Origin: Candidatus Nomurabacteria bacterium GW2011_GWC2_42_20
GTDB taxonomy: Bacteria > Patescibacteriota > Minisyncoccia > Phycocordibacterales > UBA1550
NCBI GenBank assembly: GCA_000998425.1
Contig: LCDG01000002.1
Span: forward strand, 35,178 to 99,177
Direction: 5' to 3'
Length of the DNA: 64,000 nucleotides
Positions 1 through 64,000 of this stretch are shown one piece after another. The stretch's first letter is position 1, and each line of letters opens with the position of its first letter. The notes beneath the pieces were generated by a model that made no database searches, was not told where the DNA came from, and saw nothing but the letters and a program-made list of their open reading frames with translations. Position numbers and translations under genes: made by a program.

Positions 1-289
1 TTATCGTTGTTATTGTCGTTGTGGCCTTGTTCCCGTCTAGAGAGATGATTTCCTGCGCATCAATCGCGTCTAAATTCATTATGCGATACATGGCGTCTTC
101 GCTTCCTGCTTCAGAGAGGTAATACGCGCCTCTTGATCTTTCAAATTCGCGAACTGTTACATACTCGCGAACAACAGGGGATGACATACCTATCGCCACT
201 GTGACGGAAATAATTACAAAAAACATGACTGCAGTGATGAGGGCTGCTCCTCTGTTCTTTGATATAAATGAATTTATTTTGTGCTTCAT
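1..289 (-). CDS. PilX-like type IV pilus minor pilin, 5' part of a paralogous copy (gene runs off the window start)
   Basis: nt 1-310 align at about 85-90% identity with nt 1390-1700. ATG is at complement 287-289. The encoded N-terminus MKHKINSFISKNRGAALITAVMFFVIIS is a PilX_N-type hydrophobic segment. Confidence 0.5.
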   Translation of the reverse strand, partial: MKHKINSFISKNRGAALITAVMFFVIISVTVAIGMSSPVVREYVTVREFERSRGAYYLSEAGSEDAMYRIMNLDAIDAQEIISLDGNKATTTITTI

Positions 290-333
290 AAAATTAAGGA
301 TTGACTATCACACTCTCATCGTATCACGCATAA

Positions 334-1137
334 TTACTGACCCTCCTTCCAATCCTGTATTGTCCATGACCCACCAGGGCCAGATGTAAACAACGCATTT
401 TGTAGACCAGACTGATAGGTAATATTTGCACTGTTTGCAAGTGTAATTTTGTAGCCTGTAACCTCTCTCGCTGATGTGTTGTTCATTAGAAGGATGTCTC
501 CAAGTCGCGCGTATAAAATAACCTCACCGGTTGCGCCATCTTGCACCTCTATCGCTTCACTAATTGTTCCCAATGACGCGCCATTGTTTTCCGAAAGAAG
601 CATAATCCAAGAATTTACACCCGCGCCTTCAAAAACAGGGTTATCGTCTTTTACGTCTATAGTGCTGCTGTTAATTAGGTCACTTGGATTATCAGCAATC
701 ATCACCATGCTTAAGCCCTGTCCAGAAATGGAAGGGTCTACGCGTATAGTCAAATACCCCTCGATGTCTATATTCCCTTTAGCCCACACCGGTCCCATAA
801 GTGTAATAGTTGGAGCATCACCAGGGTCTAATGCTCCTTCAATAGACAGGTCACATTGTATTTCCACTGGACCTAGGTTTCGTGATGAGTTTATTATATA
901 TGTATACTCATACGTACCGTCCCCTTCAAGATGTGATGAGCATTCTGCTTGCGTAATCACCCCACCTGCTGTCGCAGCAGCCTCCCATGATTCTATTTGT
1001 GGACGTTGAATAGGGAGTTCTACTGGTGCTTGTGTCCCCCATGGGTAGGTGCATGAACCACGGTTTGAACCAGAGATTGTGTTACAGGTTACAGTAGTAC
1101 TTGCAATAATAGAGCTGTATATCTTGTTTGCATACAT
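334..1137 (-). CDS. hypothetical protein, possibly the C-terminal portion of the upstream PilX-like gene after a frameshift
   Basis: 267-aa ORF. Its start overlaps the stop of ORF 1089..1682 by 49 nt in the +1 frame, with a TAA 7 codons upstream of the ATG. No recognisable motifs. Confidence 0.35.
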   Translation of the reverse strand: MYANKIYSSIIASTTVTCNTISGSNRGSCTYPWGTQAPVELPIQRPQIESWEAAATAGGVITQAECSSHLEGDGTYEYTYIINSSRNLGPVEIQCDLSIEGALDPGDAPTITLMGPVWAKGNIDIEGYLTIRVDPSISGQGLSMVMIADNPSDLINSSTIDVKDDNPVFEGAGVNSWIMLLSENNGASLGTISEAIEVQDGATGEVILYARLGDILLMNNTSAREVTGYKITLANSANITYQSGLQNALFTSGPGGSWTIQDWKEGQ

Positions 1138-1682
1138 TGATGCAGTACCTCGATATTATCGGTAGCTGATGAGCCGTTGAGGCAGTTAGAGCCAGTCTTA
1201 CCACCTCCGCACACTGGACCAGTTGAGTACAGGTTGCCAGTGATTGAAGACGTAGAACTCATATACACACCACCATCACCTGCCTGCACTCCATAATTAA
1301 ACGATGCGCCACTTACTACCGTGAGTGTAGACTTCACACGACGAGTATTAAAAAGAATATCCCCGATTGAACCAATGGTCTTTTTTATTGCACTTATTGT
1401 TGTTATTGTCGTTGTGGCCTTGTTCCCGTCTAGAGAGATGACTTCCTGCGCATCAATCGCGTCTAAATTCATTATGCGATACATTGCGTCTTCGCTTCCT
1501 GCTTCAGAGAGGTAATACGCGCCTTTTGATTTTTCAAATTCCCTCACTGTCACATAGTCACGGAAAACTGAGGTTGATATCCCAGTCACCACCACAAGTG
1601 AAATAATTACAAAAAACATGACCGCCGTAATGAGGGCTGCCCCCCGTTTTTTTGCAAATAATGAATTTATTTTGTGTTTCAT
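1089..1682 (-). CDS. type IV pilus minor pilin, PilX-like N-terminal domain
   Basis: N-terminus ...KKRGAALITAVMFFVIISLVVVTGIST matches the PilX_N-type leader and hydrophobic helix. It lies at the distal end of the pseudopilin operon. Confidence 0.55.
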   Translation of the reverse strand: MKHKINSLFAKKRGAALITAVMFFVIISLVVVTGISTSVFRDYVTVREFEKSKGAYYLSEAGSEDAMYRIMNLDAIDAQEVISLDGNKATTTITTISAIKKTIGSIGDILFNTRRVKSTLTVVSGASFNYGVQAGDGGVYMSSTSSITGNLYSTGPVCGGGKTGSNCLNGSSATDNIEVLHQCMQTRYTALLLQVLL

Positions 1683-1693
1683 AAAATTAAGGA

Positions 1694-2224
1694 TTAATGT
1701 GCTGATCCACGCAATACTATTGTATCATAAAACTTTGTCGTCTTTATTAATTCTGACCGGGAGTCAGTGATTGTCATTTCTATCTTTACCGCCTTTGATT
1801 TTGGTGTTGTTATCGAGCGAAATACAAGATTTGTAAAAGTTACTCCCTTTGTCACAAGAGGCCCCTTTTCTACACCACCCTCTTTAAGCCTAAGCTGGTT
1901 TCCTGCATCCACGTAAAACTCCATAGTCGTATTGTTGCCACCTGAATCTTTTGTATTAAGGGTAAGTCTCCCAGGACTTGTACCAAAAGTACTCTGCGCC
2001 GAATCAATATCGTACGCATTACGGATTTCACGACCCATTCGCTCTAGCGCGACTGTAGCCGACTGGTTTAAGTTTTGAGTAAGACGCAGAGAGTAAAAAG
2101 ATTTCATCACCATAATGGTCGCATTCACAGCAAGAACTGAGAGTATAGTAAAAAATGCGACATAAATAATCATTTCAACGAGCGTGAATCCGGTGTGTTT
2201 GGAATGATGATTGTTGAATTTCAT
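1694..2224 (-). CDS. pseudopilin with prepilin-type N-terminal cleavage/methylation domain
   Basis: N-terminus ...KHTGFTLVEMIIYVAFFTILSV has G|FTLVE with E at +5. Confidence 0.65.
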   Translation of the reverse strand: MKFNNHHSKHTGFTLVEMIIYVAFFTILSVLAVNATIMVMKSFYSLRLTQNLNQSATVALERMGREIRNAYDIDSAQSTFGTSPGRLTLNTKDSGGNNTTMEFYVDAGNQLRLKEGGVEKGPLVTKGVTFTNLVFRSITTPKSKAVKIEMTITDSRSELIKTTKFYDTIVLRGSAH

Positions 2225-2225
2225 A

Positions 2226-2717
2226 TCAATTATTAAAAATATTTACTACATATGCCTTTACAGCGCGTGTTGTTGTCCCTGCAATAGGGCTACTCCAGGC
2301 TACTGACATTGTAACAAGCTTGATGTCGGGATCATATGTCCCAGAGGATGAAATATCACTGTTTGCGTCCCTCTTTACATCAGTAAGTGTGAATTTACGC
2401 TCAAACTTACCATCAATAAAAGTGTTTGTTGTCGTTGTTGCCCATGTTGTGCCATTCCATGTTAAATAATATGTAGTGGTTGTAGACATATTTTTAAAAT
2501 AATTTGTGTAACCAGTGTCACGAAAGAGCTTCATTGTTTCCATTCCCTCCTCAAGAAGATAGTCGCCTTGGACCAAGGATTGTGTAATGCCACTCGTACG
2601 CAATGTTGATTGAAAAAAATTTGATATACCCAATAGTGCCACCGAGAGAACAGCAGAACCGATGATCATTTCTATTAAACCGAAACCGCTGGTATAGATT
2701 TTTGTTTTATGATTCAT
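2226..2717 (-). CDS. pseudopilin (PilV-like) with prepilin-type N-terminal domain
   Basis: N-terminus ...SGFGLIEMIIGSAVLSVALLG. Confidence 0.65.
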   Translation of the reverse strand: MNHKTKIYTSGFGLIEMIIGSAVLSVALLGISNFFQSTLRTSGITQSLVQGDYLLEEGMETMKLFRDTGYTNYFKNMSTTTTYYLTWNGTTWATTTTNTFIDGKFERKFTLTDVKRDANSDISSSGTYDPDIKLVTMSVAWSSPIAGTTTRAVKAYVVNIFNN

Positions 2718-2725
2718 AGTTTTGT

Positions 2726-3220
2726 CTAATTGATCGTTACAATACCTGTTGGAAGAACCAATATTGTCGTACTCGATGTAGTGCCAACAACCAATAGAGT
2801 TGTTGTTGCATTTTGACTTGTTGCGCCAGTGATTTTTTCAAAAAGAAGCTCTGATCCGCCACCATTTATAACGATTGGTGACAAAATAACAGCAGTATCA
2901 AACACATGTTCCTCATTTGTAGTTGCACTAGGAGAATATGTATCACCCTGGAAAAGAACCACCTTCCCAGCCTCAAAATGAACCCCAAATTGATCATCAT
3001 ACTTTGACGATACAGAGAGTATGCGCGCTCGGTTAATTATAGAAACTAGCTCCTGCGATTCAGTGTTCAAAAGACTGCTTCGTCTAAAGTTTGTAAAAGA
3101 TGGCAGTATGGTCGCCAAAATAACCCCCATGATAGCTATCACAATCAGTAACTCGAGGGCGGTAAAACCACGACGAACCGAATATTGAATATTGAATGTT
3201 GAATGTTGAATTGCTGGCAT
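2726..3220 (-). CDS. pseudopilin (GspH/FimT-like) with prepilin-type N-terminal domain
   Basis: ...VRRGFTALELLIVIAIMGV. Start preferred at Met14 (complement 3218-3220) because of the upstream AGGAAGTTGAAATG RBS. The longest ORF extends to 3259. Confidence 0.6.
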   Translation of the reverse strand: MPAIQHSTFNIQYSVRRGFTALELLIVIAIMGVILATILPSFTNFRRSSLLNTESQELVSIINRARILSVSSKYDDQFGVHFEAGKVVLFQGDTYSPSATTNEEHVFDTAVILSPIVINGGGSELLFEKITGATSQNATTTLLVVGTTSSTTILVLPTGIVTIN

Positions 3221-3275
3221 TTCAACTTCCTGTCTTGTATTTTTTATTCTATATTCCATATTCTATATTCTACAC

Positions 3276-4496
3276 TTAAATATTGCTCATTACTGAATAC
3301 ATTGGAGAGATCATCGATATCGCAAAAAATCCAACCGCGCCTCCAATGAACACCATAAGGAGCGGTTCAATAACAGTAGACATGTTTTTTGTCGCCTCAC
3401 TAACCTCATTTTCATAAAACAGAGCGAGATTAAGCAACATCTCTGAAAGCTTGCCTGTCTCCTCGCCAACTTCAACCATGTCACCAACCAATAACGGGTA
3501 AATATCATTTCCCATAAATGATGATGAAAGTGGTTTACCTTTTTGTACACTCTCGGCTGCGACATTCATCACCTCTTTATAGTATGAATTTTGCAAAACA
3601 TCCTTCGTTATATTTATTGCCTCTACCATATCAACACCAGAAGCAAGAAGCGACGACAATGTGCGCGCAGTACGAGCAGAATTTGATTGACGAACAAGGT
3701 CTCCAACAACTGGCAAACGAAATGACACCTTTTCAAAAGCTCGACGTCCACCCTTTGTACGAAGAAGCATTATAAAGGCGGTAATAATGCCAATGATCCC
3801 AACGATTCCCAACAAAAGGTTGTTTGTAAGAAAATCAGAGATCCACATAATAATCTTTGTGCTTGTCGGGAGCTCTGTGTTCAGCTCTTTAAATGTTGCA
3901 GCGAGGGTAGGCACGACATAAATGAACATCAGCACACCAATGATAAAGAGTGTTGCAATAACCACCGTAGGGTATATCAGCGCGCCTTTTATTTTCTTCT
4001 TCAATAAGTAGCTCTTTTCAAGCTGGTCTCCGATAACAAGAAGTGATTCTGAAAGTCCACCAGACTCCTCTCCTGCGCGAACCATTGAAACAAAGATTGG
4101 TGAAAAAACTTTTGGGAATTTTGCCATTCCAGCAGAAAGCGTTGACCCCTTGCCAATCTCATCAATCAGAGTTTTTAACGTTTTTTTGAGGGCTGGATTT
4201 TTTGTTTGTCGTTCTTGAATAGATATACCACGAGACAACGACAGCCCTGCTTTCATCATTGAGCTTAGGTTGTGCGCAAATACGATTAACTCTTGTACCT
4301 TTACACGAGAGAGTTTCTCGTTTATCGTGTCCATGTTTATGTTAAAAGTAAGTCCAGTTTTTACTTCCTCTACCGATATCACTGTTTTGCCAGCGCTTCT
4401 CAAATCAGCAGCAACAGTAAAACGATCTGCGCCTTCAACCTCTCCTGTTGCGTCTTCGCCGGATAGTTCTCGTACTTTATATTTAAATTTTGCCAT
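3276..4496 (-). CDS. pilC: type IV pilus assembly platform protein PilC (GspF family)
   Basis: 406 aa. Two T2SSF-like repeats and three TM segments. Sits directly downstream of the PilB ATPase. Confidence 0.85.
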   Translation of the reverse strand: MAKFKYKVRELSGEDATGEVEGADRFTVAADLRSAGKTVISVEEVKTGLTFNINMDTINEKLSRVKVQELIVFAHNLSSMMKAGLSLSRGISIQERQTKNPALKKTLKTLIDEIGKGSTLSAGMAKFPKVFSPIFVSMVRAGEESGGLSESLLVIGDQLEKSYLLKKKIKGALIYPTVVIATLFIIGVLMFIYVVPTLAATFKELNTELPTSTKIIMWISDFLTNNLLLGIVGIIGIITAFIMLLRTKGGRRAFEKVSFRLPVVGDLVRQSNSARTARTLSSLLASGVDMVEAINITKDVLQNSYYKEVMNVAAESVQKGKPLSSSFMGNDIYPLLVGDMVEVGEETGKLSEMLLNLALFYENEVSEATKNMSTVIEPLLMVFIGGAVGFFAISMISPMYSVMSNI

Positions 4497-4604
4497 TGTT
4501 CTTAATAGTATACCAACAAAAAAGTTTGGCGACTAGAAGAATTGATAAATTCAACCAACGGCTCATTCCCGCCAATTTGAGCCTTGGATTCCGGCACACA
4601 TCCT

Positions 4605-4718
4605 CAGAGCGAGCTAAATTGCTTTTTAGGGGGTTGTGAGTGTGTCGACACGAAACAGTTCAGACTTTTTAAAGCTTCAAAAAAGTCGTACCCTAAAAAG
4701 CAATTTAGCGAGCGTCCC
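4605..4718. promoter_or_regulatory. 19-bp perfect inverted repeat (GCTAAATTGCTTTTTAGGG / CCCTAAAAAGCAATTTAGC) enclosing ~60 nt in the pilB-pilC spacer
   Basis: Read directly from the sequence. The loop contains a 10-bp palindrome GTGTCGACAC and an A/T-rich hairpin gacttttt...aaaaagtc. Confidence 0.5.
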
Positions 4719-6467
4719 TTACTCCGACACCACGCGAAGCACCTCCTCTATCGTCGTAACTCCCTGCATTGATTTTATGATTCCATCTTCAAGCATCGTT
4801 GTCATACCCTCCTTCTTTGCCTGAACCTCGATCTCTGTGGCTGTGGCACCTTTAATAATGAGCTCGCGTATAGCTGGCGACATTTTCATTACTTCATGAA
4901 TACCGACGCGTCCCTTGTACCCATCCTCGCTCTCTGAAGATTTTTTAGGGCGATAAAAAGGCACGTCTTTCCATTCATCTGTTGGCGCTATAAGTTTTTC
5001 TTCTTTCAAAACATTTATTATCCGGTCTAGGTCTACGGATTTCCCCAGTATTTCAACCTCTTCCTGACTCAGAAAATATTTTTCTTTTACACTGCAAAGG
5101 CGTCGCACGAGACGCTGCCCAATAATTACATTAACTGTTGAGACAATAAGAAATGCCTCTATGTCCATATCAAGAAGGCGTGGCATTGTTGCAGCAGCTG
5201 AGTTGGTGTGCAGTGTCGAAAGCACGAGATGCCCTGTGAGTGCCGCATTGACTGCAAGAGATGCAGTTTCTGTATCACGGATTTCGCCGACCATAATAAT
5301 GTCTGGGTCTTGACGGACAAGAGAACGAAGTCCATTCGCAAAAGTAAGCCCGATTTCTGATTTAACTTGCGTTTGGTTAACGCGAGTCATTTGATATTCA
5401 ATAGGATCTTCAATTGTAGATATGTTCACGTCTGGTGTGTTTAAAATATCCAAAATCGTATACAACGTTGTAGTCTTACCAGAGCCGGTGGGCCCAGTTG
5501 TTAATATCATTCCAACTCGCTGTTTTGTCGCTTCATAAATACGCTCAAGTCCAAGACCGTGAAAACCGAGACTTTCTAGAGAAAAGCCAGACACTGATTC
5601 TCGGAGAAGACGCATAACTGTTTTTTCCCCAAAATAAACTGGTAATATAGACACACGAAATGCGACCTTTTCACCAGCGGATTCTATTTTAAAACGTCCG
5701 TCTTGTGGGAGTCGCTTTTCATCAAGTTTAAGATTTGCTAGAACCTTGATGCGCGCGACGATGCCAGACGCAGCAGTTTTTGGAAGCGTCATTGCATCAT
5801 GCAGGAGACCGTCGATACGATAGCGAATAACCACCTGCGTGTCCAATGGTTCAATATGAATATCAGAAGCACCTTGTGTAATAGCATGACTCAATAGTGA
5901 ATCTACTATTTTTACAACAGGTAGATCCTCAGCAAGTTTTTTCAGATCATCCTCACTTTGAGGTTCCGCACCGGCTGTAGCTGCTTTTAGTGTGCCTGAT
6001 TCTTTTTCAATAATATCGCCGAACTCGGCCTTTAGGCTCCTTTGATATTGCAAGAGCATTCCTTTAATTGATTCTTCGTCAGTAAGTCTTGGGAGAATTT
6101 TTAATCCGACTTTCTTTTTAACAAAATCTATCGCGGTAAGGTCATCTGTATCGAGCATCGCAACCTCGAGGGCTGTAGGTGTCTTCTTGAATGCGATAAT
6201 ATTATGCTTTCTCGCAATTGGTTCAGGGATAAGAGAAAGGACATCAAACTCAACCTTCTGAGTTTTCAGATTAACAAACGGGATACCAAGAATATACGCT
6301 TCAGTACGACGAAGGTCATCATCAGAAAGTTTCCCTTCGGAAACAAGCATATCACCAAGGTATGTCTTCTTTTCTTCAGCTCGTTTTGCAACTTCATCTA
6401 GTTCCGTGCGTGGCACAAGCCCAGAGTCTGCAATAAAATCTTTAAGTTGTTTGTTGTTGACGGTCAT
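4719..6467 (-). CDS. pilB: type IV pilus assembly ATPase PilB (GspE family)
   Basis: 582 aa. Walker A GPTGSGKTT, Asp/His boxes, and an N-terminal GSPII_E_N-like domain. Confidence 0.9.
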   Translation of the reverse strand: MTVNNKQLKDFIADSGLVPRTELDEVAKRAEEKKTYLGDMLVSEGKLSDDDLRRTEAYILGIPFVNLKTQKVEFDVLSLIPEPIARKHNIIAFKKTPTALEVAMLDTDDLTAIDFVKKKVGLKILPRLTDEESIKGMLLQYQRSLKAEFGDIIEKESGTLKAATAGAEPQSEDDLKKLAEDLPVVKIVDSLLSHAITQGASDIHIEPLDTQVVIRYRIDGLLHDAMTLPKTAASGIVARIKVLANLKLDEKRLPQDGRFKIESAGEKVAFRVSILPVYFGEKTVMRLLRESVSGFSLESLGFHGLGLERIYEATKQRVGMILTTGPTGSGKTTTLYTILDILNTPDVNISTIEDPIEYQMTRVNQTQVKSEIGLTFANGLRSLVRQDPDIIMVGEIRDTETASLAVNAALTGHLVLSTLHTNSAAATMPRLLDMDIEAFLIVSTVNVIIGQRLVRRLCSVKEKYFLSQEEVEILGKSVDLDRIINVLKEEKLIAPTDEWKDVPFYRPKKSSESEDGYKGRVGIHEVMKMSPAIRELIIKGATATEIEVQAKKEGMTTMLEDGIIKSMQGVTTIEEVLRVVSE

Positions 6468-6616
6468 GAAGGTTAATGGAATTTAGGATTACAAATTAGT
6501 ATCATAATTTTCTAAATTCTATATTCTACCAATCTAGTATAGCAAATATATTAATACATAGCTGTGTAAAACTAAAAAGAAAAGGCGACATCACTGTCGC
6601 CTTTGTTTATTTATTT

Positions 6617-6874
6617 TTAGTGGTGCGGTTCGATATACTCAACTGCAACCACTGAGCTAGTGTGAATACTGCCCAGCATCATCCTATGCCCGAGCTCGAG
6701 GTATACATCGCGCCCAGTGACGCTTTCATCAACTGAAACCCGCTTGGATGGCTTTATTGTTTCAATTTTTGTGGCTTTGTATAAAACGACACCTCCATCG
6801 CAAATTGGCTCAACTCTGTATACAGAGTTTTTTGTATGGACATTCATTGGTTCAACAACCTTTATGCGTGCCAT
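6617..6874 (-). CDS. hypothetical small protein
   Basis: 85-aa ORF, no recognised motif. Confidence 0.3.
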   Translation of the reverse strand: MARIKVVEPMNVHTKNSVYRVEPICDGGVVLYKATKIETIKPSKRVSVDESVTGRDVYLELGHRMMLGSIHTSSVVAVEYIEPHH

Positions 6875-7036
6875 AATAATCCTCCTATTTTCAAATATTT
6901 AAAAATAACAAATAAATTTCTAAATTCAACATACAATACTTCTCACAAAGTACCACTTTTAAAAATAAAGTCAAGTTTGACATACTGTAATGATTTAGTA
7001 TAGTGAGTGGGTTAATGTCCGTCCCGAAAGCGGGCT

Positions 7037-7160
7037 TTTTTATTAGCGACGCAGACGAATTAGCAAATTCGCGTCTTGGACGAAGATGAAACAGAAAGTA
7101 ATCACTTTCTCATTTCCGAGCCGACACGTAAGTCAATTTGCTAATTGAGGAGCTAATATT
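7037..7160 (+). repeat. intergenic repeat element, copy A (family ttttATTAGCGACGyAGA...TTCCGAGCCGA...)
   Basis: About 85% identical to the reverse complement of 61059..61180. Shares its 5' module with 55986..56147. Follows a hairpin plus T-run at 7017..7042. Confidence 0.6.
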
Positions 7161-7192
7161 TATTAATATTAGAAAAATCACCAGAAAATATC

Positions 7193-8491
7193 ATGTTAGA
7201 CTTAAAAACACTAGGGTCAGCACTTGAACAACTCGAATCAGAGCGTGGCATTCCTCGTGCAAAAATTATCGAGGCAATAGAGCAAGCTCTCGCGGCGGCA
7301 TATAAAAAAGACTTCGGTAAAAAGGGTCAAATAGTGCGCGCTGTTTTTGATATAAATTCTGGCAAGACAGAGTTCATCCAGGTCAAAATCGTTGTTGACG
7401 AGCAAGCAGTACGCATGCCAGAAGACACAGACGAGGAAGCGGATGCAAAAGAAAAAGCTCTCAACGCAAATGTTTCAGAAGGTGAGGAAATTTCACTACG
7501 ACGGTTCAGTCCTGAACACGATATTCTCCTTGCAGATGCTCGCAGGATCAAGCGTGATGCTGTTTCTGGTGATGAGGTAATTTTCCCACTTGAAGCGCAA
7601 GAGGACTATGGCCGCATTGCAGCGCAGACTGCAAAACAGGTGATTATTCAGCGTATTCGCGAGGCAGAGAAAGTGTCTATTGTTGGCGAGTATGGTGGAA
7701 AGGTTGGCGATATAGTACAAGGATCCGTGCAGAGAATGGAGCGTGGTAACATTTTTGTTGACCTAGGAAAGACAACAGGTCTCCTTGCATACGAAGATCA
7801 GATTCCTAGCGAAAGATACAAGCAGGGCGAACGTATTAGCGCATATTTATACAAGGTTGAAGAAACTCCACGTGGAATAGATGTACGCCTTTCTAGAGCG
7901 CATCCAAAGATGATTGAAAAACTCTTTGCCCAAGAAGCGCCAGAGGTTGCAACGGGAACTGTACAGATAAAAGCGGTTGCCAGAGAGGCTGGATCACGCG
8001 CAAAAGTTGCGGTGGCTTCAAGCGACGAGCATATCGACCCGATTGGCTCATGTGTTGGACAGCGCGGAGTTCGTGTTTCAACTGTGATGAGCGAGCTTGG
8101 TGGTGAAAAAATTGACCTCATTGTATGGTCAGAAGATGCAAAAAAGTTTATTGAGGACTCGCTTTCCCCAGCACAGGTTCAGTCAGTTGTACTCGACGAA
8201 GAGAAACACCAAGCAACCGTAGCAGTTTCTGCCGACCAGCAATCACTTGCTATTGGTCGTGGAGGTCAAAACGTGCGTCTTGCTGCAAAGCTCACTGGGT
8301 GGAAGCTCGATATCGTTGGTCTTCCTGGTGAAATTGTAGCAGAAGCGACAGCAGACGGCGCGGTTACTATCGAAAAGGCAACTCCTGAATCAGCAGACGG
8401 GTCAGCAGAGCCGCTTCTGGAAGCACGTCTGGACGCTGAAGGACTTAGGGTTGTAGAAGAAGGAGCAAATGCCCCTACAGATGCGGAGTAA
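7193..8491 (+). CDS. nusA: transcription termination/antitermination factor NusA
   Basis: N-terminus MLDLK...LEQLESERGIP. S1 and KH regions. C-terminal extension. Confidence 0.9.
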   Translation: MLDLKTLGSALEQLESERGIPRAKIIEAIEQALAAAYKKDFGKKGQIVRAVFDINSGKTEFIQVKIVVDEQAVRMPEDTDEEADAKEKALNANVSEGEEISLRRFSPEHDILLADARRIKRDAVSGDEVIFPLEAQEDYGRIAAQTAKQVIIQRIREAEKVSIVGEYGGKVGDIVQGSVQRMERGNIFVDLGKTTGLLAYEDQIPSERYKQGERISAYLYKVEETPRGIDVRLSRAHPKMIEKLFAQEAPEVATGTVQIKAVAREAGSRAKVAVASSDEHIDPIGSCVGQRGVRVSTVMSELGGEKIDLIVWSEDAKKFIEDSLSPAQVQSVVLDEEKHQATVAVSADQQSLAIGRGGQNVRLAAKLTGWKLDIVGLPGEIVAEATADGAVTIEKATPESADGSAEPLLEARLDAEGLRVVEEGANAPTDAE

Positions 8492-8515
8492 TTATTCATT
8501 TTAATTCAACCCCCT

Positions 8516-9052
8516 ATGAAAATGAACTTATGGCACGATGTTTCTCTTGGTGAAAACGCTCCTGAGGAAATTAATGTAATAGTTGAGATACCAAAAGGCT
8601 CAAAGAACAAGTACGAGATTGACAAGGAGACAGGCCTCATCGCTCTCGATCGCGCTCTTCACACAGCGCAGGACTACCCTTTTGATTATGGGTTTGTACC
8701 ACAAACACTATGGGACGATGGAGACGCCCTCGATGTGGTGTTGCTCACGACATACCCACTGTACCCCGGTATCCTTGTAAACGCTCGCCCTGTTGCCATT
8801 ATGCATATGACAGACTCTGGTGAAGGCGACGATAAGGTTATTGCCGTGCCTGTAGGTGATCCACGCTGGTCGGATGTAAAAGACCTAGCGGACATCAACA
8901 AGCACACACTCAAGGAAATGGAACATTTCTTCACAACCTATAAAAAGATTCAAAATAAGGTAGTTGAGGTCTCTGGATTTGATGGAGTAAGGGAAGCGCG
9001 CGAAGCTGTTACGAAGAGTATTAATTTGTACAAAAAAGAGTTTAGTAAGTAG
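8516..9052 (+). CDS. ppa: inorganic pyrophosphatase
   Basis: 178 aa with family I PPase motifs (DYPFDYGFVPQT, DGDALDVVLL). Confidence 0.9.
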   Translation: MKMNLWHDVSLGENAPEEINVIVEIPKGSKNKYEIDKETGLIALDRALHTAQDYPFDYGFVPQTLWDDGDALDVVLLTTYPLYPGILVNARPVAIMHMTDSGEGDDKVIAVPVGDPRWSDVKDLADINKHTLKEMEHFFTTYKKIQNKVVEVSGFDGVREAREAVTKSINLYKKEFSK

Positions 9053-9060
9053 GAATAGGT

Positions 9061-9097
9061 AAAGCCCCAACCGTTCGGCCGAACGGTTGGGGCTTTA
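9061..9097. terminator. perfect stem-loop terminator
   Basis: aaagccccaaccgttcggccgaacggttggggcttt. Confidence 0.6.
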
Positions 9098-9215
9098 CCT
9101 ATATACACCTCCTTCTATTGTATAGAGGAACAGCCTCTTATATACTATATAGGCGTATGGGAGAATTGTTTAGATTATTAGTAAGCCATATACTGTGGCA
9201 TTTTAAAATAGAATT

Positions 9216-10172
9216 ATGAATAAAAAGATTAACATCGCGCTTATCGCACTCATGGCATTCAGCGCGGGAGCAGTAAGCGCAGAAACAAATAGTGATGCCG
9301 TTGTCTGTACAGCAGACGCAAAAGTATGCCCTGATGGGACATCCGTTGGTAGAACAGGTCCAAACTGTGAATTTGTTTGCGGTTGGACAACAGCAGGTAC
9401 AATAACCAGCAACATTCCAACATTCACCGCAGAGGATAAAATGCGTGGGTGGTACTACGGTGACAAGAATCAAAGGAAGCCAGGCACCCCAGAAAATTGG
9501 CTAGTTCGCAACGCAGGAACACGAAGCGCACAGTGGTATTATCCGGGATTTACATCAACAAAACCAATTGATACTACCAATTTGCCACAAAAGCCAGCGA
9601 TTGGAGTTCCTCCAATCCCCCGCCCAGAAATCCGTAAGGATGGCATAAATAATCGCGAAGAAATGGAGTCGCGCGCAAAAGCTCTCCGTGCTTCAACAAC
9701 AGCTGCTAACCAAAAAATAAAGGACGTGGCGCAGAAAAAGCGTATTGAAGTAGCGCGCAAGCAAACTGAGATTGTAAACAAGCGTTTGGAAGCAGCAATA
9801 GATCGTGTACAAAAACTTTCTGACCGTGTTTCAGAAAAGCTAAATAGCCTCGAAAAAGAAGGCGTTGATGTAAGTGTTTCACGTTCGCATATCGCAGATG
9901 CAAAAACGAAACTTGATGAAGCTCGCATAAAAGCAGCTACCTTAAAACTCACAATTGAAACAGCATTCGCAAATGTAATAGCAAATGTATCGTCAACCAC
10001 AACACTAGGCACCGCACCCAAAAATGCTATGAAGGATGTTCAGGAAGCCGTAAAAGAAGTTGCGAAGGTAATTCAAGAAGCTCACAAGCATGTTGCTCTC
10101 TCTATTTCAACAGTAAAGCCTGGCCAGAACAAGCCTCGCCCAGCAGCCACAAGCGCAACAACTACTCAGTAG
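9216..10172 (+). CDS. secreted protein with signal peptide, Cys-rich N-terminal region and coiled-coil C-terminus
   Basis: MNKKINIALIALMAFSAGAVSAE signal peptide. Function unknown. Confidence 0.5.
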   Translation: MNKKINIALIALMAFSAGAVSAETNSDAVVCTADAKVCPDGTSVGRTGPNCEFVCGWTTAGTITSNIPTFTAEDKMRGWYYGDKNQRKPGTPENWLVRNAGTRSAQWYYPGFTSTKPIDTTNLPQKPAIGVPPIPRPEIRKDGINNREEMESRAKALRASTTAANQKIKDVAQKKRIEVARKQTEIVNKRLEAAIDRVQKLSDRVSEKLNSLEKEGVDVSVSRSHIADAKTKLDEARIKAATLKLTIETAFANVIANVSSTTTLGTAPKNAMKDVQEAVKEVAKVIQEAHKHVALSISTVKPGQNKPRPAATSATTTQ

Positions 10173-10202
10173 GAATTATTAGCTGAACTAATAAACACAA
10201 AT

Positions 10203-10496
10203 ATGGACCAGAATACTAACAATGGTGCGCAAATGCCAGAAAAAAAATCTACTGGCGTAGTCATAAGTATAATTATCATTGTACTTGTTCTTGCATACGG
10301 CGCATTCTATTTCTCAAAGCAAGTTCCTTTGCCGACAGAAAAGGAGGTCTTAGCTCCGTCAGAAATACAAGTAGACCAAACAATATCCTCCCTATCTAAA
10401 CAAGGTACATCTACAGACCTTGCAGACATTCAGAGAGATCTCGAGGCAACAGATTTCTCAGGGCTTGATGCTGGGCTAAGCGACATCGCAATCTAA
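10203..10496 (+). CDS. small single-pass membrane protein, hypothetical
   Basis: One TM helix (VVISIIIIVLVLAYGAFYF), followed by a terminator. Confidence 0.4.
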   Translation: MDQNTNNGAQMPEKKSTGVVISIIIIVLVLAYGAFYFSKQVPLPTEKEVLAPSEIQVDQTISSLSKQGTSTDLADIQRDLEATDFSGLDAGLSDIAI

Positions 10497-10513
10497 CAAT
10501 CTCTCCTCTCCTA

Positions 10514-10546
10514 AAGGGCGACGACCAAATGGTCGTCGCCCTTTTT
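10514..10546 (+). terminator. rho-independent terminator
   Basis: agggcgacgaccaaatggtcgtcgcccttttt. Confidence 0.65.
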
Positions 10547-10584
10547 GTTGCAGAAACCAAGTAAACATAGTATCCTAAGCGCCT

Positions 10585-11601
10585 ATGACTGACATTAAAA
10601 CAACATTAAAAGAATTACCAGATAGCCTTGTAGAAATTACATGCGAAATTTCTGCTGAGTCGTTCGAAAAGGAGCGCCCAATTGCTTTGAAAAAGGTTGG
10701 TGAGGAGATTTCTTTGCCAGGGTTCCGCAAAGGGCACGTGCCTGAATCAATGATCGCCCAGAAATTTGGTGAGGCTTTCATTCTTGAAGAGATGGCAAAC
10801 CTTGCTATGGATAGAGCGTACAGCGAGATTTTAGGTCGCCACAAAATTCACGCAATAGCTATGCCTACAGTACAGGTAAAAAAACTTGCAAAAGGTAATC
10901 CTTTTGAATTCACTCTTACATTTCAGGTAATGCCGGAAATAAAACTCCCTGATTATAAAGCGATTGCAAAAGAAATAATGGCTGTTGAGGAAACAACTGT
11001 TGTCGAAGACAGTGAAGTTGAGCAAGCATTGAACGAGCTCCGCAAACAGTTTGCAACCAAGAATGATGCAGGAGATGAGGTACTTCCAGAAGTTACAGAT
11101 GAGCTTGCGCAAAAGTTTGGACCATTCGCAAATGTAGATGAGTTTAAGGCAAAAATTCACGAATCAATAGCGCACGAAAAGACGACTCGCGCGCGCGAAA
11201 AGAAACGTATGCAAGTAATGGAGAAAATTGCTGATGGGATTACCGCAAAACTTCCTCAGGTGCTCATTGAGGGCGAGCTTGAGAGAATGATTGGCCAATT
11301 CAAACATGATGTAGAACAAATGGGGATGAAGTTTGAAGACTACCTAGCAACAACAAAAAAGACTATTGAGGAAATGCGCAAGGAATGGACTGCTGACGCG
11401 GAGAAACGCGCCAAGGTACAAATTGCTCTAAACGAAATCTCTCTTCTAGAAAAAATCGAGGTTCTCAAAGATGACTTGGAGCGTGAATCAAAATTCTTTA
11501 TGGACAAATACAAGGACGCCGACCCAGGCCGTGTACGTATGCATCTAGAAATGATGCTCGCGAATGAGAAAGTCTTCCAGTTCCTAGAGTCACAAAAGTA
11601 G
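10585..11601 (+). CDS. tig: trigger factor, short form (N-terminal ribosome-binding and C-terminal chaperone domains; PPIase domain apparently absent)
   Basis: GFRKGHVP signature motif. 338 aa, compared with ~430 aa for canonical trigger factor. Confidence 0.75.
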   Translation: MTDIKTTLKELPDSLVEITCEISAESFEKERPIALKKVGEEISLPGFRKGHVPESMIAQKFGEAFILEEMANLAMDRAYSEILGRHKIHAIAMPTVQVKKLAKGNPFEFTLTFQVMPEIKLPDYKAIAKEIMAVEETTVVEDSEVEQALNELRKQFATKNDAGDEVLPEVTDELAQKFGPFANVDEFKAKIHESIAHEKTTRAREKKRMQVMEKIADGITAKLPQVLIEGELERMIGQFKHDVEQMGMKFEDYLATTKKTIEEMRKEWTADAEKRAKVQIALNEISLLEKIEVLKDDLERESKFFMDKYKDADPGRVRMHLEMMLANEKVFQFLESQK

Positions 11602-11605
11602 CCAA

Positions 11606-11638
11606 CAAAAACCCTAAATTTGGTGATTTAGGGTTTTT
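11606..11638 (+). terminator. rho-independent terminator
   Basis: aaaaaccctaaatttggtgatttagggttttt. Confidence 0.65.
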
Positions 11639-11708
11639 GTTGGCTTGCATTTTTTCTAAAAGTATGGTATAAGTATGGTTGTTCCAACAATTATAGGAGT
11701 TCTTTATT

Positions 11709-11891
11709 ATGAAGGCCAAAATTAATGATTTCCCAATCCTTATATCAGAAGAGGACATCCCAGATGAAGTTACCTGCGAAGAAGCAGCTGAGCGAAAGCG
11801 TCAGATTCTGCAATTTGGACGCGATTTCAAGCAGACGCTAGGCCGAGCAGTCGTCGACGCAAACCCAAGTATTTTCGACAAAGTGCACTAA
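11709..11891 (+). CDS. hypothetical small protein
   Basis: 60-aa ORF followed by hairpin aagccgaccagttcttggtcggcttttt (11913..11942). Confidence 0.3.
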   Translation: MKAKINDFPILISEEDIPDEVTCEEAAERKRQILQFGRDFKQTLGRAVVDANPSIFDKVH

Positions 11892-11964
11892 AAAGCGTCT
11901 ATCCGATGACACAAAAGCCGACCAGTTCTTGGTCGGCTTTTTACTTTTGAGTAGCAAGATTTAC

Positions 11965-12486
11965 TTATCGACTCCCTTGGGCGTGTTTCAACGCATCTTC
12001 TGGAGTCTCCCCAGATGCGATAACATTCTCTGTTTTATCAACAGCGACATACACATCTTTCACTCCATTCTTTGCTGAAGCCCTCTCTTTTATCCATTCG
12101 CTAAAAGGCACGTTGCTCTCGCGCACCATATTAATCTCAGCATCAGTCAAACGATACCCATTGCGCACATAGTAAACAGATTGAATAGCCTCGTCCGACA
12201 TCGCCTTAAGCTGTTCGTCGCCGATTTTTCCTATATGCTCCATACGATCCACATACGCCCCTAAAATGATAGACTTTGTGGAAACAGGCGTGTCAGCATT
12301 TGCTGCCAAATATGCTGCGCGATTTCTCACAGCGTCAAAGTCCTCTGGGGTTATAATGTCGCCCTCATTTACAACGTTTCCTGAAGCTAGCATGTCACGG
12401 ATTTCTGCATTTCCTAATTCGTTAACTTCCTCAATAGCAGGATTTTCTTGAGTATTATTCGCACCAAAATTTTCTAATCTGTTCAT
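11965..12486 (-). CDS. hypothetical protein
   Basis: 173-aa ORF, acidic, no recognised motif. Confidence 0.4.
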   Translation of the reverse strand: MNRLENFGANNTQENPAIEEVNELGNAEIRDMLASGNVVNEGDIITPEDFDAVRNRAAYLAANADTPVSTKSIILGAYVDRMEHIGKIGDEQLKAMSDEAIQSVYYVRNGYRLTDAEINMVRESNVPFSEWIKERASAKNGVKDVYVAVDKTENVIASGETPEDALKHAQGSR

Positions 12487-12521
12487 ATGCTCATTATATA
12501 CAAAAAATACTTAAAATAAAA

Positions 12522-13208
12522 TTAAATGATTGCTAACGCAAGTGCGACAATGGCGGCCGTTTCTGCGCGGAGGATTTGAGTGCCGGTTGTGACAATTGGG
12601 ATGTTCCTCGAGTGAAACGATTCAATCTCGGCATCAGTGAAACCTCCTTCGGGGCCGATGAGGAGTGAGACGGGAGCAGTAGTGTGCTCTGTGAAATACT
12701 CCCGCGCAGAAATTTGTCCGCGTGGGTCAAACACAACAACTCCGTCTGGGATTTTTTCAACAGAAATAATCTCGCTTATTGCTGGCACTGTTGCGCGCCC
12801 AGACTGCTCCGATGCTTCACGCAAAATCTTTTGCGCGCGTTCATAGTTCACACCCTTTTTCTCGCTACGGGCCGCTTGTACAGGGACAATACGTGATACA
12901 CCAAGCTCTGTTGCCTTTTCTAATACCATTTCAAAATTTTCTTTCTTAATGAGCGCAATGTAGAGCGTCATCTCGCGCGCAGGTACGAGACCTTTATTTG
13001 TTTCAAGCACTTTGAGTAACGCATTCTTTTTTGACAGTGAAACAAATTCACAGAGTGATTCGCTCCCATCACCATTAAAAAGAATAGCGCTGCTTCCCTC
13101 TTCCATACGCAAAACATTCCGCCATTGGTTGAGTAACGTTTCATTCGTAACAGAAAACTCACCACTTGCAGGAATTTTATTTTCAACAAAAAATCTATGT
13201 AATCGCAT
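12522..13208 (-). CDS. rsmE: 16S rRNA (uracil1498-N3)-methyltransferase RsmE
   Basis: C-terminal LLIGPEGGFTDAEIE motif. Start chosen at MRLHRFFV; the ORF track extends to 13253. Confidence 0.75.
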   Translation of the reverse strand: MRLHRFFVENKIPASGEFSVTNETLLNQWRNVLRMEEGSSAILFNGDGSESLCEFVSLSKKNALLKVLETNKGLVPAREMTLYIALIKKENFEMVLEKATELGVSRIVPVQAARSEKKGVNYERAQKILREASEQSGRATVPAISEIISVEKIPDGVVVFDPRGQISAREYFTEHTTAPVSLLIGPEGGFTDAEIESFHSRNIPIVTTGTQILRAETAAIVALALAII

Positions 13209-13280
13209 ATTTACAGTATGCACAAACATCCTGGATGGTGCAAACCTTGCCACTAAACAAAATTATGCTAGTATGACCTT

Positions 13281-13877
13281 ATGTCATATTTAATTCCAAC
13301 TGTTATTGAAAAGTCATCGTCTGGCGAGCGCGCCTACGATATTTATTCACGCCTTCTAAAGGAGCGTATTATTTTCCTTTCTGGGGCAATCGATGACGAT
13401 ACGGCAAATATCACCATCGCTCAACTTCTTTTTCTTGAATCTGAGGATCCAAAGAAGGATATTTATTTGTACATTAACTCCCCTGGCGGATCGGTTTCAG
13501 CGGGAATGGCGCTTTACGACACCATGCAACACGTTAAGCCAGATGTTTCCACTATTTGTGTTGGAATGGCAGCATCGATGGGGGCGGTGCTTCTCTCTGC
13601 TGGTGCAAAGGGAAAGCGCTTCATTCTCCCAAACGCAGAGGTTATGATTCACCAGCCACTTGGCGGTACCGAGGGACAAGCGTCAGATATTGCCATCACC
13701 GCAAAACACATTTTGAAAATTAAGGAGAATCTAAACAAAATTCTCTCAAAAAATACTGGCAAGCCGCTCACACAAGTAGAAAAAGACACGGATCGTGACT
13801 TTTTTATGTCAGCAGATGAAGCAAAAAAGTATGGATTAGTAGACGAGATTTACAAACCAAAGAATCCTCGAGCATAA
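13281..13877 (+). CDS. clpP: ATP-dependent Clp protease proteolytic subunit
   Basis: [18 protein letters not shown]...[19 protein letters not shown] is the canonical ClpP sequence. Confidence 0.9.
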
Positions 13878-13887
13878 CAAAACAAAA

Positions 13888-13928
13888 ATCACCCAGCCTA
13901 ACTATTAGGCTGGGTGATTTTTGTTTTG
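13888..13928 (+). terminator. rho-independent terminator
   Basis: aaaatcacccagcctaactattaggctgggtgattttt. Confidence 0.65.
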
Positions 13929-14149
13929 TTATGCTTGTGCTGAAGGTTAAAAGTGTAAATTTGAAAGGTAGCCTAGAAACCAGACGGTTTCTAGGCCTTA
14001 ACCTTACAGACCATCGGCTTTATGGACTTTTGACTTGTTTAAGAGTATTCTAAAAGTGTTCTTACTTTAAATTTAAATTGACACATTTTATTGGCATTAG
14101 TATCCGACGATACGAAGGAAACACCTAAGGTTTCCAAGGATTTTCGGAC

Positions 14150-15688
14150 TTGCATATGGATATTAACATTGCACTCACGCTTGGTGGCGTGATGGCAATC
14201 CTAGTCGGTGCGGCACTCGGCTACCTCTTGCGCTGGTTCGTTGCAGTTTCAAAGCGTGGTTCTGTCGAGCTCGAAGTAAAACAGGTGCTTCTGTCTGCAA
14301 AAGAAGAAGCGCAAAAAATCATTGAGGAGGCCGACAGGAGAGCCGAAGTATATGGGAGAGAGCTCCATGAGGAAGAGCGAGAGCAAAATGAGCGATTCAA
14401 AAAGCTTGAGGAACGATTGCTCAAAAAGGAGGAATTCTTGGACAAAAGACAAGCAGATATAGATGATGAAATTTCCCACATAAAGGAAAAGGCTGACGAA
14501 CTGAAAATTATTCGCGATAAAACAATCAAAGAAAACGAGTTGGCGCAACGCGAACTTGAACGCGTAGCACACCTTGGAGAGGAGTCTGCTAAGGAGGAGC
14601 TTCTGAAACGTGTAGAAAAGCGATACGAGGAGGATATCCTGAATAGGATTAAAAAGCTTGAAGCTGATGGTGAAGACAGACTAGCGCGCACAGCGCGAGA
14701 TATTCTTGCTACTTCTATCCAGCGACTCGCAACGTCAACTGCCTCAGAAATGATGGTGACCTCTGTACAAATCGCTTCAGACGAAATAAAAGGAAAGATA
14801 ATCGGAAAGGAGGGCAGAAATATACGTGCTTTTGAACGTGCAGCTGGGGTTGAAGTCATTATCGATGACACCCCTGGATCAATTGTTATTTCGTCTTTTG
14901 ACCCAATTCGTCGACAAATCGCGCGCGTGGCGCTAGAAGCATTAATAGAGGACGGCAGGATACAGCCTGCAAAAATAGAGGAAGCTGTGGAAAAGGCGCG
15001 TGAAGAAGTGAACAAAATTACAAAAGAAAAGGGGGAGCAAGCTGCGTATGAGTGTGGTGTGTTCAACCTTGACCCGCGAATTATTGCAATTCTTGGGCGT
15101 TTACATTTCCGTACAAGCTACGGCCAGAATGTCCTGCAACACTCCGTAGAAATGGCGCATATTGCTGGAATGATAGCAGAAGAGATTGGCGCAAATGTTG
15201 CTATTGCAAAAGCTGGCGCACTCCTCCACGATTTAGGAAAGGCGATAGACCATGAGGTTGAAGGCACACACGTAGAAATAGGCCGCAAGATTATGCAAAA
15301 ATTTGACGTCGACAAGCGTATCATTCAGGCCATGCAATCACACCATGAAGAATATCCTTATGAAACACTTGAATCCATCATAGTGCAAACGGCAGACGCA
15401 ATTTCCGGAGGTAGACCAGGTGCGCGTAGAGATTCAGCAGAAAACTACCTAAAGCGTCTTGAAGACCTGGAAGGCATAGCAAAATCCTTCCAGGCGGTCG
15501 AAAAAACATACGCAATACAAGCAGGAAGAGAGCTTCGTGTGTTTGTGAAACCAGAAAAAATCACCGACCTTGAATCAAAATCACTTGCGCGGGACATAGC
15601 TATCCGCATTGAAAAGGAGCTTAAATATCCGGGTGAAATCAAGGTTGCTGTCATTCGAGAATCACGAGCAATCGAGTACGCAAGGTAG
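14150..15688 (+). CDS. rny: ribonuclease Y
   Basis: N-terminal TM helix, long coiled coil, KH domain (IGKEGRNIRAFE), and HD domain (LLHDLGK...). Confidence 0.9.
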   Translation: MHMDINIALTLGGVMAILVGAALGYLLRWFVAVSKRGSVELEVKQVLLSAKEEAQKIIEEADRRAEVYGRELHEEEREQNERFKKLEERLLKKEEFLDKRQADIDDEISHIKEKADELKIIRDKTIKENELAQRELERVAHLGEESAKEELLKRVEKRYEEDILNRIKKLEADGEDRLARTARDILATSIQRLATSTASEMMVTSVQIASDEIKGKIIGKEGRNIRAFERAAGVEVIIDDTPGSIVISSFDPIRRQIARVALEALIEDGRIQPAKIEEAVEKAREEVNKITKEKGEQAAYECGVFNLDPRIIAILGRLHFRTSYGQNVLQHSVEMAHIAGMIAEEIGANVAIAKAGALLHDLGKAIDHEVEGTHVEIGRKIMQKFDVDKRIIQAMQSHHEEYPYETLESIIVQTADAISGGRPGARRDSAENYLKRLEDLEGIAKSFQAVEKTYAIQAGRELRVFVKPEKITDLESKSLARDIAIRIEKELKYPGEIKVAVIRESRAIEYAR

Positions 15689-15927
15689 CGATTTGTGCAG
15701 AAATTAAGCAACATGCTTCGAATTCTAGCAATATTCCGAACTATCCTTGTATCTATTGCGTAAAAAAACCTAGGGGGGTATACTATTTAGTAAGGAGGTC
15801 TGACCCGCACCGTGTGGGGAAACTCCCCTTTCGCTATGTAATACGTAACGTGGCAAAAGGTTAGTTGCGGGTGAGAAACTCGTTTTAGTATTAAAAGAAT
15901 TAACAGAAAGCGCTAATAAAAAACATT

Positions 15928-16203
15928 ATGAACAAAGCAGCTATCGCTGAAATTATTCACGAAAGGATGGGTGGAACAAAGGTATCAGCAGAGCAAACAC
16001 TTGATGCAATCCTCGAGGCTATGGTAAGTACTCTAAAGAGCGGTGATGAAGTATCAATTGCAGGCCTCGGCATCTTTTCAGTAAAACCTCGCGCAGCTCG
16101 CACAGCTCGCAACCCAAAGACTGGTGAGTCTATCCAGGTAAAGGCAACAAAAGTTCCAAAGTTCCGCGCAGCAAAGGCGCTCAAGGATGCAGTAGCAAAA
16201 TAA
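15928..16203 (+). CDS. hup: DNA-binding protein HU
   Basis: 91 aa. GLGIFSVKPRAARTARNPKTGE is the HU beta-arm signature. Confidence 0.9.
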   Translation: MNKAAIAEIIHERMGGTKVSAEQTLDAILEAMVSTLKSGDEVSIAGLGIFSVKPRAARTARNPKTGESIQVKATKVPKFRAAKALKDAVAK

Positions 16204-16223
16204 GCTATTTGATCTTTCAAATA

Positions 16224-16266
16224 AAAACCACCCAGCCACTCTAGAGTGGCTGGGTGGGTTTTATTT
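16224..16266. terminator. stem-loop terminator
   Basis: aaaaaccacccagccactctagagtggctgggtgggtttt. Confidence 0.65.
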
Positions 16267-16273
16267 GAAAGAG

Positions 16274-16344
16274 TGCGGGATGGGAGAATCGAACTCCCGA
16301 TTTCAGTTTGGAAAACTGAAGTTATACCATTTAACTAATCCCGC
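16274..16344 (-). tRNA. tRNA-Trp (anticodon CCA)
   Basis: Cloverleaf folded by hand: acceptor stem GCGGGAT/ATCCCGC, T-arm GGGAGTTCGATTCTCCC, anticodon loop tTCCAaa. No 3' CCA encoded. Confidence 0.8.
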
Positions 16345-16407
16345 GATTAGAATGACAATAACAAAAAAAGCTTATTTTAGCAATTACTAAATAAATTATT
16401 GTGGTGT

Positions 16408-17301
16408 TTACCCAATAAGAGTGCGAACCTTTGTCACAATCTCATCAAGTGTGAAGTTCGCCTTCACCATAAAATCTTTTGCGCCAAGATTCATCGCTCT
16501 TTCTAGATCCTCTTTTTGACCGAGGTTGCTTAGCATAACAACAGGAACATCTATTAGCTTTGGGTCCTCCTTGATTCGTCGAAGAATCTCGAATCCATCA
16601 ACCCCTGGTAAAATAATGTCGCATAAAATTATTTTTGGTTTGCGTTCTGCTAAAATAATGAATGCGGCCTCAGCATCAATTGCATTTTTAACATCAAACC
16701 CTTCCGCAGAAAGCTTTCTTACCAATAATTCACGGAGGAACTTGTCGTCTTCAATAACTAGGATAAAGATCTTCTCCTCTGCTATAGTGGCTGTGGAAAC
16801 ACTTGTTGCAGCCTGCACTACTGGTGCATTTTCTACCACAGGATGCTCTACTGCTCCAGATACAGTTACATTTTGCGTACGGACACCCCATTCACCCTGT
16901 GGAGCCATTGCACTCCCTGCAAGCACCTTTCTTACTTTTTCAAGTACCTCATTTGGGTCAAACACCGCCTTTATTAAAAACTCTTTTGCGCCAAGCTCTT
17001 GTGCGCGCTTTATTTCTACTGGTTGACCAGAATTTGAAATGATAATAATTGGAAGACCACGAAGACTATCATCAGCATGTATCTCCTCCATTACCTCAAT
17101 ACCACTCTTTCGTGGCATTAAAATATCCAAAAGAATACAGTCTGGCCTAACTGCGCGAATTCTTTCCATTGCAATAACCCCATCCTGCGCTATGTCCACG
17201 ACATACCCGCTCCTTTGAAGTTTTTCGGCAAGCACATCACGAAGAACAGTGTCGTCCTCCACAATGATAATTCTCTTTTTTTCGTCCATAGTTGTTTCCA
17301 T
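16408..17301 (-). CDS. response regulator with two tandem receiver (REC) domains and no output domain
   Basis: Two copies of the D-D...D...K receiver pattern (IIIVEDD...LLDILMP; ILVIEDD...ILCDIILP). Confidence 0.8.
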   Translation of the reverse strand: METTMDEKKRIIIVEDDTVLRDVLAEKLQRSGYVVDIAQDGVIAMERIRAVRPDCILLDILMPRKSGIEVMEEIHADDSLRGLPIIIISNSGQPVEIKRAQELGAKEFLIKAVFDPNEVLEKVRKVLAGSAMAPQGEWGVRTQNVTVSGAVEHPVVENAPVVQAATSVSTATIAEEKIFILVIEDDKFLRELLVRKLSAEGFDVKNAIDAEAAFIILAERKPKIILCDIILPGVDGFEILRRIKEDPKLIDVPVVMLSNLGQKEDLERAMNLGAKDFMVKANFTLDEIVTKVRTLIG

Positions 17302-17325
17302 TATATTACAATGCTCGCAATTTTA

Positions 17326-19269
17326 CTAGGATGTCTTTGCGTTACTATCACCTTCGGTAAGCTCCACTGTTCTACCCTCCTCGTCCTCCTTTGGTAAGAG
17401 GTTTGCAACAACAGGTATAACGACAGTGAAAGTTGTTCCCTTACCTTCAACAGAATCAACCCATATCTGCCCGCCGTGTCGCATAATGATACTCTTAACA
17501 ATAAAGAGGCCGAGCCCAGATCCATCTGTTTGCAAATGAATCACGTTTGAAGCACGGAAGAATTTTGAAAACAGCTTTGCGAGATCGGCCTGCGGGATAC
17601 CGACTCCTGTGTCTGAGATCTTGACCTCTATATAATCTCCCTGTCTTTGGACAATGATGGTTACTTTACCTCCTGGCAACGTATATTTCATCGCATTGTC
17701 AACGATATTTTGCAATGCAATAAGCAGTTTCTCTGGGTCGAACAAAAATTCTGGAATTTCTCCTATACGATTTTCGAGTCGAACCTCAATGTTGCGCTCT
17801 TTTGATGGGAGTACGGTGTTCTCAATAAGCGTATTGAGAAGTTTAATAAAATCATTCTTAACAAAATTATAACCAAACTTACCATTCTCAATACGTGATA
17901 CATTTAGAAGGTCGTTCACAAGCTGAATCATTTTTTCGTTCGTTTCGAATCCACGCTTTAGCATACCTTTCTGATCCTCGGTCACAGCACCTAAATCGCC
18001 ATCGAGAAGCAGTTTGAGCACCCACTTAACACCAGAAAGGGGTGTGCGGAGCTGGTGTGCGGCAACAGAAATAAAGTCTGACTTTAATTTGTCGAGTTCA
18101 CGCAAATTCACAACCATCGAATTAAACACTGCTCCAAATTGGCCAATCTCATCGTTTGTAGTATGCTCAACAACCTGAGTTAAGTCTCCGTCAGCAATCT
18201 TTTTAGCAATAACGGAGTAGCGACGAATTGGCCCAACAACCTCACGCTCAAGAATAGCAGACAGGACCATAACGAAGACTGCCGTAAACACAATACCTAG
18301 ACCAAACATGCGCAGCTTGAGTGCCGTGATCTTGTCTGTATAGGAAGAGGTAAGGATATGTACCTCTTGTAGCCCTATAATTTTATCACGCCCTTCAACC
18401 ATAAACTTAATAGGCCTTACGTTGATCATCACTTCGTGCTCGCCATGAACAACACTCTTATAGTCTGCAACTTCTATTTTGCCAGATAGCACATCGTTTC
18501 GGTATTTGTTGTGCTCCGCTGTATCATCATCAAATTCTCTGTCATCCTTGTCTGTGTTTGCGATAATATTCAAATTTGCATCACTAACAATAAAATCGTG
18601 GAAAATGCGCCCCTTGCCATCCTCTTTTTCCAGACCAAAATTTGCCACGCTTTCAGTAATCAACCTAATCGCTTCTAGGTCCTCCTCGCGTGTAACAATA
18701 ATAGATCTAGCTGTTTGCTCAACACTAGCAGAAATTGCAAGCAAGAGACTTTCTGCTTGAGCTATATCTGATGAACTTTTTGAGTCTGTCGCCACCTCAA
18801 CCTCAATTACATTAATTATCTCGGAATTGTCGTCTGAGTAAATTTTATAAATTGGTATCCACTGCTCAAGTTCGTAAAAAGTTCCCTTATCTTTCAGGGC
18901 CTTCACTTTTTGCCTTTTTGTTTTTACCTCCTCAATAAAACTAATATTTCGTTCTGGCAGCTTAGTCCCCATCAGATTTTTCGTTGATGCTGTGACGACT
19001 CCATCCATACCAGCCACGTTGATATAAACGACTCCCTTAATTTTCCCAAGTTCATCTACAGTATCCTGCAGTCGTACTTGCTGATCGTACACCTGCTTAA
19101 ACATGCGCTCGATCTCTTTGTGAAAAATTTCTGTTGAAACTCTTGCATTGTTTAGGACTTGATTTCTTGTTGCATTGGCTTCTATGCTAACAATAATTCC
19201 AAAAGCAGCAGTCAAGACAACTAATGTTACAAGAATCAATACGAGATTTATTTTTGCTCCGAGTTTCAT
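17326..19269 (-). CDS. sensor histidine kinase (TM sensor, HAMP, HisKA, HATPase_c)
   Basis: H-box AAHQLRTPL, then N, G1 (DTGVGI) and G2 (GSGLGL) boxes. Confidence 0.85.
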   Translation of the reverse strand: MKLGAKINLVLILVTLVVLTAAFGIIVSIEANATRNQVLNNARVSTEIFHKEIERMFKQVYDQQVRLQDTVDELGKIKGVVYINVAGMDGVVTASTKNLMGTKLPERNISFIEEVKTKRQKVKALKDKGTFYELEQWIPIYKIYSDDNSEIINVIEVEVATDSKSSSDIAQAESLLLAISASVEQTARSIIVTREEDLEAIRLITESVANFGLEKEDGKGRIFHDFIVSDANLNIIANTDKDDREFDDDTAEHNKYRNDVLSGKIEVADYKSVVHGEHEVMINVRPIKFMVEGRDKIIGLQEVHILTSSYTDKITALKLRMFGLGIVFTAVFVMVLSAILEREVVGPIRRYSVIAKKIADGDLTQVVEHTTNDEIGQFGAVFNSMVVNLRELDKLKSDFISVAAHQLRTPLSGVKWVLKLLLDGDLGAVTEDQKGMLKRGFETNEKMIQLVNDLLNVSRIENGKFGYNFVKNDFIKLLNTLIENTVLPSKERNIEVRLENRIGEIPEFLFDPEKLLIALQNIVDNAMKYTLPGGKVTIIVQRQGDYIEVKISDTGVGIPQADLAKLFSKFFRASNVIHLQTDGSGLGLFIVKSIIMRHGGQIWVDSVEGKGTTFTVVIPVVANLLPKEDEEGRTVELTEGDSNAKTS

Positions 19270-19359
19270 TTCACTTTACAGTATACACTATTAATAAAAA
19301 AAGTAATCACTGATCTGTGGAAAAGTATTTTTAATTTCATTACGACACGATTGCAGGTT

Positions 19360-20400
19360 TTAGTTTATCTCTATGTCGATGTGGCGCACAGATGGAATTT
19401 CTTTTTGAATACGCGCTTCAAGCTCGTCTATCCGTGTACCAATCACGCGTGGCACACGATCGGTATAATCTACAATGTAACGAACAAATTCTTGATAGTC
19501 GCCTTTGATTGTATCGTAGTCGTCCTTAAGCATCTCACCATTTGATAGTTCTCTAAAGAGTGCAGTCCCGTTCACCTCCACCTCACACTTAGCGCGGTAT
19601 TTCCCAAGCTCAACAACAGATGATTTAAAATCATACACACGCTCAATCATTGGGTCAGCCGATAATATCTCAATGATTTGCTCTCTCACATCTTCTGGGA
19701 TAGACTTCTCTACAAGAAACCGCTTATTTTTTAGAATAAGAGTCATTGCGACCCACGCCAAAAGCGCCCCAATAATTATAGACCCTGTGGCATCCCAAAC
19801 TGGGCTCCCAGTTATTTGAGAGAGTCCTATCGCAAAAGTAGCAACAATAACACCAAGGAGAGCTACGCCATCTTCATAAACCACAGCAATAACAGTTGGG
19901 TCTCCGCTTTCAAGCATTTCTCGAATTGTCTCATTACCACCTTTATTACTCCATAACTCACGAAACGCAATGTAGAAGGTAATGAACTCAACTACAAATG
20001 AAATGATTAGTATCATAAACACCTCGGGCCGAAAAACTAGTTCCTCTGGATTAAGGAGGGTGTGTACACCGTGGTATACAGTAACCCCGGCACCAATAAA
20101 GAAAACGCCACATGCTGAAATAAGGGCCCAAAAGAAGCGTTCTAGCCCATAACCATAGGAAGAGCTCTCGTCTGGGGCGCGCCGGCTTTTGACAATGCCG
20201 ACCATAAGTAACGCTTGGTTTGAAGTGTCTGCAAAACTATGCACCGCCTCCGAAAACAACGAGCTCGAACCCGATACAACAAAACCGATAGTTTTAAGTA
20301 TCGTAATAGTAAAATTCCCAACAAGAGCTGCGGCAACCGAGGCAAACCCTGGCTCTCTGTTGTAAATGAACCCTTTATTAGATTTTTCTATATTAGTCAT
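19360..20400 (-). CDS. cation diffusion facilitator family transporter
   Basis: Six TM helices, HSFADTSNQ motif, C-terminal cytoplasmic domain. Confidence 0.8.
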   Translation of the reverse strand: MTNIEKSNKGFIYNREPGFASVAAALVGNFTITILKTIGFVVSGSSSLFSEAVHSFADTSNQALLMVGIVKSRRAPDESSSYGYGLERFFWALISACGVFFIGAGVTVYHGVHTLLNPEELVFRPEVFMILIISFVVEFITFYIAFRELWSNKGGNETIREMLESGDPTVIAVVYEDGVALLGVIVATFAIGLSQITGSPVWDATGSIIIGALLAWVAMTLILKNKRFLVEKSIPEDVREQIIEILSADPMIERVYDFKSSVVELGKYRAKCEVEVNGTALFRELSNGEMLKDDYDTIKGDYQEFVRYIVDYTDRVPRVIGTRIDELEARIQKEIPSVRHIDIEIN

Positions 20401-20436
20401 GAGACGCCCTTACTGGGCCATGCGTCAAAATCCCTG

Positions 20437-20507
20437 TCGGGGTGCCGAGAATCGAACTCGGCCTATCTGCTCCCAAAGCAGACGTACTACCGATATACTA
20501 CACCCCG
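20437..20507 (-). tRNA. tRNA-Pro (anticodon TGG)
   Basis: Acceptor stem CGGGGTG/CACCCCG, T-arm GCCGAGTTCGATTCTCGGC, anticodon loop tTTGGGa. No 3' CCA encoded. Confidence 0.75.
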
Positions 20508-20541
20508 ACAAGAATTTCGACTTCGAAAAATTGTCACTAAA

Positions 20542-20982
20542 CTATAGCACAATATTATCTAAAAATCTAACTCGAGCTCGCCTGTTGTAAATATCGAGCT
20601 TCACTGTTATAGCGTCAAAAACCCAGTCTGGCTCATCCCCTCTATATTTTTCAATCAAATACATCTGTATTGTGCGAGCTAAACGCTTTAGTTTATATGG
20701 ATGAATATTGTCCTCTGGTCTATAGCTATCTGTTTCTGAATTAGCAAATTCATGTCTTTGAAGCATAGAAACATTTTTACCAATGTTTTCACGTGTAACT
20801 GTTTTTACTTCAATAAAATGCAGTATTTTGCCCTTTTGGGCAATAATGTCGATTTCACCGCACTTTTTTCGGTAATTTTGGCAAATTACAGAAAAACCCT
20901 TATTTTCTAAGTATTTTTTTGCAACATCTTCCCCAATTTTACCAATTTTCTGCTTTTCTGTAGGCTCCGCCATTAAAACCAT
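20542..20982 (-). CDS. YraN/UPF0102 family endonuclease-like protein
   Basis: ...GEIDIIAQKGKILHFIEVKT... is the family core. Confidence 0.7.
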   Translation of the reverse strand: MVLMAEPTEKQKIGKIGEDVAKKYLENKGFSVICQNYRKKCGEIDIIAQKGKILHFIEVKTVTRENIGKNVSMLQRHEFANSETDSYRPEDNIHPYKLKRLARTIQMYLIEKYRGDEPDWVFDAITVKLDIYNRRARVRFLDNIVL

Positions 20983-21363
20983 TGTACCACCTGGCGGTGT
21001 TTCTCGTGAAACGCCCCAATTTGCGCTATTTTTTATGCCGAGAATGAGTCATTCCCTGTGAAACCTATGCGTAACAAGGGTTTTCTGAAGTTATGGCTGC
21101 TGTCTTTTAGAGTTTGTGGCTGTTCGCACAAACTATATTTGTGTCCTTTATCAACACTATCCCCATAGTTATCCACAGTTTTGAGCATTTTACGCCATAT
21201 TTTTCTATTTTTGGCGTTGACAGAGTGTGTAAAAATAGTGGTTTATGTCAAAAAATGTCCTTTACAAACATAAATGTCATTTAAGTTGTCTTTAGTATAA
21301 GAAAAAGCCGAGCATTACTCGGCTTTAATGAATGTGATCATTCAGGAACTGGAAATATTTGCC

Positions 21364-21705
21364 TCACGGGCATGTTACCGCCCGCCCAAAAAAATATTTT
21401 ATTAAAAAGCTTTTCCTTATTGAGGCCTTTTTGTCTACAAGAAACAAAATGTTATTCTTTTGGCGGTGCCCGTAAACTGTGATCCACTCACCACATCGAG
21501 GGCACATGAGTGCGTGCGTTGTACTCATTCCTCCGAACTGCATAAGACACCAGCCCTTCAACTGACTTCCTTCATTGCAGTGGGAACAATTTACAACTTG
21601 CCTTCTTGTAAGCAAAACTTGCTGTTCTTGAATCGAGTTTCGTAGGACATCAAATTGCTGTGTTGCATTCGCAAGTTTACGATTCAATGCCTGAAGTTTG
21701 TTCAT
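21364..21705 (-). CDS. hypothetical zinc-ribbon protein
   Basis: CSHC...CPRC spacing. 113 aa. Confidence 0.4.
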   Translation of the reverse strand: MNKLQALNRKLANATQQFDVLRNSIQEQQVLLTRRQVVNCSHCNEGSQLKGWCLMQFGGMSTTHALMCPRCGEWITVYGHRQKNNILFLVDKKASIRKSFLIKYFFGRAVTCP

Positions 21706-21810
21706 TTTTCACTTCCTCCGAAGAATTAAAAGGATCGTACCTACTTTTAACATTAGCACAATAAAAATTAAACACAATAACACCAAAACCTTTATTTTGG
21801 TGTTATTTTT

Positions 21811-21884
21811 TGGTGCGGGTAGGGAGAATCGAACTCCCGTCTCGTCCTTGGCAAGGACGCATTCTACCACTAAACCATACCCGC
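21811..21884 (-). tRNA. tRNA-Gly (anticodon GCC) with encoded 3' CCA
   Basis: Acceptor stem GCGGGTA/TACCCGC, T-arm GGGAGTTCGATTCTCCC, anticodon loop tTGCCaa. A hairpin plus T-run follows at 21781-21810. Confidence 0.8.
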
Positions 21885-21924
21885 AAATATAAACATTAGT
21901 ATACAGATTTTTAATTTTTTGGGA

Positions 21925-22078
21925 AGTGGTGCACAGGCCAGGATTCGGCCCCGAGTTACTAATTCACTTTGTTCATAAGTACTCGCGGACTAGGATCGCT
22001 GTCGCCATGCGACATACTCCGCCTTTCGAATCCTGACACAAGCCAAATAGTTGGCTTACCTGGCCCTGGTGCATACTG
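21925..22078 (-). ncRNA. candidate structured ncRNA between tRNA-Gly and tRNA-Arg, identity unknown
   Basis: About 150 nt closed by a ~12-bp terminal helix (ggtgcacaggccagg...cctggccctggtgca). Internal hairpins gtcgc-atg-gcgac and ggat(t)cg...cgatcc. A GUCAGGAUUCGAAAGGCGGAG segment loosely resembles SRP RNA domain IV. Confidence 0.2.
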
Positions 22079-22107
22079 CAAGAATTCGCCGTGAGGCGAA
22101 TTCGCAT

Positions 22108-22180
22108 GTGCCCAGGCCAGGATTCGAACCTGGAATAACGGTTTCGAAGACCGTCGTGATATCCATTTCACTACCAGGGC
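22108..22180 (-). tRNA. tRNA-Arg (anticodon TCG)
   Basis: T-arm CCAGGTTCGAATCCTGG, anticodon loop cTTCGaa. One T-T mismatch in the acceptor stem. No CCA encoded. Confidence 0.7.
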
Positions 22181-22299
22181 GTTGCTTGCCTGCATAACTT
22201 TCTAAAAGTTTGGCAGGTTTCTCATGAAACTTCTTTTCTACCAATTGAGCATACCGCGAATTAGTAAAAAAGCCAAAAATACAATAGACTATAACGTAT

Positions 22300-23790
22300 A
22301 TGACAACTGCAGAAACAAAAGAGAAGTTTTCATACAGCATTCCCAAAGAGGTTTCACATGTAACAGAAACCTTGAGGAATGCTGGTTTTGAGGCGTATCT
22401 TGTTGGTGGATGCGTGCGTGACATTTTACAGAATATAGATCCAAAGGACTGGGACGTAACCACAAATGCGAAACCAGACCAAATTCAAGCTCTTTTTGAT
22501 GAAACATTTTATGAGAATGACTATGGCACTGTTGGTGTAGTGAATCAAACAGAAGATGAAACACTAAAAGTGGTAGAAGTAACCCCATACCGCACAGAGG
22601 GCGCATACACAGATAAACGCCGCCCAGACAGCGTTTCGTTTCACGCGAAACTAGAGGATGACTTGAAACGTAGGGATTTTACAATCAATGCCATTGCCTA
22701 TGATGAATCTAAAGGACATTTAACTGACATTCATTGTGGCCTAAAGGACATAAAGGACAAAGTAATTCGTACTGTAGGCAACCCCGTAGAGAGGTTTAAT
22801 GAGGATGCGTTGCGTGTTCTTCGCGCAGTACGCCTTGCCACAGACCTTGGTTTCACAATCGAAATAGAAACCCAAAATGCAGTAATAGAGAAGGCTTCTG
22901 AACTGAAGCATATTTCTATGGAACGTATTCGTGACGAATTTACAAAAATGATAATGACAAAGAACCCGATGATTGGTGTTGTAATGTGCCAAAAGCTTGG
23001 TCTTCTCAAATATATTGCGCCAGACATAGAACGTGGGATAGGGGTTGAGCAGAACGGTGATCATATTTACACTGTATGGGAACACAACTTGCGCGCTCTG
23101 CAACACTCTGCAGATCGTGGTTGGCCACTCCATGTGCGCCTTGCAGCACTGTTTCATGATGTTTCAAAGCCAGAAACAAGACGTTGGTCTGAAGAAAAAA
23201 GCGACTGGACCTTTTACGGCCATGATGTCGTCGGGGGCCGTGTTTCACGTAAAACGCTTGAACACCTTAAATTCCCTAAAAAAATAGTGGATGTTGTTTC
23301 ATCCCTTGTGCGTTACCATCTTTTTTTCTCGGATATTGAGAAAATTACACTCTCTGCTGTGCGTCGGATAGTCAAAAATGTTGGGCCTGATAATGTCTGG
23401 GACCTGATGAAGGTCCGTGCTTGTGACCGTATTGGAATGGGGCGTCCAAAGGAAGCACCGTATCGTTTGCGTAAATATGAATCAATGATTGAAGAAGCTA
23501 TGCGCGCCCCCGTGTCTGTAGGGATGCTCAAGATTGACGGACAAAGGATTATGGAGGTTACTCGTGAAACACCTGGGCCAAAGCTAGGTTTTATCCTCCA
23601 TGCGCTTCTTGAGGAGGTGCTTGACGACCCAGAACGCAACACGGAAGAGTTTCTCGTGAAACGCACACTCGAACTTGCAAAACTACCTATTGATGAATTA
23701 AAAAAACTCGGGGAGGAGGGGAAAGAGAAAAAAGAGGAAGCCGAGGAGAAGGAACTAGCGGTGATTCGAAAAAAACACGGAGTTAAGTAG
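22300..23790 (+). CDS. cca: CCA-adding tRNA nucleotidyltransferase / poly(A) polymerase family with HD domain
   Basis: GGCVRDILQN...DWDVTT nucleotidyltransferase head, HD motif ...FHDVSKP. Confidence 0.85.
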   Translation: MTTAETKEKFSYSIPKEVSHVTETLRNAGFEAYLVGGCVRDILQNIDPKDWDVTTNAKPDQIQALFDETFYENDYGTVGVVNQTEDETLKVVEVTPYRTEGAYTDKRRPDSVSFHAKLEDDLKRRDFTINAIAYDESKGHLTDIHCGLKDIKDKVIRTVGNPVERFNEDALRVLRAVRLATDLGFTIEIETQNAVIEKASELKHISMERIRDEFTKMIMTKNPMIGVVMCQKLGLLKYIAPDIERGIGVEQNGDHIYTVWEHNLRALQHSADRGWPLHVRLAALFHDVSKPETRRWSEEKSDWTFYGHDVVGGRVSRKTLEHLKFPKKIVDVVSSLVRYHLFFSDIEKITLSAVRRIVKNVGPDNVWDLMKVRACDRIGMGRPKEAPYRLRKYESMIEEAMRAPVSVGMLKIDGQRIMEVTRETPGPKLGFILHALLEEVLDDPERNTEEFLVKRTLELAKLPIDELKKLGEEGKEKKEEAEEKELAVIRKKHGVK

Positions 23791-23795
23791 AACAA

Positions 23796-24569
23796 TTATT
23801 TTTCTTCTATTCCCAGCACAATAGGGCAATGGTCGGAGCCGTAGAAGTCGCTCATCATTGTGACTTGTTTCACACGTGGAAGTAAGTCGGTAGTGATAAA
23901 AAAATAGTCAATGCGCCAGCCGACATTGCGATCGCGAGCGGAAGTTTTCATATCCCAGTAGGTGTATACATCCTTTGTGTTTGGGTGTAGGTGTCTATAA
24001 ATATCAATATAGCCATGATAGATGAGCTCATCTACCCACGCGCGCTCTTCGGGAAGAAAACCTGTGTTCTTTTCGTTTTCTTTTGGGCGCGCAAGGTCTA
24101 TAGCCTCGTGAGCAGTATTCACGTCTCCACAAATAATAATCTTATGCCCCTTTTTGCGGAGTTTCTCTGTGAAACCAAGAAATGCGTCATAAAAATCCAG
24201 TTTATATTTCAATCTGGCAGGCCCGCCACCGCCGTTTGGGAAGTAGCAATTCAAAAGGACAAAGTCGTGGTAATAAAGGACAAGGAGACGACCCTCCTGA
24301 TCCATGTCCTTTAGATTCATTCCTTCCTCCACCTTTTCGGGCTTTATTTTACTGTAAACTGCAACACCGCTATACCCCTTGCGCATTTTTGAGTGTGAAA
24401 AGTACGCGTAATAGCCCTTTGGTGCTCGAACCTCATCGGGAAGTTGTTCCGCCTCTACTTTTGTTTCTTGCAAACACAGGATATCAAAATCTTTTTTAAG
24501 GATTTCATCAAAATTTCCTTTTTTATGAATTGCGCGAAGCCCGTTTACGTTCCATGAGGCTAGTTTCAT
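23796..24569 (-). CDS. xth: exodeoxyribonuclease III
   Basis: MKLASWNVNGLRA start. C-terminal ...SDHCPIVL. Confidence 0.9.
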   Translation of the reverse strand: MKLASWNVNGLRAIHKKGNFDEILKKDFDILCLQETKVEAEQLPDEVRAPKGYYAYFSHSKMRKGYSGVAVYSKIKPEKVEEGMNLKDMDQEGRLLVLYYHDFVLLNCYFPNGGGGPARLKYKLDFYDAFLGFTEKLRKKGHKIIICGDVNTAHEAIDLARPKENEKNTGFLPEERAWVDELIYHGYIDIYRHLHPNTKDVYTYWDMKTSARDRNVGWRIDYFFITTDLLPRVKQVTMMSDFYGSDHCPIVLGIEEK

Positions 24570-24739
24570 ACACACAGTATATCTAAGTGAGTGAGTGAAG
24601 TGCAAATACGGACTTTACACTTCCGAGCGAACGCAAGATATATTGTACATAGTTATATAGCGAACCATTGTACATTTTACGAATAGATAATAGACTTACT
24701 TATAGATATAGAGAACATTCAAAAGAAAGGAGGTGTATC

Positions 24740-24964
24740 GTGAGCACTTTTTCTACATATGATGAAGACGAGCAATACAAAATAGCTCTGCAACAATTCC
24801 AAACACTGCAGACGAGTGTAGTTGACCTGCGAAGGGCAGTAATTTTGTTAAGAGGCAACACATTGATAGCGTTGCAACGCTACAGACAAACAAAAGCCCA
24901 ACTCAAGAAATGTGAGGCTGAACTTACTCACATGCACAGAGTTCTTCATGGTGACGAGGAATAG
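24740..24964 (+). CDS. hypothetical small protein (GTG start after AAAGGAGGTG RBS)
   Basis: Strong RBS. Terminator hairpin at 24970..25013. Confidence 0.3.
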   Translation: MSTFSTYDEDEQYKIALQQFQTLQTSVVDLRRAVILLRGNTLIALQRYRQTKAQLKKCEAELTHMHRVLHGDEE

Positions 24965-25017
24965 TCTCAAAAAACGCGCCGGGCAATTATCCACCAGCGC
25001 GTTTTCTTTTTTTGCTG

Positions 25018-25992
25018 TTATTTACCCTTTCCGTGAAATTTTTTATGAACACTGCGAAGCTCGCTGTCAGTAATATGTGTATAAATCTGCGTCGTGGAAA
25101 TATTTGAATGACCAAGCATCATCTGCACCGAACGAATATCTGCACCATTGTATAGCAAATCGGTCGCAAACGAGTGGCGCAAAATGTGCGGAGTAACCTT
25201 GTCCATAATGCCGGCCTTTGCTGCGTAAAATTTCACCATTCGCTCTATTGAGCGTGGTGTGAGGCGCATTGATTCTCCGTCAGAAAAGGACCGCCCTTTT
25301 TGAATCCCCAAGGGCGATCCTTTTTCGAGTCCGCCAATGCGCACAAAGAGAGCGTCGTCCATATCTGTTCGTTTTTTCAAATATGCAGATACAGCTTTTT
25401 TTGCATCCTCTGAAAGAAACACCACCCTAACTTTTTCACCCTTTCCACGCACTGATATTTCATCACGGGTAAGGTCGATATCACGAGAGAGCGCACACAA
25501 CTCTGAGAGGCGAAGCCCAGTAGAAAAAAATAATTCAAGAATCGCTTTGTCGCGAAGTTCTTTTACAGAATCTCCATTAGGTGCATCGAGTAGCCTACGC
25601 AAATCCTGTGGAGTTAATAAATCAATCGTACGTTCTGCAATCTTTGCCAGTTCTATCTTTTCTGGCGCATATGACTCGACCCCACGCTTTCGCAAATATT
25701 TTAGAAAACTCCTGATTGCAATGAGGTAATAATTTTGTGTTTTCTTTTTAAGAGTTTCTTGACGCCCTTCACGCACCCCAGCATTTTGTCGATTTAGCCA
25801 CAACCGAAAAGAGCGTATCATTTCATCATCAATGTCAGCCGGCTCCTTTGCCCCACTTGCTGCCAAAAAACGAGTGATGTATCTCTCATAGTTTTCAATA
25901 GTTTTCAGGCTTCTCCCGCGCTCGATTTCCAAATATTCTAAGTACTGCCTCGCAAGGACACCTAGCGTTGTCTGTTGGATATTGTGCGACAT
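25018..25992 (-). CDS. tyrosine site-specific recombinase XerC/XerD family
   Basis: C-terminal catalytic motifs ...HILRHSFATDLL...LGHSNISTTQIYTHI. Confidence 0.85.
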   Translation of the reverse strand: MSHNIQQTTLGVLARQYLEYLEIERGRSLKTIENYERYITRFLAASGAKEPADIDDEMIRSFRLWLNRQNAGVREGRQETLKKKTQNYYLIAIRSFLKYLRKRGVESYAPEKIELAKIAERTIDLLTPQDLRRLLDAPNGDSVKELRDKAILELFFSTGLRLSELCALSRDIDLTRDEISVRGKGEKVRVVFLSEDAKKAVSAYLKKRTDMDDALFVRIGGLEKGSPLGIQKGRSFSDGESMRLTPRSIERMVKFYAAKAGIMDKVTPHILRHSFATDLLYNGADIRSVQMMLGHSNISTTQIYTHITDSELRSVHKKFHGKGK

Positions 25993-26158
25993 ACAAACAG
26001 TATAACGCGTGAGCAAAAAGATGCGAAACAGCAGTCACAACAAAACACGACATTCCCATAGGCATTACGTACCGTACCGCAGTACCTATTGACACCCGTA
26101 CTCAAGTGTGCTAGCATGCAATTACTAGCGATTGGCTAGGATTTTTGAGGGGTACAAA

Positions 26159-26275
26159 ATGAAATATCGTTTAATGATGTCAAGAGGCTGTTCACACAGC
26201 GGCCCTTGTGGTACAAAATACCACTCAAACAGTGGGCACGGATGGTGTGCTCGTTGCAGGAAGTGCAACCCATGA
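26159..26275 (+). CDS. small Cys/His-rich protein (38 aa), not in the ORF track
   Basis: MKYRLMMSRGCSHSGPCGTKYHSNSGHGWCARCRKCNP. GAGGGG RBS 6 nt upstream. Followed immediately by terminator 26284..26318. Confidence 0.45.
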   Translation: MKYRLMMSRGCSHSGPCGTKYHSNSGHGWCARCRKCNP

Positions 26276-26283
26276 GGCAATGT

Positions 26284-26318
26284 GGGGAGATGGTTAATTC
26301 CGTCTCCCCCCTTTTTTT
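26284..26318 (+). terminator. rho-independent terminator
   Basis: ggggagatggttaattccgtctcccc + cc + ttttttt. Confidence 0.7.
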
Positions 26319-26505
26319 ATTTCGACTAGCGAGGCGCGTGTGGACGAGTACTCTCGCAGACAGCGTCCGAGCGACGACGAAATATAGGTCAATACCGCGT
26401 GGTCTCAGCGTCCAAGACGTGAATTTGCTAATTCAGCCACGCTTTTGTACGAGCTAAGCGAGTTCCAAGTATTGCACTGCGGTCTCTGCAGTAGGGGCCT
26501 ATATT
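26312..26505 (+). repeat. intergenic repeat element, copy C (long form with aatataggt...acctatatt terminal inverted repeats)
   Basis: Shares aataccgcgtgg...cacgcttttg(c/t)acgagc...ctgcggtct(t/c)tgc...cctatatt with 55986..56147. Carries the gaatttgctaattc unit also seen at 7037..7160 and 49550..49573. Confidence 0.6.
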
Positions 26506-26578
26506 ACCGAGGTAATTCGCAATTCAAATTCTATGAGCAAACCCAGTAGTTTACCTCATTGATCCTCAAAACCTACTA

Positions 26579-27880
26579 CTAATCCTGAAAGAAAACTCTC
26601 TGTTCGAGTCTATTAAGCCCATTGTCTTGAGGAAAATGTTTTTCAAAAAGTCTTATGGCCGGGTCGCCAGAATATTCATTGTGGCGTGCTGCATAATGCA
26701 TGGCGAGAATCATTTCTTCAGGCTCCCCAACACAATCAAGAGGCTTAAATCCTTCAATGCCAAGAATGCGCTCAAAGAGAGGCAGGAGGCTCTTTTTGGC
26801 ATAAAGATTAGCACCAAAGATACTCATTACTTCTTTTTTGGGTAAAAATGCTGAAAAAGACGCAAAGAGGAACACGCATTTCGGACATCGATTGCACCAG
26901 TAGTTTTTACGCAAGAGGAGCTGTTGAATACGCGGAAGCCAAAAATAAGTATTACAGCTCGTAAAGGCGTGTAGATATTGTGGGTAGCGGATAAAACGCT
27001 TCACAATCTCCAACTCACTGTATTCACGCAAGAGCGAGCGTGTCGAAATGTCCGGTGTTATAAAGGCTTGTATATAGTCATTAATCATTTTTTCAGCCTC
27101 TGATGATTTGCACCACTGATGATTCACTGGCAATCCAAGGTAGTCGAGATTACCAAAATCAGCACTGCGCTCATTGGAAAAAATTATTGAGTCATAGCCG
27201 AGAAGCTCCGCCATCAGTGTTGCAGTAAAAGTGAAAGTGGATACCGACGGGTATGCGCCTGGGAAAAAATAGTCGATCCATGGATCACGGCGACGAATAA
27301 CGCTGATGGTTTCTGCGCCTACTAGTTTTGCAATATTCTTGTGCGCGGGCGTTGGAGCAAAAGCGAAGAAGTCGAACTGCGTTCCCGACGATTTTAATAT
27401 TTCAGCGGATAGAACAGAATCTTTCCCCGCTCCGTTCAAAAGAAGTGCTCTTGCTGGACGCTCGAACCGTGCAGGAGTATGGGCAACAGCAGAATCACTA
27501 TACGGAAATGCAATGAGGTTGCGGAAATCAATCTTCATGAGATAGAAATATTCTGCTAGCCCATTTAAATAAAGCGAGTTCCAAAAGCGCGCCTGTTCTC
27601 GCGTAAGAGTAAAGCCCTCAATGCGCATGTTGCTCGTTGGAAAAGCAGACCAGTAATTAATACCAATCATTAGAAGAAGTGCCTGTAGCGTTGGCTCCAA
27701 TACAGCGGTAGGTACTTTCTCCCATAACTCTGGTTTTATGTTTTTTAGATAAAGTCTATCTATAAAGGTCTTACTTATGCCGAAATTAAATTCAACATGG
27801 TACGTAAATGTGACGATTGAAAGGTTGGTATCGACCTTGTATGTGCCAAAAGTAAACGATGAGACTTGTAACATTTTCAT
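26579..27880 (-). CDS. hypothetical protein with a central PP-loop-like ATP pyrophosphatase motif
   Basis: ...ALLLNGAGKDSVLSAEIL... resembles the SGGxDS P-loop. C-terminal CNRCPKC...C cluster. Confidence 0.45.
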   Translation of the reverse strand: MKMLQVSSFTFGTYKVDTNLSIVTFTYHVEFNFGISKTFIDRLYLKNIKPELWEKVPTAVLEPTLQALLLMIGINYWSAFPTSNMRIEGFTLTREQARFWNSLYLNGLAEYFYLMKIDFRNLIAFPYSDSAVAHTPARFERPARALLLNGAGKDSVLSAEILKSSGTQFDFFAFAPTPAHKNIAKLVGAETISVIRRRDPWIDYFFPGAYPSVSTFTFTATLMAELLGYDSIIFSNERSADFGNLDYLGLPVNHQWCKSSEAEKMINDYIQAFITPDISTRSLLREYSELEIVKRFIRYPQYLHAFTSCNTYFWLPRIQQLLLRKNYWCNRCPKCVFLFASFSAFLPKKEVMSIFGANLYAKKSLLPLFERILGIEGFKPLDCVGEPEEMILAMHYAARHNEYSGDPAIRLFEKHFPQDNGLNRLEQRVFFQD

Positions 27881-28039
27881 GGTGTCTACATAATGGTTAT
27901 CTTATATCAGTTTAGTAAGCCTTCCGTTTAGGTTGCTTTTTTGATTCGATTGCTAGCTGCTTATGATACCATAAAAGGTCCCTACCGCCGAAAGTCACAA
28001 TTATTAGACTTTCAACCATCTTTGCGTTAAACTTGTGCC

Positions 28040-28294
28040 ATGAGCTCATCAGATGATTATATTGTTATTACTGAATCACACGATATGAATGATGATTCAA
28101 GTGATTCAGATATCAAAACCCCTGTAGAAGGGGAGGAGGTTTCGCGTCGAACACTCGAGGATCAGGGGATTTCTATTCTCGGCGAAGACGGTGGCCCAGA
28201 AAAAGTTGGGGATATTGACCAATTCTCTCGCGAGCTTATGGATGAAGGTGGGATAGAAATTGTTTCAGGAGATGAAAAGGATTTATTCTTATAA
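28040..28294 (+). CDS. hypothetical acidic small protein
   Basis: 84 aa, D/E-rich. Confidence 0.3.
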   Translation: MSSSDDYIVITESHDMNDDSSDSDIKTPVEGEEVSRRTLEDQGISILGEDGGPEKVGDIDQFSRELMDEGGIEIVSGDEKDLFL

Positions 28295-28324
28295 ATTAGC
28301 TTACGCGCGCAGGTCAACAATGAC

Positions 28325-29761
28325 TTGCGCGTTTCATTTTATATGGTAGCAACATTCGTACTTGTATATATGTTAATGATGATACCTATTGGTATCTATG
28401 CTTCACGCAAAGTTAAATCCTCACAGGATTTCGCTCTCGCAGGACGTCATTTGCCATTTTCTATGGCTCTCGCAACTGTTTTCGCGACATGGTTTGGCTC
28501 AGAAACATTTCTTGGGGCTGGGTCCCGCATGGCCGAGGGTGGCTTCCTCTCGGTTATCGAAGATCCTTTTGGCGCAGGTCTCTGCCTCGTTCTTATCGGT
28601 CTATTTTTTGCGAAAAAACTTTATGCGAAGCACAATCTAACTATTGGAGACTATTTTCATGAGCGATACAACAAAACAGTCGCAACACTTCTTTCTATAG
28701 CGATAATTCTCACATATTTTGGGTGGGTTGCGGCTCAGTTTGTGGCGTTAGGGATAATTATAAATATGCTTCTTGGGATACCTGCAATTACTGGGATGTT
28801 GCTGGCAGCTATTATTGTCGTTATCTATACATATATTGGCGGTATGTGGTCCGTATCCATTACAGACACAGTACAAATGGGGGTCATAGTGGTTGGTCTG
28901 TTTGTTATTTTAGGAGAAGTCCTTTGGCAAATTGGTGGGATTGGAACAGTTTTTGCAAATACACCTGCTGAGTTCTTCAGGGTTACTCCACCAGATGCTA
29001 CAACAAAAGATTGGCTTGCATGGATTGCTGCTTGGATGACGATAGGTCTCGGATCTATTCCGCAACAGGATGTATACCAGCGTGTGATGTCTGCAAAGAC
29101 TGCGGCGATAGCGAAATGGGCGTCAATCTCGGCTGGAGTCCTTTATTTTACTATCGCTCTTATCCCACTCACTCTTGGTCTCATCGCTAGAATAAAATAC
29201 CCTGAACTTGTTTTAAGCGACCCACAACATCTTCTCCCTACTCTCATTATGGACAACACGAGTGTTATAACTCAAGTCTTTTTCTTTGGCGCGCTTCTGT
29301 CAGCTATTATGAGTACTGCGTCTGGCGCCCTTCTCGCTCCCGCAACCCTGCTTGGTGAAAACGTTATCAAGCCATTCTTTAATAACATTACTGATAGGGT
29401 TCGGTTGTCAATTATTCGTTCTTCAATAATTATTATTGCGCTAGGTGGTTTAATGCTGGCTTCCTCGCAGGGGAGCATCTACGAACTTGTTAGCGGAGCA
29501 TACTCAATCACTCTTGTTTCTGCATTTGTGCCACTTGTGATGGGTCTCTACACAACAAAGGCAAATAGCCTAGGCGCGCTTCTTGCAATCATCCTTGGCG
29601 GAGCAGGGTGGCAGTTTACCGAGCTGTATATCGTGGATCCTTTTATACCAGCGACATTAGTAGGACTTGGATTAAGCTTTATTGGGATGGTCGCTGGTAT
29701 ATTCACAGAGAAACACATACACAGATTATCTAGACATATTAAAAAACTACCTAAAATATGA
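28325..29761 (+). CDS. sodium:solute symporter family transporter
   Basis: About 13 TM helices. SSS-family pattern GSETFLGAG... Confidence 0.8.
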   Translation: MRVSFYMVATFVLVYMLMMIPIGIYASRKVKSSQDFALAGRHLPFSMALATVFATWFGSETFLGAGSRMAEGGFLSVIEDPFGAGLCLVLIGLFFAKKLYAKHNLTIGDYFHERYNKTVATLLSIAIILTYFGWVAAQFVALGIIINMLLGIPAITGMLLAAIIVVIYTYIGGMWSVSITDTVQMGVIVVGLFVILGEVLWQIGGIGTVFANTPAEFFRVTPPDATTKDWLAWIAAWMTIGLGSIPQQDVYQRVMSAKTAAIAKWASISAGVLYFTIALIPLTLGLIARIKYPELVLSDPQHLLPTLIMDNTSVITQVFFFGALLSAIMSTASGALLAPATLLGENVIKPFFNNITDRVRLSIIRSSIIIIALGGLMLASSQGSIYELVSGAYSITLVSAFVPLVMGLYTTKANSLGALLAIILGGAGWQFTELYIVDPFIPATLVGLGLSFIGMVAGIFTEKHIHRLSRHIKKLPKI

Positions 29762-29821
29762 CAATTATGGTCGTGGCGCATGCTCTTGCATTATTAGGCA
29801 AGATATGCTAGAGTAATAGCA

Positions 29822-30085
29822 ATGATTACGACAAAGCAGAAACAGAATATTATCAAGAAAGCGCAGATTCACGCCACAGACACTGGCTCGCCAGAAGCTC
29901 AGGTTGCACTCCTTTCAAAGAGTATTGACGAACTCGCTATCCATTTGAAGAAAAACCACAAGGACAACCACTCTCGTCGTGGTCTTCTGCAGATGGTTGC
30001 GGATCGTCGCACACATTTGAACTACCTCAAACGCAAGAGCAAGGTTCGCTACGAATCTTTGGTTAAAAAGATTGGTTTGAAATAA
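29822..30085 (+). CDS. rpsO: 30S ribosomal protein S15
   Basis: ...DTGSPEAQVALLSKSI...HSRRGLLQMVADRRTHLNYLKRK is the S15 signature. Confidence 0.9.
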   Translation: MITTKQKQNIIKKAQIHATDTGSPEAQVALLSKSIDELAIHLKKNHKDNHSRRGLLQMVADRRTHLNYLKRKSKVRYESLVKKIGLK

Positions 30086-30094
30086 GATAAACAA

Positions 30095-30130
30095 GAAGGC
30101 CCCTAAGAAGGGGTCTTCTTGTTTATCTTT
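30095..30130 (+). terminator. rho-independent terminator
   Basis: caagaaggcccctaagaaggggtcttcttg followed by a T-rich run. Confidence 0.65.
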
Positions 30131-30221
30131 GTTCATGAGATAATACAAAAGTAGAACACGTTAATCATTTTTATAAATTAAAAACATGTATCGCATGCTC
30201 AATGCGTGCCCATTTTCATAT

Positions 30222-30815
30222 ATGGCAATCATCAAACAAAAGGAACAGCGTGTCGCGATGTTTATTGACGCGCAGAATCTTTACCATAGCGCCCGTAATC
30301 TTTATGGAGCAAAAGTAAACTTCGGAGCAGTGCTCAAGGAGGCTGTCGCTGGAAGACACCTCGTACGCGCAATAGCATACGTTATCACCACTGAAGGAGA
30401 GGAGGAAAAAAGTTTTTTTGACGCTTTAAATAGTCTTGGTATCGAAACGAGAACAAAGGATCTTCAAATATTTTTTGGTGGAGCAAAAAAAGCCGACTGG
30501 GACGTAGGCCTCGCGGTAGATGCGATACGCATAGGGTCCAAGGTTGATGCTGTAGTTTTGGCGTCAGGCGACGGAGATTTTGTGCCACTGGTTGAATATT
30601 TAAAGTTTATGGGGACACAGGTTGAAATTATTACCTTCGGACGCTCAGCATCTGGGAAACTTCGCGAGGTATCAGACGACTTTATTGATATGTGCGATGA
30701 TCAGCGTAAATACCTTCTTGGTTCGCGTGGTGGGAACATAAATGTTGGGAACCCGCGTCGCGTAGCTCGCAAACAGGCGCCACGTCTGCGAAAGGAAAAC
30801 CAAAAGGGAGAGTAA
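30222..30815 (+). CDS. NYN/LabA-like domain protein
   Basis: VAMFIDAQNLYHSARNLYG...VVLASGDGDFVPLVE. Start preferred at MAIIKQ; the ORF track begins at 30186. Confidence 0.65.
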   Translation: MAIIKQKEQRVAMFIDAQNLYHSARNLYGAKVNFGAVLKEAVAGRHLVRAIAYVITTEGEEEKSFFDALNSLGIETRTKDLQIFFGGAKKADWDVGLAVDAIRIGSKVDAVVLASGDGDFVPLVEYLKFMGTQVEIITFGRSASGKLREVSDDFIDMCDDQRKYLLGSRGGNINVGNPRRVARKQAPRLRKENQKGE

Positions 30816-30880
30816 GAAAGCTGTCACCAAACAACCTTTCTGTTACAATTTTCAGTTTTTGACTACGACAAGCATAATTA

Positions 30881-30910
30881 AAAGCCCGACATTTTATGTC
30901 GGGCTTTTGT
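30881..30910. terminator. stem-loop terminator
   Basis: aaaagcccgacattttatgtcgggctttt. Confidence 0.65.
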
Positions 30911-31254
30911 TTACACAAGAATGGGCGTTAACCGTAGAAATGATGGCTGGTGCAGGCCATACCCATGGAAAGGTCTGCTTTTTTTACACCTTTCTCTCCA
31001 GCTACTTGGTCGCCAGATGGTACAGCCCCTGGATGGCGAAAACCTGAGGAACCAGGACTTGTCTGGGCGGTTGATGCCATAGCCCGAGCTCGAAACGAAC
31101 CACTTTTTGAGGAATGCTGTTCATTCTTGTTCATTTTTCTTTTCTCCGTATATTAAGTTGAAGGACAAAAACCAGCCCGCACACTACCACAGGATGTGTG
31201 AAATTGCAACACAAGCTTGGACAGGTTGAGATAGAGCAGGTATACTAAACAGTA

Positions 31255-32259
31255 ATGGAACAAACTGCTCCTAATAAAAAACTAGAACCTGGAGTTTACC
31301 AAGGAACCCCAGAGTCTCCTGATCAAAAAAAGCTGCCATCTCAACGTGTCATTCGCACAATGCAAAATGACGCTGAAGAAGCGATAAAGACACAAAATGA
31401 AACAGCTGTGTCTATCGCTCTTGCAGAGGAAAAGAAACGAGCAGTTCTGCAGGCAAAACTTGCAGCAGAAAAACAAATACAAAACGGGACATCTGGTGGC
31501 GCGCCAAAGCGATTTGGGCGAACGTTCGTCATTTTCATATTAGTATTAATTATTATTTCTGTGGCACTCTTATTTATTTTTGTGTTGCCAAAAATAAAAA
31601 ATATCACATTACCAACAACATCTCCGACGATTAGTGTACCAGCTAAAACAATCACTCCCATACAAGAAACCCCGAAGACAGAGTCACTCGCTCCCTCTCT
31701 TATCTCTGTACAGTCCGAAAAACGTTTCAATATAGCAAATGAAACCCCAGAAAAGATATTTGCTGAAATTTCTAATGAGCGCAAGTACGGGATCTCAGCA
31801 TCATCCATTAAAAATTTCTACATTTATGAAGATGGTGGCGCTGACGCAAAGGCTATATCGGTGAATCGATTTATTAGTTTTACTAATACCCAAGTGCCAG
31901 AAATTTTTGTTCGCTCGCTCGAAAACCAATTTATGGTCGGTTTCTTTGGCGAGTCCAATGGCGGGACTGCTCCGTTTATTATCATCAAAGTTTCTGATTA
32001 TGAAACTGGACTTGCTGGAATGCTAGAGTGGGAAAAGGATTTGCCGCGCTTTTTTGATACTGTGTTTGGAACAAATATTATGAATGGTGTAACAACAATA
32101 AAATTTAACGACATTGTCGTAGGTGGGAATGATGCACGGTATCTTAATGTTGTTTTTGGCAATACTATCGCGTATGCATTTGTAAACAAAAACACTCTTG
32201 TAATAGCGAGCAGCCTAACATCACTCAAGGAGCTCCTGCCACTTGCGGGGAAAAACTAA
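31255..32259 (+). CDS. single-pass membrane protein, hypothetical
   Basis: TM helix FVIFILVLIIISVALLFIFVL, extracytoplasmic C-terminal domain. Confidence 0.5.
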   Translation: MEQTAPNKKLEPGVYQGTPESPDQKKLPSQRVIRTMQNDAEEAIKTQNETAVSIALAEEKKRAVLQAKLAAEKQIQNGTSGGAPKRFGRTFVIFILVLIIISVALLFIFVLPKIKNITLPTTSPTISVPAKTITPIQETPKTESLAPSLISVQSEKRFNIANETPEKIFAEISNERKYGISASSIKNFYIYEDGGADAKAISVNRFISFTNTQVPEIFVRSLENQFMVGFFGESNGGTAPFIIIKVSDYETGLAGMLEWEKDLPRFFDTVFGTNIMNGVTTIKFNDIVVGGNDARYLNVVFGNTIAYAFVNKNTLVIASSLTSLKELLPLAGKN

Positions 32260-32277
32260 ACACGTTACACTATACAC

Positions 32278-32637
32278 ATGACAAATATTTCTGATCTTAA
32301 AAATATGCTTCTGGAGGAAAAAGTTCGCCTTACAAACGAGCTTTCTATGGTTGGCCACAAAAATCCTGAAATAGAAGGAGACTGGGAGCCATCTGCTCCA
32401 GACCTAAATAACCCAACAGCAGACGTAAACGATGTCGCAGACAGCATTGAAGCGTTTGAAGGAAACTCGGCGATAGAAGTAGAACTTGAAGCGCGCCTCC
32501 TTGAGGTAGACACTGCTCTCGCTCGCATTGAGGCTGGTACATATGGTATTTGTCGTATATGTGGCGCAAAAATAGAAGACGCTCGCCTACACGCAAACCC
32601 AGCAGCCCCTACCTGTATCGCACACAGAGAAGGATAA
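32278..32637 (+). CDS. DksA/TraR family C4-type zinc-finger protein
   Basis: C-terminal CRICGAKIEDARLHANPAAPTCIAH. Confidence 0.7.
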   Translation: MTNISDLKNMLLEEKVRLTNELSMVGHKNPEIEGDWEPSAPDLNNPTADVNDVADSIEAFEGNSAIEVELEARLLEVDTALARIEAGTYGICRICGAKIEDARLHANPAAPTCIAHREG

Positions 32638-32655
32638 ACTCGCTCGTATGCGAGA

Positions 32656-34200
32656 ATGACTATGCAATTTTCAAAACTATTTTCTGCTCAAATAGTCGGT
32701 CTCGTAGCTCATATTATCGATGTTGAAGTTGATCTTTCCAAAGGTCTCAATGCTTTTTCTTTGGTTGGACTTCCGAGCGCATCTGTAGATGAATCGCGTG
32801 ACCGCGTAAGTGCTGCTGTAAAAAATTCTGGTTTTACTTCACCTAAACAAAAGAACCAAAAAGTTGTAATTGCGCTAGCCCCAGCAGAGCTCAAAAAGGA
32901 AGGGTCTCATTATGACCTAGCGATTGCACTCGCATACCTGATGGCCTCAGGTGAAACGAGGTTTGACCCAAAGGGTAAATTGTTTCTTGGAGAGCTGTCA
33001 CTTGATGGGGTCGTTCGACCTATTCATGGGGCGCTCCTAATAGCAAACGCAGCAAAAAAAGCAGGATTCTCTGAAATATTTTTACCTGAAAAAAATATGC
33101 GTGAAGCTGCGTTGGTAAGTGACATAAAGGTTTACGGCGTGCGCAATCTTTCTGAAATCTTGCAACATCTAGACAAGAATCAAAAATATAAACTTGCACC
33201 GCATATAAATACTGACACAAACAACGCAGAAATAATTTTAGATAAAACAATAGTTGATCTTTCTCATATCAAGGGGCAGGAGTTTGCAAAGCGCGCTCTC
33301 GAGATCGCTGCAGCAGGCAACCACAATCTAGCAATGTGGGGACCACCTGGAACAGGGAAGACGATGCTTGCGCAGGCCTTCCAACATATTCTTCCAGACC
33401 TACACAACGAACACTCTCTAGAGGTCACAGGAATCCACTCGGTAGCTGGAACACTCCGTGAAAATATAATGACGCGACCACCACTTCGCGCGCCACACCA
33501 TACAGCATCGTACCCTGCAGTGATTGGCGGAGGGGCGATACCAAAACCAGGAGAAATTACCCTTGCGCATCGTGGCGTGCTTTTTCTTGATGAATTTCCG
33601 GAGTTCGACCGCCGCGTTATTGAGTCTTTGCGTGAACCGCTTGAGGAAGGGCACATTCGCATCACGCGCGCAAAGGGTCACGACACTTTTCCAGCTCGTT
33701 TCATATTGCTCGCTGCTATGAACCCTTGCCCGTGCGGTAAATACGGAAGCGAAGATAGGTGTATATGTATGCCGGGGACTCTCGCATCATATACACGCAA
33801 GGTTTCAGGACCAATAATGGATCGTATTGAGCTCTGGGTAAAAGTTTCTCATATGAGTCATGATAAACTAGCAGAAGCTAGTACTGGTGAAACAACAAAG
33901 GATGTGTGTGCGCGCATAACAAGGGCCAGAGGGATGCAGGAGGCGCGATTTGCAAACCATGCGCGTAAAATAACCACCAATAGTGAAATGCGGGCTGATG
34001 ACATAGAAGTTTTTATAAAACTAACACCAAAACTTCGCACTCTTTTTAATACATCTGCGGAGCGTTTAAAATTATCACCTCGCGCTCACCATAAAACAAT
34101 AAAAGTTGCTCGCACTATTGCTGACCTGGATAGCTCTGATGACATACAAGAAAAGCACATCCTTGAAGCACTTGCGTACCGCCCGACAGAACTCAAATAG
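32656..34200 (+). CDS. Mg-chelatase-like AAA+ ATPase ComM/YifB family
   Basis: N-terminal Lon-like subdomain, Walker A GPPGTGKT, Walker B LFLDEFPEF, C-terminal Mg_chelatase_C. Confidence 0.9.
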   Translation: MTMQFSKLFSAQIVGLVAHIIDVEVDLSKGLNAFSLVGLPSASVDESRDRVSAAVKNSGFTSPKQKNQKVVIALAPAELKKEGSHYDLAIALAYLMASGETRFDPKGKLFLGELSLDGVVRPIHGALLIANAAKKAGFSEIFLPEKNMREAALVSDIKVYGVRNLSEILQHLDKNQKYKLAPHINTDTNNAEIILDKTIVDLSHIKGQEFAKRALEIAAAGNHNLAMWGPPGTGKTMLAQAFQHILPDLHNEHSLEVTGIHSVAGTLRENIMTRPPLRAPHHTASYPAVIGGGAIPKPGEITLAHRGVLFLDEFPEFDRRVIESLREPLEEGHIRITRAKGHDTFPARFILLAAMNPCPCGKYGSEDRCICMPGTLASYTRKVSGPIMDRIELWVKVSHMSHDKLAEASTGETTKDVCARITRARGMQEARFANHARKITTNSEMRADDIEVFIKLTPKLRTLFNTSAERLKLSPRAHHKTIKVARTIADLDSSDDIQEKHILEALAYRPTELK

Positions 34201-34282
34201 AATGTTGAATGAGTAAAAAAGAGCGCGCGTGACCTACGGCCATGCGCGCTCTTCAATATTCTAAATTCTATATTCCACCCAA

Positions 34283-35359
34283 CTAGAACGGATTCTTTGC
34301 GCCACGAACCTCAAAGTGAAGGTGCGGGCCTGTTGACTTCCCAGTATTACCAACCTCTCCAATCGGTTGACCCTTATCGACACGTGCGCCTATTGGTGTA
34401 TAAACAGCGCTTAGGTGCCCGTACAGTGTTTGCGTCCCATTTGGGTGCTCAATAACTAAGTAGTTTCCATAACCACCAAACCATGGGTTGGAGAGTGTTT
34501 GGAAACGACTTACGATAACTGCCCCTTCTGCTGAAGCATATACTGGTGTACCTATTGGTGCGCCATAATCTACACCATTATACCCATGAATCCCCTGTGT
34601 CTTATGCCCATCTGGTACTGGGTGTGAGTAATAGCCACCAATAGAAGGGTACGCAGCAATCACTTTGGAGCGACTTACATTAGCCTTGCCAGACAGTGCT
34701 ACTGAGGCCTCCTTCCCGTTAGGGATAATCACTACATCACCAATAGAAAGTTTCTGATCAACAGTGATATTATTAAACTCTAGAATTTCATCAATGTCCC
34801 CTTTGTACTTTTTTGCTATATCTTTAAGCGTGTCCCCCTTTTTTACAACATGTTGAACTCCATCTATGGGTAGAATAACCAAATGCTGTCCTACACGTAG
34901 GCTTGCGCCACGAGAAATGTCGTTAGCCCAGAGAATTGTGTTAACGGTTACATCAAACATTTTTGCTATTTGCTCAATCGTGTCTCCTGAGCGTACAACA
35001 TATAGACTAACCTTGCCTTGCCGGCTACTTGATTCGATATCTGCAATGGTGCCAGACGGACCAACTTCGGAAGAAAAAGCTTGATCATCCATCGTAATAT
35101 CACCACCGCCAGTAGCTTTTTTCGTATCAAAATTTACAACACCCTCCAAAAAGGCGATTGTCTGAGAATTTTGTGCTTCTGCGCGCGCGGGTGGAGTCTC
35201 GACGCTCTCAGACCTGATAAATTTACTAAACAAATACGACGACGTACGAGCCTGCGCTTGGGCTATTGGCATACTTAGCCCAAATAACACAAAGGTTAAA
35301 ACGAGTCCAACGCTCGTGAACTTCGAAAAATGTGTATATTTCGCCCAGCCTGCTTTCAT
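34283..35359 (-). CDS. M23 family metallopeptidase with signal peptide and two LysM domains
   Basis: LysM repeats YVVRSGDTIEQIAKMF / HVVKKGDTLKDIAKKY. M23 motifs HxGxD...HLHFE. Start chosen at MKAGWAKY. Confidence 0.85.
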   Translation of the reverse strand: MKAGWAKYTHFSKFTSVGLVLTFVLFGLSMPIAQAQARTSSYLFSKFIRSESVETPPARAEAQNSQTIAFLEGVVNFDTKKATGGGDITMDDQAFSSEVGPSGTIADIESSSRQGKVSLYVVRSGDTIEQIAKMFDVTVNTILWANDISRGASLRVGQHLVILPIDGVQHVVKKGDTLKDIAKKYKGDIDEILEFNNITVDQKLSIGDVVIIPNGKEASVALSGKANVSRSKVIAAYPSIGGYYSHPVPDGHKTQGIHGYNGVDYGAPIGTPVYASAEGAVIVSRFQTLSNPWFGGYGNYLVIEHPNGTQTLYGHLSAVYTPIGARVDKGQPIGEVGNTGKSTGPHLHFEVRGAKNPF

Positions 35360-35657
35360 CTGCCCTCGGCTGAGGTCCTTTATTTTTGTAGAAATGGTTA
35401 TATGAAATATGTATCCTCCTGTCGTGCAGCCGTGTCGGGAAATATCGTCTTTTCTGTAAACCTGGGGCCTATCCCCGAGATTACCTAAATCGTAGCACGA
35501 AATAGTATTTTTTGGGAGTGGGTTGGGTAAAAACTGTGGATAACTCAAAACCACCCAAAAACCATTGACTTTTGGGTATAAATTAGGTATAATTAAAAAG
35601 TAGTAATTTTATTTTGATTGTACGCAATTACAGAATTGTGCAATAATTCACTAAACA

Positions 35658-38615
35658 ATGAAACACCTAGTTGAAAAACAAATTGACAATGAAGCGACAG
35701 GCGGTTTTAGTGGGACTCGCTCCACAGATACGCCTAACAAGGAGATTCGATTAGGAAGAACTAGTGAGGACTCTCCAGGGGTTGGCGCTTTTACAGCAGA
35801 AATGATCGACTCCGAGCGTGCCTTTGCAAAGAGAGAGGGCACAGAGAAATGGGATAGCTCGAAATTTGAGGACAGGGATGAAGCTGAAATAAAAAGGAGG
35901 ATTTATAACCTTAAAGAAAGGCGCCCACTACCTCAAAAGGAAAAGGAGGAGCTTGAGGAGCTCTATTTTGAGCTTGGGAAAATAAAAGAATCAAGGGGAA
36001 AAAGGAGAGCCAAGCCAGAATTAAGCACAGAACAACGTGATTTGCTCCGTGAAACGATTGGGCAGGTAAATGCGACCAGAGAAGAACATGCCTCATTAAG
36101 AAGCAGTGGCGATATTATGTCGTTAAATGACAAATTAGCTAACAATATTGATAAATTAAAAAATATAACCAGCGAACTTGGTGGTGTGGATGGTAGTGAA
36201 ATGCGTGACGCCAAAAAACTGCTTGACTCTTTACGCGTAGAAAAAAGAAACCTAGAAGACTTAGCTACTGGGTACAAACCATCAGGGAGCCTTACGCGTG
36301 AACAATTTCTTGTGCAGAAGCTTGTTGAAGCAACACAAAGCCGCGGAGATGCTCACAGTAATGAGATCAAAAAAGTTGCACCGAGTATTTTTGAATTAGA
36401 CATTGCAAACAAAACAATGCAGAAAGACATGGACAGACTTTCTGTTCAAGACAAAGCGGGATCTGCTATACTAAATGAAACACCTTTTGAAGAAAAAAAT
36501 ATGAAACAAGAACTACCACCACTTGAATTCACACATACCGACGAGCAGCCGAAGGAAAAAGAGTCTTTCAGCCCTATTGAATTGCGCGAGAAAGAAATCA
36601 TTGAGAGGCAAAAAGAAATCGCAAATAAAACTGATATCGCTTCCATCGAAGAAAAAGTTGAGCTTGAGAAGGAACTCTCTTCTATAGCAAAAAGACTCGA
36701 GGAAAATGCATCTGAGGCGATAATAAGCCATGGGAAGCAAGGCTCCGATGTAGCAAAGATTATTCTCGAGGAAAGGGTGCGCATTATTGAGGGTGGAGAA
36801 GAGCCAGTTGCTAAATTCATTAACGCAGACGAAGGTACAGCAGAACCAGTTGGCATGCCTACAAACTCAAGTGAGGCAATCACAAAGATGGAGAGCAAAG
36901 CGATAAGTATAATAGACAAGCTGGATAAAAAAGTAGAGGCGCGCGCAGAAAAGATTGGTGCACTTGATAAAGTGCGCGCAGTTGGCAAAAAATGGAATAG
37001 TCTCCCAAGGCACTACAAGCTTCTATTTACTGCAGGGCTTGTTCTTTCTGGCACAGGAGCGGCAATAGTTGGGTCTGCTGTAGCAGGCGGGGCAGTCGCC
37101 ACACTTGCAGCTGGTTCGCGAGCTCTAGCTGGGGCGGGGCTCTTTGCGTCATTTGAAGAGCTTATGCGCAGGTCACACGAGCGCAAAATAGGTGAACCAA
37201 TCACAGAAGCGACTGCTGCAAGGCAGGCAGTTCTTGCAGGGACTCTCGCTATACTTATGGTAAGCATGCTCCCAGCCGCAATGCACAACGTACTGGAAGG
37301 AACCGGCGCGACAGAAGTGCTTGCTTCAGCAAAAATAACTGGTGCAACTGAACCAACTGGAGAAAAACATTTGTCACCAATCTTGCCTGACGAGCTACTA
37401 AATAATGCGTTAAGTTCAGAAAATAAAGGCCTCTCTGAAATTGCACAAGCTATGCAAACTGGAGATGTTGAAGCGGTTCGATTGACCGAGGAAACCCTTG
37501 GTATCACACACGAGGAAGCCCTGAGGCTCATAGATGAGCGTAAAATAGTGACACAGCTAGAGACGCCAGCTTCAGCAAACCTCTCTGACCAGGCTAGCTA
37601 TATCGAGACAGCAAAAGCTGGTGACTCTGTTTGGAAAATGTCTAGTGAGCAACTCAAGGCACACTACGGAGAAAAATTTACAGGGCTGCCAGAGGACCAG
37701 CAAACTCGTATAATTGATGCCATAAAGGATAGGATTGTGAAGCACCCAGAATTGATCGGGTTAGAGGACGCTGACAAACTTGCAGTAGGTCAAAGTGTGG
37801 ACTTTGGAGGCATACTTAATGACATGGAATTCATGGATGCGCAATTTTCTGATGTTGAGCAAGTTGCTACGCAGGAAGATCTTCATGACACAACGACAAG
37901 TGCAACAATCGAGCAACCAAAGCAGGGCGAGTGGCTGAATCAATTTAACGCGCGACTCGCTGAAAGAATGACAGCTGACGAGGCTCAGGCCTTCGGCAAT
38001 GAGATAGGAAAAGCCTTGGCGGTAAATGATATGGAAAAGGTTTTTGAAATTGAAGGCAAGATGGGAATAACACACGACGAATTCCTTCGCCTCGTTGAAG
38101 AGACCAAAAAAATAGAGGGTGCGCCCAAGGTAAATATCCCAGAGGCACCGATACAAGATGTTCTTATTTCAGAAGCAGAAACAGTTACCGCAGAGGTAGG
38201 CAAGTTACTACAGGAGCCAAACACAGAACCTCAAGTAAGCACCCCTAAGGATCCGCAAGTACTAGCCTTTGCGGACAAACAGGTACACGAGCATGTCAAC
38301 AGTATGTTTGGAACAAGAGGGTTCCTTGGGTTTGGGTCAGAAACGGGGATTGACTCAGCACATTGGAAGCATCCGCAAGTTGGTTTTAGTACAAAAACTG
38401 TTGGAGAAATAATGACTGCGGAACCAAAAGTATTATATGAAGACGGTTCGAAGCATTTTGGTATAGAGGATTCATCTGCTACTGAAAAAATGAGAGACTA
38501 TCTCAAGGCGCTGTTCAAAGAAACAGGGCTTCAGCCAAAACAAGGAATTACTGTTGAAAACTATATTAAAGACGCAGAGGCAATAAAAATTGGCAAACTA
38601 ATGAATAAAGCATAA
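35658..38615 (+). CDS. large (985 aa) acidic coiled-coil protein with central hydrophobic segments and internal repeats
   Basis: Gly/Ala-rich hydrophobic stretch at aa ~450-540. Repeated ...GITHEEALRLIDERK / ...GITHDEFLRLVEETKK modules. Confidence 0.55.
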   Translation: MKHLVEKQIDNEATGGFSGTRSTDTPNKEIRLGRTSEDSPGVGAFTAEMIDSERAFAKREGTEKWDSSKFEDRDEAEIKRRIYNLKERRPLPQKEKEELEELYFELGKIKESRGKRRAKPELSTEQRDLLRETIGQVNATREEHASLRSSGDIMSLNDKLANNIDKLKNITSELGGVDGSEMRDAKKLLDSLRVEKRNLEDLATGYKPSGSLTREQFLVQKLVEATQSRGDAHSNEIKKVAPSIFELDIANKTMQKDMDRLSVQDKAGSAILNETPFEEKNMKQELPPLEFTHTDEQPKEKESFSPIELREKEIIERQKEIANKTDIASIEEKVELEKELSSIAKRLEENASEAIISHGKQGSDVAKIILEERVRIIEGGEEPVAKFINADEGTAEPVGMPTNSSEAITKMESKAISIIDKLDKKVEARAEKIGALDKVRAVGKKWNSLPRHYKLLFTAGLVLSGTGAAIVGSAVAGGAVATLAAGSRALAGAGLFASFEELMRRSHERKIGEPITEATAARQAVLAGTLAILMVSMLPAAMHNVLEGTGATEVLASAKITGATEPTGEKHLSPILPDELLNNALSSENKGLSEIAQAMQTGDVEAVRLTEETLGITHEEALRLIDERKIVTQLETPASANLSDQASYIETAKAGDSVWKMSSEQLKAHYGEKFTGLPEDQQTRIIDAIKDRIVKHPELIGLEDADKLAVGQSVDFGGILNDMEFMDAQFSDVEQVATQEDLHDTTTSATIEQPKQGEWLNQFNARLAERMTADEAQAFGNEIGKALAVNDMEKVFEIEGKMGITHDEFLRLVEETKKIEGAPKVNIPEAPIQDVLISEAETVTAEVGKLLQEPNTEPQVSTPKDPQVLAFADKQVHEHVNSMFGTRGFLGFGSETGIDSAHWKHPQVGFSTKTVGEIMTAEPKVLYEDGSKHFGIEDSSATEKMRDYLKALFKETGLQPKQGITVENYIKDAEAIKIGKLMNKA

Positions 38616-38624
38616 GATACAACC

Positions 38625-38930
38625 ATGAATAACCCAGAACTTCGAGAAGCATTAATAAAAGAACTTGGTATTGGCGAACTCCCAACTGAAACGCAGGATG
38701 AAATTGTGGATAAGCTTGGCGAGGTTATTTTTAAATCTCTTACGGTTTCAATATTTGAAAAACTTTCAGATGCTGCGCGTGTTGAATTTGAAAAGATTAG
38801 CGCAACAGGCGACAATTCCTTGATACAAAAATTCCTAGAGGAAAATATCCCTGACATGCAAGCGCTGATGGAGGAGGAAATAAAAAAGACAATGCGAGAC
38901 CTCGCGGAGATAAAAGAAGAAAGTAAGTAG
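38625..38930 (+). CDS. hypothetical acidic protein
   Basis: 101 aa. Long hairpin terminator at 38938..38990. Confidence 0.4.
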   Translation: MNNPELREALIKELGIGELPTETQDEIVDKLGEVIFKSLTVSIFEKLSDAARVEFEKISATGDNSLIQKFLEENIPDMQALMEEEIKKTMRDLAEIKEESK

Positions 38931-39004
38931 CACAAAAAAAATGTAAAACAGCGCGCATGGATAATCCCTGCGCGCTGTTTTACATTTTGTGCTAAAGTGT
39001 CTCG

Positions 39005-40948
39005 ATGGAACATCTCAGTCACCTAAACAGCAAACAAAAAGAAGCGGCTACTCATAAAAATGGCCCTATTCTTATAATCGCCGGGGCTGGAACAGGCAAA
39101 ACCAGCACCCTTACACACCGTATCCTAAATCTCGTAAAGGAGGGTGTCGCACCAAATGAAGTTCTCGCAATCACATTCACAAACAAAGCAGCAAAAGAAA
39201 TGCAGGATCGCGTGAACGACCTCCTCGCAAAGCACGGTTTCGATGCAGGGATGCGCTACGGAGACGCGCGCCCATTCATTGGTACTTTTCACTCGCTCGG
39301 CGTTCATATTCTCCGCGCGCATGCGCACGTTTTTGGTCTCACAAAGCACTTCACAATTGTAGACAAAAATAGCGCTAGCTCCCTTATAAAAGAAGCAGTA
39401 AAAGAGCAGGGAATAGACTCGAAACAATTTTCTCCAGACCGGATTGCGGGAGTTATTTCCCGCCAAAAAGGCGCGCTCGTAACACTTTCGCAATATAAAA
39501 ACGATGTTGGAAATGCATACTTCCCAATGATCGTTTCTGCCGTGTGGGAAAGATACGAAAGACTTCTTGCTCGCGAAAAGGCGCTTGATTTTGATGACCT
39601 TATATTAAAAACTGTTATACTCCTGCGTGACAATCCTGATATTCGCAAGGAATACCAGAACAGGTGGAAGTATATACATATTGATGAATACCAGGACACA
39701 AATGCTGTGCAGTATGAAATGGCACGCCTACTTGCTGGAGAAGCAATGAACATTTGCGCAGTAGGTGACGGTGACCAAAATATTTACAGCTGGCGCGGGG
39801 CAAATCTGCAAAATATTTTAAACTTTGAAAAAGATTATGCCGGCGCGCAAACTGTACTCCTCGAGGAAAACTACCGCTCAACGCAAACAATTCTCGCTGC
39901 CGCAAACGATGTCATTAAAAAAAATACTGTCCGAAAAGAAAAGAATTTGTTTACAAAAAATATCGAAGGCGACAAAATCTCCCTCATAGAAAGCTACGAC
40001 GAAGGTGGGGAGGCTCGCGCTGTTGGTGAAAAAATAAAAAATCTCATATGTAGTGGCACGGACCCAGAGGATATTGCAGTGCTCTATCGAGCAAACTTCC
40101 AGTCACGTGCACTAGAGGAGGCATTTCTCTTGATGGAGATACCATATCAAGTTCTCGGTGTGCGTTTTTTTGAACGCAAGGAAGTTAAGGATATTTTGTC
40201 ATACATACGTGCTGGATTAAACCCTGAAAGTCTATCGGACATTAAACGCATTATTGATTCTCCCCCACGAGGTATCGGCAAAGCAACACTTATGAAAATG
40301 TTTGCGAAGGATGAGGATAGCTTGCCGCCTGCTGGGAAAAAGCGCGTCGCGGAGTTTTGGGCTCTTCTTGGATCAGTAAAGGAATACGCACTCACAGAAA
40401 AAACATCAAATCTTATTAAATTTGTTTCAGAGAAGTCAGGACTGGAAACATCTCTAAAGACAGGTAGTGACGATGACAACGATCGTCTTGAAAACATTCA
40501 CGAGCTTGTAACACTCGCAACCAAGTATGACATTTTACCACCAGAGGAAGCGGTTGAAAAACTTTTGGGCGATGCGGCTCTCGCTAGCGACCAAGACTCG
40601 ATGATGAAAAGCTCTAGTGCTGTTAAACTCATGACAGTGCATGCGGCGAAAGGCCTCGAGTTCCCCTATGTATTCGTTACTGGCCTTGAGCAAGACCTGT
40701 TTCCTCATAAACGAATGGGGCCAGGCACGGTATCAAAGGAAGATGGCGAGGAGGAGCGTCGTCTTTTCTACGTTGCAATCACGCGCGCAAAGAAAAAACT
40801 TTATCTTTCATGCGCATCAGTGCGCACCATTTTTGGACAGCGACAAGTAAATGCTCCATCAGAATTCCTTTCTGATATTGATAACGCATACATCGAACGC
40901 GAGGTGGGGGATAGTGACAACGAACCGATAATAAACATACGGTGGTAA
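39005..40948 (+). CDS. ATP-dependent DNA helicase UvrD/PcrA/Rep family
   Basis: Walker A AGAGTGKT, helicase motifs DEYQDTN, VGDGDQNIYSWRGA, YRS. Confidence 0.9.
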   Translation: MEHLSHLNSKQKEAATHKNGPILIIAGAGTGKTSTLTHRILNLVKEGVAPNEVLAITFTNKAAKEMQDRVNDLLAKHGFDAGMRYGDARPFIGTFHSLGVHILRAHAHVFGLTKHFTIVDKNSASSLIKEAVKEQGIDSKQFSPDRIAGVISRQKGALVTLSQYKNDVGNAYFPMIVSAVWERYERLLAREKALDFDDLILKTVILLRDNPDIRKEYQNRWKYIHIDEYQDTNAVQYEMARLLAGEAMNICAVGDGDQNIYSWRGANLQNILNFEKDYAGAQTVLLEENYRSTQTILAAANDVIKKNTVRKEKNLFTKNIEGDKISLIESYDEGGEARAVGEKIKNLICSGTDPEDIAVLYRANFQSRALEEAFLLMEIPYQVLGVRFFERKEVKDILSYIRAGLNPESLSDIKRIIDSPPRGIGKATLMKMFAKDEDSLPPAGKKRVAEFWALLGSVKEYALTEKTSNLIKFVSEKSGLETSLKTGSDDDNDRLENIHELVTLATKYDILPPEEAVEKLLGDAALASDQDSMMKSSSAVKLMTVHAAKGLEFPYVFVTGLEQDLFPHKRMGPGTVSKEDGEEERRLFYVAITRAKKKLYLSCASVRTIFGQRQVNAPSEFLSDIDNAYIEREVGDSDNEPIINIRW

Positions 40949-40984
40949 AGTAGGGTTCGAGATAAAATACGTTATACTTCTATA

Positions 40985-41782
40985 ATGGTTCACGCAAAGA
41001 AATCCCTAGGGCAGAATTTTTTGAATTCCAAAACTGTCGCGAAAGAAATTGTGCGAGCGGGTGAGCTTTCGTCTGTTGACACAGTACTCGAGATTGGGCC
41101 AGGGAAAGGATTTTTAACCTCAGAGCTCCTTGCATCAGGAGCGCATGTTATAGCGGTTGAAAAAGACGATCGCATGATTCCACTTCTGTCGGAAAAATTT
41201 GCAGATGAAATCAAAAATGGAAAGCTCACACTCCTCCATGGAGATATTCTTGAAAAAATTGAGGATGGCAAAATCGCACTGCCTCTGCGTTATAAACTTG
41301 TCGCAAACATCCCATACTATCTCACTGGGCAAATTATTCGTATGTTTCTTGAGGCGGAATTAAAGCCGGAGAGAATGATCCTCATGGTGCAAAAAGAGGT
41401 TGCGACTCGTATTGTCGCGCGAGATAAAAAAGAAAGCATCTTGTCGATTGCGGTAAAAGTGTACGGATCTCCTCACATCATAAAAAAGGTTCCTGCGCGC
41501 TATTTTACCCCGGCTCCAAAAGTAGATTCGGCGATTCTATCTATTGAAAATATTTCTGCAAAAAGTTTCCAGGGCCCAGTAAGCGAGAAATTATTCTTTG
41601 ATGTTGTTCGTGCTGGTTTTGCTCACAAGCGTAAAGTTCTTGCCGGAAACCTAAAGGACCTTTTTGGAGAAAAAATAATTTCAATTCTTGAAGAAGTATG
41701 TGTGCCTACAAATGCGCGCGCGGAAGATCTATCATTAAAAAACTGGCTCGATATCACATCGATGTACCAGCCTCAGAAATAG
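40985..41782 (+). CDS. rsmA: 16S rRNA (adenine1518/1519-N6)-dimethyltransferase RsmA/KsgA
   Basis: KKSLGQNFL start, LEIGPGKG SAM motif, NIPY motif. Confidence 0.9.
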   Translation: MVHAKKSLGQNFLNSKTVAKEIVRAGELSSVDTVLEIGPGKGFLTSELLASGAHVIAVEKDDRMIPLLSEKFADEIKNGKLTLLHGDILEKIEDGKIALPLRYKLVANIPYYLTGQIIRMFLEAELKPERMILMVQKEVATRIVARDKKESILSIAVKVYGSPHIIKKVPARYFTPAPKVDSAILSIENISAKSFQGPVSEKLFFDVVRAGFAHKRKVLAGNLKDLFGEKIISILEEVCVPTNARAEDLSLKNWLDITSMYQPQK

Positions 41783-42149
41783 TCCCAATAGGAGGAGCTG
41801 TTGTGAAATCTGGCAAACAACAAGGGGACCACCCGCAAGAGTACCACGACAAGCAGGACCCCCCTGGTGTGTACGAACCTAGAACCCATGGTCCTGGCCT
41901 AAAAAGTTGGTAGAAAGAATAAACCATCCCAGAGCCGTCATATGTAAAGACCCCTCCATTTGGAGCCCCCACAGTAATCGCAAGGTTGGCACTGCATGTG
42001 CAATATGTGACGTTTAAAATTTGCCCTCCGAATGGGATAATTGCCTTACCTGATTTTACCCTCATCACAAAAGAAGTGGCTATTAAAAAAAGCACGACAA
42101 TGAGGCTTGTCACAATATAGTGTTTTTTTGCGAGTAGAAAAAGTTTCAT
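41754..42149 (-). CDS. small secreted Cys-rich protein, hypothetical (distal gene of the minus-strand VirB2-like operon)
   Basis: N-terminal TM/signal segment, 8 Cys. Confidence 0.4.
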   Translation of the reverse strand: MKLFLLAKKHYIVTSLIVVLFLIATSFVMRVKSGKAIIPFGGQILNVTYCTCSANLAITVGAPNGGVFTYDGSGMVYSFYQLFRPGPWVLGSYTPGGSCLSWYSCGWSPCCLPDFTTAPPIGTISEAGTSM

Positions 42150-42199
42150 ATGCTTTATTGTTCCACACTAGTGTACGATCTGCAAACTACGAGCTGTAC

Positions 42200-43162
42200 T
42201 TATAATTCCAAATCAAAACTTTTCCCATTACTGACTCCATTTTCATTAACAATATGAACCCAAACTGGTAACGAAGCTTTTTTTGAATTTGCAGGTGTTG
42301 TTGTTGAAACAAGAAAACTTGACTGAGCTTTAAATAATAAAGTAGCGCCATCCACCGATGGTATATTTTCAAAAACACTTGTTCCTGTGCGTATCATATT
42401 TCCTTTTAGTGAAAAGCCGGACCCCTTGATAGTTATCGTTTCATTATTATTTGCTCTTGATGGACCCACGTTTTCTATTGTCGGTTCAGGTGTTACACCG
42501 TCAGTCACCACAAAGAAAGCATCCTTATTACTTTCTCCGCGCGCGTTTTTTACAAACAGTGAGTAGTTGCCTTTTGGTATTGCAGGAATCTTAAAACTAA
42601 TTGACTGTCCATTCCATGATTTTGCTTTTTCAACAGCATGTCCTTCGCCAAAATAAATCGTATTATCAGTTGAGGTAAAACCAGCGCCAGAAATCGTTAT
42701 AGTTGTCCCTGCCTTGCCCGAGTATTGGGATGGAAACATAACTACCACCTGACCCTTTGGTACAGCGGTGGAGCTTGATGCTGCGAAAGAAACAGAGGTG
42801 GCTGTATTTTTTAATGCAATTACTTTTGCGCGAGTACCTGAACCAAAAAACCCTGTTCCCACTGACAACCCTGCCGGCGTTAGCACCTCCGCACGGTATT
42901 TTTCTTGAAATTTTATAACTGCGCGCCTTGTCGCAGGACCAAAATAATCTGTCTCCTTTCCTATAGACCCTACACCAGATGTCGCAACAGTTGTGTCACT
43001 GTCTATATTGAGAAATTTTTGAAGCGCCCGCACATCTTCGCCTCGCGAACCAAGCGATAGCGTTCGTGTAAAATCTACAGTCGCAGAAAAAAGAAAGTTT
43101 GGTAATAACAGCAACCCAACGCAAAAAAATATTTTTATCTTCATCAGGAGCAATTGTACCAC
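42200..43162 (-). CDS. secreted protein with peptidoglycan-binding (PG_binding_1-like) domain and Ig/TIG-like repeats
   Basis: Signal peptide. SRGEDVRALQKFLN...YFGPATRRAVIKFQEKY. Confidence 0.55.
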   Translation of the reverse strand: MVQLLLMKIKIFFCVGLLLLPNFLFSATVDFTRTLSLGSRGEDVRALQKFLNIDSDTTVATSGVGSIGKETDYFGPATRRAVIKFQEKYRAEVLTPAGLSVGTGFFGSGTRAKVIALKNTATSVSFAASSSTAVPKGQVVVMFPSQYSGKAGTTITISGAGFTSTDNTIYFGEGHAVEKAKSWNGQSISFKIPAIPKGNYSLFVKNARGESNKDAFFVVTDGVTPEPTIENVGPSRANNNETITIKGSGFSLKGNMIRTGTSVFENIPSVDGATLLFKAQSSFLVSTTTPANSKKASLPVWVHIVNENGVSNGKSFDLEL

Positions 43163-43173
43163 GCAAATAATAA

Positions 43174-44784
43174 CTACTGTAAATTAACAATTCCATCCCC
43201 ATTAAAATCAAGTTGGGTCGCCAAATCATTAAATACTGCAAGGTCTGCAGCGCTCACAACCCCATCCCCATTGAAGTCTGAACCTCCGCAATTTTCAAAA
43301 GCTTTGTGACCGATGCAATAGTTTATAATCTGCTTGTCAGAATACCCAGTCGTGTCAAAAAATCTAGACTCAAACCAATCTAGCTTCCAACCAAAAGCAA
43401 GCCCTGGCCCACTAAAAAGGTCGTTCGCAAAAGCAAGATCACGATTGTCGATCGTACCATCCTCATTAAAATCTGCCTGCGCGCAGATCCCTGAGATTGG
43501 TGACGCTTTACACGAATTAAACACTGCCATATCTGCGCCTGCTGACCCAAAATCAGCTAGCCCGTCATCGTTTAGGTCATATTGCGCAATTGTTGCGTAT
43601 GTTATCTTGCCAAGAATGTTCTCAAAATACGGCTGCACCGGCGGCCCATCGTCGTATGCCTGCTGTCTGTTAAAAAATGTTTTTGAGAGCAGTGTGCGCA
43701 AGTCAACAACACTGCCATTTGATGCGCTCGTTACCCATGTTTTGAAATTACTATATTGTCCATCACTCCCTGCCTCACCAGGAGACACGCCATCTGCTCC
43801 CCAAACAAAACCAAAGGCCATATTTAAATAGCCATTATCTGCAGCACACACACTTCCAAGCACAGTTGACCTCAACCATGTTGCACCATTACATGCAACG
43901 GTTGGCATTAGCACTCTCCCTGCTGGCCCACCACACGGTGTCGTCTGAGCTGGGATGTCCTCCTGCTGTGTCTGTTGCGGATGAGGGAGCAAGCTACGGA
44001 CGTTTGCTGTTGATATTTTAAAGAAACAAGACTTTGCAGATTGTGGGGTGTCGTTTACAAGCTCTAATGTTGTGTTTTGGTTTACATTAAAAGTGTATCC
44101 TTTTGTCCTAAAAAGTCCTACGTCAGCGGTGTCTGTTTTCCCGTCACCATTTAAGTCGGTCTGCGCGCATAAATCGTATGTCGTGCTCATTATGCAGTGA
44201 GAAATAATCGAGTAGTCATTATTGCGATCAATCAACGCATTTATTTGATCCTGCGCTTGAGTGTTTGCTGCCACAATAGCAGCGTTGTTATCAATTGGCG
44301 CCGCTACACCGTAAACATCTGGCTGAACGAGTGGTGTTGTCGGTAGAGAAAGAGGAATATGTACACCACCACCTGCTGTAGTAGGCGCCGGCGACGTCCC
44401 TATTGGGGGTAAGCTAAAATTAAACTGCACCAGGCCTGGGTTGATAGAGTTTAAAATGAGATATGACGTCAAAACGAGAGTAAGCCCAATTAGGGCGTTC
44501 AAAATACGCTCCTTTGCGTCTTGTTTTGCGCTGGGAGCTATCCCTGCAACGACATATTGAGTACCTCCAATAATTGCGACAAGTATCGAGACTCCCGCAC
44601 CGAGAGCGATGAGAAGCTTGAGCATCCCACCTAGGTATGTGGAGAGGTTGGTTGTTTCTGAGCCAGTAGCTCCAGTAAATGTACCTGGGAGAGGTGCTAG
44701 TGGGGTGTAGTCTTGGGCGTGGGTAAACGAGGCAAACACAAAAAACGTTGCCATAAGAGAGATAAATATAACAATCTTTTTCAT
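43174..44784 (-). CDS. VirB2/TrbC-like pilin module fused to a large extracellular domain with dockerin-like Ca-binding repeats
   Basis: Signal peptide, then two hydrophobic helices separated by SAKQDAKER (GGMLKLLIALGAGVSILVAIIGGTQYVVAG...ILNALIGLTLVLTSYLIL). C-terminal D(L/F)N(G/D/E)DG...D repeats, four copies. Confidence 0.5.
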   Translation of the reverse strand: MKKIVIFISLMATFFVFASFTHAQDYTPLAPLPGTFTGATGSETTNLSTYLGGMLKLLIALGAGVSILVAIIGGTQYVVAGIAPSAKQDAKERILNALIGLTLVLTSYLILNSINPGLVQFNFSLPPIGTSPAPTTAGGGVHIPLSLPTTPLVQPDVYGVAAPIDNNAAIVAANTQAQDQINALIDRNNDYSIISHCIMSTTYDLCAQTDLNGDGKTDTADVGLFRTKGYTFNVNQNTTLELVNDTPQSAKSCFFKISTANVRSLLPHPQQTQQEDIPAQTTPCGGPAGRVLMPTVACNGATWLRSTVLGSVCAADNGYLNMAFGFVWGADGVSPGEAGSDGQYSNFKTWVTSASNGSVVDLRTLLSKTFFNRQQAYDDGPPVQPYFENILGKITYATIAQYDLNDDGLADFGSAGADMAVFNSCKASPISGICAQADFNEDGTIDNRDLAFANDLFSGPGLAFGWKLDWFESRFFDTTGYSDKQIINYCIGHKAFENCGGSDFNGDGVVSAADLAVFNDLATQLDFNGDGIVNLQ

Positions 44785-44880
44785 TCACTTTATAATACCA
44801 CAAACATATCCACAGGAGATGGAGTTTACTCTATATCTTATTAGTAGTCTCTGCTATAATATAATGGCGGAGAAATATAT

Positions 44881-45666
44881 ATGGACCAGCAATTTAAAAA
44901 AATATTTTCTGTCGCACTTGCGGTTATTGTTGGGGTTGGAATTATTTTCTTTGCGTTGAGGGGTATTGGTTTGCGCGACAATAAAGTTTCTTTCGAACCG
45001 ACGATAATAGATGGCAGTTGGAAGGACTCCTTGCTCACCATCCCATCATCAAAAGCACTGGATGTATTACAAAATAACCAGATTATTGAGGCCACAACAA
45101 CAGCTGACATTATTGCGCGCGAGCTAGTTGCAAACTATGCGCTTGTACAGCAAAGCAGGGCAACAACAACGCTGAGTGATACCGACGCGCAATCTATTGC
45201 TCAGATGCTAGTTGATAAAATAGACATACCAAAGGGTACTATTTATTCAGCAAATGATACCAGAACTTCGAACGACAATAGTAGCGCCGCAATCACAAAT
45301 TACATAAATAATGTTAGTGAAATAATGCAGAATTTTTCATTATCGCACAAAACGAATGAAGTAGTTATTTTCAAAGAGTCACTCGCATTAAAAGACGAAA
45401 CAAAACTTCAGGGTCTCGCGTCAATCGCTATAGAGTACAAAAACTTGCAAAAAAATCTTCTAGCAGTTTCAACCCCCTCCACAATGGCTTCTCTTCATCT
45501 CCGCCTTGTGCAGAGTTATTCAAACATAGAATCAGCAGTTACATCAATGCAAAAAATATTGACCGACCCAATACTTGGACTTGCCGCCTATACTCAATAC
45601 AAAAAAGAAAACGATGTACTTAGCGCGCTTGATACAGAATATCAAAGTTATGGCTCCCTGCGGTAG
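44881..45666 (+). CDS. membrane-anchored protein, hypothetical (T4SS-like cluster)
   Basis: N-terminal TM helix IFSVALAVIVGVGIIFFAL. Confidence 0.45.
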   Translation: MDQQFKKIFSVALAVIVGVGIIFFALRGIGLRDNKVSFEPTIIDGSWKDSLLTIPSSKALDVLQNNQIIEATTTADIIARELVANYALVQQSRATTTLSDTDAQSIAQMLVDKIDIPKGTIYSANDTRTSNDNSSAAITNYINNVSEIMQNFSLSHKTNEVVIFKESLALKDETKLQGLASIAIEYKNLQKNLLAVSTPSTMASLHLRLVQSYSNIESAVTSMQKILTDPILGLAAYTQYKKENDVLSALDTEYQSYGSLR

Positions 45667-45692
45667 CTTAAAATTCTAACAATAATTTTATT

Positions 45693-46559
45693 ATGAGACA
45701 TTCTTTCAATCTTCAAAAAAAACTACTCTTGCCTCTCTTTTCGGTGATATTTTTCTTTTCTGTTGGCACTCAGCGCGCCGATGCCCTTGTTTTTGTACCA
45801 GTTAACGACGCAGCACTAAACATAACAACTGATCTGCATGCTGGCTTCCAGGATGTAGCAAAAATGGGTCTAGACAGTGTTATGTACGCCGTAGGGCAAC
45901 AGCTGTTAACGCAGCTTACGGATAGTACAGTAAACTGGATCAAGAGTGGGTTCAATGGCAACCCGTTATATGCCATTGACCCAACAAAACTCTTCCTTGA
46001 CACAGCAAATGTTGTTTCAGGTGGGATGGCAAATCAAATCCGTGGCATAGCAACATGTAACTTCACCCCAAACTTCAACGCAAACCTTGCAAACAGAATA
46101 GAGTTATCAACACGAACTGGTGCAAACGCAAGGTTTAGCGACCAAATAACCTGCCCTTTCCCAACCAATGTAAACCCAACAGCTTTTTATAGCGACTTTA
46201 GTCAAGGGGGATGGAGTGCTTTTGAAGCATCGCTTTCTGACAGTGGCAACCCGTTTGGGGTTAACCTACTTGCTAGCCAAGAGCTTGCTCTTCGACAAGC
46301 TGAAGCACAAAGTCTAATGGACCAGAAACTAAACTGGGCGAATGGCTTTCTTTCTATGGAAGCTTGCTCCGGAACAGACCCTTACACCGGCATCCCCACA
46401 GACTGCAAAACCACAACACCTGGTAAGGTCATATCTGACACATTATCAAAAAGCATAGGCACTGATATGGACCGTATGGGCTTTGCTGACAATATGAACA
46501 AGGTCATTTCAGCGTTTGTCGCTAGCCTCACAAGTAGTGTGACTAGTGGTATATTTTAG
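45693..46559 (+). CDS. secreted protein, hypothetical (T4SS-like cluster)
   Basis: Signal peptide LLLPLFSVIFFFSVGTQRADA. Confidence 0.45.
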   Translation: MRHSFNLQKKLLLPLFSVIFFFSVGTQRADALVFVPVNDAALNITTDLHAGFQDVAKMGLDSVMYAVGQQLLTQLTDSTVNWIKSGFNGNPLYAIDPTKLFLDTANVVSGGMANQIRGIATCNFTPNFNANLANRIELSTRTGANARFSDQITCPFPTNVNPTAFYSDFSQGGWSAFEASLSDSGNPFGVNLLASQELALRQAEAQSLMDQKLNWANGFLSMEACSGTDPYTGIPTDCKTTTPGKVISDTLSKSIGTDMDRMGFADNMNKVISAFVASLTSSVTSGIF

Positions 46560-46570
46560 ATAAGAACTAA

Positions 46571-48718
46571 ATGCCTAGATCTCTACCAAAAATTATTGCA
46601 GCGATTCTTCTCGGGTTTGTTTTTCTGCTTGGTGGAGCAGAAGTGGCGTCGGCGCAGGCTCCTGTTTCTCCTGCCCTCGTAACACAGGATGCGATACTAG
46701 AAGGACTTAAATGTGGCGTTAATAACCCAATTACAAACCACAAACTCACAGATTGTGTACCTGTTTTTACTTATTATATACTATACATCCCAGCATCTTG
46801 GATGCTAGTTGGTGGTGCTTATGTTTTTGACGCTATGCTTATGTTGAGCATAGACAGCAAATTTGTTCAGCAGGATTTCATAGACACATCGTGGAAAGTT
46901 GTAAGGGATTTTTCTAATATGGCGTTCATTTTTGTGCTCTTGTACACAGGCATATCAACAATGCTCGGCACACCAGGGTGGGCAAAGACGGTTCGCAATG
47001 TCATAATAATAGCGCTTCTTATAAACTTCAGTCTTTTCTTTACCAAAGTAATAATTGACGCAGGGAATATTCTCGCTGTTGGCATATACGAAGCGATTGG
47101 CCAACCAAAGACAGCGAATGATGCTCATGTCGTTGCTGGGAAAAGTAGTTTAGACGAGAGGGATATTTCATTCAGGCTAGCTGAGAAGTTCCATCCACAG
47201 TCATTCATACGTACTACTGGTGAAATCCCTGCAATGGAGGCAACTGTTGTTTTTATTATAGCTGCCATTGTAAGTGTTTTCGCGGGATATATATTTTTTA
47301 AGGCTGCGCTTTTGTTTATCGGGCGCCTCCTTGCCTTTTGGTTTCTGATGATCATTTCTCCTTTTGCTTTCATTTCAATAACTTTTCCAAAGGGTAACAA
47401 GTTTCAAGGATGGCTAGATGCTCTCGTATCACAGGCGTTTGTGGCACCAGTATTCCTTTTTCTTGTCTACCTGATTATGCAGGTCATAAACTCAGGGGTT
47501 CTTAATGACCTAATAAATGATCCTGACTCAGCAAACACAGCAGGCTTCACTTTTGACAAGGTTCTTATGCCTGTAATTGTAGCAACGCTCATAATAATGG
47601 CGCTTAAATTCGCGTTGGAATTCTCAGAGAAAATGGCTGGGGATTTTGGTAAACTTGGAGCATCAATGGCTGGAGCAGTAATTGGTGTTGCTGGAGGGCT
47701 TGCTCTCGGGGGAACAGCTATCGCTGGGCGCGCAATTGGTGGCAAGCTTGCAGCTAAAGCATTTGAGGGTGGCACCATGCAGAAATGGGCAGCTTCTGAG
47801 AAAACTGGGCTTCTTGGCGCAGCACAACGCAACCTTGGAATGAGGGGCACAATGGCGCTCGATACAGCACGCAGCGCAAGCTGGGATGCTCGTAATGTTG
47901 GGCTAGTATCAAAAGGCATCAAATCAACAGGAGTTGATGTCGGTAAGGCTGGTGGCAAGGGCGGGTACGTACAAGGGCAAAAAGATTGGTTAAAAGAGCA
48001 AAAGAAAAAAGCAACATTGATGGAGCTTACGTCTGACGAAAAGGAGGCAATTAAAAAAGAGGCTCAAGCAAAGGTAGAAGCTGCTGGTGAAAAAACAGTG
48101 GGGGCAAAATTACTGGTAGCTGACGCCAAGGAAAAACATGATAATTCCGATGGTGCGCGCCTTGTTGCCACTCGAACAAAGCAATTGGAGGATGAGAGGA
48201 ATAAGCTGGAGGAGGCAAAAAAGAGCACGATGGCTGCTCAGGTAGCGTTTGATACAGCTAAAAACTCAGGGCGTCTTGATCCTTCACTCAAAGCTGCTAG
48301 GGATGCAGCAGAAAAAGCAGAGGAAGAAACTATGAACAGATTAAAGGAGACAGAGTCTGACCTTGCGAAGGCTACTGCAGACCATGCAAACTCAGCAACA
48401 GCCTCTGCCTTAAAAACGGTTACCGATTCTTTAACAGCAGCGCAACAAGATGAAGCAAAGGCTATTGACGCACTAAAAAATGTGGGCAATAAAATAAAAG
48501 AGGAGGACGAACGTAGACGTGGCGCTTACGGCGAACAAGTAACAACCGTACATGAGCCATTATCAATGGTATCAAAAACTGCTGAAGCTCGACGTAAAAA
48601 ATTAGTTGAGTCAATTCGCGCTGAAAAATCTGACGAAGATAAGAAAAAAGAAGAAAAGGCAAAGCTTCTAAAAGAGCTTGCCGAGGAAGTGAAAAAGAGC
48701 GGGGAGAGCGACCACTAA
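46571..48718 (+). CDS. VirB6/TrbL-like polytopic membrane protein with Gly-rich linker and long C-terminal coiled-coil
   Basis: Signal/TM start, at least 6 predicted TM helices in the first ~380 aa, then a hydrophilic K/E/A-rich tail. Confidence 0.5.
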   Translation: MPRSLPKIIAAILLGFVFLLGGAEVASAQAPVSPALVTQDAILEGLKCGVNNPITNHKLTDCVPVFTYYILYIPASWMLVGGAYVFDAMLMLSIDSKFVQQDFIDTSWKVVRDFSNMAFIFVLLYTGISTMLGTPGWAKTVRNVIIIALLINFSLFFTKVIIDAGNILAVGIYEAIGQPKTANDAHVVAGKSSLDERDISFRLAEKFHPQSFIRTTGEIPAMEATVVFIIAAIVSVFAGYIFFKAALLFIGRLLAFWFLMIISPFAFISITFPKGNKFQGWLDALVSQAFVAPVFLFLVYLIMQVINSGVLNDLINDPDSANTAGFTFDKVLMPVIVATLIIMALKFALEFSEKMAGDFGKLGASMAGAVIGVAGGLALGGTAIAGRAIGGKLAAKAFEGGTMQKWAASEKTGLLGAAQRNLGMRGTMALDTARSASWDARNVGLVSKGIKSTGVDVGKAGGKGGYVQGQKDWLKEQKKKATLMELTSDEKEAIKKEAQAKVEAAGEKTVGAKLLVADAKEKHDNSDGARLVATRTKQLEDERNKLEEAKKSTMAAQVAFDTAKNSGRLDPSLKAARDAAEKAEEETMNRLKETESDLAKATADHANSATASALKTVTDSLTAAQQDEAKAIDALKNVGNKIKEEDERRRGAYGEQVTTVHEPLSMVSKTAEARRKKLVESIRAEKSDEDKKKEEKAKLLKELAEEVKKSGESDH

Positions 48719-48726
48719 TATAAAAT

Positions 48727-49413
48727 ATGGACAACGAAACAACGCAAATTTTTATGGAACAACTAGGTAAACTACCGAGCACGGTTGTCGATTTCATTTC
48801 ATCTTCAAGTTGGGATGCTGATCTAGACGAAATAGGGTCTATGTATAACCTGCATGAGGAAGATCTTGTTAAGTTTAAACAGGAAGTAACTCTTGTACTT
48901 GCTGGACTAATACACCCAGATGAGTTTCGTGGCACACTAGAGCAAGAGGTTGGTTTACAAGGAGCTGTACTCGACGCGATAGTCAGTGCTACAGAAGAAA
49001 AAATCTTTGCGCAGGTTCGCCCCGCACTCATGGAGTTTTTTGAACAGGAGTCAAGCCAGTATGAAAGTCAAACGGAAGAATTACAAACTGCCCAGCCTGC
49101 ACAAGAAATCCCAAGAGCCCCGCAACGAGTATGGGAAAAAGAGCCTGATATCGTCCCAGACAACCTACCAACCGATGAAGAACCGGAGTCATTCCTCCCA
49201 CCAATTCCTCCAAAGGCACCAAAGGCGGAAGCCGATATTCCAAGCTGGGACATCACACCAGCACACCCATTTGAAGAAAAAATGAAAAAGGTATTTACCG
49301 CAGGGCAACAGTCTATGGGGGATCTAACGATAGAGCCTGCCACACCACAGGTCGCACCACCAGACACTACGCGCACATACCACGCAGACCCATACAGAGA
49401 GCCGATAGAGTAG
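48727..49413 (+). CDS. acidic Pro-rich protein, hypothetical
   Basis: 228 aa, pI acidic, PxxP-rich C-terminus. Confidence 0.4.
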   Translation: MDNETTQIFMEQLGKLPSTVVDFISSSSWDADLDEIGSMYNLHEEDLVKFKQEVTLVLAGLIHPDEFRGTLEQEVGLQGAVLDAIVSATEEKIFAQVRPALMEFFEQESSQYESQTEELQTAQPAQEIPRAPQRVWEKEPDIVPDNLPTDEEPESFLPPIPPKAPKAEADIPSWDITPAHPFEEKMKKVFTAGQQSMGDLTIEPATPQVAPPDTTRTYHADPYREPIE

Positions 49414-49586
49414 AATGTGGAATATGGAATTTTGAATATTGAATAGTGGGCACGGATTCCTGTATTAATTTTGGTGTTCATATTCCGCACAATACGGTAT
49501 AATATTTAGGTGGATAAAGAATATTTATTTAGATTATTCCAAAATTCATGAATTAGCAAATTCACGCCTGGCGCTATTCTACCCTT

Positions 49587-50042
49587 ATGCAATTTCATAT
49601 TCCTCAATACATCGACATAGAAGATAAGCTCTTTGGCCCACTCACACTCAAACAGGCTGTCTATGTCGCTGGCGGTCTCGGTGGGGCGTATCTTGTTTAC
49701 CGTATTATTCCATATACGGTGATAAAGGGTCCAATTATTTTGGGTATCGCGGGACTCACGTGGGCTCTGGCTTTTTACCCAAAAGAAAAGCTTGGTAAAC
49801 CTTTTATCGAGATCCTTGAAGCAGCTTTCAACTACATGGTGCGTGACAAACTTTACACCTGGAAAAAGACCACAAAAGAAGCCACCGCTGGGAAAGAAGA
49901 GGATTTCATTAAGTCGCAGTCTTTTTCCACGCCAACTGTTCCAACAGGAAAACTGTCTAGCACCTCATTCAACCTTGATGTGCGCGGAAAAGAAGAACCC
50001 GAAGAAAAAGTATTGGGAGGAGATGATACAATATTCAAATAA
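49587..50042 (+). CDS. VirB3/PrgI-like two-helix membrane protein
   Basis: MQFHIPQYIDIEDKLFGPLTLKQAVYVAGGLGGAYLV...IILGIAGLTWALAF. Sits immediately upstream of the VirB4-like ORFs. Confidence 0.5.
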   Translation: MQFHIPQYIDIEDKLFGPLTLKQAVYVAGGLGGAYLVYRIIPYTVIKGPIILGIAGLTWALAFYPKEKLGKPFIEILEAAFNYMVRDKLYTWKKTTKEATAGKEEDFIKSQSFSTPTVPTGKLSSTSFNLDVRGKEEPEEKVLGGDDTIFK

Positions 50043-50047
50043 TTAAT

Positions 50048-50704
50048 ATGGCAGTCAAATCAAAAGCAGCACAAGATTTTGTTCCAATCAAGGAAATTCG
50101 CGACGGTGTCGTGATTTTAAAAGACGGAACCATCCGTATGCTTCTCATGGCATCGTCGGTCAACCTAGCGCTTAAATCAGCAGACGAGCAACAGGCTGTT
50201 TTAATGCAATTTCAAAGTTTTCTAAACTCTCTTGAATTTTCAACACAAATTTTCATCCAATCACGCAGGCTAGACATTCGTCCATATATCATTCTGCTTG
50301 AGGAGCGTCTCAAGGAAGAGGTGAACGAGCTTCTAAAAATTCAGATTCGCGAATACATGGGCTTTGTGCAGACCATCGCGCAGTCGACAAACATTATGAG
50401 CAAACTTTTCATTATTGTTGTCCCTTATGCGCCGCCGAAATCTGTCACAAGTAGCTCTCCATCAAGTAGTGGCTTTACAGGACTCTTTGGTAAAAAAGGT
50501 CCTGTAAACACTAAGCCGTCCCAAAGCGCAATTGAAGCCTTCGAGGAAGCTCGAACACAGCTTGAGCAAAGGGCTGGTGTCATTAGTCACGGGCTTGCGC
50601 GTACTGGGGTACGCATAGTCCCGCTTGGCACTGAGGAGCTAACAGAACTCTATTACCGCCTTTTTAATCCAGGGGAGTCAGAGAAGAACGCAAACATTGG
50701 ATAG
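50048..50704 (+). CDS. VirB4-like N-terminal domain encoded as a separate ORF
   Basis: ...DFVPIKEIRDGVVILKDGTIRMLLMASSVNLALKS... resembles the N-terminus of Gram-positive VirB4/TraE/TcpF ATPases. Stops 17 nt before the ATPase ORF, which is in a different frame. Confidence 0.5.
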   Translation: MAVKSKAAQDFVPIKEIRDGVVILKDGTIRMLLMASSVNLALKSADEQQAVLMQFQSFLNSLEFSTQIFIQSRRLDIRPYIILLEERLKEEVNELLKIQIREYMGFVQTIAQSTNIMSKLFIIVVPYAPPKSVTSSSPSSSGFTGLFGKKGPVNTKPSQSAIEAFEEARTQLEQRAGVISHGLARTGVRIVPLGTEELTELYYRLFNPGESEKNANIG

Positions 50705-50720
50705 CTTTTAGCACACTATT

Positions 50721-52556
50721 ATGATCAATTTTTTTGGAAAAACACAAGCCACACAAACTGACACGAGTAAAAACTCCGTGCCAGTACTACCGCAAGATCT
50801 TTACGCGGATGCAGGTCTAAACCTAGCAGATATTATCGCACCATCTGCTGTAAAAGTAGAATCGAAACAGCTAATTTTGGGTGAAAAATTTGTGCGCTCA
50901 TTTTTCATTACCTCATACCCTAGTGTTGTTTCTGACAACTGGCTTTCTCCTCTCATAAATCTAGATAAAGTTTTTGATATTGCAATATATATTCACCCAG
51001 TCGACACTGCGGCGATTATGAAAAAATTTGAGAAGAAGGTTGCTGAAGTACAAAGCCAGATCAATGTGCGCGAAAGTAAGGGTTTTGTGCGCGACCCAAT
51101 GCTCGAGTCAGCATATCGTGACCTCGAGGAGCTCCGCGACCGCCTCCAGCAGGCACAGGAAAAAATGTTTGATGTTGGCCTTTATTTATCACTCTACGCC
51201 GATACAGAAGAAGGGCTTGGTCATGCAGAAGCGGAAATCAAATCGATGCTCGAGTCGCGTCTCATCTATGTGCGCCCAGCTCTATTCCAGCAAGAAGAAG
51301 CTTTCCAAAGTATTATCCCCGTGAACGAAGACAAAATCGTGGTTACAAAAAAAATCAACTCTGAACCACTTTCGAGCTTCTTCCCATTTGTGTCCTTCGA
51401 CCTTACCTCAGACAAGGGTATTCTGTATGGGATAAATCGCCACAATTCTTCTCTTGTCCTTTTTGACCGTTTCTCTCTAGAGAATTACAATTCGGTTACT
51501 TTCGCAAAATCCGGCTCTGGAAAATCTTTTGCCACCAAGCTAGAAATATTAAGGAGTCTGATGTTTGATGTTGATGTTATTGTTATTGACCCTGAGCGCG
51601 AATATGAATCTATGGCAGAGGCGGTGGGCGGGCGATATTTTAATATTTCTCTCAATTCCAAGCACCACATAAATCCATTTGACCTTCCTGTCCCACGTGA
51701 GGACGAGTCGCCAGCAGACGTCCTCCGAGCTAATATAATTTCCCTTGTTGGGCTTTTTCGCCTCATGCTATCTGGGCTTACCCCAGAGGAAGATTCTATT
51801 GTAGACCGCGCGATCGCTGAGACATACGCGCTCAAAGATATTACCCCTGACTCCGACTTTTCTGCAATCGAACCACCACTGCTCTCAGACTTTGAAATGG
51901 TCCTCTCTGGGATGGAAGGCGCGGAGTCAATCCTAACAAAACTCACAAAATACACTCGTGGCTCGTGGGCAGGGTTTATCAACCAGCCGTCAAACGTTGA
52001 CATAAACCGAAAATTTATCGTTTTTTCAGTGCGTGATATGGAGGACGACCTGAAGCCAGTTGCAATGTATCTAGTTACGCACTTTATTTGGAATGCTGTT
52101 CGTCGCACTCTCCGCAAACGACTTCTCGTAGTAGATGAAGCGTGGTGGATGATGAAGTCTGACGATACTGCCGCATTTCTATACGCTCTTGCAAAGAGAG
52201 GCCGCAAATACTACCTCGGTATTTCTACAATCACCCAAGATGTAACAGACTTCCTAAAATCCCCATATGGTCTGCCTATTATGACCAACTCTTCCATCCA
52301 AATACTTTTAAAACAATCTCCTACATCTATTGACGCGGTCCAAAAAGCATTCAATCTAACGGACGAAGAAAAATTCCTCCTTCTGGAGTCTGGTGTTGGG
52401 GAAGGGATCTTTTTCGCAGGAATGAAACATGTTGCTATCCGAACAATAGCATCCTACACAGAGGAGCAGATTATTACGTCGGACCCGTCACAAATTCTCG
52501 CTATTAAAAAGGCAAAGCGTGAACTTGCTGAAGCAGAGGCAAAAACAGGTCTATAG
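50721..52556 (+). CDS. VirB4/TrbE-like type IV secretion ATPase (C-terminal ATPase domain)
   Basis: Walker A FAKSGSGKSF, Walker B LLVVDEAWWMM, C-terminal ...GISTITQDVTDF. Confidence 0.8.
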   Translation: MINFFGKTQATQTDTSKNSVPVLPQDLYADAGLNLADIIAPSAVKVESKQLILGEKFVRSFFITSYPSVVSDNWLSPLINLDKVFDIAIYIHPVDTAAIMKKFEKKVAEVQSQINVRESKGFVRDPMLESAYRDLEELRDRLQQAQEKMFDVGLYLSLYADTEEGLGHAEAEIKSMLESRLIYVRPALFQQEEAFQSIIPVNEDKIVVTKKINSEPLSSFFPFVSFDLTSDKGILYGINRHNSSLVLFDRFSLENYNSVTFAKSGSGKSFATKLEILRSLMFDVDVIVIDPEREYESMAEAVGGRYFNISLNSKHHINPFDLPVPREDESPADVLRANIISLVGLFRLMLSGLTPEEDSIVDRAIAETYALKDITPDSDFSAIEPPLLSDFEMVLSGMEGAESILTKLTKYTRGSWAGFINQPSNVDINRKFIVFSVRDMEDDLKPVAMYLVTHFIWNAVRRTLRKRLLVVDEAWWMMKSDDTAAFLYALAKRGRKYYLGISTITQDVTDFLKSPYGLPIMTNSSIQILLKQSPTSIDAVQKAFNLTDEEKFLLLESGVGEGIFFAGMKHVAIRTIASYTEEQIITSDPSQILAIKKAKRELAEAEAKTGL

Positions 52557-52573
52557 ATACTTGTGTAGATTAT

Positions 52574-53749
52574 TTGATGTGCAAATTTGTTGGACTTCCA
52601 GCTGGTGTTCGCGGTATACTAAGTCATATGTATTCAATGCGTAGTGTTGCACTAAGCGCTCTTTTAGGTGGTTTTATTTTTACGCCGTTATTTGCCTTTG
52701 CTCAAACATCCACAACAACAGCAGAGCAGCCTGTGAGCCAGCTTCAACAACAGATAGACCAGCTTATTCGTGATCGCATGAATTCCATGCCAACGACAGA
52801 GGAGATTCGCGCAAGCTCTATTCGTAATTACCTAGAGGTAAAAACGATTCCAGAAACCCCTGGGCCATCAGAAATGGTGCGCGTTTCTATCGAGAGCTAC
52901 CTCACCGACCTTAACAAGGCCACAATAAGCTGGTCTCTCAACGGGAAGGTTGTTGATCGTGGAGTTGGTAGAAAATCATTTTCTTTTCAGAACGGTCCTT
53001 CCGGTAAAACCACCCGCTTAACCATCTCGATTACAACAAATGCTGGTGAATATATAACGAAGGAATTTTCTTGGAATCCTGTCGGCCTCACAATTCTTTG
53101 GGAAGCAGACACATACACGCCTCCTTTTTATAAAGGAAAGGCTCTACTGACCGCACAAGCAAACGTAAAAGCTGTTGCAATCCCTGACAATACCGATGGG
53201 CAAAACGCTCTAAGTGCTGGAAATTTTGTATATGTTTGGGAAAAGGATGGTGTGGTGGTATCCGAATCTTCTGGCTATGGAAAAAACTTTTTTTCATTTA
53301 CAGCACCAAAACCTTACGGGGACGCGAAAGTAAAAGTTAAAGCTTCTTCAGTAAACAACTCAATAAACTCCGAGACTCGAGTTAATCTTTCCCTTTCCCA
53401 GCCAGTTATTTTATTCTATGAAAAAAACCCCCTATTAGGTGTTTTGTACAATCAACCATTTGGCACAGAAACAACATTGAATAAAAAGGAATTTACTGTC
53501 GTTGCGGAGCCATATTTCTTTTCAAGAGAAGCGAGTGAGACGCCAGCTTTCAAATATGACTGGGCTGTCAACAACAAAGCAACTCAGAGTTACGGTCGAT
53601 CAATAACACTTAGAAATGACACTGGTGTAAAAGGAGAGTCTGCCATTTCTCTATCAATGCGTGGACTTAAACAAACCTTTCAAAATGCGAGCAAAGAACT
53701 TAGGGTTCAATTTACTGGCGGAGAGACCTCAGACCGTCCGATATTTTAA
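52574..53749 (+). CDS. secreted beta-rich protein, hypothetical (T4SS-like cluster)
   Basis: Signal peptide ...FTPLFAFAQTST. Confidence 0.45.
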   Translation: MMCKFVGLPAGVRGILSHMYSMRSVALSALLGGFIFTPLFAFAQTSTTTAEQPVSQLQQQIDQLIRDRMNSMPTTEEIRASSIRNYLEVKTIPETPGPSEMVRVSIESYLTDLNKATISWSLNGKVVDRGVGRKSFSFQNGPSGKTTRLTISITTNAGEYITKEFSWNPVGLTILWEADTYTPPFYKGKALLTAQANVKAVAIPDNTDGQNALSAGNFVYVWEKDGVVVSESSGYGKNFFSFTAPKPYGDAKVKVKASSVNNSINSETRVNLSLSQPVILFYEKNPLLGVLYNQPFGTETTLNKKEFTVVAEPYFFSREASETPAFKYDWAVNNKATQSYGRSITLRNDTGVKGESAISLSMRGLKQTFQNASKELRVQFTGGETSDRPIF

Positions 53750-53755
53750 ACTACC

Positions 53756-54601
53756 ATGAAATACGTATTATCAATTTTTATTGGAATCATCTTTACAACT
53801 CTCTTTGGAGTATTTGTCGCCCACGCCCAAAACTACACCCCACTGGCGCCACTCCCACTTGGTGAAGGCGGTACACCACTTACTACTTACACAATTAGCT
53901 CATACCTCGGTGGGATGCTCAAGCTACTCATCGCTCTCGGTGCGGGAGTCTCGATACTTGTTGCTATCATTGGTGGCACTCAATACGTTGCTGCGGGTAT
54001 AGCTCCTAGCGCAAAACAGGACGCAAAGGAGCGTATTTTGAACGCACTAATTGGGCTTACTCTCGTTTTGACGTCATATCTCATTTTAAACTCTATCAAC
54101 CCAGGCCTGGTGCAGTTTAATTTTAGCTTACCTCCAATAGGGACAAGTCCGATGGCTACGACGACGCCCATAGTAGCAGAACCATGGCCAGACGATGCCT
54201 CAGAGCGCGCGCAGCTTGCAAGTAAAAATATTATGGTCACGGGAACAAAGACATCTACAACTTGCAAAACAATATGGGAAAAAGGGTGCACAAGTGTTTA
54301 TCAATTAGGGTCAGGTGCGATAAGTGGTCTTTTATCCCTAAAAGATTCGTGTTTGAGTTGTGCTATTGTTGTTACAGGTGGTACTGAATATTGGAGCCAT
54401 AGCGTGAACACAGCACATAGGCCAGGAAACTCGGTGGTTGACATTGATAATGGCAGTTCCGCACTTAACCAAAAAATTAGGTCCGGGACATCTCTAGGTG
54501 TTCAGTCCTCATGCAGTAGTCTTGGTGTTGCATATCGGCTTACTGGTCCAGGAGCGGGTCTATATGTGGACGAGGGAAACCACTGGCATGTTTGTTACTA
54601 A
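53756..54601 (+). CDS. VirB2/TrbC-like pilin module fused to a Cys-containing C-terminal domain (paralog of 43174..44784)
   Basis: aa 49-132 are identical to the other copy. The underlying DNA is about 93% identical in inverted orientation. Confidence 0.5.
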   Translation: MKYVLSIFIGIIFTTLFGVFVAHAQNYTPLAPLPLGEGGTPLTTYTISSYLGGMLKLLIALGAGVSILVAIIGGTQYVAAGIAPSAKQDAKERILNALIGLTLVLTSYLILNSINPGLVQFNFSLPPIGTSPMATTTPIVAEPWPDDASERAQLASKNIMVTGTKTSTTCKTIWEKGCTSVYQLGSGAISGLLSLKDSCLSCAIVVTGGTEYWSHSVNTAHRPGNSVVDIDNGSSALNQKIRSGTSLGVQSSCSSLGVAYRLTGPGAGLYVDEGNHWHVCY

Positions 54602-54610
54602 AATACAATT

Positions 54611-55930
54611 ATGAACCGAAAAACACTTATTATCATAATCTCACTTATCATCCTTGTTAGTATTGGAGGATATTTCTTTTTGTCTAAAAAAGCTCCTGTG
54701 GCCACACCGATAGATGGCACTTTCCCTGGGGGTGGTGGTTCATTTACTGGAACAGGCAGTATGGGTGGCGACGATACTCTATCAGGCGGTGATGCATTCA
54801 TCCCAGGGTCAAGCATGCCTCTCCCACGCCTTTATGAGCTACATAAGGTTCCAGTAGCTGGTATAGGATTTATAGAGGAAGGAAAGAGCCCAAACAACAC
54901 TATTGTTGCCCGCTATATTGAGCGCGGACTTGGGCATATATACGAGACTCAGCTTGCCACACTTGTTGAATCTCGTATTGTAAACGAAACTCGTCCACGT
55001 ATTATGGAAGCATTGTGGGGTAATGGTGGTAAAAGTGTTGTTGTTAGATTTATTGACGACAAAGATGGTTTCTCAGTTGTAAAAACAAATATCGTTAACG
55101 TTGGAGGGATTACCACATCATTTGCTCGTAGCACATCAACAGAAATGATATCTGATTTTATAACGACAGAAGAGACAAGCCTCCCCGACCATATCCCATT
55201 CATGGCGACGGTTGAGGATGGTGGAAATAAAATTTTTTATCTCGAGAACGGAGTTAATGCTTCTACTGGGGCCCTAGCGACATTTAATGATTTTAGTGTT
55301 TCGACAATATTTAGTTCCTCTTTTACAGAGTGGCTTCCTCAGTTCCCAAACCAAAACCTTATTACACTAACCACAAGACCTTCAGCAAAAGTAGCCGGAC
55401 ATCTTTTCTTTATAAGCCCAAAGAATAAATCGGTTACAAAAATTCTTGGCGGAATAAATGGCCTCACCACACTCACTAGTCGTGACGGGAAACATGTCCT
55501 CTTTGCGGAGACGATGGGGGATGCGCCAGAACTCTCTGTGTATGATGTCGCAAACAAGAACACCAATCATTTCCTACTACACACACTTCCTGAAAAATGT
55601 GTGTGGGGTTCCAAAAATTCAACTATGGCATACTGCGCTATCCCTCAAAGCATCCCCGTAGCGACATACCCTGACCAGTGGTACCAAGGTCTTGTAGCAT
55701 TTTCAGATGCTTTGTGGAGTATAGACACAGAGACAGGTGATGTTGCAAAGATTATGACTCCTGGCGACTATAGAGCCGCTAATCTTGATATGATTAACCT
55801 AGCTCTTTCGTCAGACGATTCACATCTCGTATTTATGAATAAAACATCTGGGACACCATGGGTGTATCGTATTGCGGAAATATCTACACCCACGACAGAT
55901 ATATCAACAACAACTGTTTCTGGTATGTAG
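54611..55930 (+). CDS. membrane-anchored extracytoplasmic protein, hypothetical
   Basis: N-terminal TM helix LIIIISLIILVSIGGYFFL. Gly-rich linker. Confidence 0.45.
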   Translation: MNRKTLIIIISLIILVSIGGYFFLSKKAPVATPIDGTFPGGGGSFTGTGSMGGDDTLSGGDAFIPGSSMPLPRLYELHKVPVAGIGFIEEGKSPNNTIVARYIERGLGHIYETQLATLVESRIVNETRPRIMEALWGNGGKSVVVRFIDDKDGFSVVKTNIVNVGGITTSFARSTSTEMISDFITTEETSLPDHIPFMATVEDGGNKIFYLENGVNASTGALATFNDFSVSTIFSSSFTEWLPQFPNQNLITLTTRPSAKVAGHLFFISPKNKSVTKILGGINGLTTLTSRDGKHVLFAETMGDAPELSVYDVANKNTNHFLLHTLPEKCVWGSKNSTMAYCAIPQSIPVATYPDQWYQGLVAFSDALWSIDTETGDVAKIMTPGDYRAANLDMINLALSSDDSHLVFMNKTSGTPWVYRIAEISTPTTDISTTTVSGM

Positions 55931-55952
55931 AGACTTGCGTAGCCAGAAAATA

Positions 55953-55990
55953 AAAACACCTAGACAATCTAGATTGTCTAGGTGTTTTTA
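55953..55990 (+). terminator. rho-independent terminator
   Basis: aaaaacacctagacaatctagattgtctaggtgttttt. Confidence 0.7.
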
Positions 55991-56147
55991 TTAGCGACGT
56001 AGAGCGAGCGAAGTGAGAATGTACTCATTCACACTTCCGAGCCGAGGAGTTAATATAGGTAAATACCGCGTGGTATCTGCCACGCTTTTGCACGAGCGAA
56101 ACGAGTCCAAACATTACCCTGCGGTCTTTGCCGCAGGGACCTATATT
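55986..56147 (+). repeat. intergenic repeat element, copy B
   Basis: ttttattagcgacgtagagcgagcg...ttccgagccgagg...aatataggt...ccgcgtggtatctgccacgcttttgcacgagc...ctgcggtctttgccgcagggacctatatt. Confidence 0.6.
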
Positions 56148-56157
56148 TTCTGGTTGC

Positions 56158-56886
56158 TTAGTCTTTGATCTCCTCTGCTTTTCTCTTTACATAAAGCTCG
56201 TGTCCAATTGAAAATAGATTGCTTGTTGTCCAATATAGAGCCACTGCTGCTGAAATAGAGTAGGAGATACCGAAAACTATCACAGGCAACATATATCGCA
56301 TCTGTACATTAAAACTCCTTGCAAAATCATCTTTAAACGACGGTTTTGCCCCTTTTTCAGCTGGCGCCATTGGGGGAATAGAAAGCTTAATCTGATAATA
56401 CTGAGTGATTGCCGCAAGCAGTGCGAGGATTATGCTTTTTTTAGAGAGAACAATTCCCAAGAACATCATGCTGACGACTGAAGGCACATGAACGAATGAG
56501 TATAGGTGTTCTGGGTTGAGGTTTGGTAGACCTTTGAAAAATACAAAGTAAAGCGCAAAAATAACTGGAAGTTGTATTAAAACAAGAAGACACCCAGAAA
56601 ATGGATTTATCCCGTGCTCCTTGTAGAGCTCCATTGTTTTGCGAGCCTGCTCTTGCTTGTTGTCCTTATGTTTTTCTTTTAGTTTCTCGAGATGTGGCGC
56701 AAGAGATCGCATTTTTGCTTGCGACACAACAGACTTATGAGACAAAGGAAGAAGCACTGATCGCACAACAACAGTAAGTATAATAATGGCAACCCCAACG
56801 TTTGCCCCTGGAACAGCTGCAAGTATTAAAACAAGTGTATTATATAGGGGCTTATAAAAAACCGTCGAAAAAAATCCTGATTCCAT
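56158..56886 (-). CDS. yidC: membrane protein insertase YidC (short form)
   Basis: Five TM helices, YidC/Oxa1 core. Follows yidD, rnpA and rpmH. Confidence 0.85.
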   Translation of the reverse strand: MESGFFSTVFYKPLYNTLVLILAAVPGANVGVAIIILTVVVRSVLLPLSHKSVVSQAKMRSLAPHLEKLKEKHKDNKQEQARKTMELYKEHGINPFSGCLLVLIQLPVIFALYFVFFKGLPNLNPEHLYSFVHVPSVVSMMFLGIVLSKKSIILALLAAITQYYQIKLSIPPMAPAEKGAKPSFKDDFARSFNVQMRYMLPVIVFGISYSISAAVALYWTTSNLFSIGHELYVKRKAEEIKD

Positions 56887-56952
56887 TTGAGTATACTAGC
56901 GTAAATAGTTCTTTTTAGGAAGAGGTAAAATATCCTGCTCTATGACTTGTGG

Positions 56953-57183
56953 TTAGTGAAGTGGGTCTATATGATTCTTTTGCCATGGGTGGCAACGGAG
57001 GATGCGACGGAAGCCCATAAAAAGCCCTTTAGTTGCTCCATATTTAGACACAGCCTGCTTTGTGTATTCTGAGCATGTTGGATAAAAAACACAAGTTGTT
57101 CCTTTCTTAAGAGAAAGTACCCCAGTGTCTAGGGATAGAAACTTTTGATAAAAGTTTATGGTGGAAATAACAATTTTTCGCAT
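56953..57183 (-). CDS. yidD: membrane protein insertion efficiency factor YidD
   Basis: ...CVFYPTCSEYTKQAVSKYG... Confidence 0.85.
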   Translation of the reverse strand: MRKIVISTINFYQKFLSLDTGVLSLKKGTTCVFYPTCSEYTKQAVSKYGATKGLFMGFRRILRCHPWQKNHIDPLH

Positions 57184-57188
57184 AAATG

Positions 57189-57560
57189 CTATTTAATTAA
57201 CTTCGCCAACCTAAACGCTTTTTCTACTTCTCGGCTTAACTCCTCAAAAGTTGCTTTGTGCGCATCAATCTTGGGATAAACAACAATTGTTGTTGGTGTA
57301 AGTAATTTTTTAAAGTTTTGATCTAACAATTCATAAAACCTACGTCTTAGCCTGTTTCTTACAACAGCAGTTTTGGCTGTTTTTTTTGAGACTACTACCG
57401 ACGCACGACTTTCTAAGCCACATCGTTCGCATCCTGATGGTATTCCTTTGTTGCTGGGCTTGTAGAAAACCGCTGAAAAAAACGGTGAAAAGGTCCTAAA
57501 CCCCTGCATCTTATGTGTAGGGAAGTCCTTTCTTAGGATGCGGTTCTTGCTAGGAAGCAT
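57189..57560 (-). CDS. rnpA: ribonuclease P protein component
   Basis: 123 aa, basic. ...VVSKKTAKTAVVRNRLRRR... motif. Position between rpmH and yidD. Confidence 0.8.
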   Translation of the reverse strand: MLPSKNRILRKDFPTHKMQGFRTFSPFFSAVFYKPSNKGIPSGCERCGLESRASVVVSKKTAKTAVVRNRLRRRFYELLDQNFKKLLTPTTIVVYPKIDAHKATFEELSREVEKAFRLAKLIK

Positions 57561-57650
57561 TTAGATTGAATTTTGAATGTAGGATATTGGATATCGAATG
57601 GATGTGGGCCCAATTCTACATTCTAGCTTCAATATTCAATATTCCACCCC

Positions 57651-57788
57651 CTACACCGTAGTTACACGCTTGCGCCCTTTTTGGCGACGCGCTTTCAAGA
57701 TATCGCGACCGCTTTTTGTTTCTGAGCGAACAAGAAAACCATGGGTTGTAGCGCGCTTTTTCTTCTTTGGTTGGTATGTTTGAGACAT
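57651..57788 (-). CDS. rpmH: 50S ribosomal protein L34
   Basis: Hand translation: [45 protein letters not shown]. Not in the ORF track; overlapped by a spurious ORF. Confidence 0.85.
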
Positions 57789-57946
57789 AGTAGATACACT
57801 GTACACTATTTCTATAAAAAATCAAGATTGGTTCTATAGGCTTGCCCTCTTGTTTTTTTAGTATTCTAATATGTACTAAATTTCCTAAATAGTGCTCTTT
57901 GACATACAATACGCTGGTTAAGGTGTCAGAAAGCTGTGAGCTTTTA

Positions 57947-57966
57947 ATATCCACATGTTATCCACA
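57947..57966 (+). promoter_or_regulatory. two adjacent DnaA boxes upstream of dnaA
   Basis: aTATCCACAtgTTATCCACA. Confidence 0.7.
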
Positions 57967-58047
57967 CTGAATTCACCAACTCTTCCACTGTTGCACCTTT
58001 TTATATTTGCCTGACTCAGAATATAATAGAGTGACTGAAACAACCCT

Positions 58048-59406
58048 ATGACAAACAATACACAACTTTGGGAAAAAACATTATTTGAACTCGAGAGGGA
58101 GCTATCTCGTGCAAATTTTAGCACTTGGTTTAAAAACACGTCTATTTTAAAACAAGACGATGGTGTTGTTATTGTTGGTGTGCCTAATGAATTTGTAAAA
58201 GATTGGCTACAAAACAAATTCCACAAAACCATCCTTCGTTCTCTTCGAAATCTTTCTGAGAATGTCCGCGGAGTAGAATACACTGTTTGTAAAACAGAGA
58301 CACAAAAACCAGACCAAGGTGTTATTGAGAAGGCTATACACACCCAAACTACAGAACTCCCTTTAGTAAACCTTTACACAAACAAGGAAGATGGATTAAA
58401 CCCTCGATACACTTTTGACGATTTCATCATTGGATCGTTCAACGAACTCTCATTTGCCGCATCACAAGCTATCCTTAAAAAAGTAGGTACTAATGTTTAT
58501 AACCCGCTTTTTATTTATGGAAACACCGGCCTTGGAAAAACACATCTTATCCAGGCGATAGGTAACGAGGTTAAAAAACACTACCCAAACAAACGTGTTT
58601 TTTACACAACTTCCGAAAAATTCTCTGTTGATTATATAAACTCGGTTGGTCAGGGCTCCAAAGCTATGGCTATTTTCAAAAATAAATATAGACATTACGA
58701 CCTGCTTATTATGGATGATATACAATTCTTATCTAACAAAGAAAAGACCCAAGAAGAGCTTTTTCATATTTTTAATGAGCTTTACCATAACAATAAACAA
58801 ATAATCTTTTCTTCTGACAAGCATCCAAATTATATTCCAGCTCTTGAGGCTCGTTTAAAGTCGCGTTTTAGCGCTGGAATGATTGTTGATATTCAAGAAC
58901 CTGAATATGAATCTCGTCTCGCTATTTTGCGCGCAAAAGCTAAGCATCAAAAATTTTTCCCTCCTGAGGAGATTATTGAGTACCTTGCTTCCTCTGTTCA
59001 AGGGAACATCAGGGAGCTTGAAGGTCTTTTAAATGGTATTATTTGCCAATCTGAACTTAAAAACCGTAACCTTACACTGAGTGAGATAAAACCTTTTATT
59101 AAAAACACTTCAAAACCAAAAAAACTTTTAGCCGTGAAAGATATCGTAAAAGTTATTTGCGAGTTTTATAATATAGAAGAATCCTTTATTTATGAAAAAA
59201 CGCGAAGGAAAGAGATTTTAAAACCTCGCCAAATAGCTATGTTTATACTTCGTGAGGATTTTAATATTTCCTACCCAACAATTGGCCAAAAGTTGGGTGG
59301 TCGTGATCATACCACCGTGATGCATTCGTGTGAAAAGGTAAAAATTGATATAAAAAATGATTTATCTCTTATGCAGGAAGTTGATCAGATACGAGCGATG
59401 TTTTAA
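58048..59406 (+). CDS. dnaA: chromosomal replication initiator protein DnaA
   Basis: Walker A GNTGLGKTHL, Walker B LLIMDDIQF, C-terminal DNA-binding helix ...IGQKLGGRDHTTVMH. Confidence 0.95.
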   Translation: MTNNTQLWEKTLFELERELSRANFSTWFKNTSILKQDDGVVIVGVPNEFVKDWLQNKFHKTILRSLRNLSENVRGVEYTVCKTETQKPDQGVIEKAIHTQTTELPLVNLYTNKEDGLNPRYTFDDFIIGSFNELSFAASQAILKKVGTNVYNPLFIYGNTGLGKTHLIQAIGNEVKKHYPNKRVFYTTSEKFSVDYINSVGQGSKAMAIFKNKYRHYDLLIMDDIQFLSNKEKTQEELFHIFNELYHNNKQIIFSSDKHPNYIPALEARLKSRFSAGMIVDIQEPEYESRLAILRAKAKHQKFFPPEEIIEYLASSVQGNIRELEGLLNGIICQSELKNRNLTLSEIKPFIKNTSKPKKLLAVKDIVKVICEFYNIEESFIYEKTRRKEILKPRQIAMFILREDFNISYPTIGQKLGGRDHTTVMHSCEKVKIDIKNDLSLMQEVDQIRAMF

Positions 59407-59636
59407 AGGTGTGGATAAAGTGTTAGTAAGTAAAAAAATTTATGTTAATAATTACTAATAAATCTATTATAAAAAATTATGAATAAATCTTATAAACAGT
59501 TTTGTAAAACTTATCCACAAAATATTAATATACTTATCTTTAGTAAAGACTTATTAATTAATGATATTATTAAGTTATCCACATATCCACATATACAATA
59601 TTAATAATAAGTATTTATATATTAATAATAAACAAC
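59407..59636. promoter_or_regulatory. oriC: AT-rich dnaA-dnaN spacer with four DnaA boxes
   Basis: Boxes at 59410-59418 (reverse), 59512-59520, 59576-59584 and 59585-59592. Very AT-rich unwinding region. Confidence 0.75.
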
Positions 59637-60737
59637 ATGAACTTCACTTGTAATAGAACTGATTTACAAAAATGTATAATGAACGCTGAGAGAGTAACTA
59701 ACAAGAACTCGTCTTTACCAATTCTTAATTCAGTACTTCTAGCAACGAATAATAATACACTAATCATCCGTGCGACAAACCTAGAAGTAGGTGTAGAGTT
59801 TCAAATTCCAGCTGAAATAAAAACAGAAGGGAGTATCGCAGTTTCAGGGTCACTCATTTCAAATATTCTAATAAGCATCCCAGACGAAGAAAAAATAAAT
59901 ATCTCTGTAATAAATAATGTTTGCAAAATAACAACAAAAAATAAGAATATTACAGTTAAAGGGTTTATTCCAGATGATTTCCCAACAATACCGATTATAA
60001 ACGACGGGGAAAGTTTCACAATACAACCACAAAACTTGATTCATGGTATTAAGTCAGTGCTTATGAGTGCTGCAATATCTGATATAAAACCAGAGATTTC
60101 GAGTGTTTATATATATCAAAAAGAAAAATCATTAGTATTTGTAGCCACTGACTCTTTTAGATTGGCTGAAAAAAAAATAAATTACACAGGAGAAAGTATT
60201 TCACATGGAGTAATCATCCCTATAAAAAATATTATTGAGATAGTAAAAGTCTTTGAAATAATAGAAGAAAATATTTTATTTAAAATAACAAAGACACAAA
60301 TTTCATGTACAAGTAAATCAGTGTATATAACATCCAGGGTTATTCAAGGTATATACCCAGACTACGAACAAATTCTACCAAAAAACAACACAACAGAAGT
60401 TGTTATTTTGAAACAAGATTTGATTAATACTTTAAAATTATCAACACTATTCTCTGATAAATTTAATAAAATACAGTTTATTGTAGAACCAAAAGATAAA
60501 AAATGTTTAATTACAACAAAAAATTCTGATATAGGGGAAACAGAATCAAATTTAACTGTAACAATGTCAGGTGAGCCAATAGAGATTTTATTTAATGGTA
60601 AGCACTTATTTGATTGTTTAAATATAATAAACCAAGATAGTGTAATCATTCAATTTAATGGATTTAATAAACCAGCCGTGATCCGAGGTTTAGGAGATCA
60701 GTCATTTACTTATTTAACAATGCCACTCACTAAGTAG
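59637..60737 (+). CDS. dnaN: DNA polymerase III beta sliding clamp
   Basis: 366 aa directly after dnaA. ...LKLSTLFSDKFNKIQF... three-domain length. Confidence 0.9.
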   Translation: MNFTCNRTDLQKCIMNAERVTNKNSSLPILNSVLLATNNNTLIIRATNLEVGVEFQIPAEIKTEGSIAVSGSLISNILISIPDEEKINISVINNVCKITTKNKNITVKGFIPDDFPTIPIINDGESFTIQPQNLIHGIKSVLMSAAISDIKPEISSVYIYQKEKSLVFVATDSFRLAEKKINYTGESISHGVIIPIKNIIEIVKVFEIIEENILFKITKTQISCTSKSVYITSRVIQGIYPDYEQILPKNNTTEVVILKQDLINTLKLSTLFSDKFNKIQFIVEPKDKKCLITTKNSDIGETESNLTVTMSGEPIEILFNGKHLFDCLNIINQDSVIIQFNGFNKPAVIRGLGDQSFTYLTMPLTK

Positions 60738-60739
60738 AA

Positions 60740-60994
60740 ATGCTTAAATTAAACCAACTACTTGAGCGATTCAAGAATCTTACGAATAACGAAAAGGTAA
60801 GAAAACAGCTAATTGTTGAGGTTTTAGTAAATAATGAAATACCAATAAACATAAACCAGATATCAATATCAAAAAATACTATATTTATTAAAACAAAACC
60901 TATTATAAAAACAGAAGTTTTATTAAAAAAAGAAAAAATACTTAAACAGATAAAAGAAATCGGTTGTTTGTCTTTTATTTCAAATATTCAATAA
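60740..60994 (+). CDS. hypothetical small protein downstream of dnaN
   Basis: 84 aa, K/I-rich. Confidence 0.35.
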   Translation: MLKLNQLLERFKNLTNNEKVRKQLIVEVLVNNEIPININQISISKNTIFIKTKPIIKTEVLLKKEKILKQIKEIGCLSFISNIQ

Positions 60995-61058
60995 AAGCGG
61001 TGTTTACCATGGGTCCAGAACATACTAGTTCGTATGTGTCTCTAATATAACTGGATAC

Positions 61059-61180
61059 AATATTAGATCATCATTTAGCAAAATGACTTACGTGACGGCT
61101 CGGAAATGAGAATAGGTACACTCTTTAAAGTCTTCGTCCAAGACGCGAGTCTGCTGACTCGTCTACGTCTATAATAAAAA
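61059..61180 (-). repeat. intergenic repeat element, copy D (inverted orientation)
   Basis: Its reverse complement aligns with 7037..7160 (tttttatta[t]agacgtagacga...cgcgtcttggacgaaga...ctcatttccgagccg.cacgtaagtca.tttgctaa.tga...ctaatatt). Confidence 0.6.
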
Positions 61181-61183
61181 CTA

Positions 61184-63712
61184 CTACTGTTCTATTTGTA
61201 GTTGAGTTGTGTGAACACCCTTATTGAAGATTGAATCATAAACAACGACAGTAATAATATTATTCACCAACACAGAAGTAAGAGAGTTTGGTGTAAAAGA
61301 TATAGAGAAGGGCTCAGATGTTTTCTGTTCTAAAAGTTCATTATTCACAAAAAATTCAACGCGATTAACTGGATATTTACTTGCGACTGAAACAGAGATT
61401 GTAACAACCTCATCTATTTTGTGTACCGTGCTAAAGTCTGTACCAAATAAAGATATTACTGGGAGAGATTCAGGTGTGCGACTCGTATCATAATCACTTG
61501 GGATGCTACTACGATCACCCTCATTAATACTTTGTGTTAACACCCACTCACGAACAGGTATTTCCCATAATGCGTATTGTGGGTCATTTTGAGGGGTTAA
61601 GAGAGGTAGACCCCTTGGTGCACTTTTATTAATCCAATGAAGAATATTGTGTACGTCTGACACCACTTCAACACTCTTCATTTCAACAGGTGTTGATTGT
61701 GTTGCCAGATTACCAGAAGCCTTGTCAATAATATACTTTTCACCACCTTTCCATATTCCTTGAAGTGGGGCAGGGAGAGCTGTTAGATCCTCAGTCTCTG
61801 GTTGGATAAAGCGTTCTGATGGGGTAAGCTTCATTGCTTCTACCATAAAATCATGCCAAACAGGTGTAATTATAAAACCAGCTATATTTTTATGTAAAGG
61901 AGTGTTGTCGTTATTGCCAGCCCACATACCAACCGCGATATGTGGTGTGTATCCAACTGTCCAAACATCACGAAAATCGTTCGTTGTACCCGTCTTCACG
62001 GCAACATCTTTACCAGGGAAATATAGTGCAGAATTAGCGCCAAACTCGGGTGTTCTAGCAACATTATCTGCCAAGATATTAGTAACCTTGCGCGCAATCT
62101 CGCTTGGGACTACTTGCTCGCTCGCCTGTTTGTACTCCTCAATAATTTTACCCTCTCTGTCTTCTATTCGAAGGATTCGTGTTGTTGGGTTTCGCACACC
62201 ATCGTTTGCAAAAACCCCATAAGCGCTCGTGAGGTCAAGCAGTGAAACCTCACCACCTCCAAGAACAAGGGTTAGACCGTATTGATTTGCCCCACCAAGA
62301 CTTTCTATTCCCATACGACGCGCCATTGTTAGTGAATCGGTAATACCTGCGAGGTAAAGGGTTTTTACCGCTGGAATATTTAGAGACTGAGCAAGAGCGT
62401 CACGCATCGAAACAGGACCACGATATTTACCGTCATAGTTTTCAGGCATATAACAATCTTCAGGCTTTATACCAGGAGAAAGGGGGGTTCCTTTGGCGTC
62501 GCAATTTGTACTAAAGTTTGTCGGTAAATCAAAAAGTGTTGTTTCTGGCGTGTACCCCTTCATAAAGGCAGTTCCGTATACAAAAGGTTTGAATGTCGAG
62601 CCTGGTTGTCTGTGTGCGAGTGTTACATTAAAATTACCCTCTTTTTCTACGTTAAAATAATCTCGTGAACCAACCATAGAGAGAACCTGCCCACTCGTAG
62701 GACTTATGGCGACTATCGCCATATTCGTTGCCTGAAAGTTTTTTTCAATATCAGGACCGCGGCTAACAATTATTTCCTCAGCCTTTTTTTGTAGTTCATA
62801 ATCAAGCGTTGTGATGACACGATAGCCGTTTTCCTCGATCGCAAGCTCGCCATATTTAGTAACTAAATACTCCTTCACCCACTCAACAAAATGCGGTGCC
62901 TTGATACCATATTTTTCACGAGGAAGAAATTCAACCTTTTCTATTTTAGCCTCGGCGTACTCATCGCTAGTAATGAAACCAAGAGCGTGCATCCGCTTCA
63001 AAACAAGCTCTTTGCGTTCATCCAGTTTGTCGCGGTGATTGCCGTAAGGAGAGAAGTAGGTTGGAGCGTTTGGTATTGCAGCTAGATATGCTGCTTGTGC
63101 AAGGGTAAGGTCGCTTGGGGTTTTGCCAAAAAAAGCAGCGCTAGCTTCACCTACGCCATAAATACTCCCACCATATGGAATCTCGTTTAAATAAAGAGCC
63201 AAGATTTCATACTTTGTAAAAGCTTGTTCAAGCCTGAATGAAAGAATAATCTCCTTCATTTTACGAGTGATAAGTTTTTCGTCTGTGAGAAGTGTTTTTT
63301 TAACAACCTGTTGCGTGATGGTTGATCCTCCACCGCGAGTGCCTCCATAAAGCACAGCGCGCGCTATCCCACGCAAGCTAATACCCATGTGTTCATAAAA
63401 AGCGGTATCCTCAATAGCCACAACAGCTTTTTTAACTAAAGGAGATATTTCTTCGAACGGAACAATTGTGCGTTTGATGTTTTGGTGTACGTCATAAAGG
63501 AGAATCTCGCCAGTGCGGTCATAAATTTTTGTTGACTGAGCTATTTTTCGTTCATGAAAACCTGCAAAATCCGGGAGCTTCATAAATGATGCCCAAAGAA
63601 TAATGGTGCTAGCAAAAAGAAAAGCGCTCCCAATAAAGAAAAGAAACACTGTTTTTAAGTGATGCAAAAAAGATCTAATTCTTTTTTTACGAGAGTGGGT
63701 GCGACGCGCCAT
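61184..63712 (-). CDS. class A penicillin-binding protein (transglycosylase + transpeptidase) with C-terminal extension
   Basis: N-terminal TM helix. GT51 motifs ...AVVAIEDTAFYEHMGIS...RGGSTITQQ.... TP motifs STFKPF, SLN, KTGT. Confidence 0.9.
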   Translation of the reverse strand: MARRTHSRKKRIRSFLHHLKTVFLFFIGSAFLFASTIILWASFMKLPDFAGFHERKIAQSTKIYDRTGEILLYDVHQNIKRTIVPFEEISPLVKKAVVAIEDTAFYEHMGISLRGIARAVLYGGTRGGGSTITQQVVKKTLLTDEKLITRKMKEIILSFRLEQAFTKYEILALYLNEIPYGGSIYGVGEASAAFFGKTPSDLTLAQAAYLAAIPNAPTYFSPYGNHRDKLDERKELVLKRMHALGFITSDEYAEAKIEKVEFLPREKYGIKAPHFVEWVKEYLVTKYGELAIEENGYRVITTLDYELQKKAEEIIVSRGPDIEKNFQATNMAIVAISPTSGQVLSMVGSRDYFNVEKEGNFNVTLAHRQPGSTFKPFVYGTAFMKGYTPETTLFDLPTNFSTNCDAKGTPLSPGIKPEDCYMPENYDGKYRGPVSMRDALAQSLNIPAVKTLYLAGITDSLTMARRMGIESLGGANQYGLTLVLGGGEVSLLDLTSAYGVFANDGVRNPTTRILRIEDREGKIIEEYKQASEQVVPSEIARKVTNILADNVARTPEFGANSALYFPGKDVAVKTGTTNDFRDVWTVGYTPHIAVGMWAGNNDNTPLHKNIAGFIITPVWHDFMVEAMKLTPSERFIQPETEDLTALPAPLQGIWKGGEKYIIDKASGNLATQSTPVEMKSVEVVSDVHNILHWINKSAPRGLPLLTPQNDPQYALWEIPVREWVLTQSINEGDRSSIPSDYDTSRTPESLPVISLFGTDFSTVHKIDEVVTISVSVASKYPVNRVEFFVNNELLEQKTSEPFSISFTPNSLTSVLVNNIITVVVYDSIFNKGVHTTQLQIEQ

Positions 63713-63783
63713 AAAGTAAATATGTTATAACACAAAATTAGCTTATGGGCGAGCGTTGATTCTTGTGATAAAATAGTTTCAAT

Positions 63784-64000
63784 ATGACAAAAGAGGAGAA
63801 AATTGAAGAAATATTAAAGCGAGGGGTCGCAGAAGTAATACATTTAGACATTCTGCGAGCAAAACTTCTCTCTGGAGAACCTCTTCGAATAAAGTTTGGA
63901 ACCGATCCGACGAGCCCCAATATACATCTCGGGCGCGCAACCGCTATTTGGAAACTTCGTGACCTGCAAGACCTTGGGCACAAAATTGTATTTATCGTAG
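63784..64000 (+). CDS. tyrS: tyrosine--tRNA ligase, N-terminal fragment (runs off the window end)
   Basis: ...KFGTDPTSPNIHLGRATAIWKLRDLQDLGHKIVFIV matches the class I HIGH region of TyrRS. Confidence 0.65.
   Translation, partial: MTKEEKIEEILKRGVAEVIHLDILRAKLLSGEPLRIKFGTDPTSPNIHLGRATAIWKLRDLQDLGHKIVFIV

What the first reader, a model, noticed from the sequence alone, without database searches (positions are those of the whole stretch)
44389..54151. ~250-bp near-identical inverted repeats encoding a shared VirB2-like pilin module on two different fusion proteins, flanking the T4SS-like core
Nucleotides ~44389-44640 (minus-strand gene) and ~53900-54151 (plus-strand gene) are about 93% identical. 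They encode an identical 84-aa two-helix segment (SYLGGMLKLLIALGAGVSILVAIIGGTQYV.AGIAPSAKQDAKERILNALIGLTLVLTSYLILNSINPGLVQFNFSLPPIGTSP). The rest of the two proteins is unrelated: 536 aa with dockerin-like repeats versus 281 aa with a Cys-containing domain. The two copies are inverted and bracket ~9.3 kb holding the VirB6, VirB3 and VirB4-like genes. Such high DNA identity implies recent duplication or ongoing gene conversion. The arrangement could also permit recombination-mediated inversion of the core, or modular swapping of surface-exposed C-terminal domains on a constant membrane anchor.
Basis: seen in the sequence. Interest (0 to 1): 0.75.

Follow-up and report, generated by a model that had tools for sequence, protein, structure and literature searches.

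The report
Shared pilin head on swappable tails
Two genes flanking the type IV secretion-like machine of an ultra-small groundwater bacterium share a pilin-like membrane "head" that repeated DNA copying between them keeps nearly identical, while each carries a different, exchangeable outer domain, one of which is probably a cell-wall-cutting enzyme.

Summary
Arms 44378-44639 and 53901-54162 form a 262-nt inverted repeat (91% identical; 93% over the 243-nt module), 9,261 nt apart. They bracket the VirB4/PrgI/VirB6-like core of a Candidatus Yonathbacteria (Patescibacteria) chromosome next to dnaA.

The repeat encodes the mature "head" of two VirB2-like (PF18895) proteins. Gene B (281 aa) occupies the conserved pilin slot downstream of virB4. 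Its tail belongs to a large unannotated family, probably a zinc peptidoglycan peptidase. Gene A (536 aa) carries a dockerin-like tail.

Ongoing gene conversion is strongly supported. In five genomes the A and B heads are 88-99% identical within a genome but about 70% identical between genomes. Signal peptides and tails instead group by gene type. Tract boundaries are the same in three lineages, even where the two genes are unlinked.

Tail swapping is also supported. Near-identical heads carry at least four tail families. One contig is 99.9% identical to the window up to the module's last bases and has a different tail beyond, although an assembly chimera is not excluded.

Inversion of the core is not supported. 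The long contigs examined all share one orientation, full-length hybrid proteins are absent from about 15 billion sequences, and no invertase is nearby.

This is a new variant of a known system and moderately interesting.

The parts
43174..44784 (-). Gene A, 536 aa: signal peptide, VirB2-like head and dockerin-like Cys-containing tail. Transcribed divergently from the T4SS-like operon.
   Evidence: ORF. PF18895 27.5 bits and Dockerin_1. Exact protein P0134 is on 12 contigs. Full-length orthologues at 50-86% identity in other Yonathbacteria.
43177..44385 (-). A tail (aa 134-536): five D-x-N-x-D-G calcium-loop motifs (dockerin/EF-hand-like) and conserved cysteines. A portable module that also occurs on non-pilin N-termini.
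   Evidence: Dockerin_1 27.7 bits, 3 stretches. Invariant D/N/G columns in alignment A2. AF2 model poor overall (pLDDT 57.5), with dockerin-like segments at 80-90. P0148 and P0149 carry the tail on other N-termini.
44378..44639 (-). Repeat arm I1 in gene A: encodes the two-helix pilin module (aa 50-133).
44686..44723 (-). Short repeat arm I2 in gene A: end of the signal peptide plus the mature N-terminus HAQDYTPLAPLP.
44408..44493 (-). 86-nt block exactly identical to 54047-54132. It is the longest perfect match between the arms, and both hybrid contigs cross over inside it.
44521..44578 (-). Divergent patch of the module (codons 19-38; 13 of 20 codons differ from gene B, 12 of them synonymously).
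   Evidence: clustering P about 0.001.
53756..54601 (+). Gene B, 281 aa: signal peptide, VirB2-like head and 'type 1' Cys/His-rich tail. It occupies the conserved pilin slot of the operon.
   Evidence: ORF. PF18895 26.3 bits. A module lies about 1.2-1.5 kb downstream of virB4 in 61 of 80 related loci. 178 homologues, most of them full length. Exact protein P0179 is on 19 contigs.
53820..53857 (+). Short repeat arm I2 in gene B.
53901..54162 (+). Repeat arm I1 in gene B (pilin module, aa 50-133). Its 3' end (54144) is the junction between the 99.9% and ~94% identity segments in contig SCQJ01000012.1.
54155..54598 (+). B tail (aa 134-281): compact alpha/beta domain with invariant E211, H215, D229, E273, H276, W277, H278 and four Cys. 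Putative zinc (LAS/hedgehog-like) peptidoglycan peptidase.
44881..46559 (+). First two operon genes (261 and 288 aa), conserved in relatives, function unknown.
46571..48718 (+). 715-aa polytopic membrane protein, a VirB6 analogue.
   Evidence: Weak NCBIfam hits to Mbov_0396/MMCAP2_0566 conjugal-transfer membrane proteins, below cut-off. Conserved synteny.
48727..49413 (+). 228-aa conserved protein, no family.
49587..50042 (+). PrgI/VirB3-like protein.
   Evidence: PF12666 30.6 bits.
50048..50704 (+). TrsD/TraC-like protein (resembles the N-terminal part of VirB4).
   Evidence: NCBIfam TrsD and VirB4_plasma N-terminal region, weak. PF26593 in the precomputed table.
50721..52556 (+). VirB4-like ATPase.
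   Evidence: PF19044 87 bits, PF12846, PF03135. 587 relatives in genome contigs.
52574..53749 (+). 391-aa conserved secreted protein immediately upstream of gene B.
54611..55930 (+). 439-aa conserved protein, last gene of the operon.
56117..56141 (.). Bidirectional terminator-like hairpin between the operon and yidC.
   Evidence: consensus scan only; the counts are not above chance.

Best explanation
Genes A and B are two 'modular' VirB2-like pilins of the chromosomal, oriC-proximal type IV secretion-like machine of a Candidatus Yonathbacteria bacterium. Each has its own Sec signal peptide, a common mature head of about 110 aa, and a different extracytoplasmic tail. The head consists of the YTPLAPLP motif, a linker and a two-helix membrane hairpin. 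Recurrent non-reciprocal homologous recombination (gene conversion) between the two genes keeps the heads nearly identical, while the signal peptides and tails evolve independently. The inferred reason is that both proteins must be handled by, and probably assemble into or dock onto, the same T4SS/pilus structure, so the heads have to stay compatible. The conserved module also serves as a portable recombination junction at which tails are exchanged between paralogues and between strains. The B tail is most likely a zinc-dependent peptidoglycan peptidase. It would supply the cell-wall-opening (VirB1-like) activity that these loci otherwise lack, or attack the host's wall. The A tail is a calcium-binding dockerin-like docking or adhesion module. 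The inverted orientation of the two heads is a by-product of divergent gene arrangement, not a switch. Shown: the repeat, the architectures, concerted evolution, tract boundaries, tail diversity, and the cell-wall enzyme identity of many related tails. Inferred: the reason for homogenisation, enzymatic activity of this particular tail, surface display, and co-assembly.
Confidence: 0.7

Rival explanations
1. Invertible switch. RecA-type recombination between the inverted heads flips the 9.3-kb T4SS core. This exchanges which promoter and signal peptide drives which tail, and reverses the operon relative to the origin (a shufflon-like phase variation).
For: Inverted arms with an 86-nt perfect block could be substrates. 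In G4 the arms are 99% identical over about 330 nt. Two short contigs from different samples and assemblers (L081, ERZ4903055; L082, ERZ28563803 ANAN16-1) join the B upstream region and head to A-tail sequence, with the crossover inside the identical block.
Against: The 12 contigs of 20-200 kb carrying exact A were collapsed by the tool to two gene neighbourhoods, both in the window's orientation. The same orientation is kept in three further lineages. None of the four possible full-length hybrid proteins occurs in about 15 billion proteins, whereas the parentals occur on 12 and 19 contigs. No reciprocal (A-head/B-tail) junction was found. Both hybrid contigs are aberrant. L081 continues into reverse-complemented B tail through a 9-nt microhomology, and L082 has a frameshifting deletion of about 117 nt, so both look like chimeras or dead ends. 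No site-specific recombinase is adjacent; the only one in the window is a Xer-like gene at 25018-26016. Because the heads are nearly identical, inversion would barely change the proteins. Homogenisation does not need the inverted arrangement.
Confidence: 0.1
2. Carrier-and-release, or polymorphic-effector, model. The pilin head is an export and targeting carrier. The tail is cleaved at the ...PPIGTSP junction, as C-terminal propeptides are removed from TrbC-type pilins (own knowledge), and is released or delivered to the host cell as a wall-degrading effector. The tail diversity reflects an arms race with hosts.
For: There is a sharp, conserved head/tail junction rich in Pro/Gly/Thr/Ser, with low model confidence at residues 128-133. 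Closely related strains differ in tail family. The tails are cell-wall enzymes of many families. The T4SS is essential for epibiotic growth (PMC10633639).
Against: No processing protease, immunity gene or delivery signal was identified. The gene downstream of B (g439) is conserved whatever the tail type. This model does not explain why the heads of two paralogues should be kept identical any better than the co-assembly model does. No experimental data exist.
Confidence: 0.2
3. A single recent duplication of the head, followed only by purifying selection, with no continuing exchange.
For: High DNA identity of the two arms in this genome.
Against: Both gene types are old and orthologous across lineages whose tails are only 57-65% identical in DNA, yet the heads are 86-99% identical within each genome. 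Synonymous sites are homogenised, and substitutions co-vary between paralogues. The mosaic of identical and divergent blocks is non-random. The same pattern recurs independently in distant loci.
Confidence: 0.03

Closest known systems
VirB2-like pilins and pilin arrays of the patescibacterial T4SS (Quinonero-Coronel et al. 2025, PMC12102498; Wang et al. 2023, PMC10633639; review PMC12857230)
   Same: Same system. It is a chromosomal MPF-FATA-derived T4SS with VirB4, PrgI/VirB3, TrsD and a VirB6-like protein, located next to dnaA, rnpA and ksgA, with PF18895 pilin genes near virB4, no relaxase nearby and usually no VirB1.
   Different: Published arrays are described as sequence-divergent paralogues (mean 25%, maximum 54% identity). 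Here the two heads are 98% identical and kept so by gene conversion. The pilins carry large C-terminal domains, and the copies are inverted around the core rather than in tandem. Neither pilin-enzyme fusions nor homogenised heads are mentioned in the papers searched.
Modular type IV pilins (Streptococcus sanguinis PilB and PilC; PMC8179133, PMC9934059)
   Same: A pilin module that directs assembly is fused to a C-terminal functional module displayed on the filament. Several pilins share the assembly module but differ in function.
   Different: That is a different filament superfamily: type IV pilin with an N-terminal alpha-1 helix, prepilin peptidase and PilB/PilC machinery. Here the module is a VirB2-type two-helix hairpin with a Sec signal peptide, and display on a filament has not been shown.
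VirB1-type / PrgK / TcpG / TrsG peptidoglycan hydrolases of Gram-positive T4SS (cited in PMC12102498)
   Same: Membrane-anchored, often multi-domain cell-wall hydrolases (SLT, CHAP/NlpC-P60, LytM) encoded within the T4SS locus. Related pilin-slot proteins here carry the same enzyme families.
   Different: The anchor is a VirB2-like pilin module rather than a simple transmembrane helix. The window's own tail matches none of the known hydrolase profiles. The enzyme domain is exchanged between close relatives.
R64 shufflon, which switches the PilV C-terminus by DNA inversion (own knowledge, not tested here)
   Same: A constant N-terminal pilin part is combined with alternative C-terminal segments through DNA rearrangement between inverted repeats in a conjugation-related system.
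   Different: The shufflon uses short sfx sites and the dedicated Rci recombinase, and both orientations coexist. Here the repeats are 262-nt coding homologies, no recombinase is adjacent, and only one orientation is seen.
Concerted evolution and gene conversion of bacterial paralogues, such as Neisseria pilE/pilS and tufA/tufB (own knowledge)
   Same: Non-reciprocal recombination keeps or transfers sequence between paralogues, giving within-genome similarity greater than between-genome similarity, with mosaic tracts.
   Different: In pilE/pilS the variable part is converted to create diversity. Here the constant part is converted to preserve identity, while the variable tails are left alone.
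Polymorphic toxin systems (CdiA-CT, Rhs; own knowledge)
   Same: A conserved N-terminal delivery part, a sharply demarcated junction, and highly variable C-terminal enzymatic domains exchanged by recombination.
   Different: No cognate immunity gene, no orphan cassettes seen, and the N-terminal part is a pilin-like hairpin. Toxicity is untested.

Membership tests
T4SS_pilin (PF18895) / VirB2-like pilin | Profile match at or above Pfam's gathering score | tested here: inconclusive
   A scores 27.5 bits (above 26.6) and B scores 26.3 bits (0.3 below). 53 of 62 slot homologues match at E<0.001, and 6 also match TrbC PF04956. There is a weak NCBIfam hit to the Mbov_0395 pilin-like protein.
T4SS_pilin (PF18895) / VirB2-like pilin | Sec signal peptide followed by two hydrophobic helices forming a hairpin with a short basic loop | tested here: met
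   AF2 model has H4-21, H47-79 and H84-114, with pLDDT about 91-94 in the hairpin. An AHA|Q cleavage motif and the loop AGIAPSAKQDAKER are visible in the sequence.
T4SS_pilin (PF18895) / VirB2-like pilin | Encoded in a T4SS locus next to virB4 | tested here: met
T4SS_pilin (PF18895) / VirB2-like pilin | Small stand-alone subunit that polymerises into a pilus | tested here: not met
   Both proteins carry large tails (148 and 403 aa). Stand-alone pilins are a small minority among the 62 slot proteins. Polymerisation itself cannot be tested with these tools.
LAS / M15-type zinc peptidoglycan peptidase (B tail) | Match to the VanY, Peptidase_M15 or related profiles | tested here: not met
   No Pfam hit at E<=1. 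No PDB sequence hit at E<=10. hhalign against VanY-type tails gives P=0.015, not significant.
LAS / M15-type zinc peptidoglycan peptidase (B tail) | Hedgehog/DD-peptidase fold | tested here: inconclusive
LAS / M15-type zinc peptidoglycan peptidase (B tail) | Conserved His/Asp/His metal ligands and catalytic Glu (H..D, ExxH or HxH) | tested here: met
   E211, H215, D229, E273, H276, W277 and H278 are invariant in 93 sequences and in 22 tails. Assigning them as ligands is an inference.
Dockerin type I (A tail) | Profile match above threshold, with duplicated calcium-binding loop-helix segments | tested here: met
   Dockerin_1 scores 27.7 bits against a cut-off of 22.9, in 3 stretches. Invariant D-x-N-x-D-G columns in A2. 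A cohesin partner was not searched for.
Invertible DNA switch (shufflon or inverton) | Inverted repeats flanking the segment | tested here: met
Invertible DNA switch (shufflon or inverton) | Dedicated site-specific recombinase in or beside the element | tested here: not met
   None among the flanking or internal genes. The only recombinase in the window is a Xer-like gene at 25018-26016.
Invertible DNA switch (shufflon or inverton) | Both orientations present in the population | tested here: not met
   One orientation in all long contigs examined. Hybrid proteins are absent. Two aberrant short contigs are ambiguous. Read-level data were not available.
Concerted evolution by gene conversion | Paralogues more alike within a genome than orthologues are between genomes, restricted to a defined tract | tested here: met
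Concerted evolution by gene conversion | Mosaic of converted and unconverted blocks, with non-random substitution clustering | tested here: met
   (P about 0.001 and 0.006).
Polymorphic toxin system | Variable C-terminal toxin with a co-varying downstream immunity gene | tested here: not met
   The gene downstream of B (g439) is conserved whatever the tail type. No small co-varying ORF was seen. This was not examined exhaustively.

The most novel reading that the evidence does not exclude
The VirB2-like head is a universal adaptor that loads an exchangeable arsenal of cell-wall-active and adhesive domains onto a patescibacterial T4SS pilus or onto its base. This would make it a VirB2-based counterpart of modular type IV pilins and polymorphic toxins. 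The epibiont would use it to breach or remodel the wall of its host, or its own wall. Gene conversion keeps all adaptors compatible with one machine, while recombination at the head/tail junction retools host specificity. This would explain both why these T4SS loci lack VirB1 and why their pilins are essential.
Probability: 0.3. Interest if true: 0.8.

Novelty: new variant of a known kind. Interest (0 to 1): 0.6.

Why it matters
The patescibacterial T4SS is one of the few machines shown to be essential for the epibiotic lifestyle of these abundant, mostly uncultured bacteria. What it transports, what its pilins do, and how it crosses the cell wall without a VirB1 are all open questions (PMC12102498, PMC12857230, PMC10633639).

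This locus, and the roughly 60 related loci examined, point to a concrete and testable answer. The pilin slot downstream of virB4 usually encodes a pilin head fused to a peptidoglycan-active enzyme. Paralogues with other tails share the same head through gene conversion.

That gives three things to work with. First, candidate enzymes to express and assay, including a domain family of 2,003 cluster representatives that has no Pfam model. Second, a clear evolutionary signature (head grouped by genome, tail grouped by type) that argues for co-assembly. Third, a natural junction for engineering fusions in the few genetically tractable Patescibacteria.

Tried and rejected
1. Two scans of metagenome contigs, one with the exact 54-mer of the invariant block and one with a codon-degenerate pattern for NPGLVQFNFSLPPIGT, returned nothing. 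No population survey of junctions was possible that way.

2. Foldseek of the B model against PDB and BFVD gave no significant hit, because the helical hairpin dominates. afdb50 is not installed. Model coordinates are not exposed, so I could not check whether the invariant residues cluster.

3. Profiles of the full B family and of the tail alone found nothing among PDB sequences, even at E<=10. Pfam and NCBIfam have no model for tail types 1 or 2.

4. hhalign of type 1 against VanY tails was not significant, although it aligns GGTEYW.H..VDL with GAEYSKH..GVDI. Types 2 and 2b are homologous (97.7%). The A tail served as a negative control.

5. The A model was too poor (pLDDT 57.5) for a fold search.

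6. My first inference, that gene A is a lineage-specific insertion because it is absent between up320 and g261 in L005 and L007, was revised. A-type genes sit at the same site in three other lineages and at an unlinked site in a fourth.

7. Exact look-up of four constructed inversion-product proteins found none.

8. GC skew gave no clear origin signal. Promoter and terminator scan counts were not above chance.

9. I considered and rejected an assembly artefact as the source of the repeat, because 12-19 independent contigs carry it.


Full report
**Observation**

The window is part of DNTU01000017.1 (GCA_003508085.1), a Candidatus Yonathbacteria MAG. Locus L084 is 100% identical to window 54784-33174.

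The repeat finder reports an inverted repeat with arms 44378-44639 and 53901-54162: 262 nt, 91% identical, 9,261 nt apart. It also reports a second 38-nt pair, 44686-44723 and 53820-53857. The arms lie in gene A (43174-44784, minus strand, 536 aa) and gene B (53756-54601, plus strand, 281 aa).

Over the 81 codons of the shared module there are 17 differences in 243 nt (93.0% identity). Sixteen are synonymous and one is a V/A replacement. Similarity ends abruptly after ...PPIGTSP. No third copy exists in the window.

The exact A protein is on 12 contigs and the exact B protein on 19, including several Rifle GW2011 MAGs. The repeat is therefore real.

**Context**

Between the arms lies an operon:
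- genes of 261, 288 and 228 aa with no family assignment;
- a 715-aa polytopic protein with weak hits to Mycoplasma ICE membrane proteins;
- a PrgI/VirB3-like protein;
- a TrsD-like protein;
- a VirB4-like ATPase;
- a 391-aa protein.

Gene B follows, then a 439-aa protein.

On one side the flanks are uvrD/pcrA, ksgA, and a PG_binding_1+TIG protein. On the other side they are yidC, yidD, rnpA, rpmH, dnaA and dnaN. This is the chromosomal, oriC-proximal T4SS of Patescibacteria described by Quinonero-Coronel et al. 2025. That paper also reports VirB2-like pilins near virB4, the usual absence of VirB1, and pilin arrays whose members share at most 54% identity (PMC12102498). The system is essential for epibiotic growth in the one species tested (PMC10633639; PMC12857230).

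**What the two genes are**

Both hit PF18895 T4SS_pilin. A scores 27.5 bits and B 26.3, against a cut-off of 26.6.

A confident AlphaFold model of B (mean pLDDT 86.7) shows three parts:
- a signal peptide;
- a two-helix hairpin (H47-79, H84-114);
- after a low-confidence linker at residues 128-133, a compact alpha/beta domain with pLDDT 95-98.

Using VirB4 as an anchor, I fetched 80 related loci. In 61 of them a module-encoding gene lies 1.2-1.5 kb downstream of virB4 on the same strand, which is gene B's position. Synteny from uvrD to yidC is conserved.

The B architecture has 178 homologues in the protein search, most of them full length and 270-310 aa. An exhaustive profile search with the tail alone finds 2,003 cluster representatives, 923 of them at E<=1e-10. 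The domain almost always starts around residue 140-230. It is a large family with no Pfam model.

The A architecture (head plus dockerin-like tail) has full-length relatives at 50-86% identity in other Yonathbacteria. In three further lineages the A-type gene sits at the same place and in the same inverted orientation as in the window (L086-L091). In MHUW01 it lies next to recG on another contig (L093). It is absent from this site in L005 and L007.

**Gene conversion**

Protein identities in five genomes that have both gene types:

| Segment | A vs B, same genome | Same gene type, other genomes |
|---|---|---|
| Signal peptide | 35% (mean) | 45-46% |
| Head | 88, 99, 99, 98, 97% | about 70% |
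| Tail | 27% (mean) | 48-56% |

The outer segments of each gene therefore follow gene type, and the middle segment follows the genome.

At the DNA level, heads are 85.9% (window), 99.0% (G4) and 95.8% (G5, unlinked genes) identical within a genome. Between genomes they are 60-70% identical, the same range as the A tails at 57-65%.

The heads of G2 and G3 differ from each other at the same positions in both paralogues. The homogenised tract begins 61-79 nt after the ATG, at the signal-peptidase site. It ends at nt 385-404, at the module's end, in all three lineages examined.

In the window the tract is a mosaic:
- an 89%-identical stretch for HAQxYTPLAPLP;
- a non-homologous linker;
- codons 0-18, with 2 differences;
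- codons 19-38, with 13 differences;
- codons 39-80, with 3 differences, including an 86-nt perfect block.

The clustering is non-random (P about 0.001; a run of 28 identical codons, P about 0.006).

Four distant Paceibacteria loci have two direct-orientation paralogues that share 87-100% identical head DNA but carry different tails.

A single recent duplication cannot explain these patterns. Recurrent non-reciprocal exchange can.

**Tail exchange**

Near-identical heads are joined to several tail families:
- type 1 (the window's B tail; 83 of 178 proteins fetched);
- type 2 (15);
- type 2b (4; homologous to type 2, hhalign 97.7%);
- VanY-type (18);
- A-type (13);
- SLT (1).

P0045 combines a B-like signal peptide with the window's A-type linker and module, up to APTT, and a type 2 tail. 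The related MAG MFD12107 has the same kind of mosaic, and its contigs break inside the module.

The clearest case is SCQJ01000012.1:
- It is 99.9% identical to the window from 33174 to 54144 (12 mismatches in 20,971 nt).
- At the last bases of the module it switches to a non-homologous type 2 tail.
- It is then only 93-95% identical through g439, yidC, rnpA, dnaA, dnaN and the PBP gene.

This is either a natural recombinant with its breakpoint at the module, or a strain-switch chimera made by the assembler at the repeat. I cannot distinguish the two without reads.

The A tail is also portable. P0148 and P0149 carry it on non-pilin N-termini, one of which looks like a peptidoglycan-binding domain.

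**What the tails do**

Among 62 complete pilin-slot proteins from the 80 loci, most have 150-270 residues after the module.

About a third have tails that Pfam recognises. Apart from non-catalytic Ig-like domains and one weak Octopine_DH hit, all of these act on peptidoglycan:

| Pfam family | Members |
|---|---|
| NlpC/P60 | 9 |
| YkuD | 4 |
| VanY | 4 |
| Amidase_5 | 4 |
| SLT variants | 4 |
| Peptidase_M15_4 | 1 |
| Amidase_2 | 1 |

The evidence for the window's type 1 tail is as follows:
- The invariant residues are E211, H215, D229, E273, H276, W277, H278 and four cysteines. This is an H...D...ExxH/HxH pattern like that of LAS-type zinc peptidases (own knowledge).
- In P0273 and P0286 the domain sits between a pilin module and an SLT domain.
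- Against this, there is no profile or PDB-sequence match, hhalign to VanY tails is not significant, and Foldseek found nothing.

I therefore treat "zinc peptidoglycan peptidase" as the most likely function, not an established one.

The A tail matches Dockerin_1 (27.7 bits, 3 stretches) and has five D-x-N-x-D-G loops. Its model is poor.

**Inversion**

The arms could in principle recombine. Two short contigs from different samples join the B upstream region and head to A-tail sequence, crossing over inside the 86-nt identical block.

Both contigs are aberrant:
- L081 continues into reverse-complemented B tail through a 9-nt microhomology.
- L082 has a frameshifting deletion of about 117 nt.

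The evidence against inversion:
- The 12 long contigs with exact A collapse to two gene neighbourhoods, both in the window's orientation.
- Three other lineages keep the same orientation, including G4 with 99%-identical arms.
- No reciprocal junction appeared.
- None of four constructed full-length hybrids is found among about 15 billion proteins.
- No recombinase is adjacent. A Xer-like gene lies about 17 kb from gene A.
- Homogenisation works equally well for unlinked and direct-orientation copies.

I rate a functional switch at about 0.1.

**Mechanism proposed**

*Shown:* two paralogues with type-specific signal peptides and tails, and a genome-specific head maintained by gene conversion within sharp boundaries. 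Tails are exchangeable at the module's end. Related tails are cell-wall enzymes.

*Inferred:* the heads must stay identical because both proteins are recognised by, and probably assemble into or dock on, the same T4SS/pilus structure. With a Sec signal peptide and a two-helix hairpin, both ends of the mature protein face outward, so the tails are extracytoplasmic.

The B tail would provide the wall-opening activity that these VirB1-less loci need, or act on the host's wall. The A tail would provide calcium-dependent docking or adhesion. A carrier-and-release variant, in which the tail is cleaved at the junction, cannot be excluded.

**Comparison and novelty**

The system itself is known. I did not find the following in the literature I searched:
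- VirB2-like pilin heads routinely fused to peptidoglycan-active or docking domains;
- heads of paralogues kept identical by concerted evolution, in contrast to the published divergent arrays;
- the head/tail junction as a recombination point.

The nearest functional analogue is the modular type IV pilin concept (PMC8179133), which belongs to another filament superfamily. I classify this as a new variant of a known kind, with interest about 0.6.

Noticed in passing
window 334-6467: A type IV pilus gene cluster on the minus strand: PilB-like ATPase (4719-6467; T2SSE, MshEN), PilC-like platform protein (3276-4496; T2SSF), a pilin with an N-terminal methylation motif (2726-3259), and four small ORFs with no family that may be minor pilins. 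This organism therefore has both filament systems within 50 kb.
   Followed up: no
window 56000-62000: G+C content falls to 0.33-0.36 across the yidC, rnpA, dnaA and dnaN region, against about 0.43 in the rest of the window. GC skew gives no clear origin signal. The T4SS operon (plus strand) points towards dnaA.
   Followed up: no
L087 12166-13182 and L088 12166-13182: In a related lineage (ERZ25039499), an IS110-family transposase (DEDD_Tnp_IS110, Transposase_20) is inserted directly after the A-type gene. In the window and in L086 and L089, the PG_binding+TIG gene follows immediately. Several core genes in these two contigs are also called as fragments.
   Followed up: no
L081 1-1260 (ERZ4903055 k141_3069153): A composite contig. 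Window 53142-54144 is followed by A tail 44395->44288, then, through the 9-nt microhomology AATTGATAA, by reverse-complemented B tail 54308->54151, and the contig ends at the module edge. It is either a palindrome-like rearrangement or a chimeric read or assembly.
   Followed up: partly
L082 913-931 (ERZ28563803 ANAN16-1 scaffold_340735): The B-head/A-tail hybrid carries a deletion of about 117 nt relative to window 44376-44260. The deletion shifts the frame, giving a 145-aa protein (P0001), about the size of a stand-alone pilin. A-tail sequence follows at 100% identity for 606 nt.
   Followed up: partly
window 53556-53755 versus L094: In the first 10,389 nt of L094, which match window 43756-54144 at 99.9%, 6 of the 10 mismatches fall within the last 200 nt of the 391-aa gene just upstream of gene B. 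This may be a second small recombination patch.
   Followed up: no
window 50048-50704: The 218-aa protein upstream of VirB4 matches TrsD and the N-terminal region (positions 101-219) of the long Mycoplasma VirB4 model (PF26593 TraC-like). This suggests VirB4 is split into two genes here.
   Followed up: no
window 54155-54598 and proteins P0183-P0316: The type 1 tail defines a domain family of at least 2,003 clusters at 50% identity, with no Pfam, NCBIfam or PDB relative. A few members are short (131-201 aa; for example P0272 and P0291) and have no recognisable pilin head. They could be stand-alone forms or gene fragments.
   Followed up: partly
window 35658-38615: A 985-aa ORF with no Pfam match, followed by a DUF5663 gene. 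It is conserved next to uvrD in related contigs (851-985 aa).
   Followed up: no
window 43446-43485 and 44130-44169: A direct repeat inside gene A (40 nt, 70% identical) corresponds to two of the dockerin-like D-x-N-x-D-G calcium-loop motifs. It is an internal repeat of the protein, not part of the A/B homology.
   Followed up: yes
window 53858-53902 and 44638-44685: Two linker 'alleles' occur between the YTPLAPLP motif and the first helix. One is PGTFTGATGSETTNLST (A here; both genes in G4; the B-slot gene of MFD12107). The other is P[IL]GEGGxxxxxYTxSS (B here; both genes in G2, G3 and G5). The window genome is the only one seen with one of each.
   Followed up: partly
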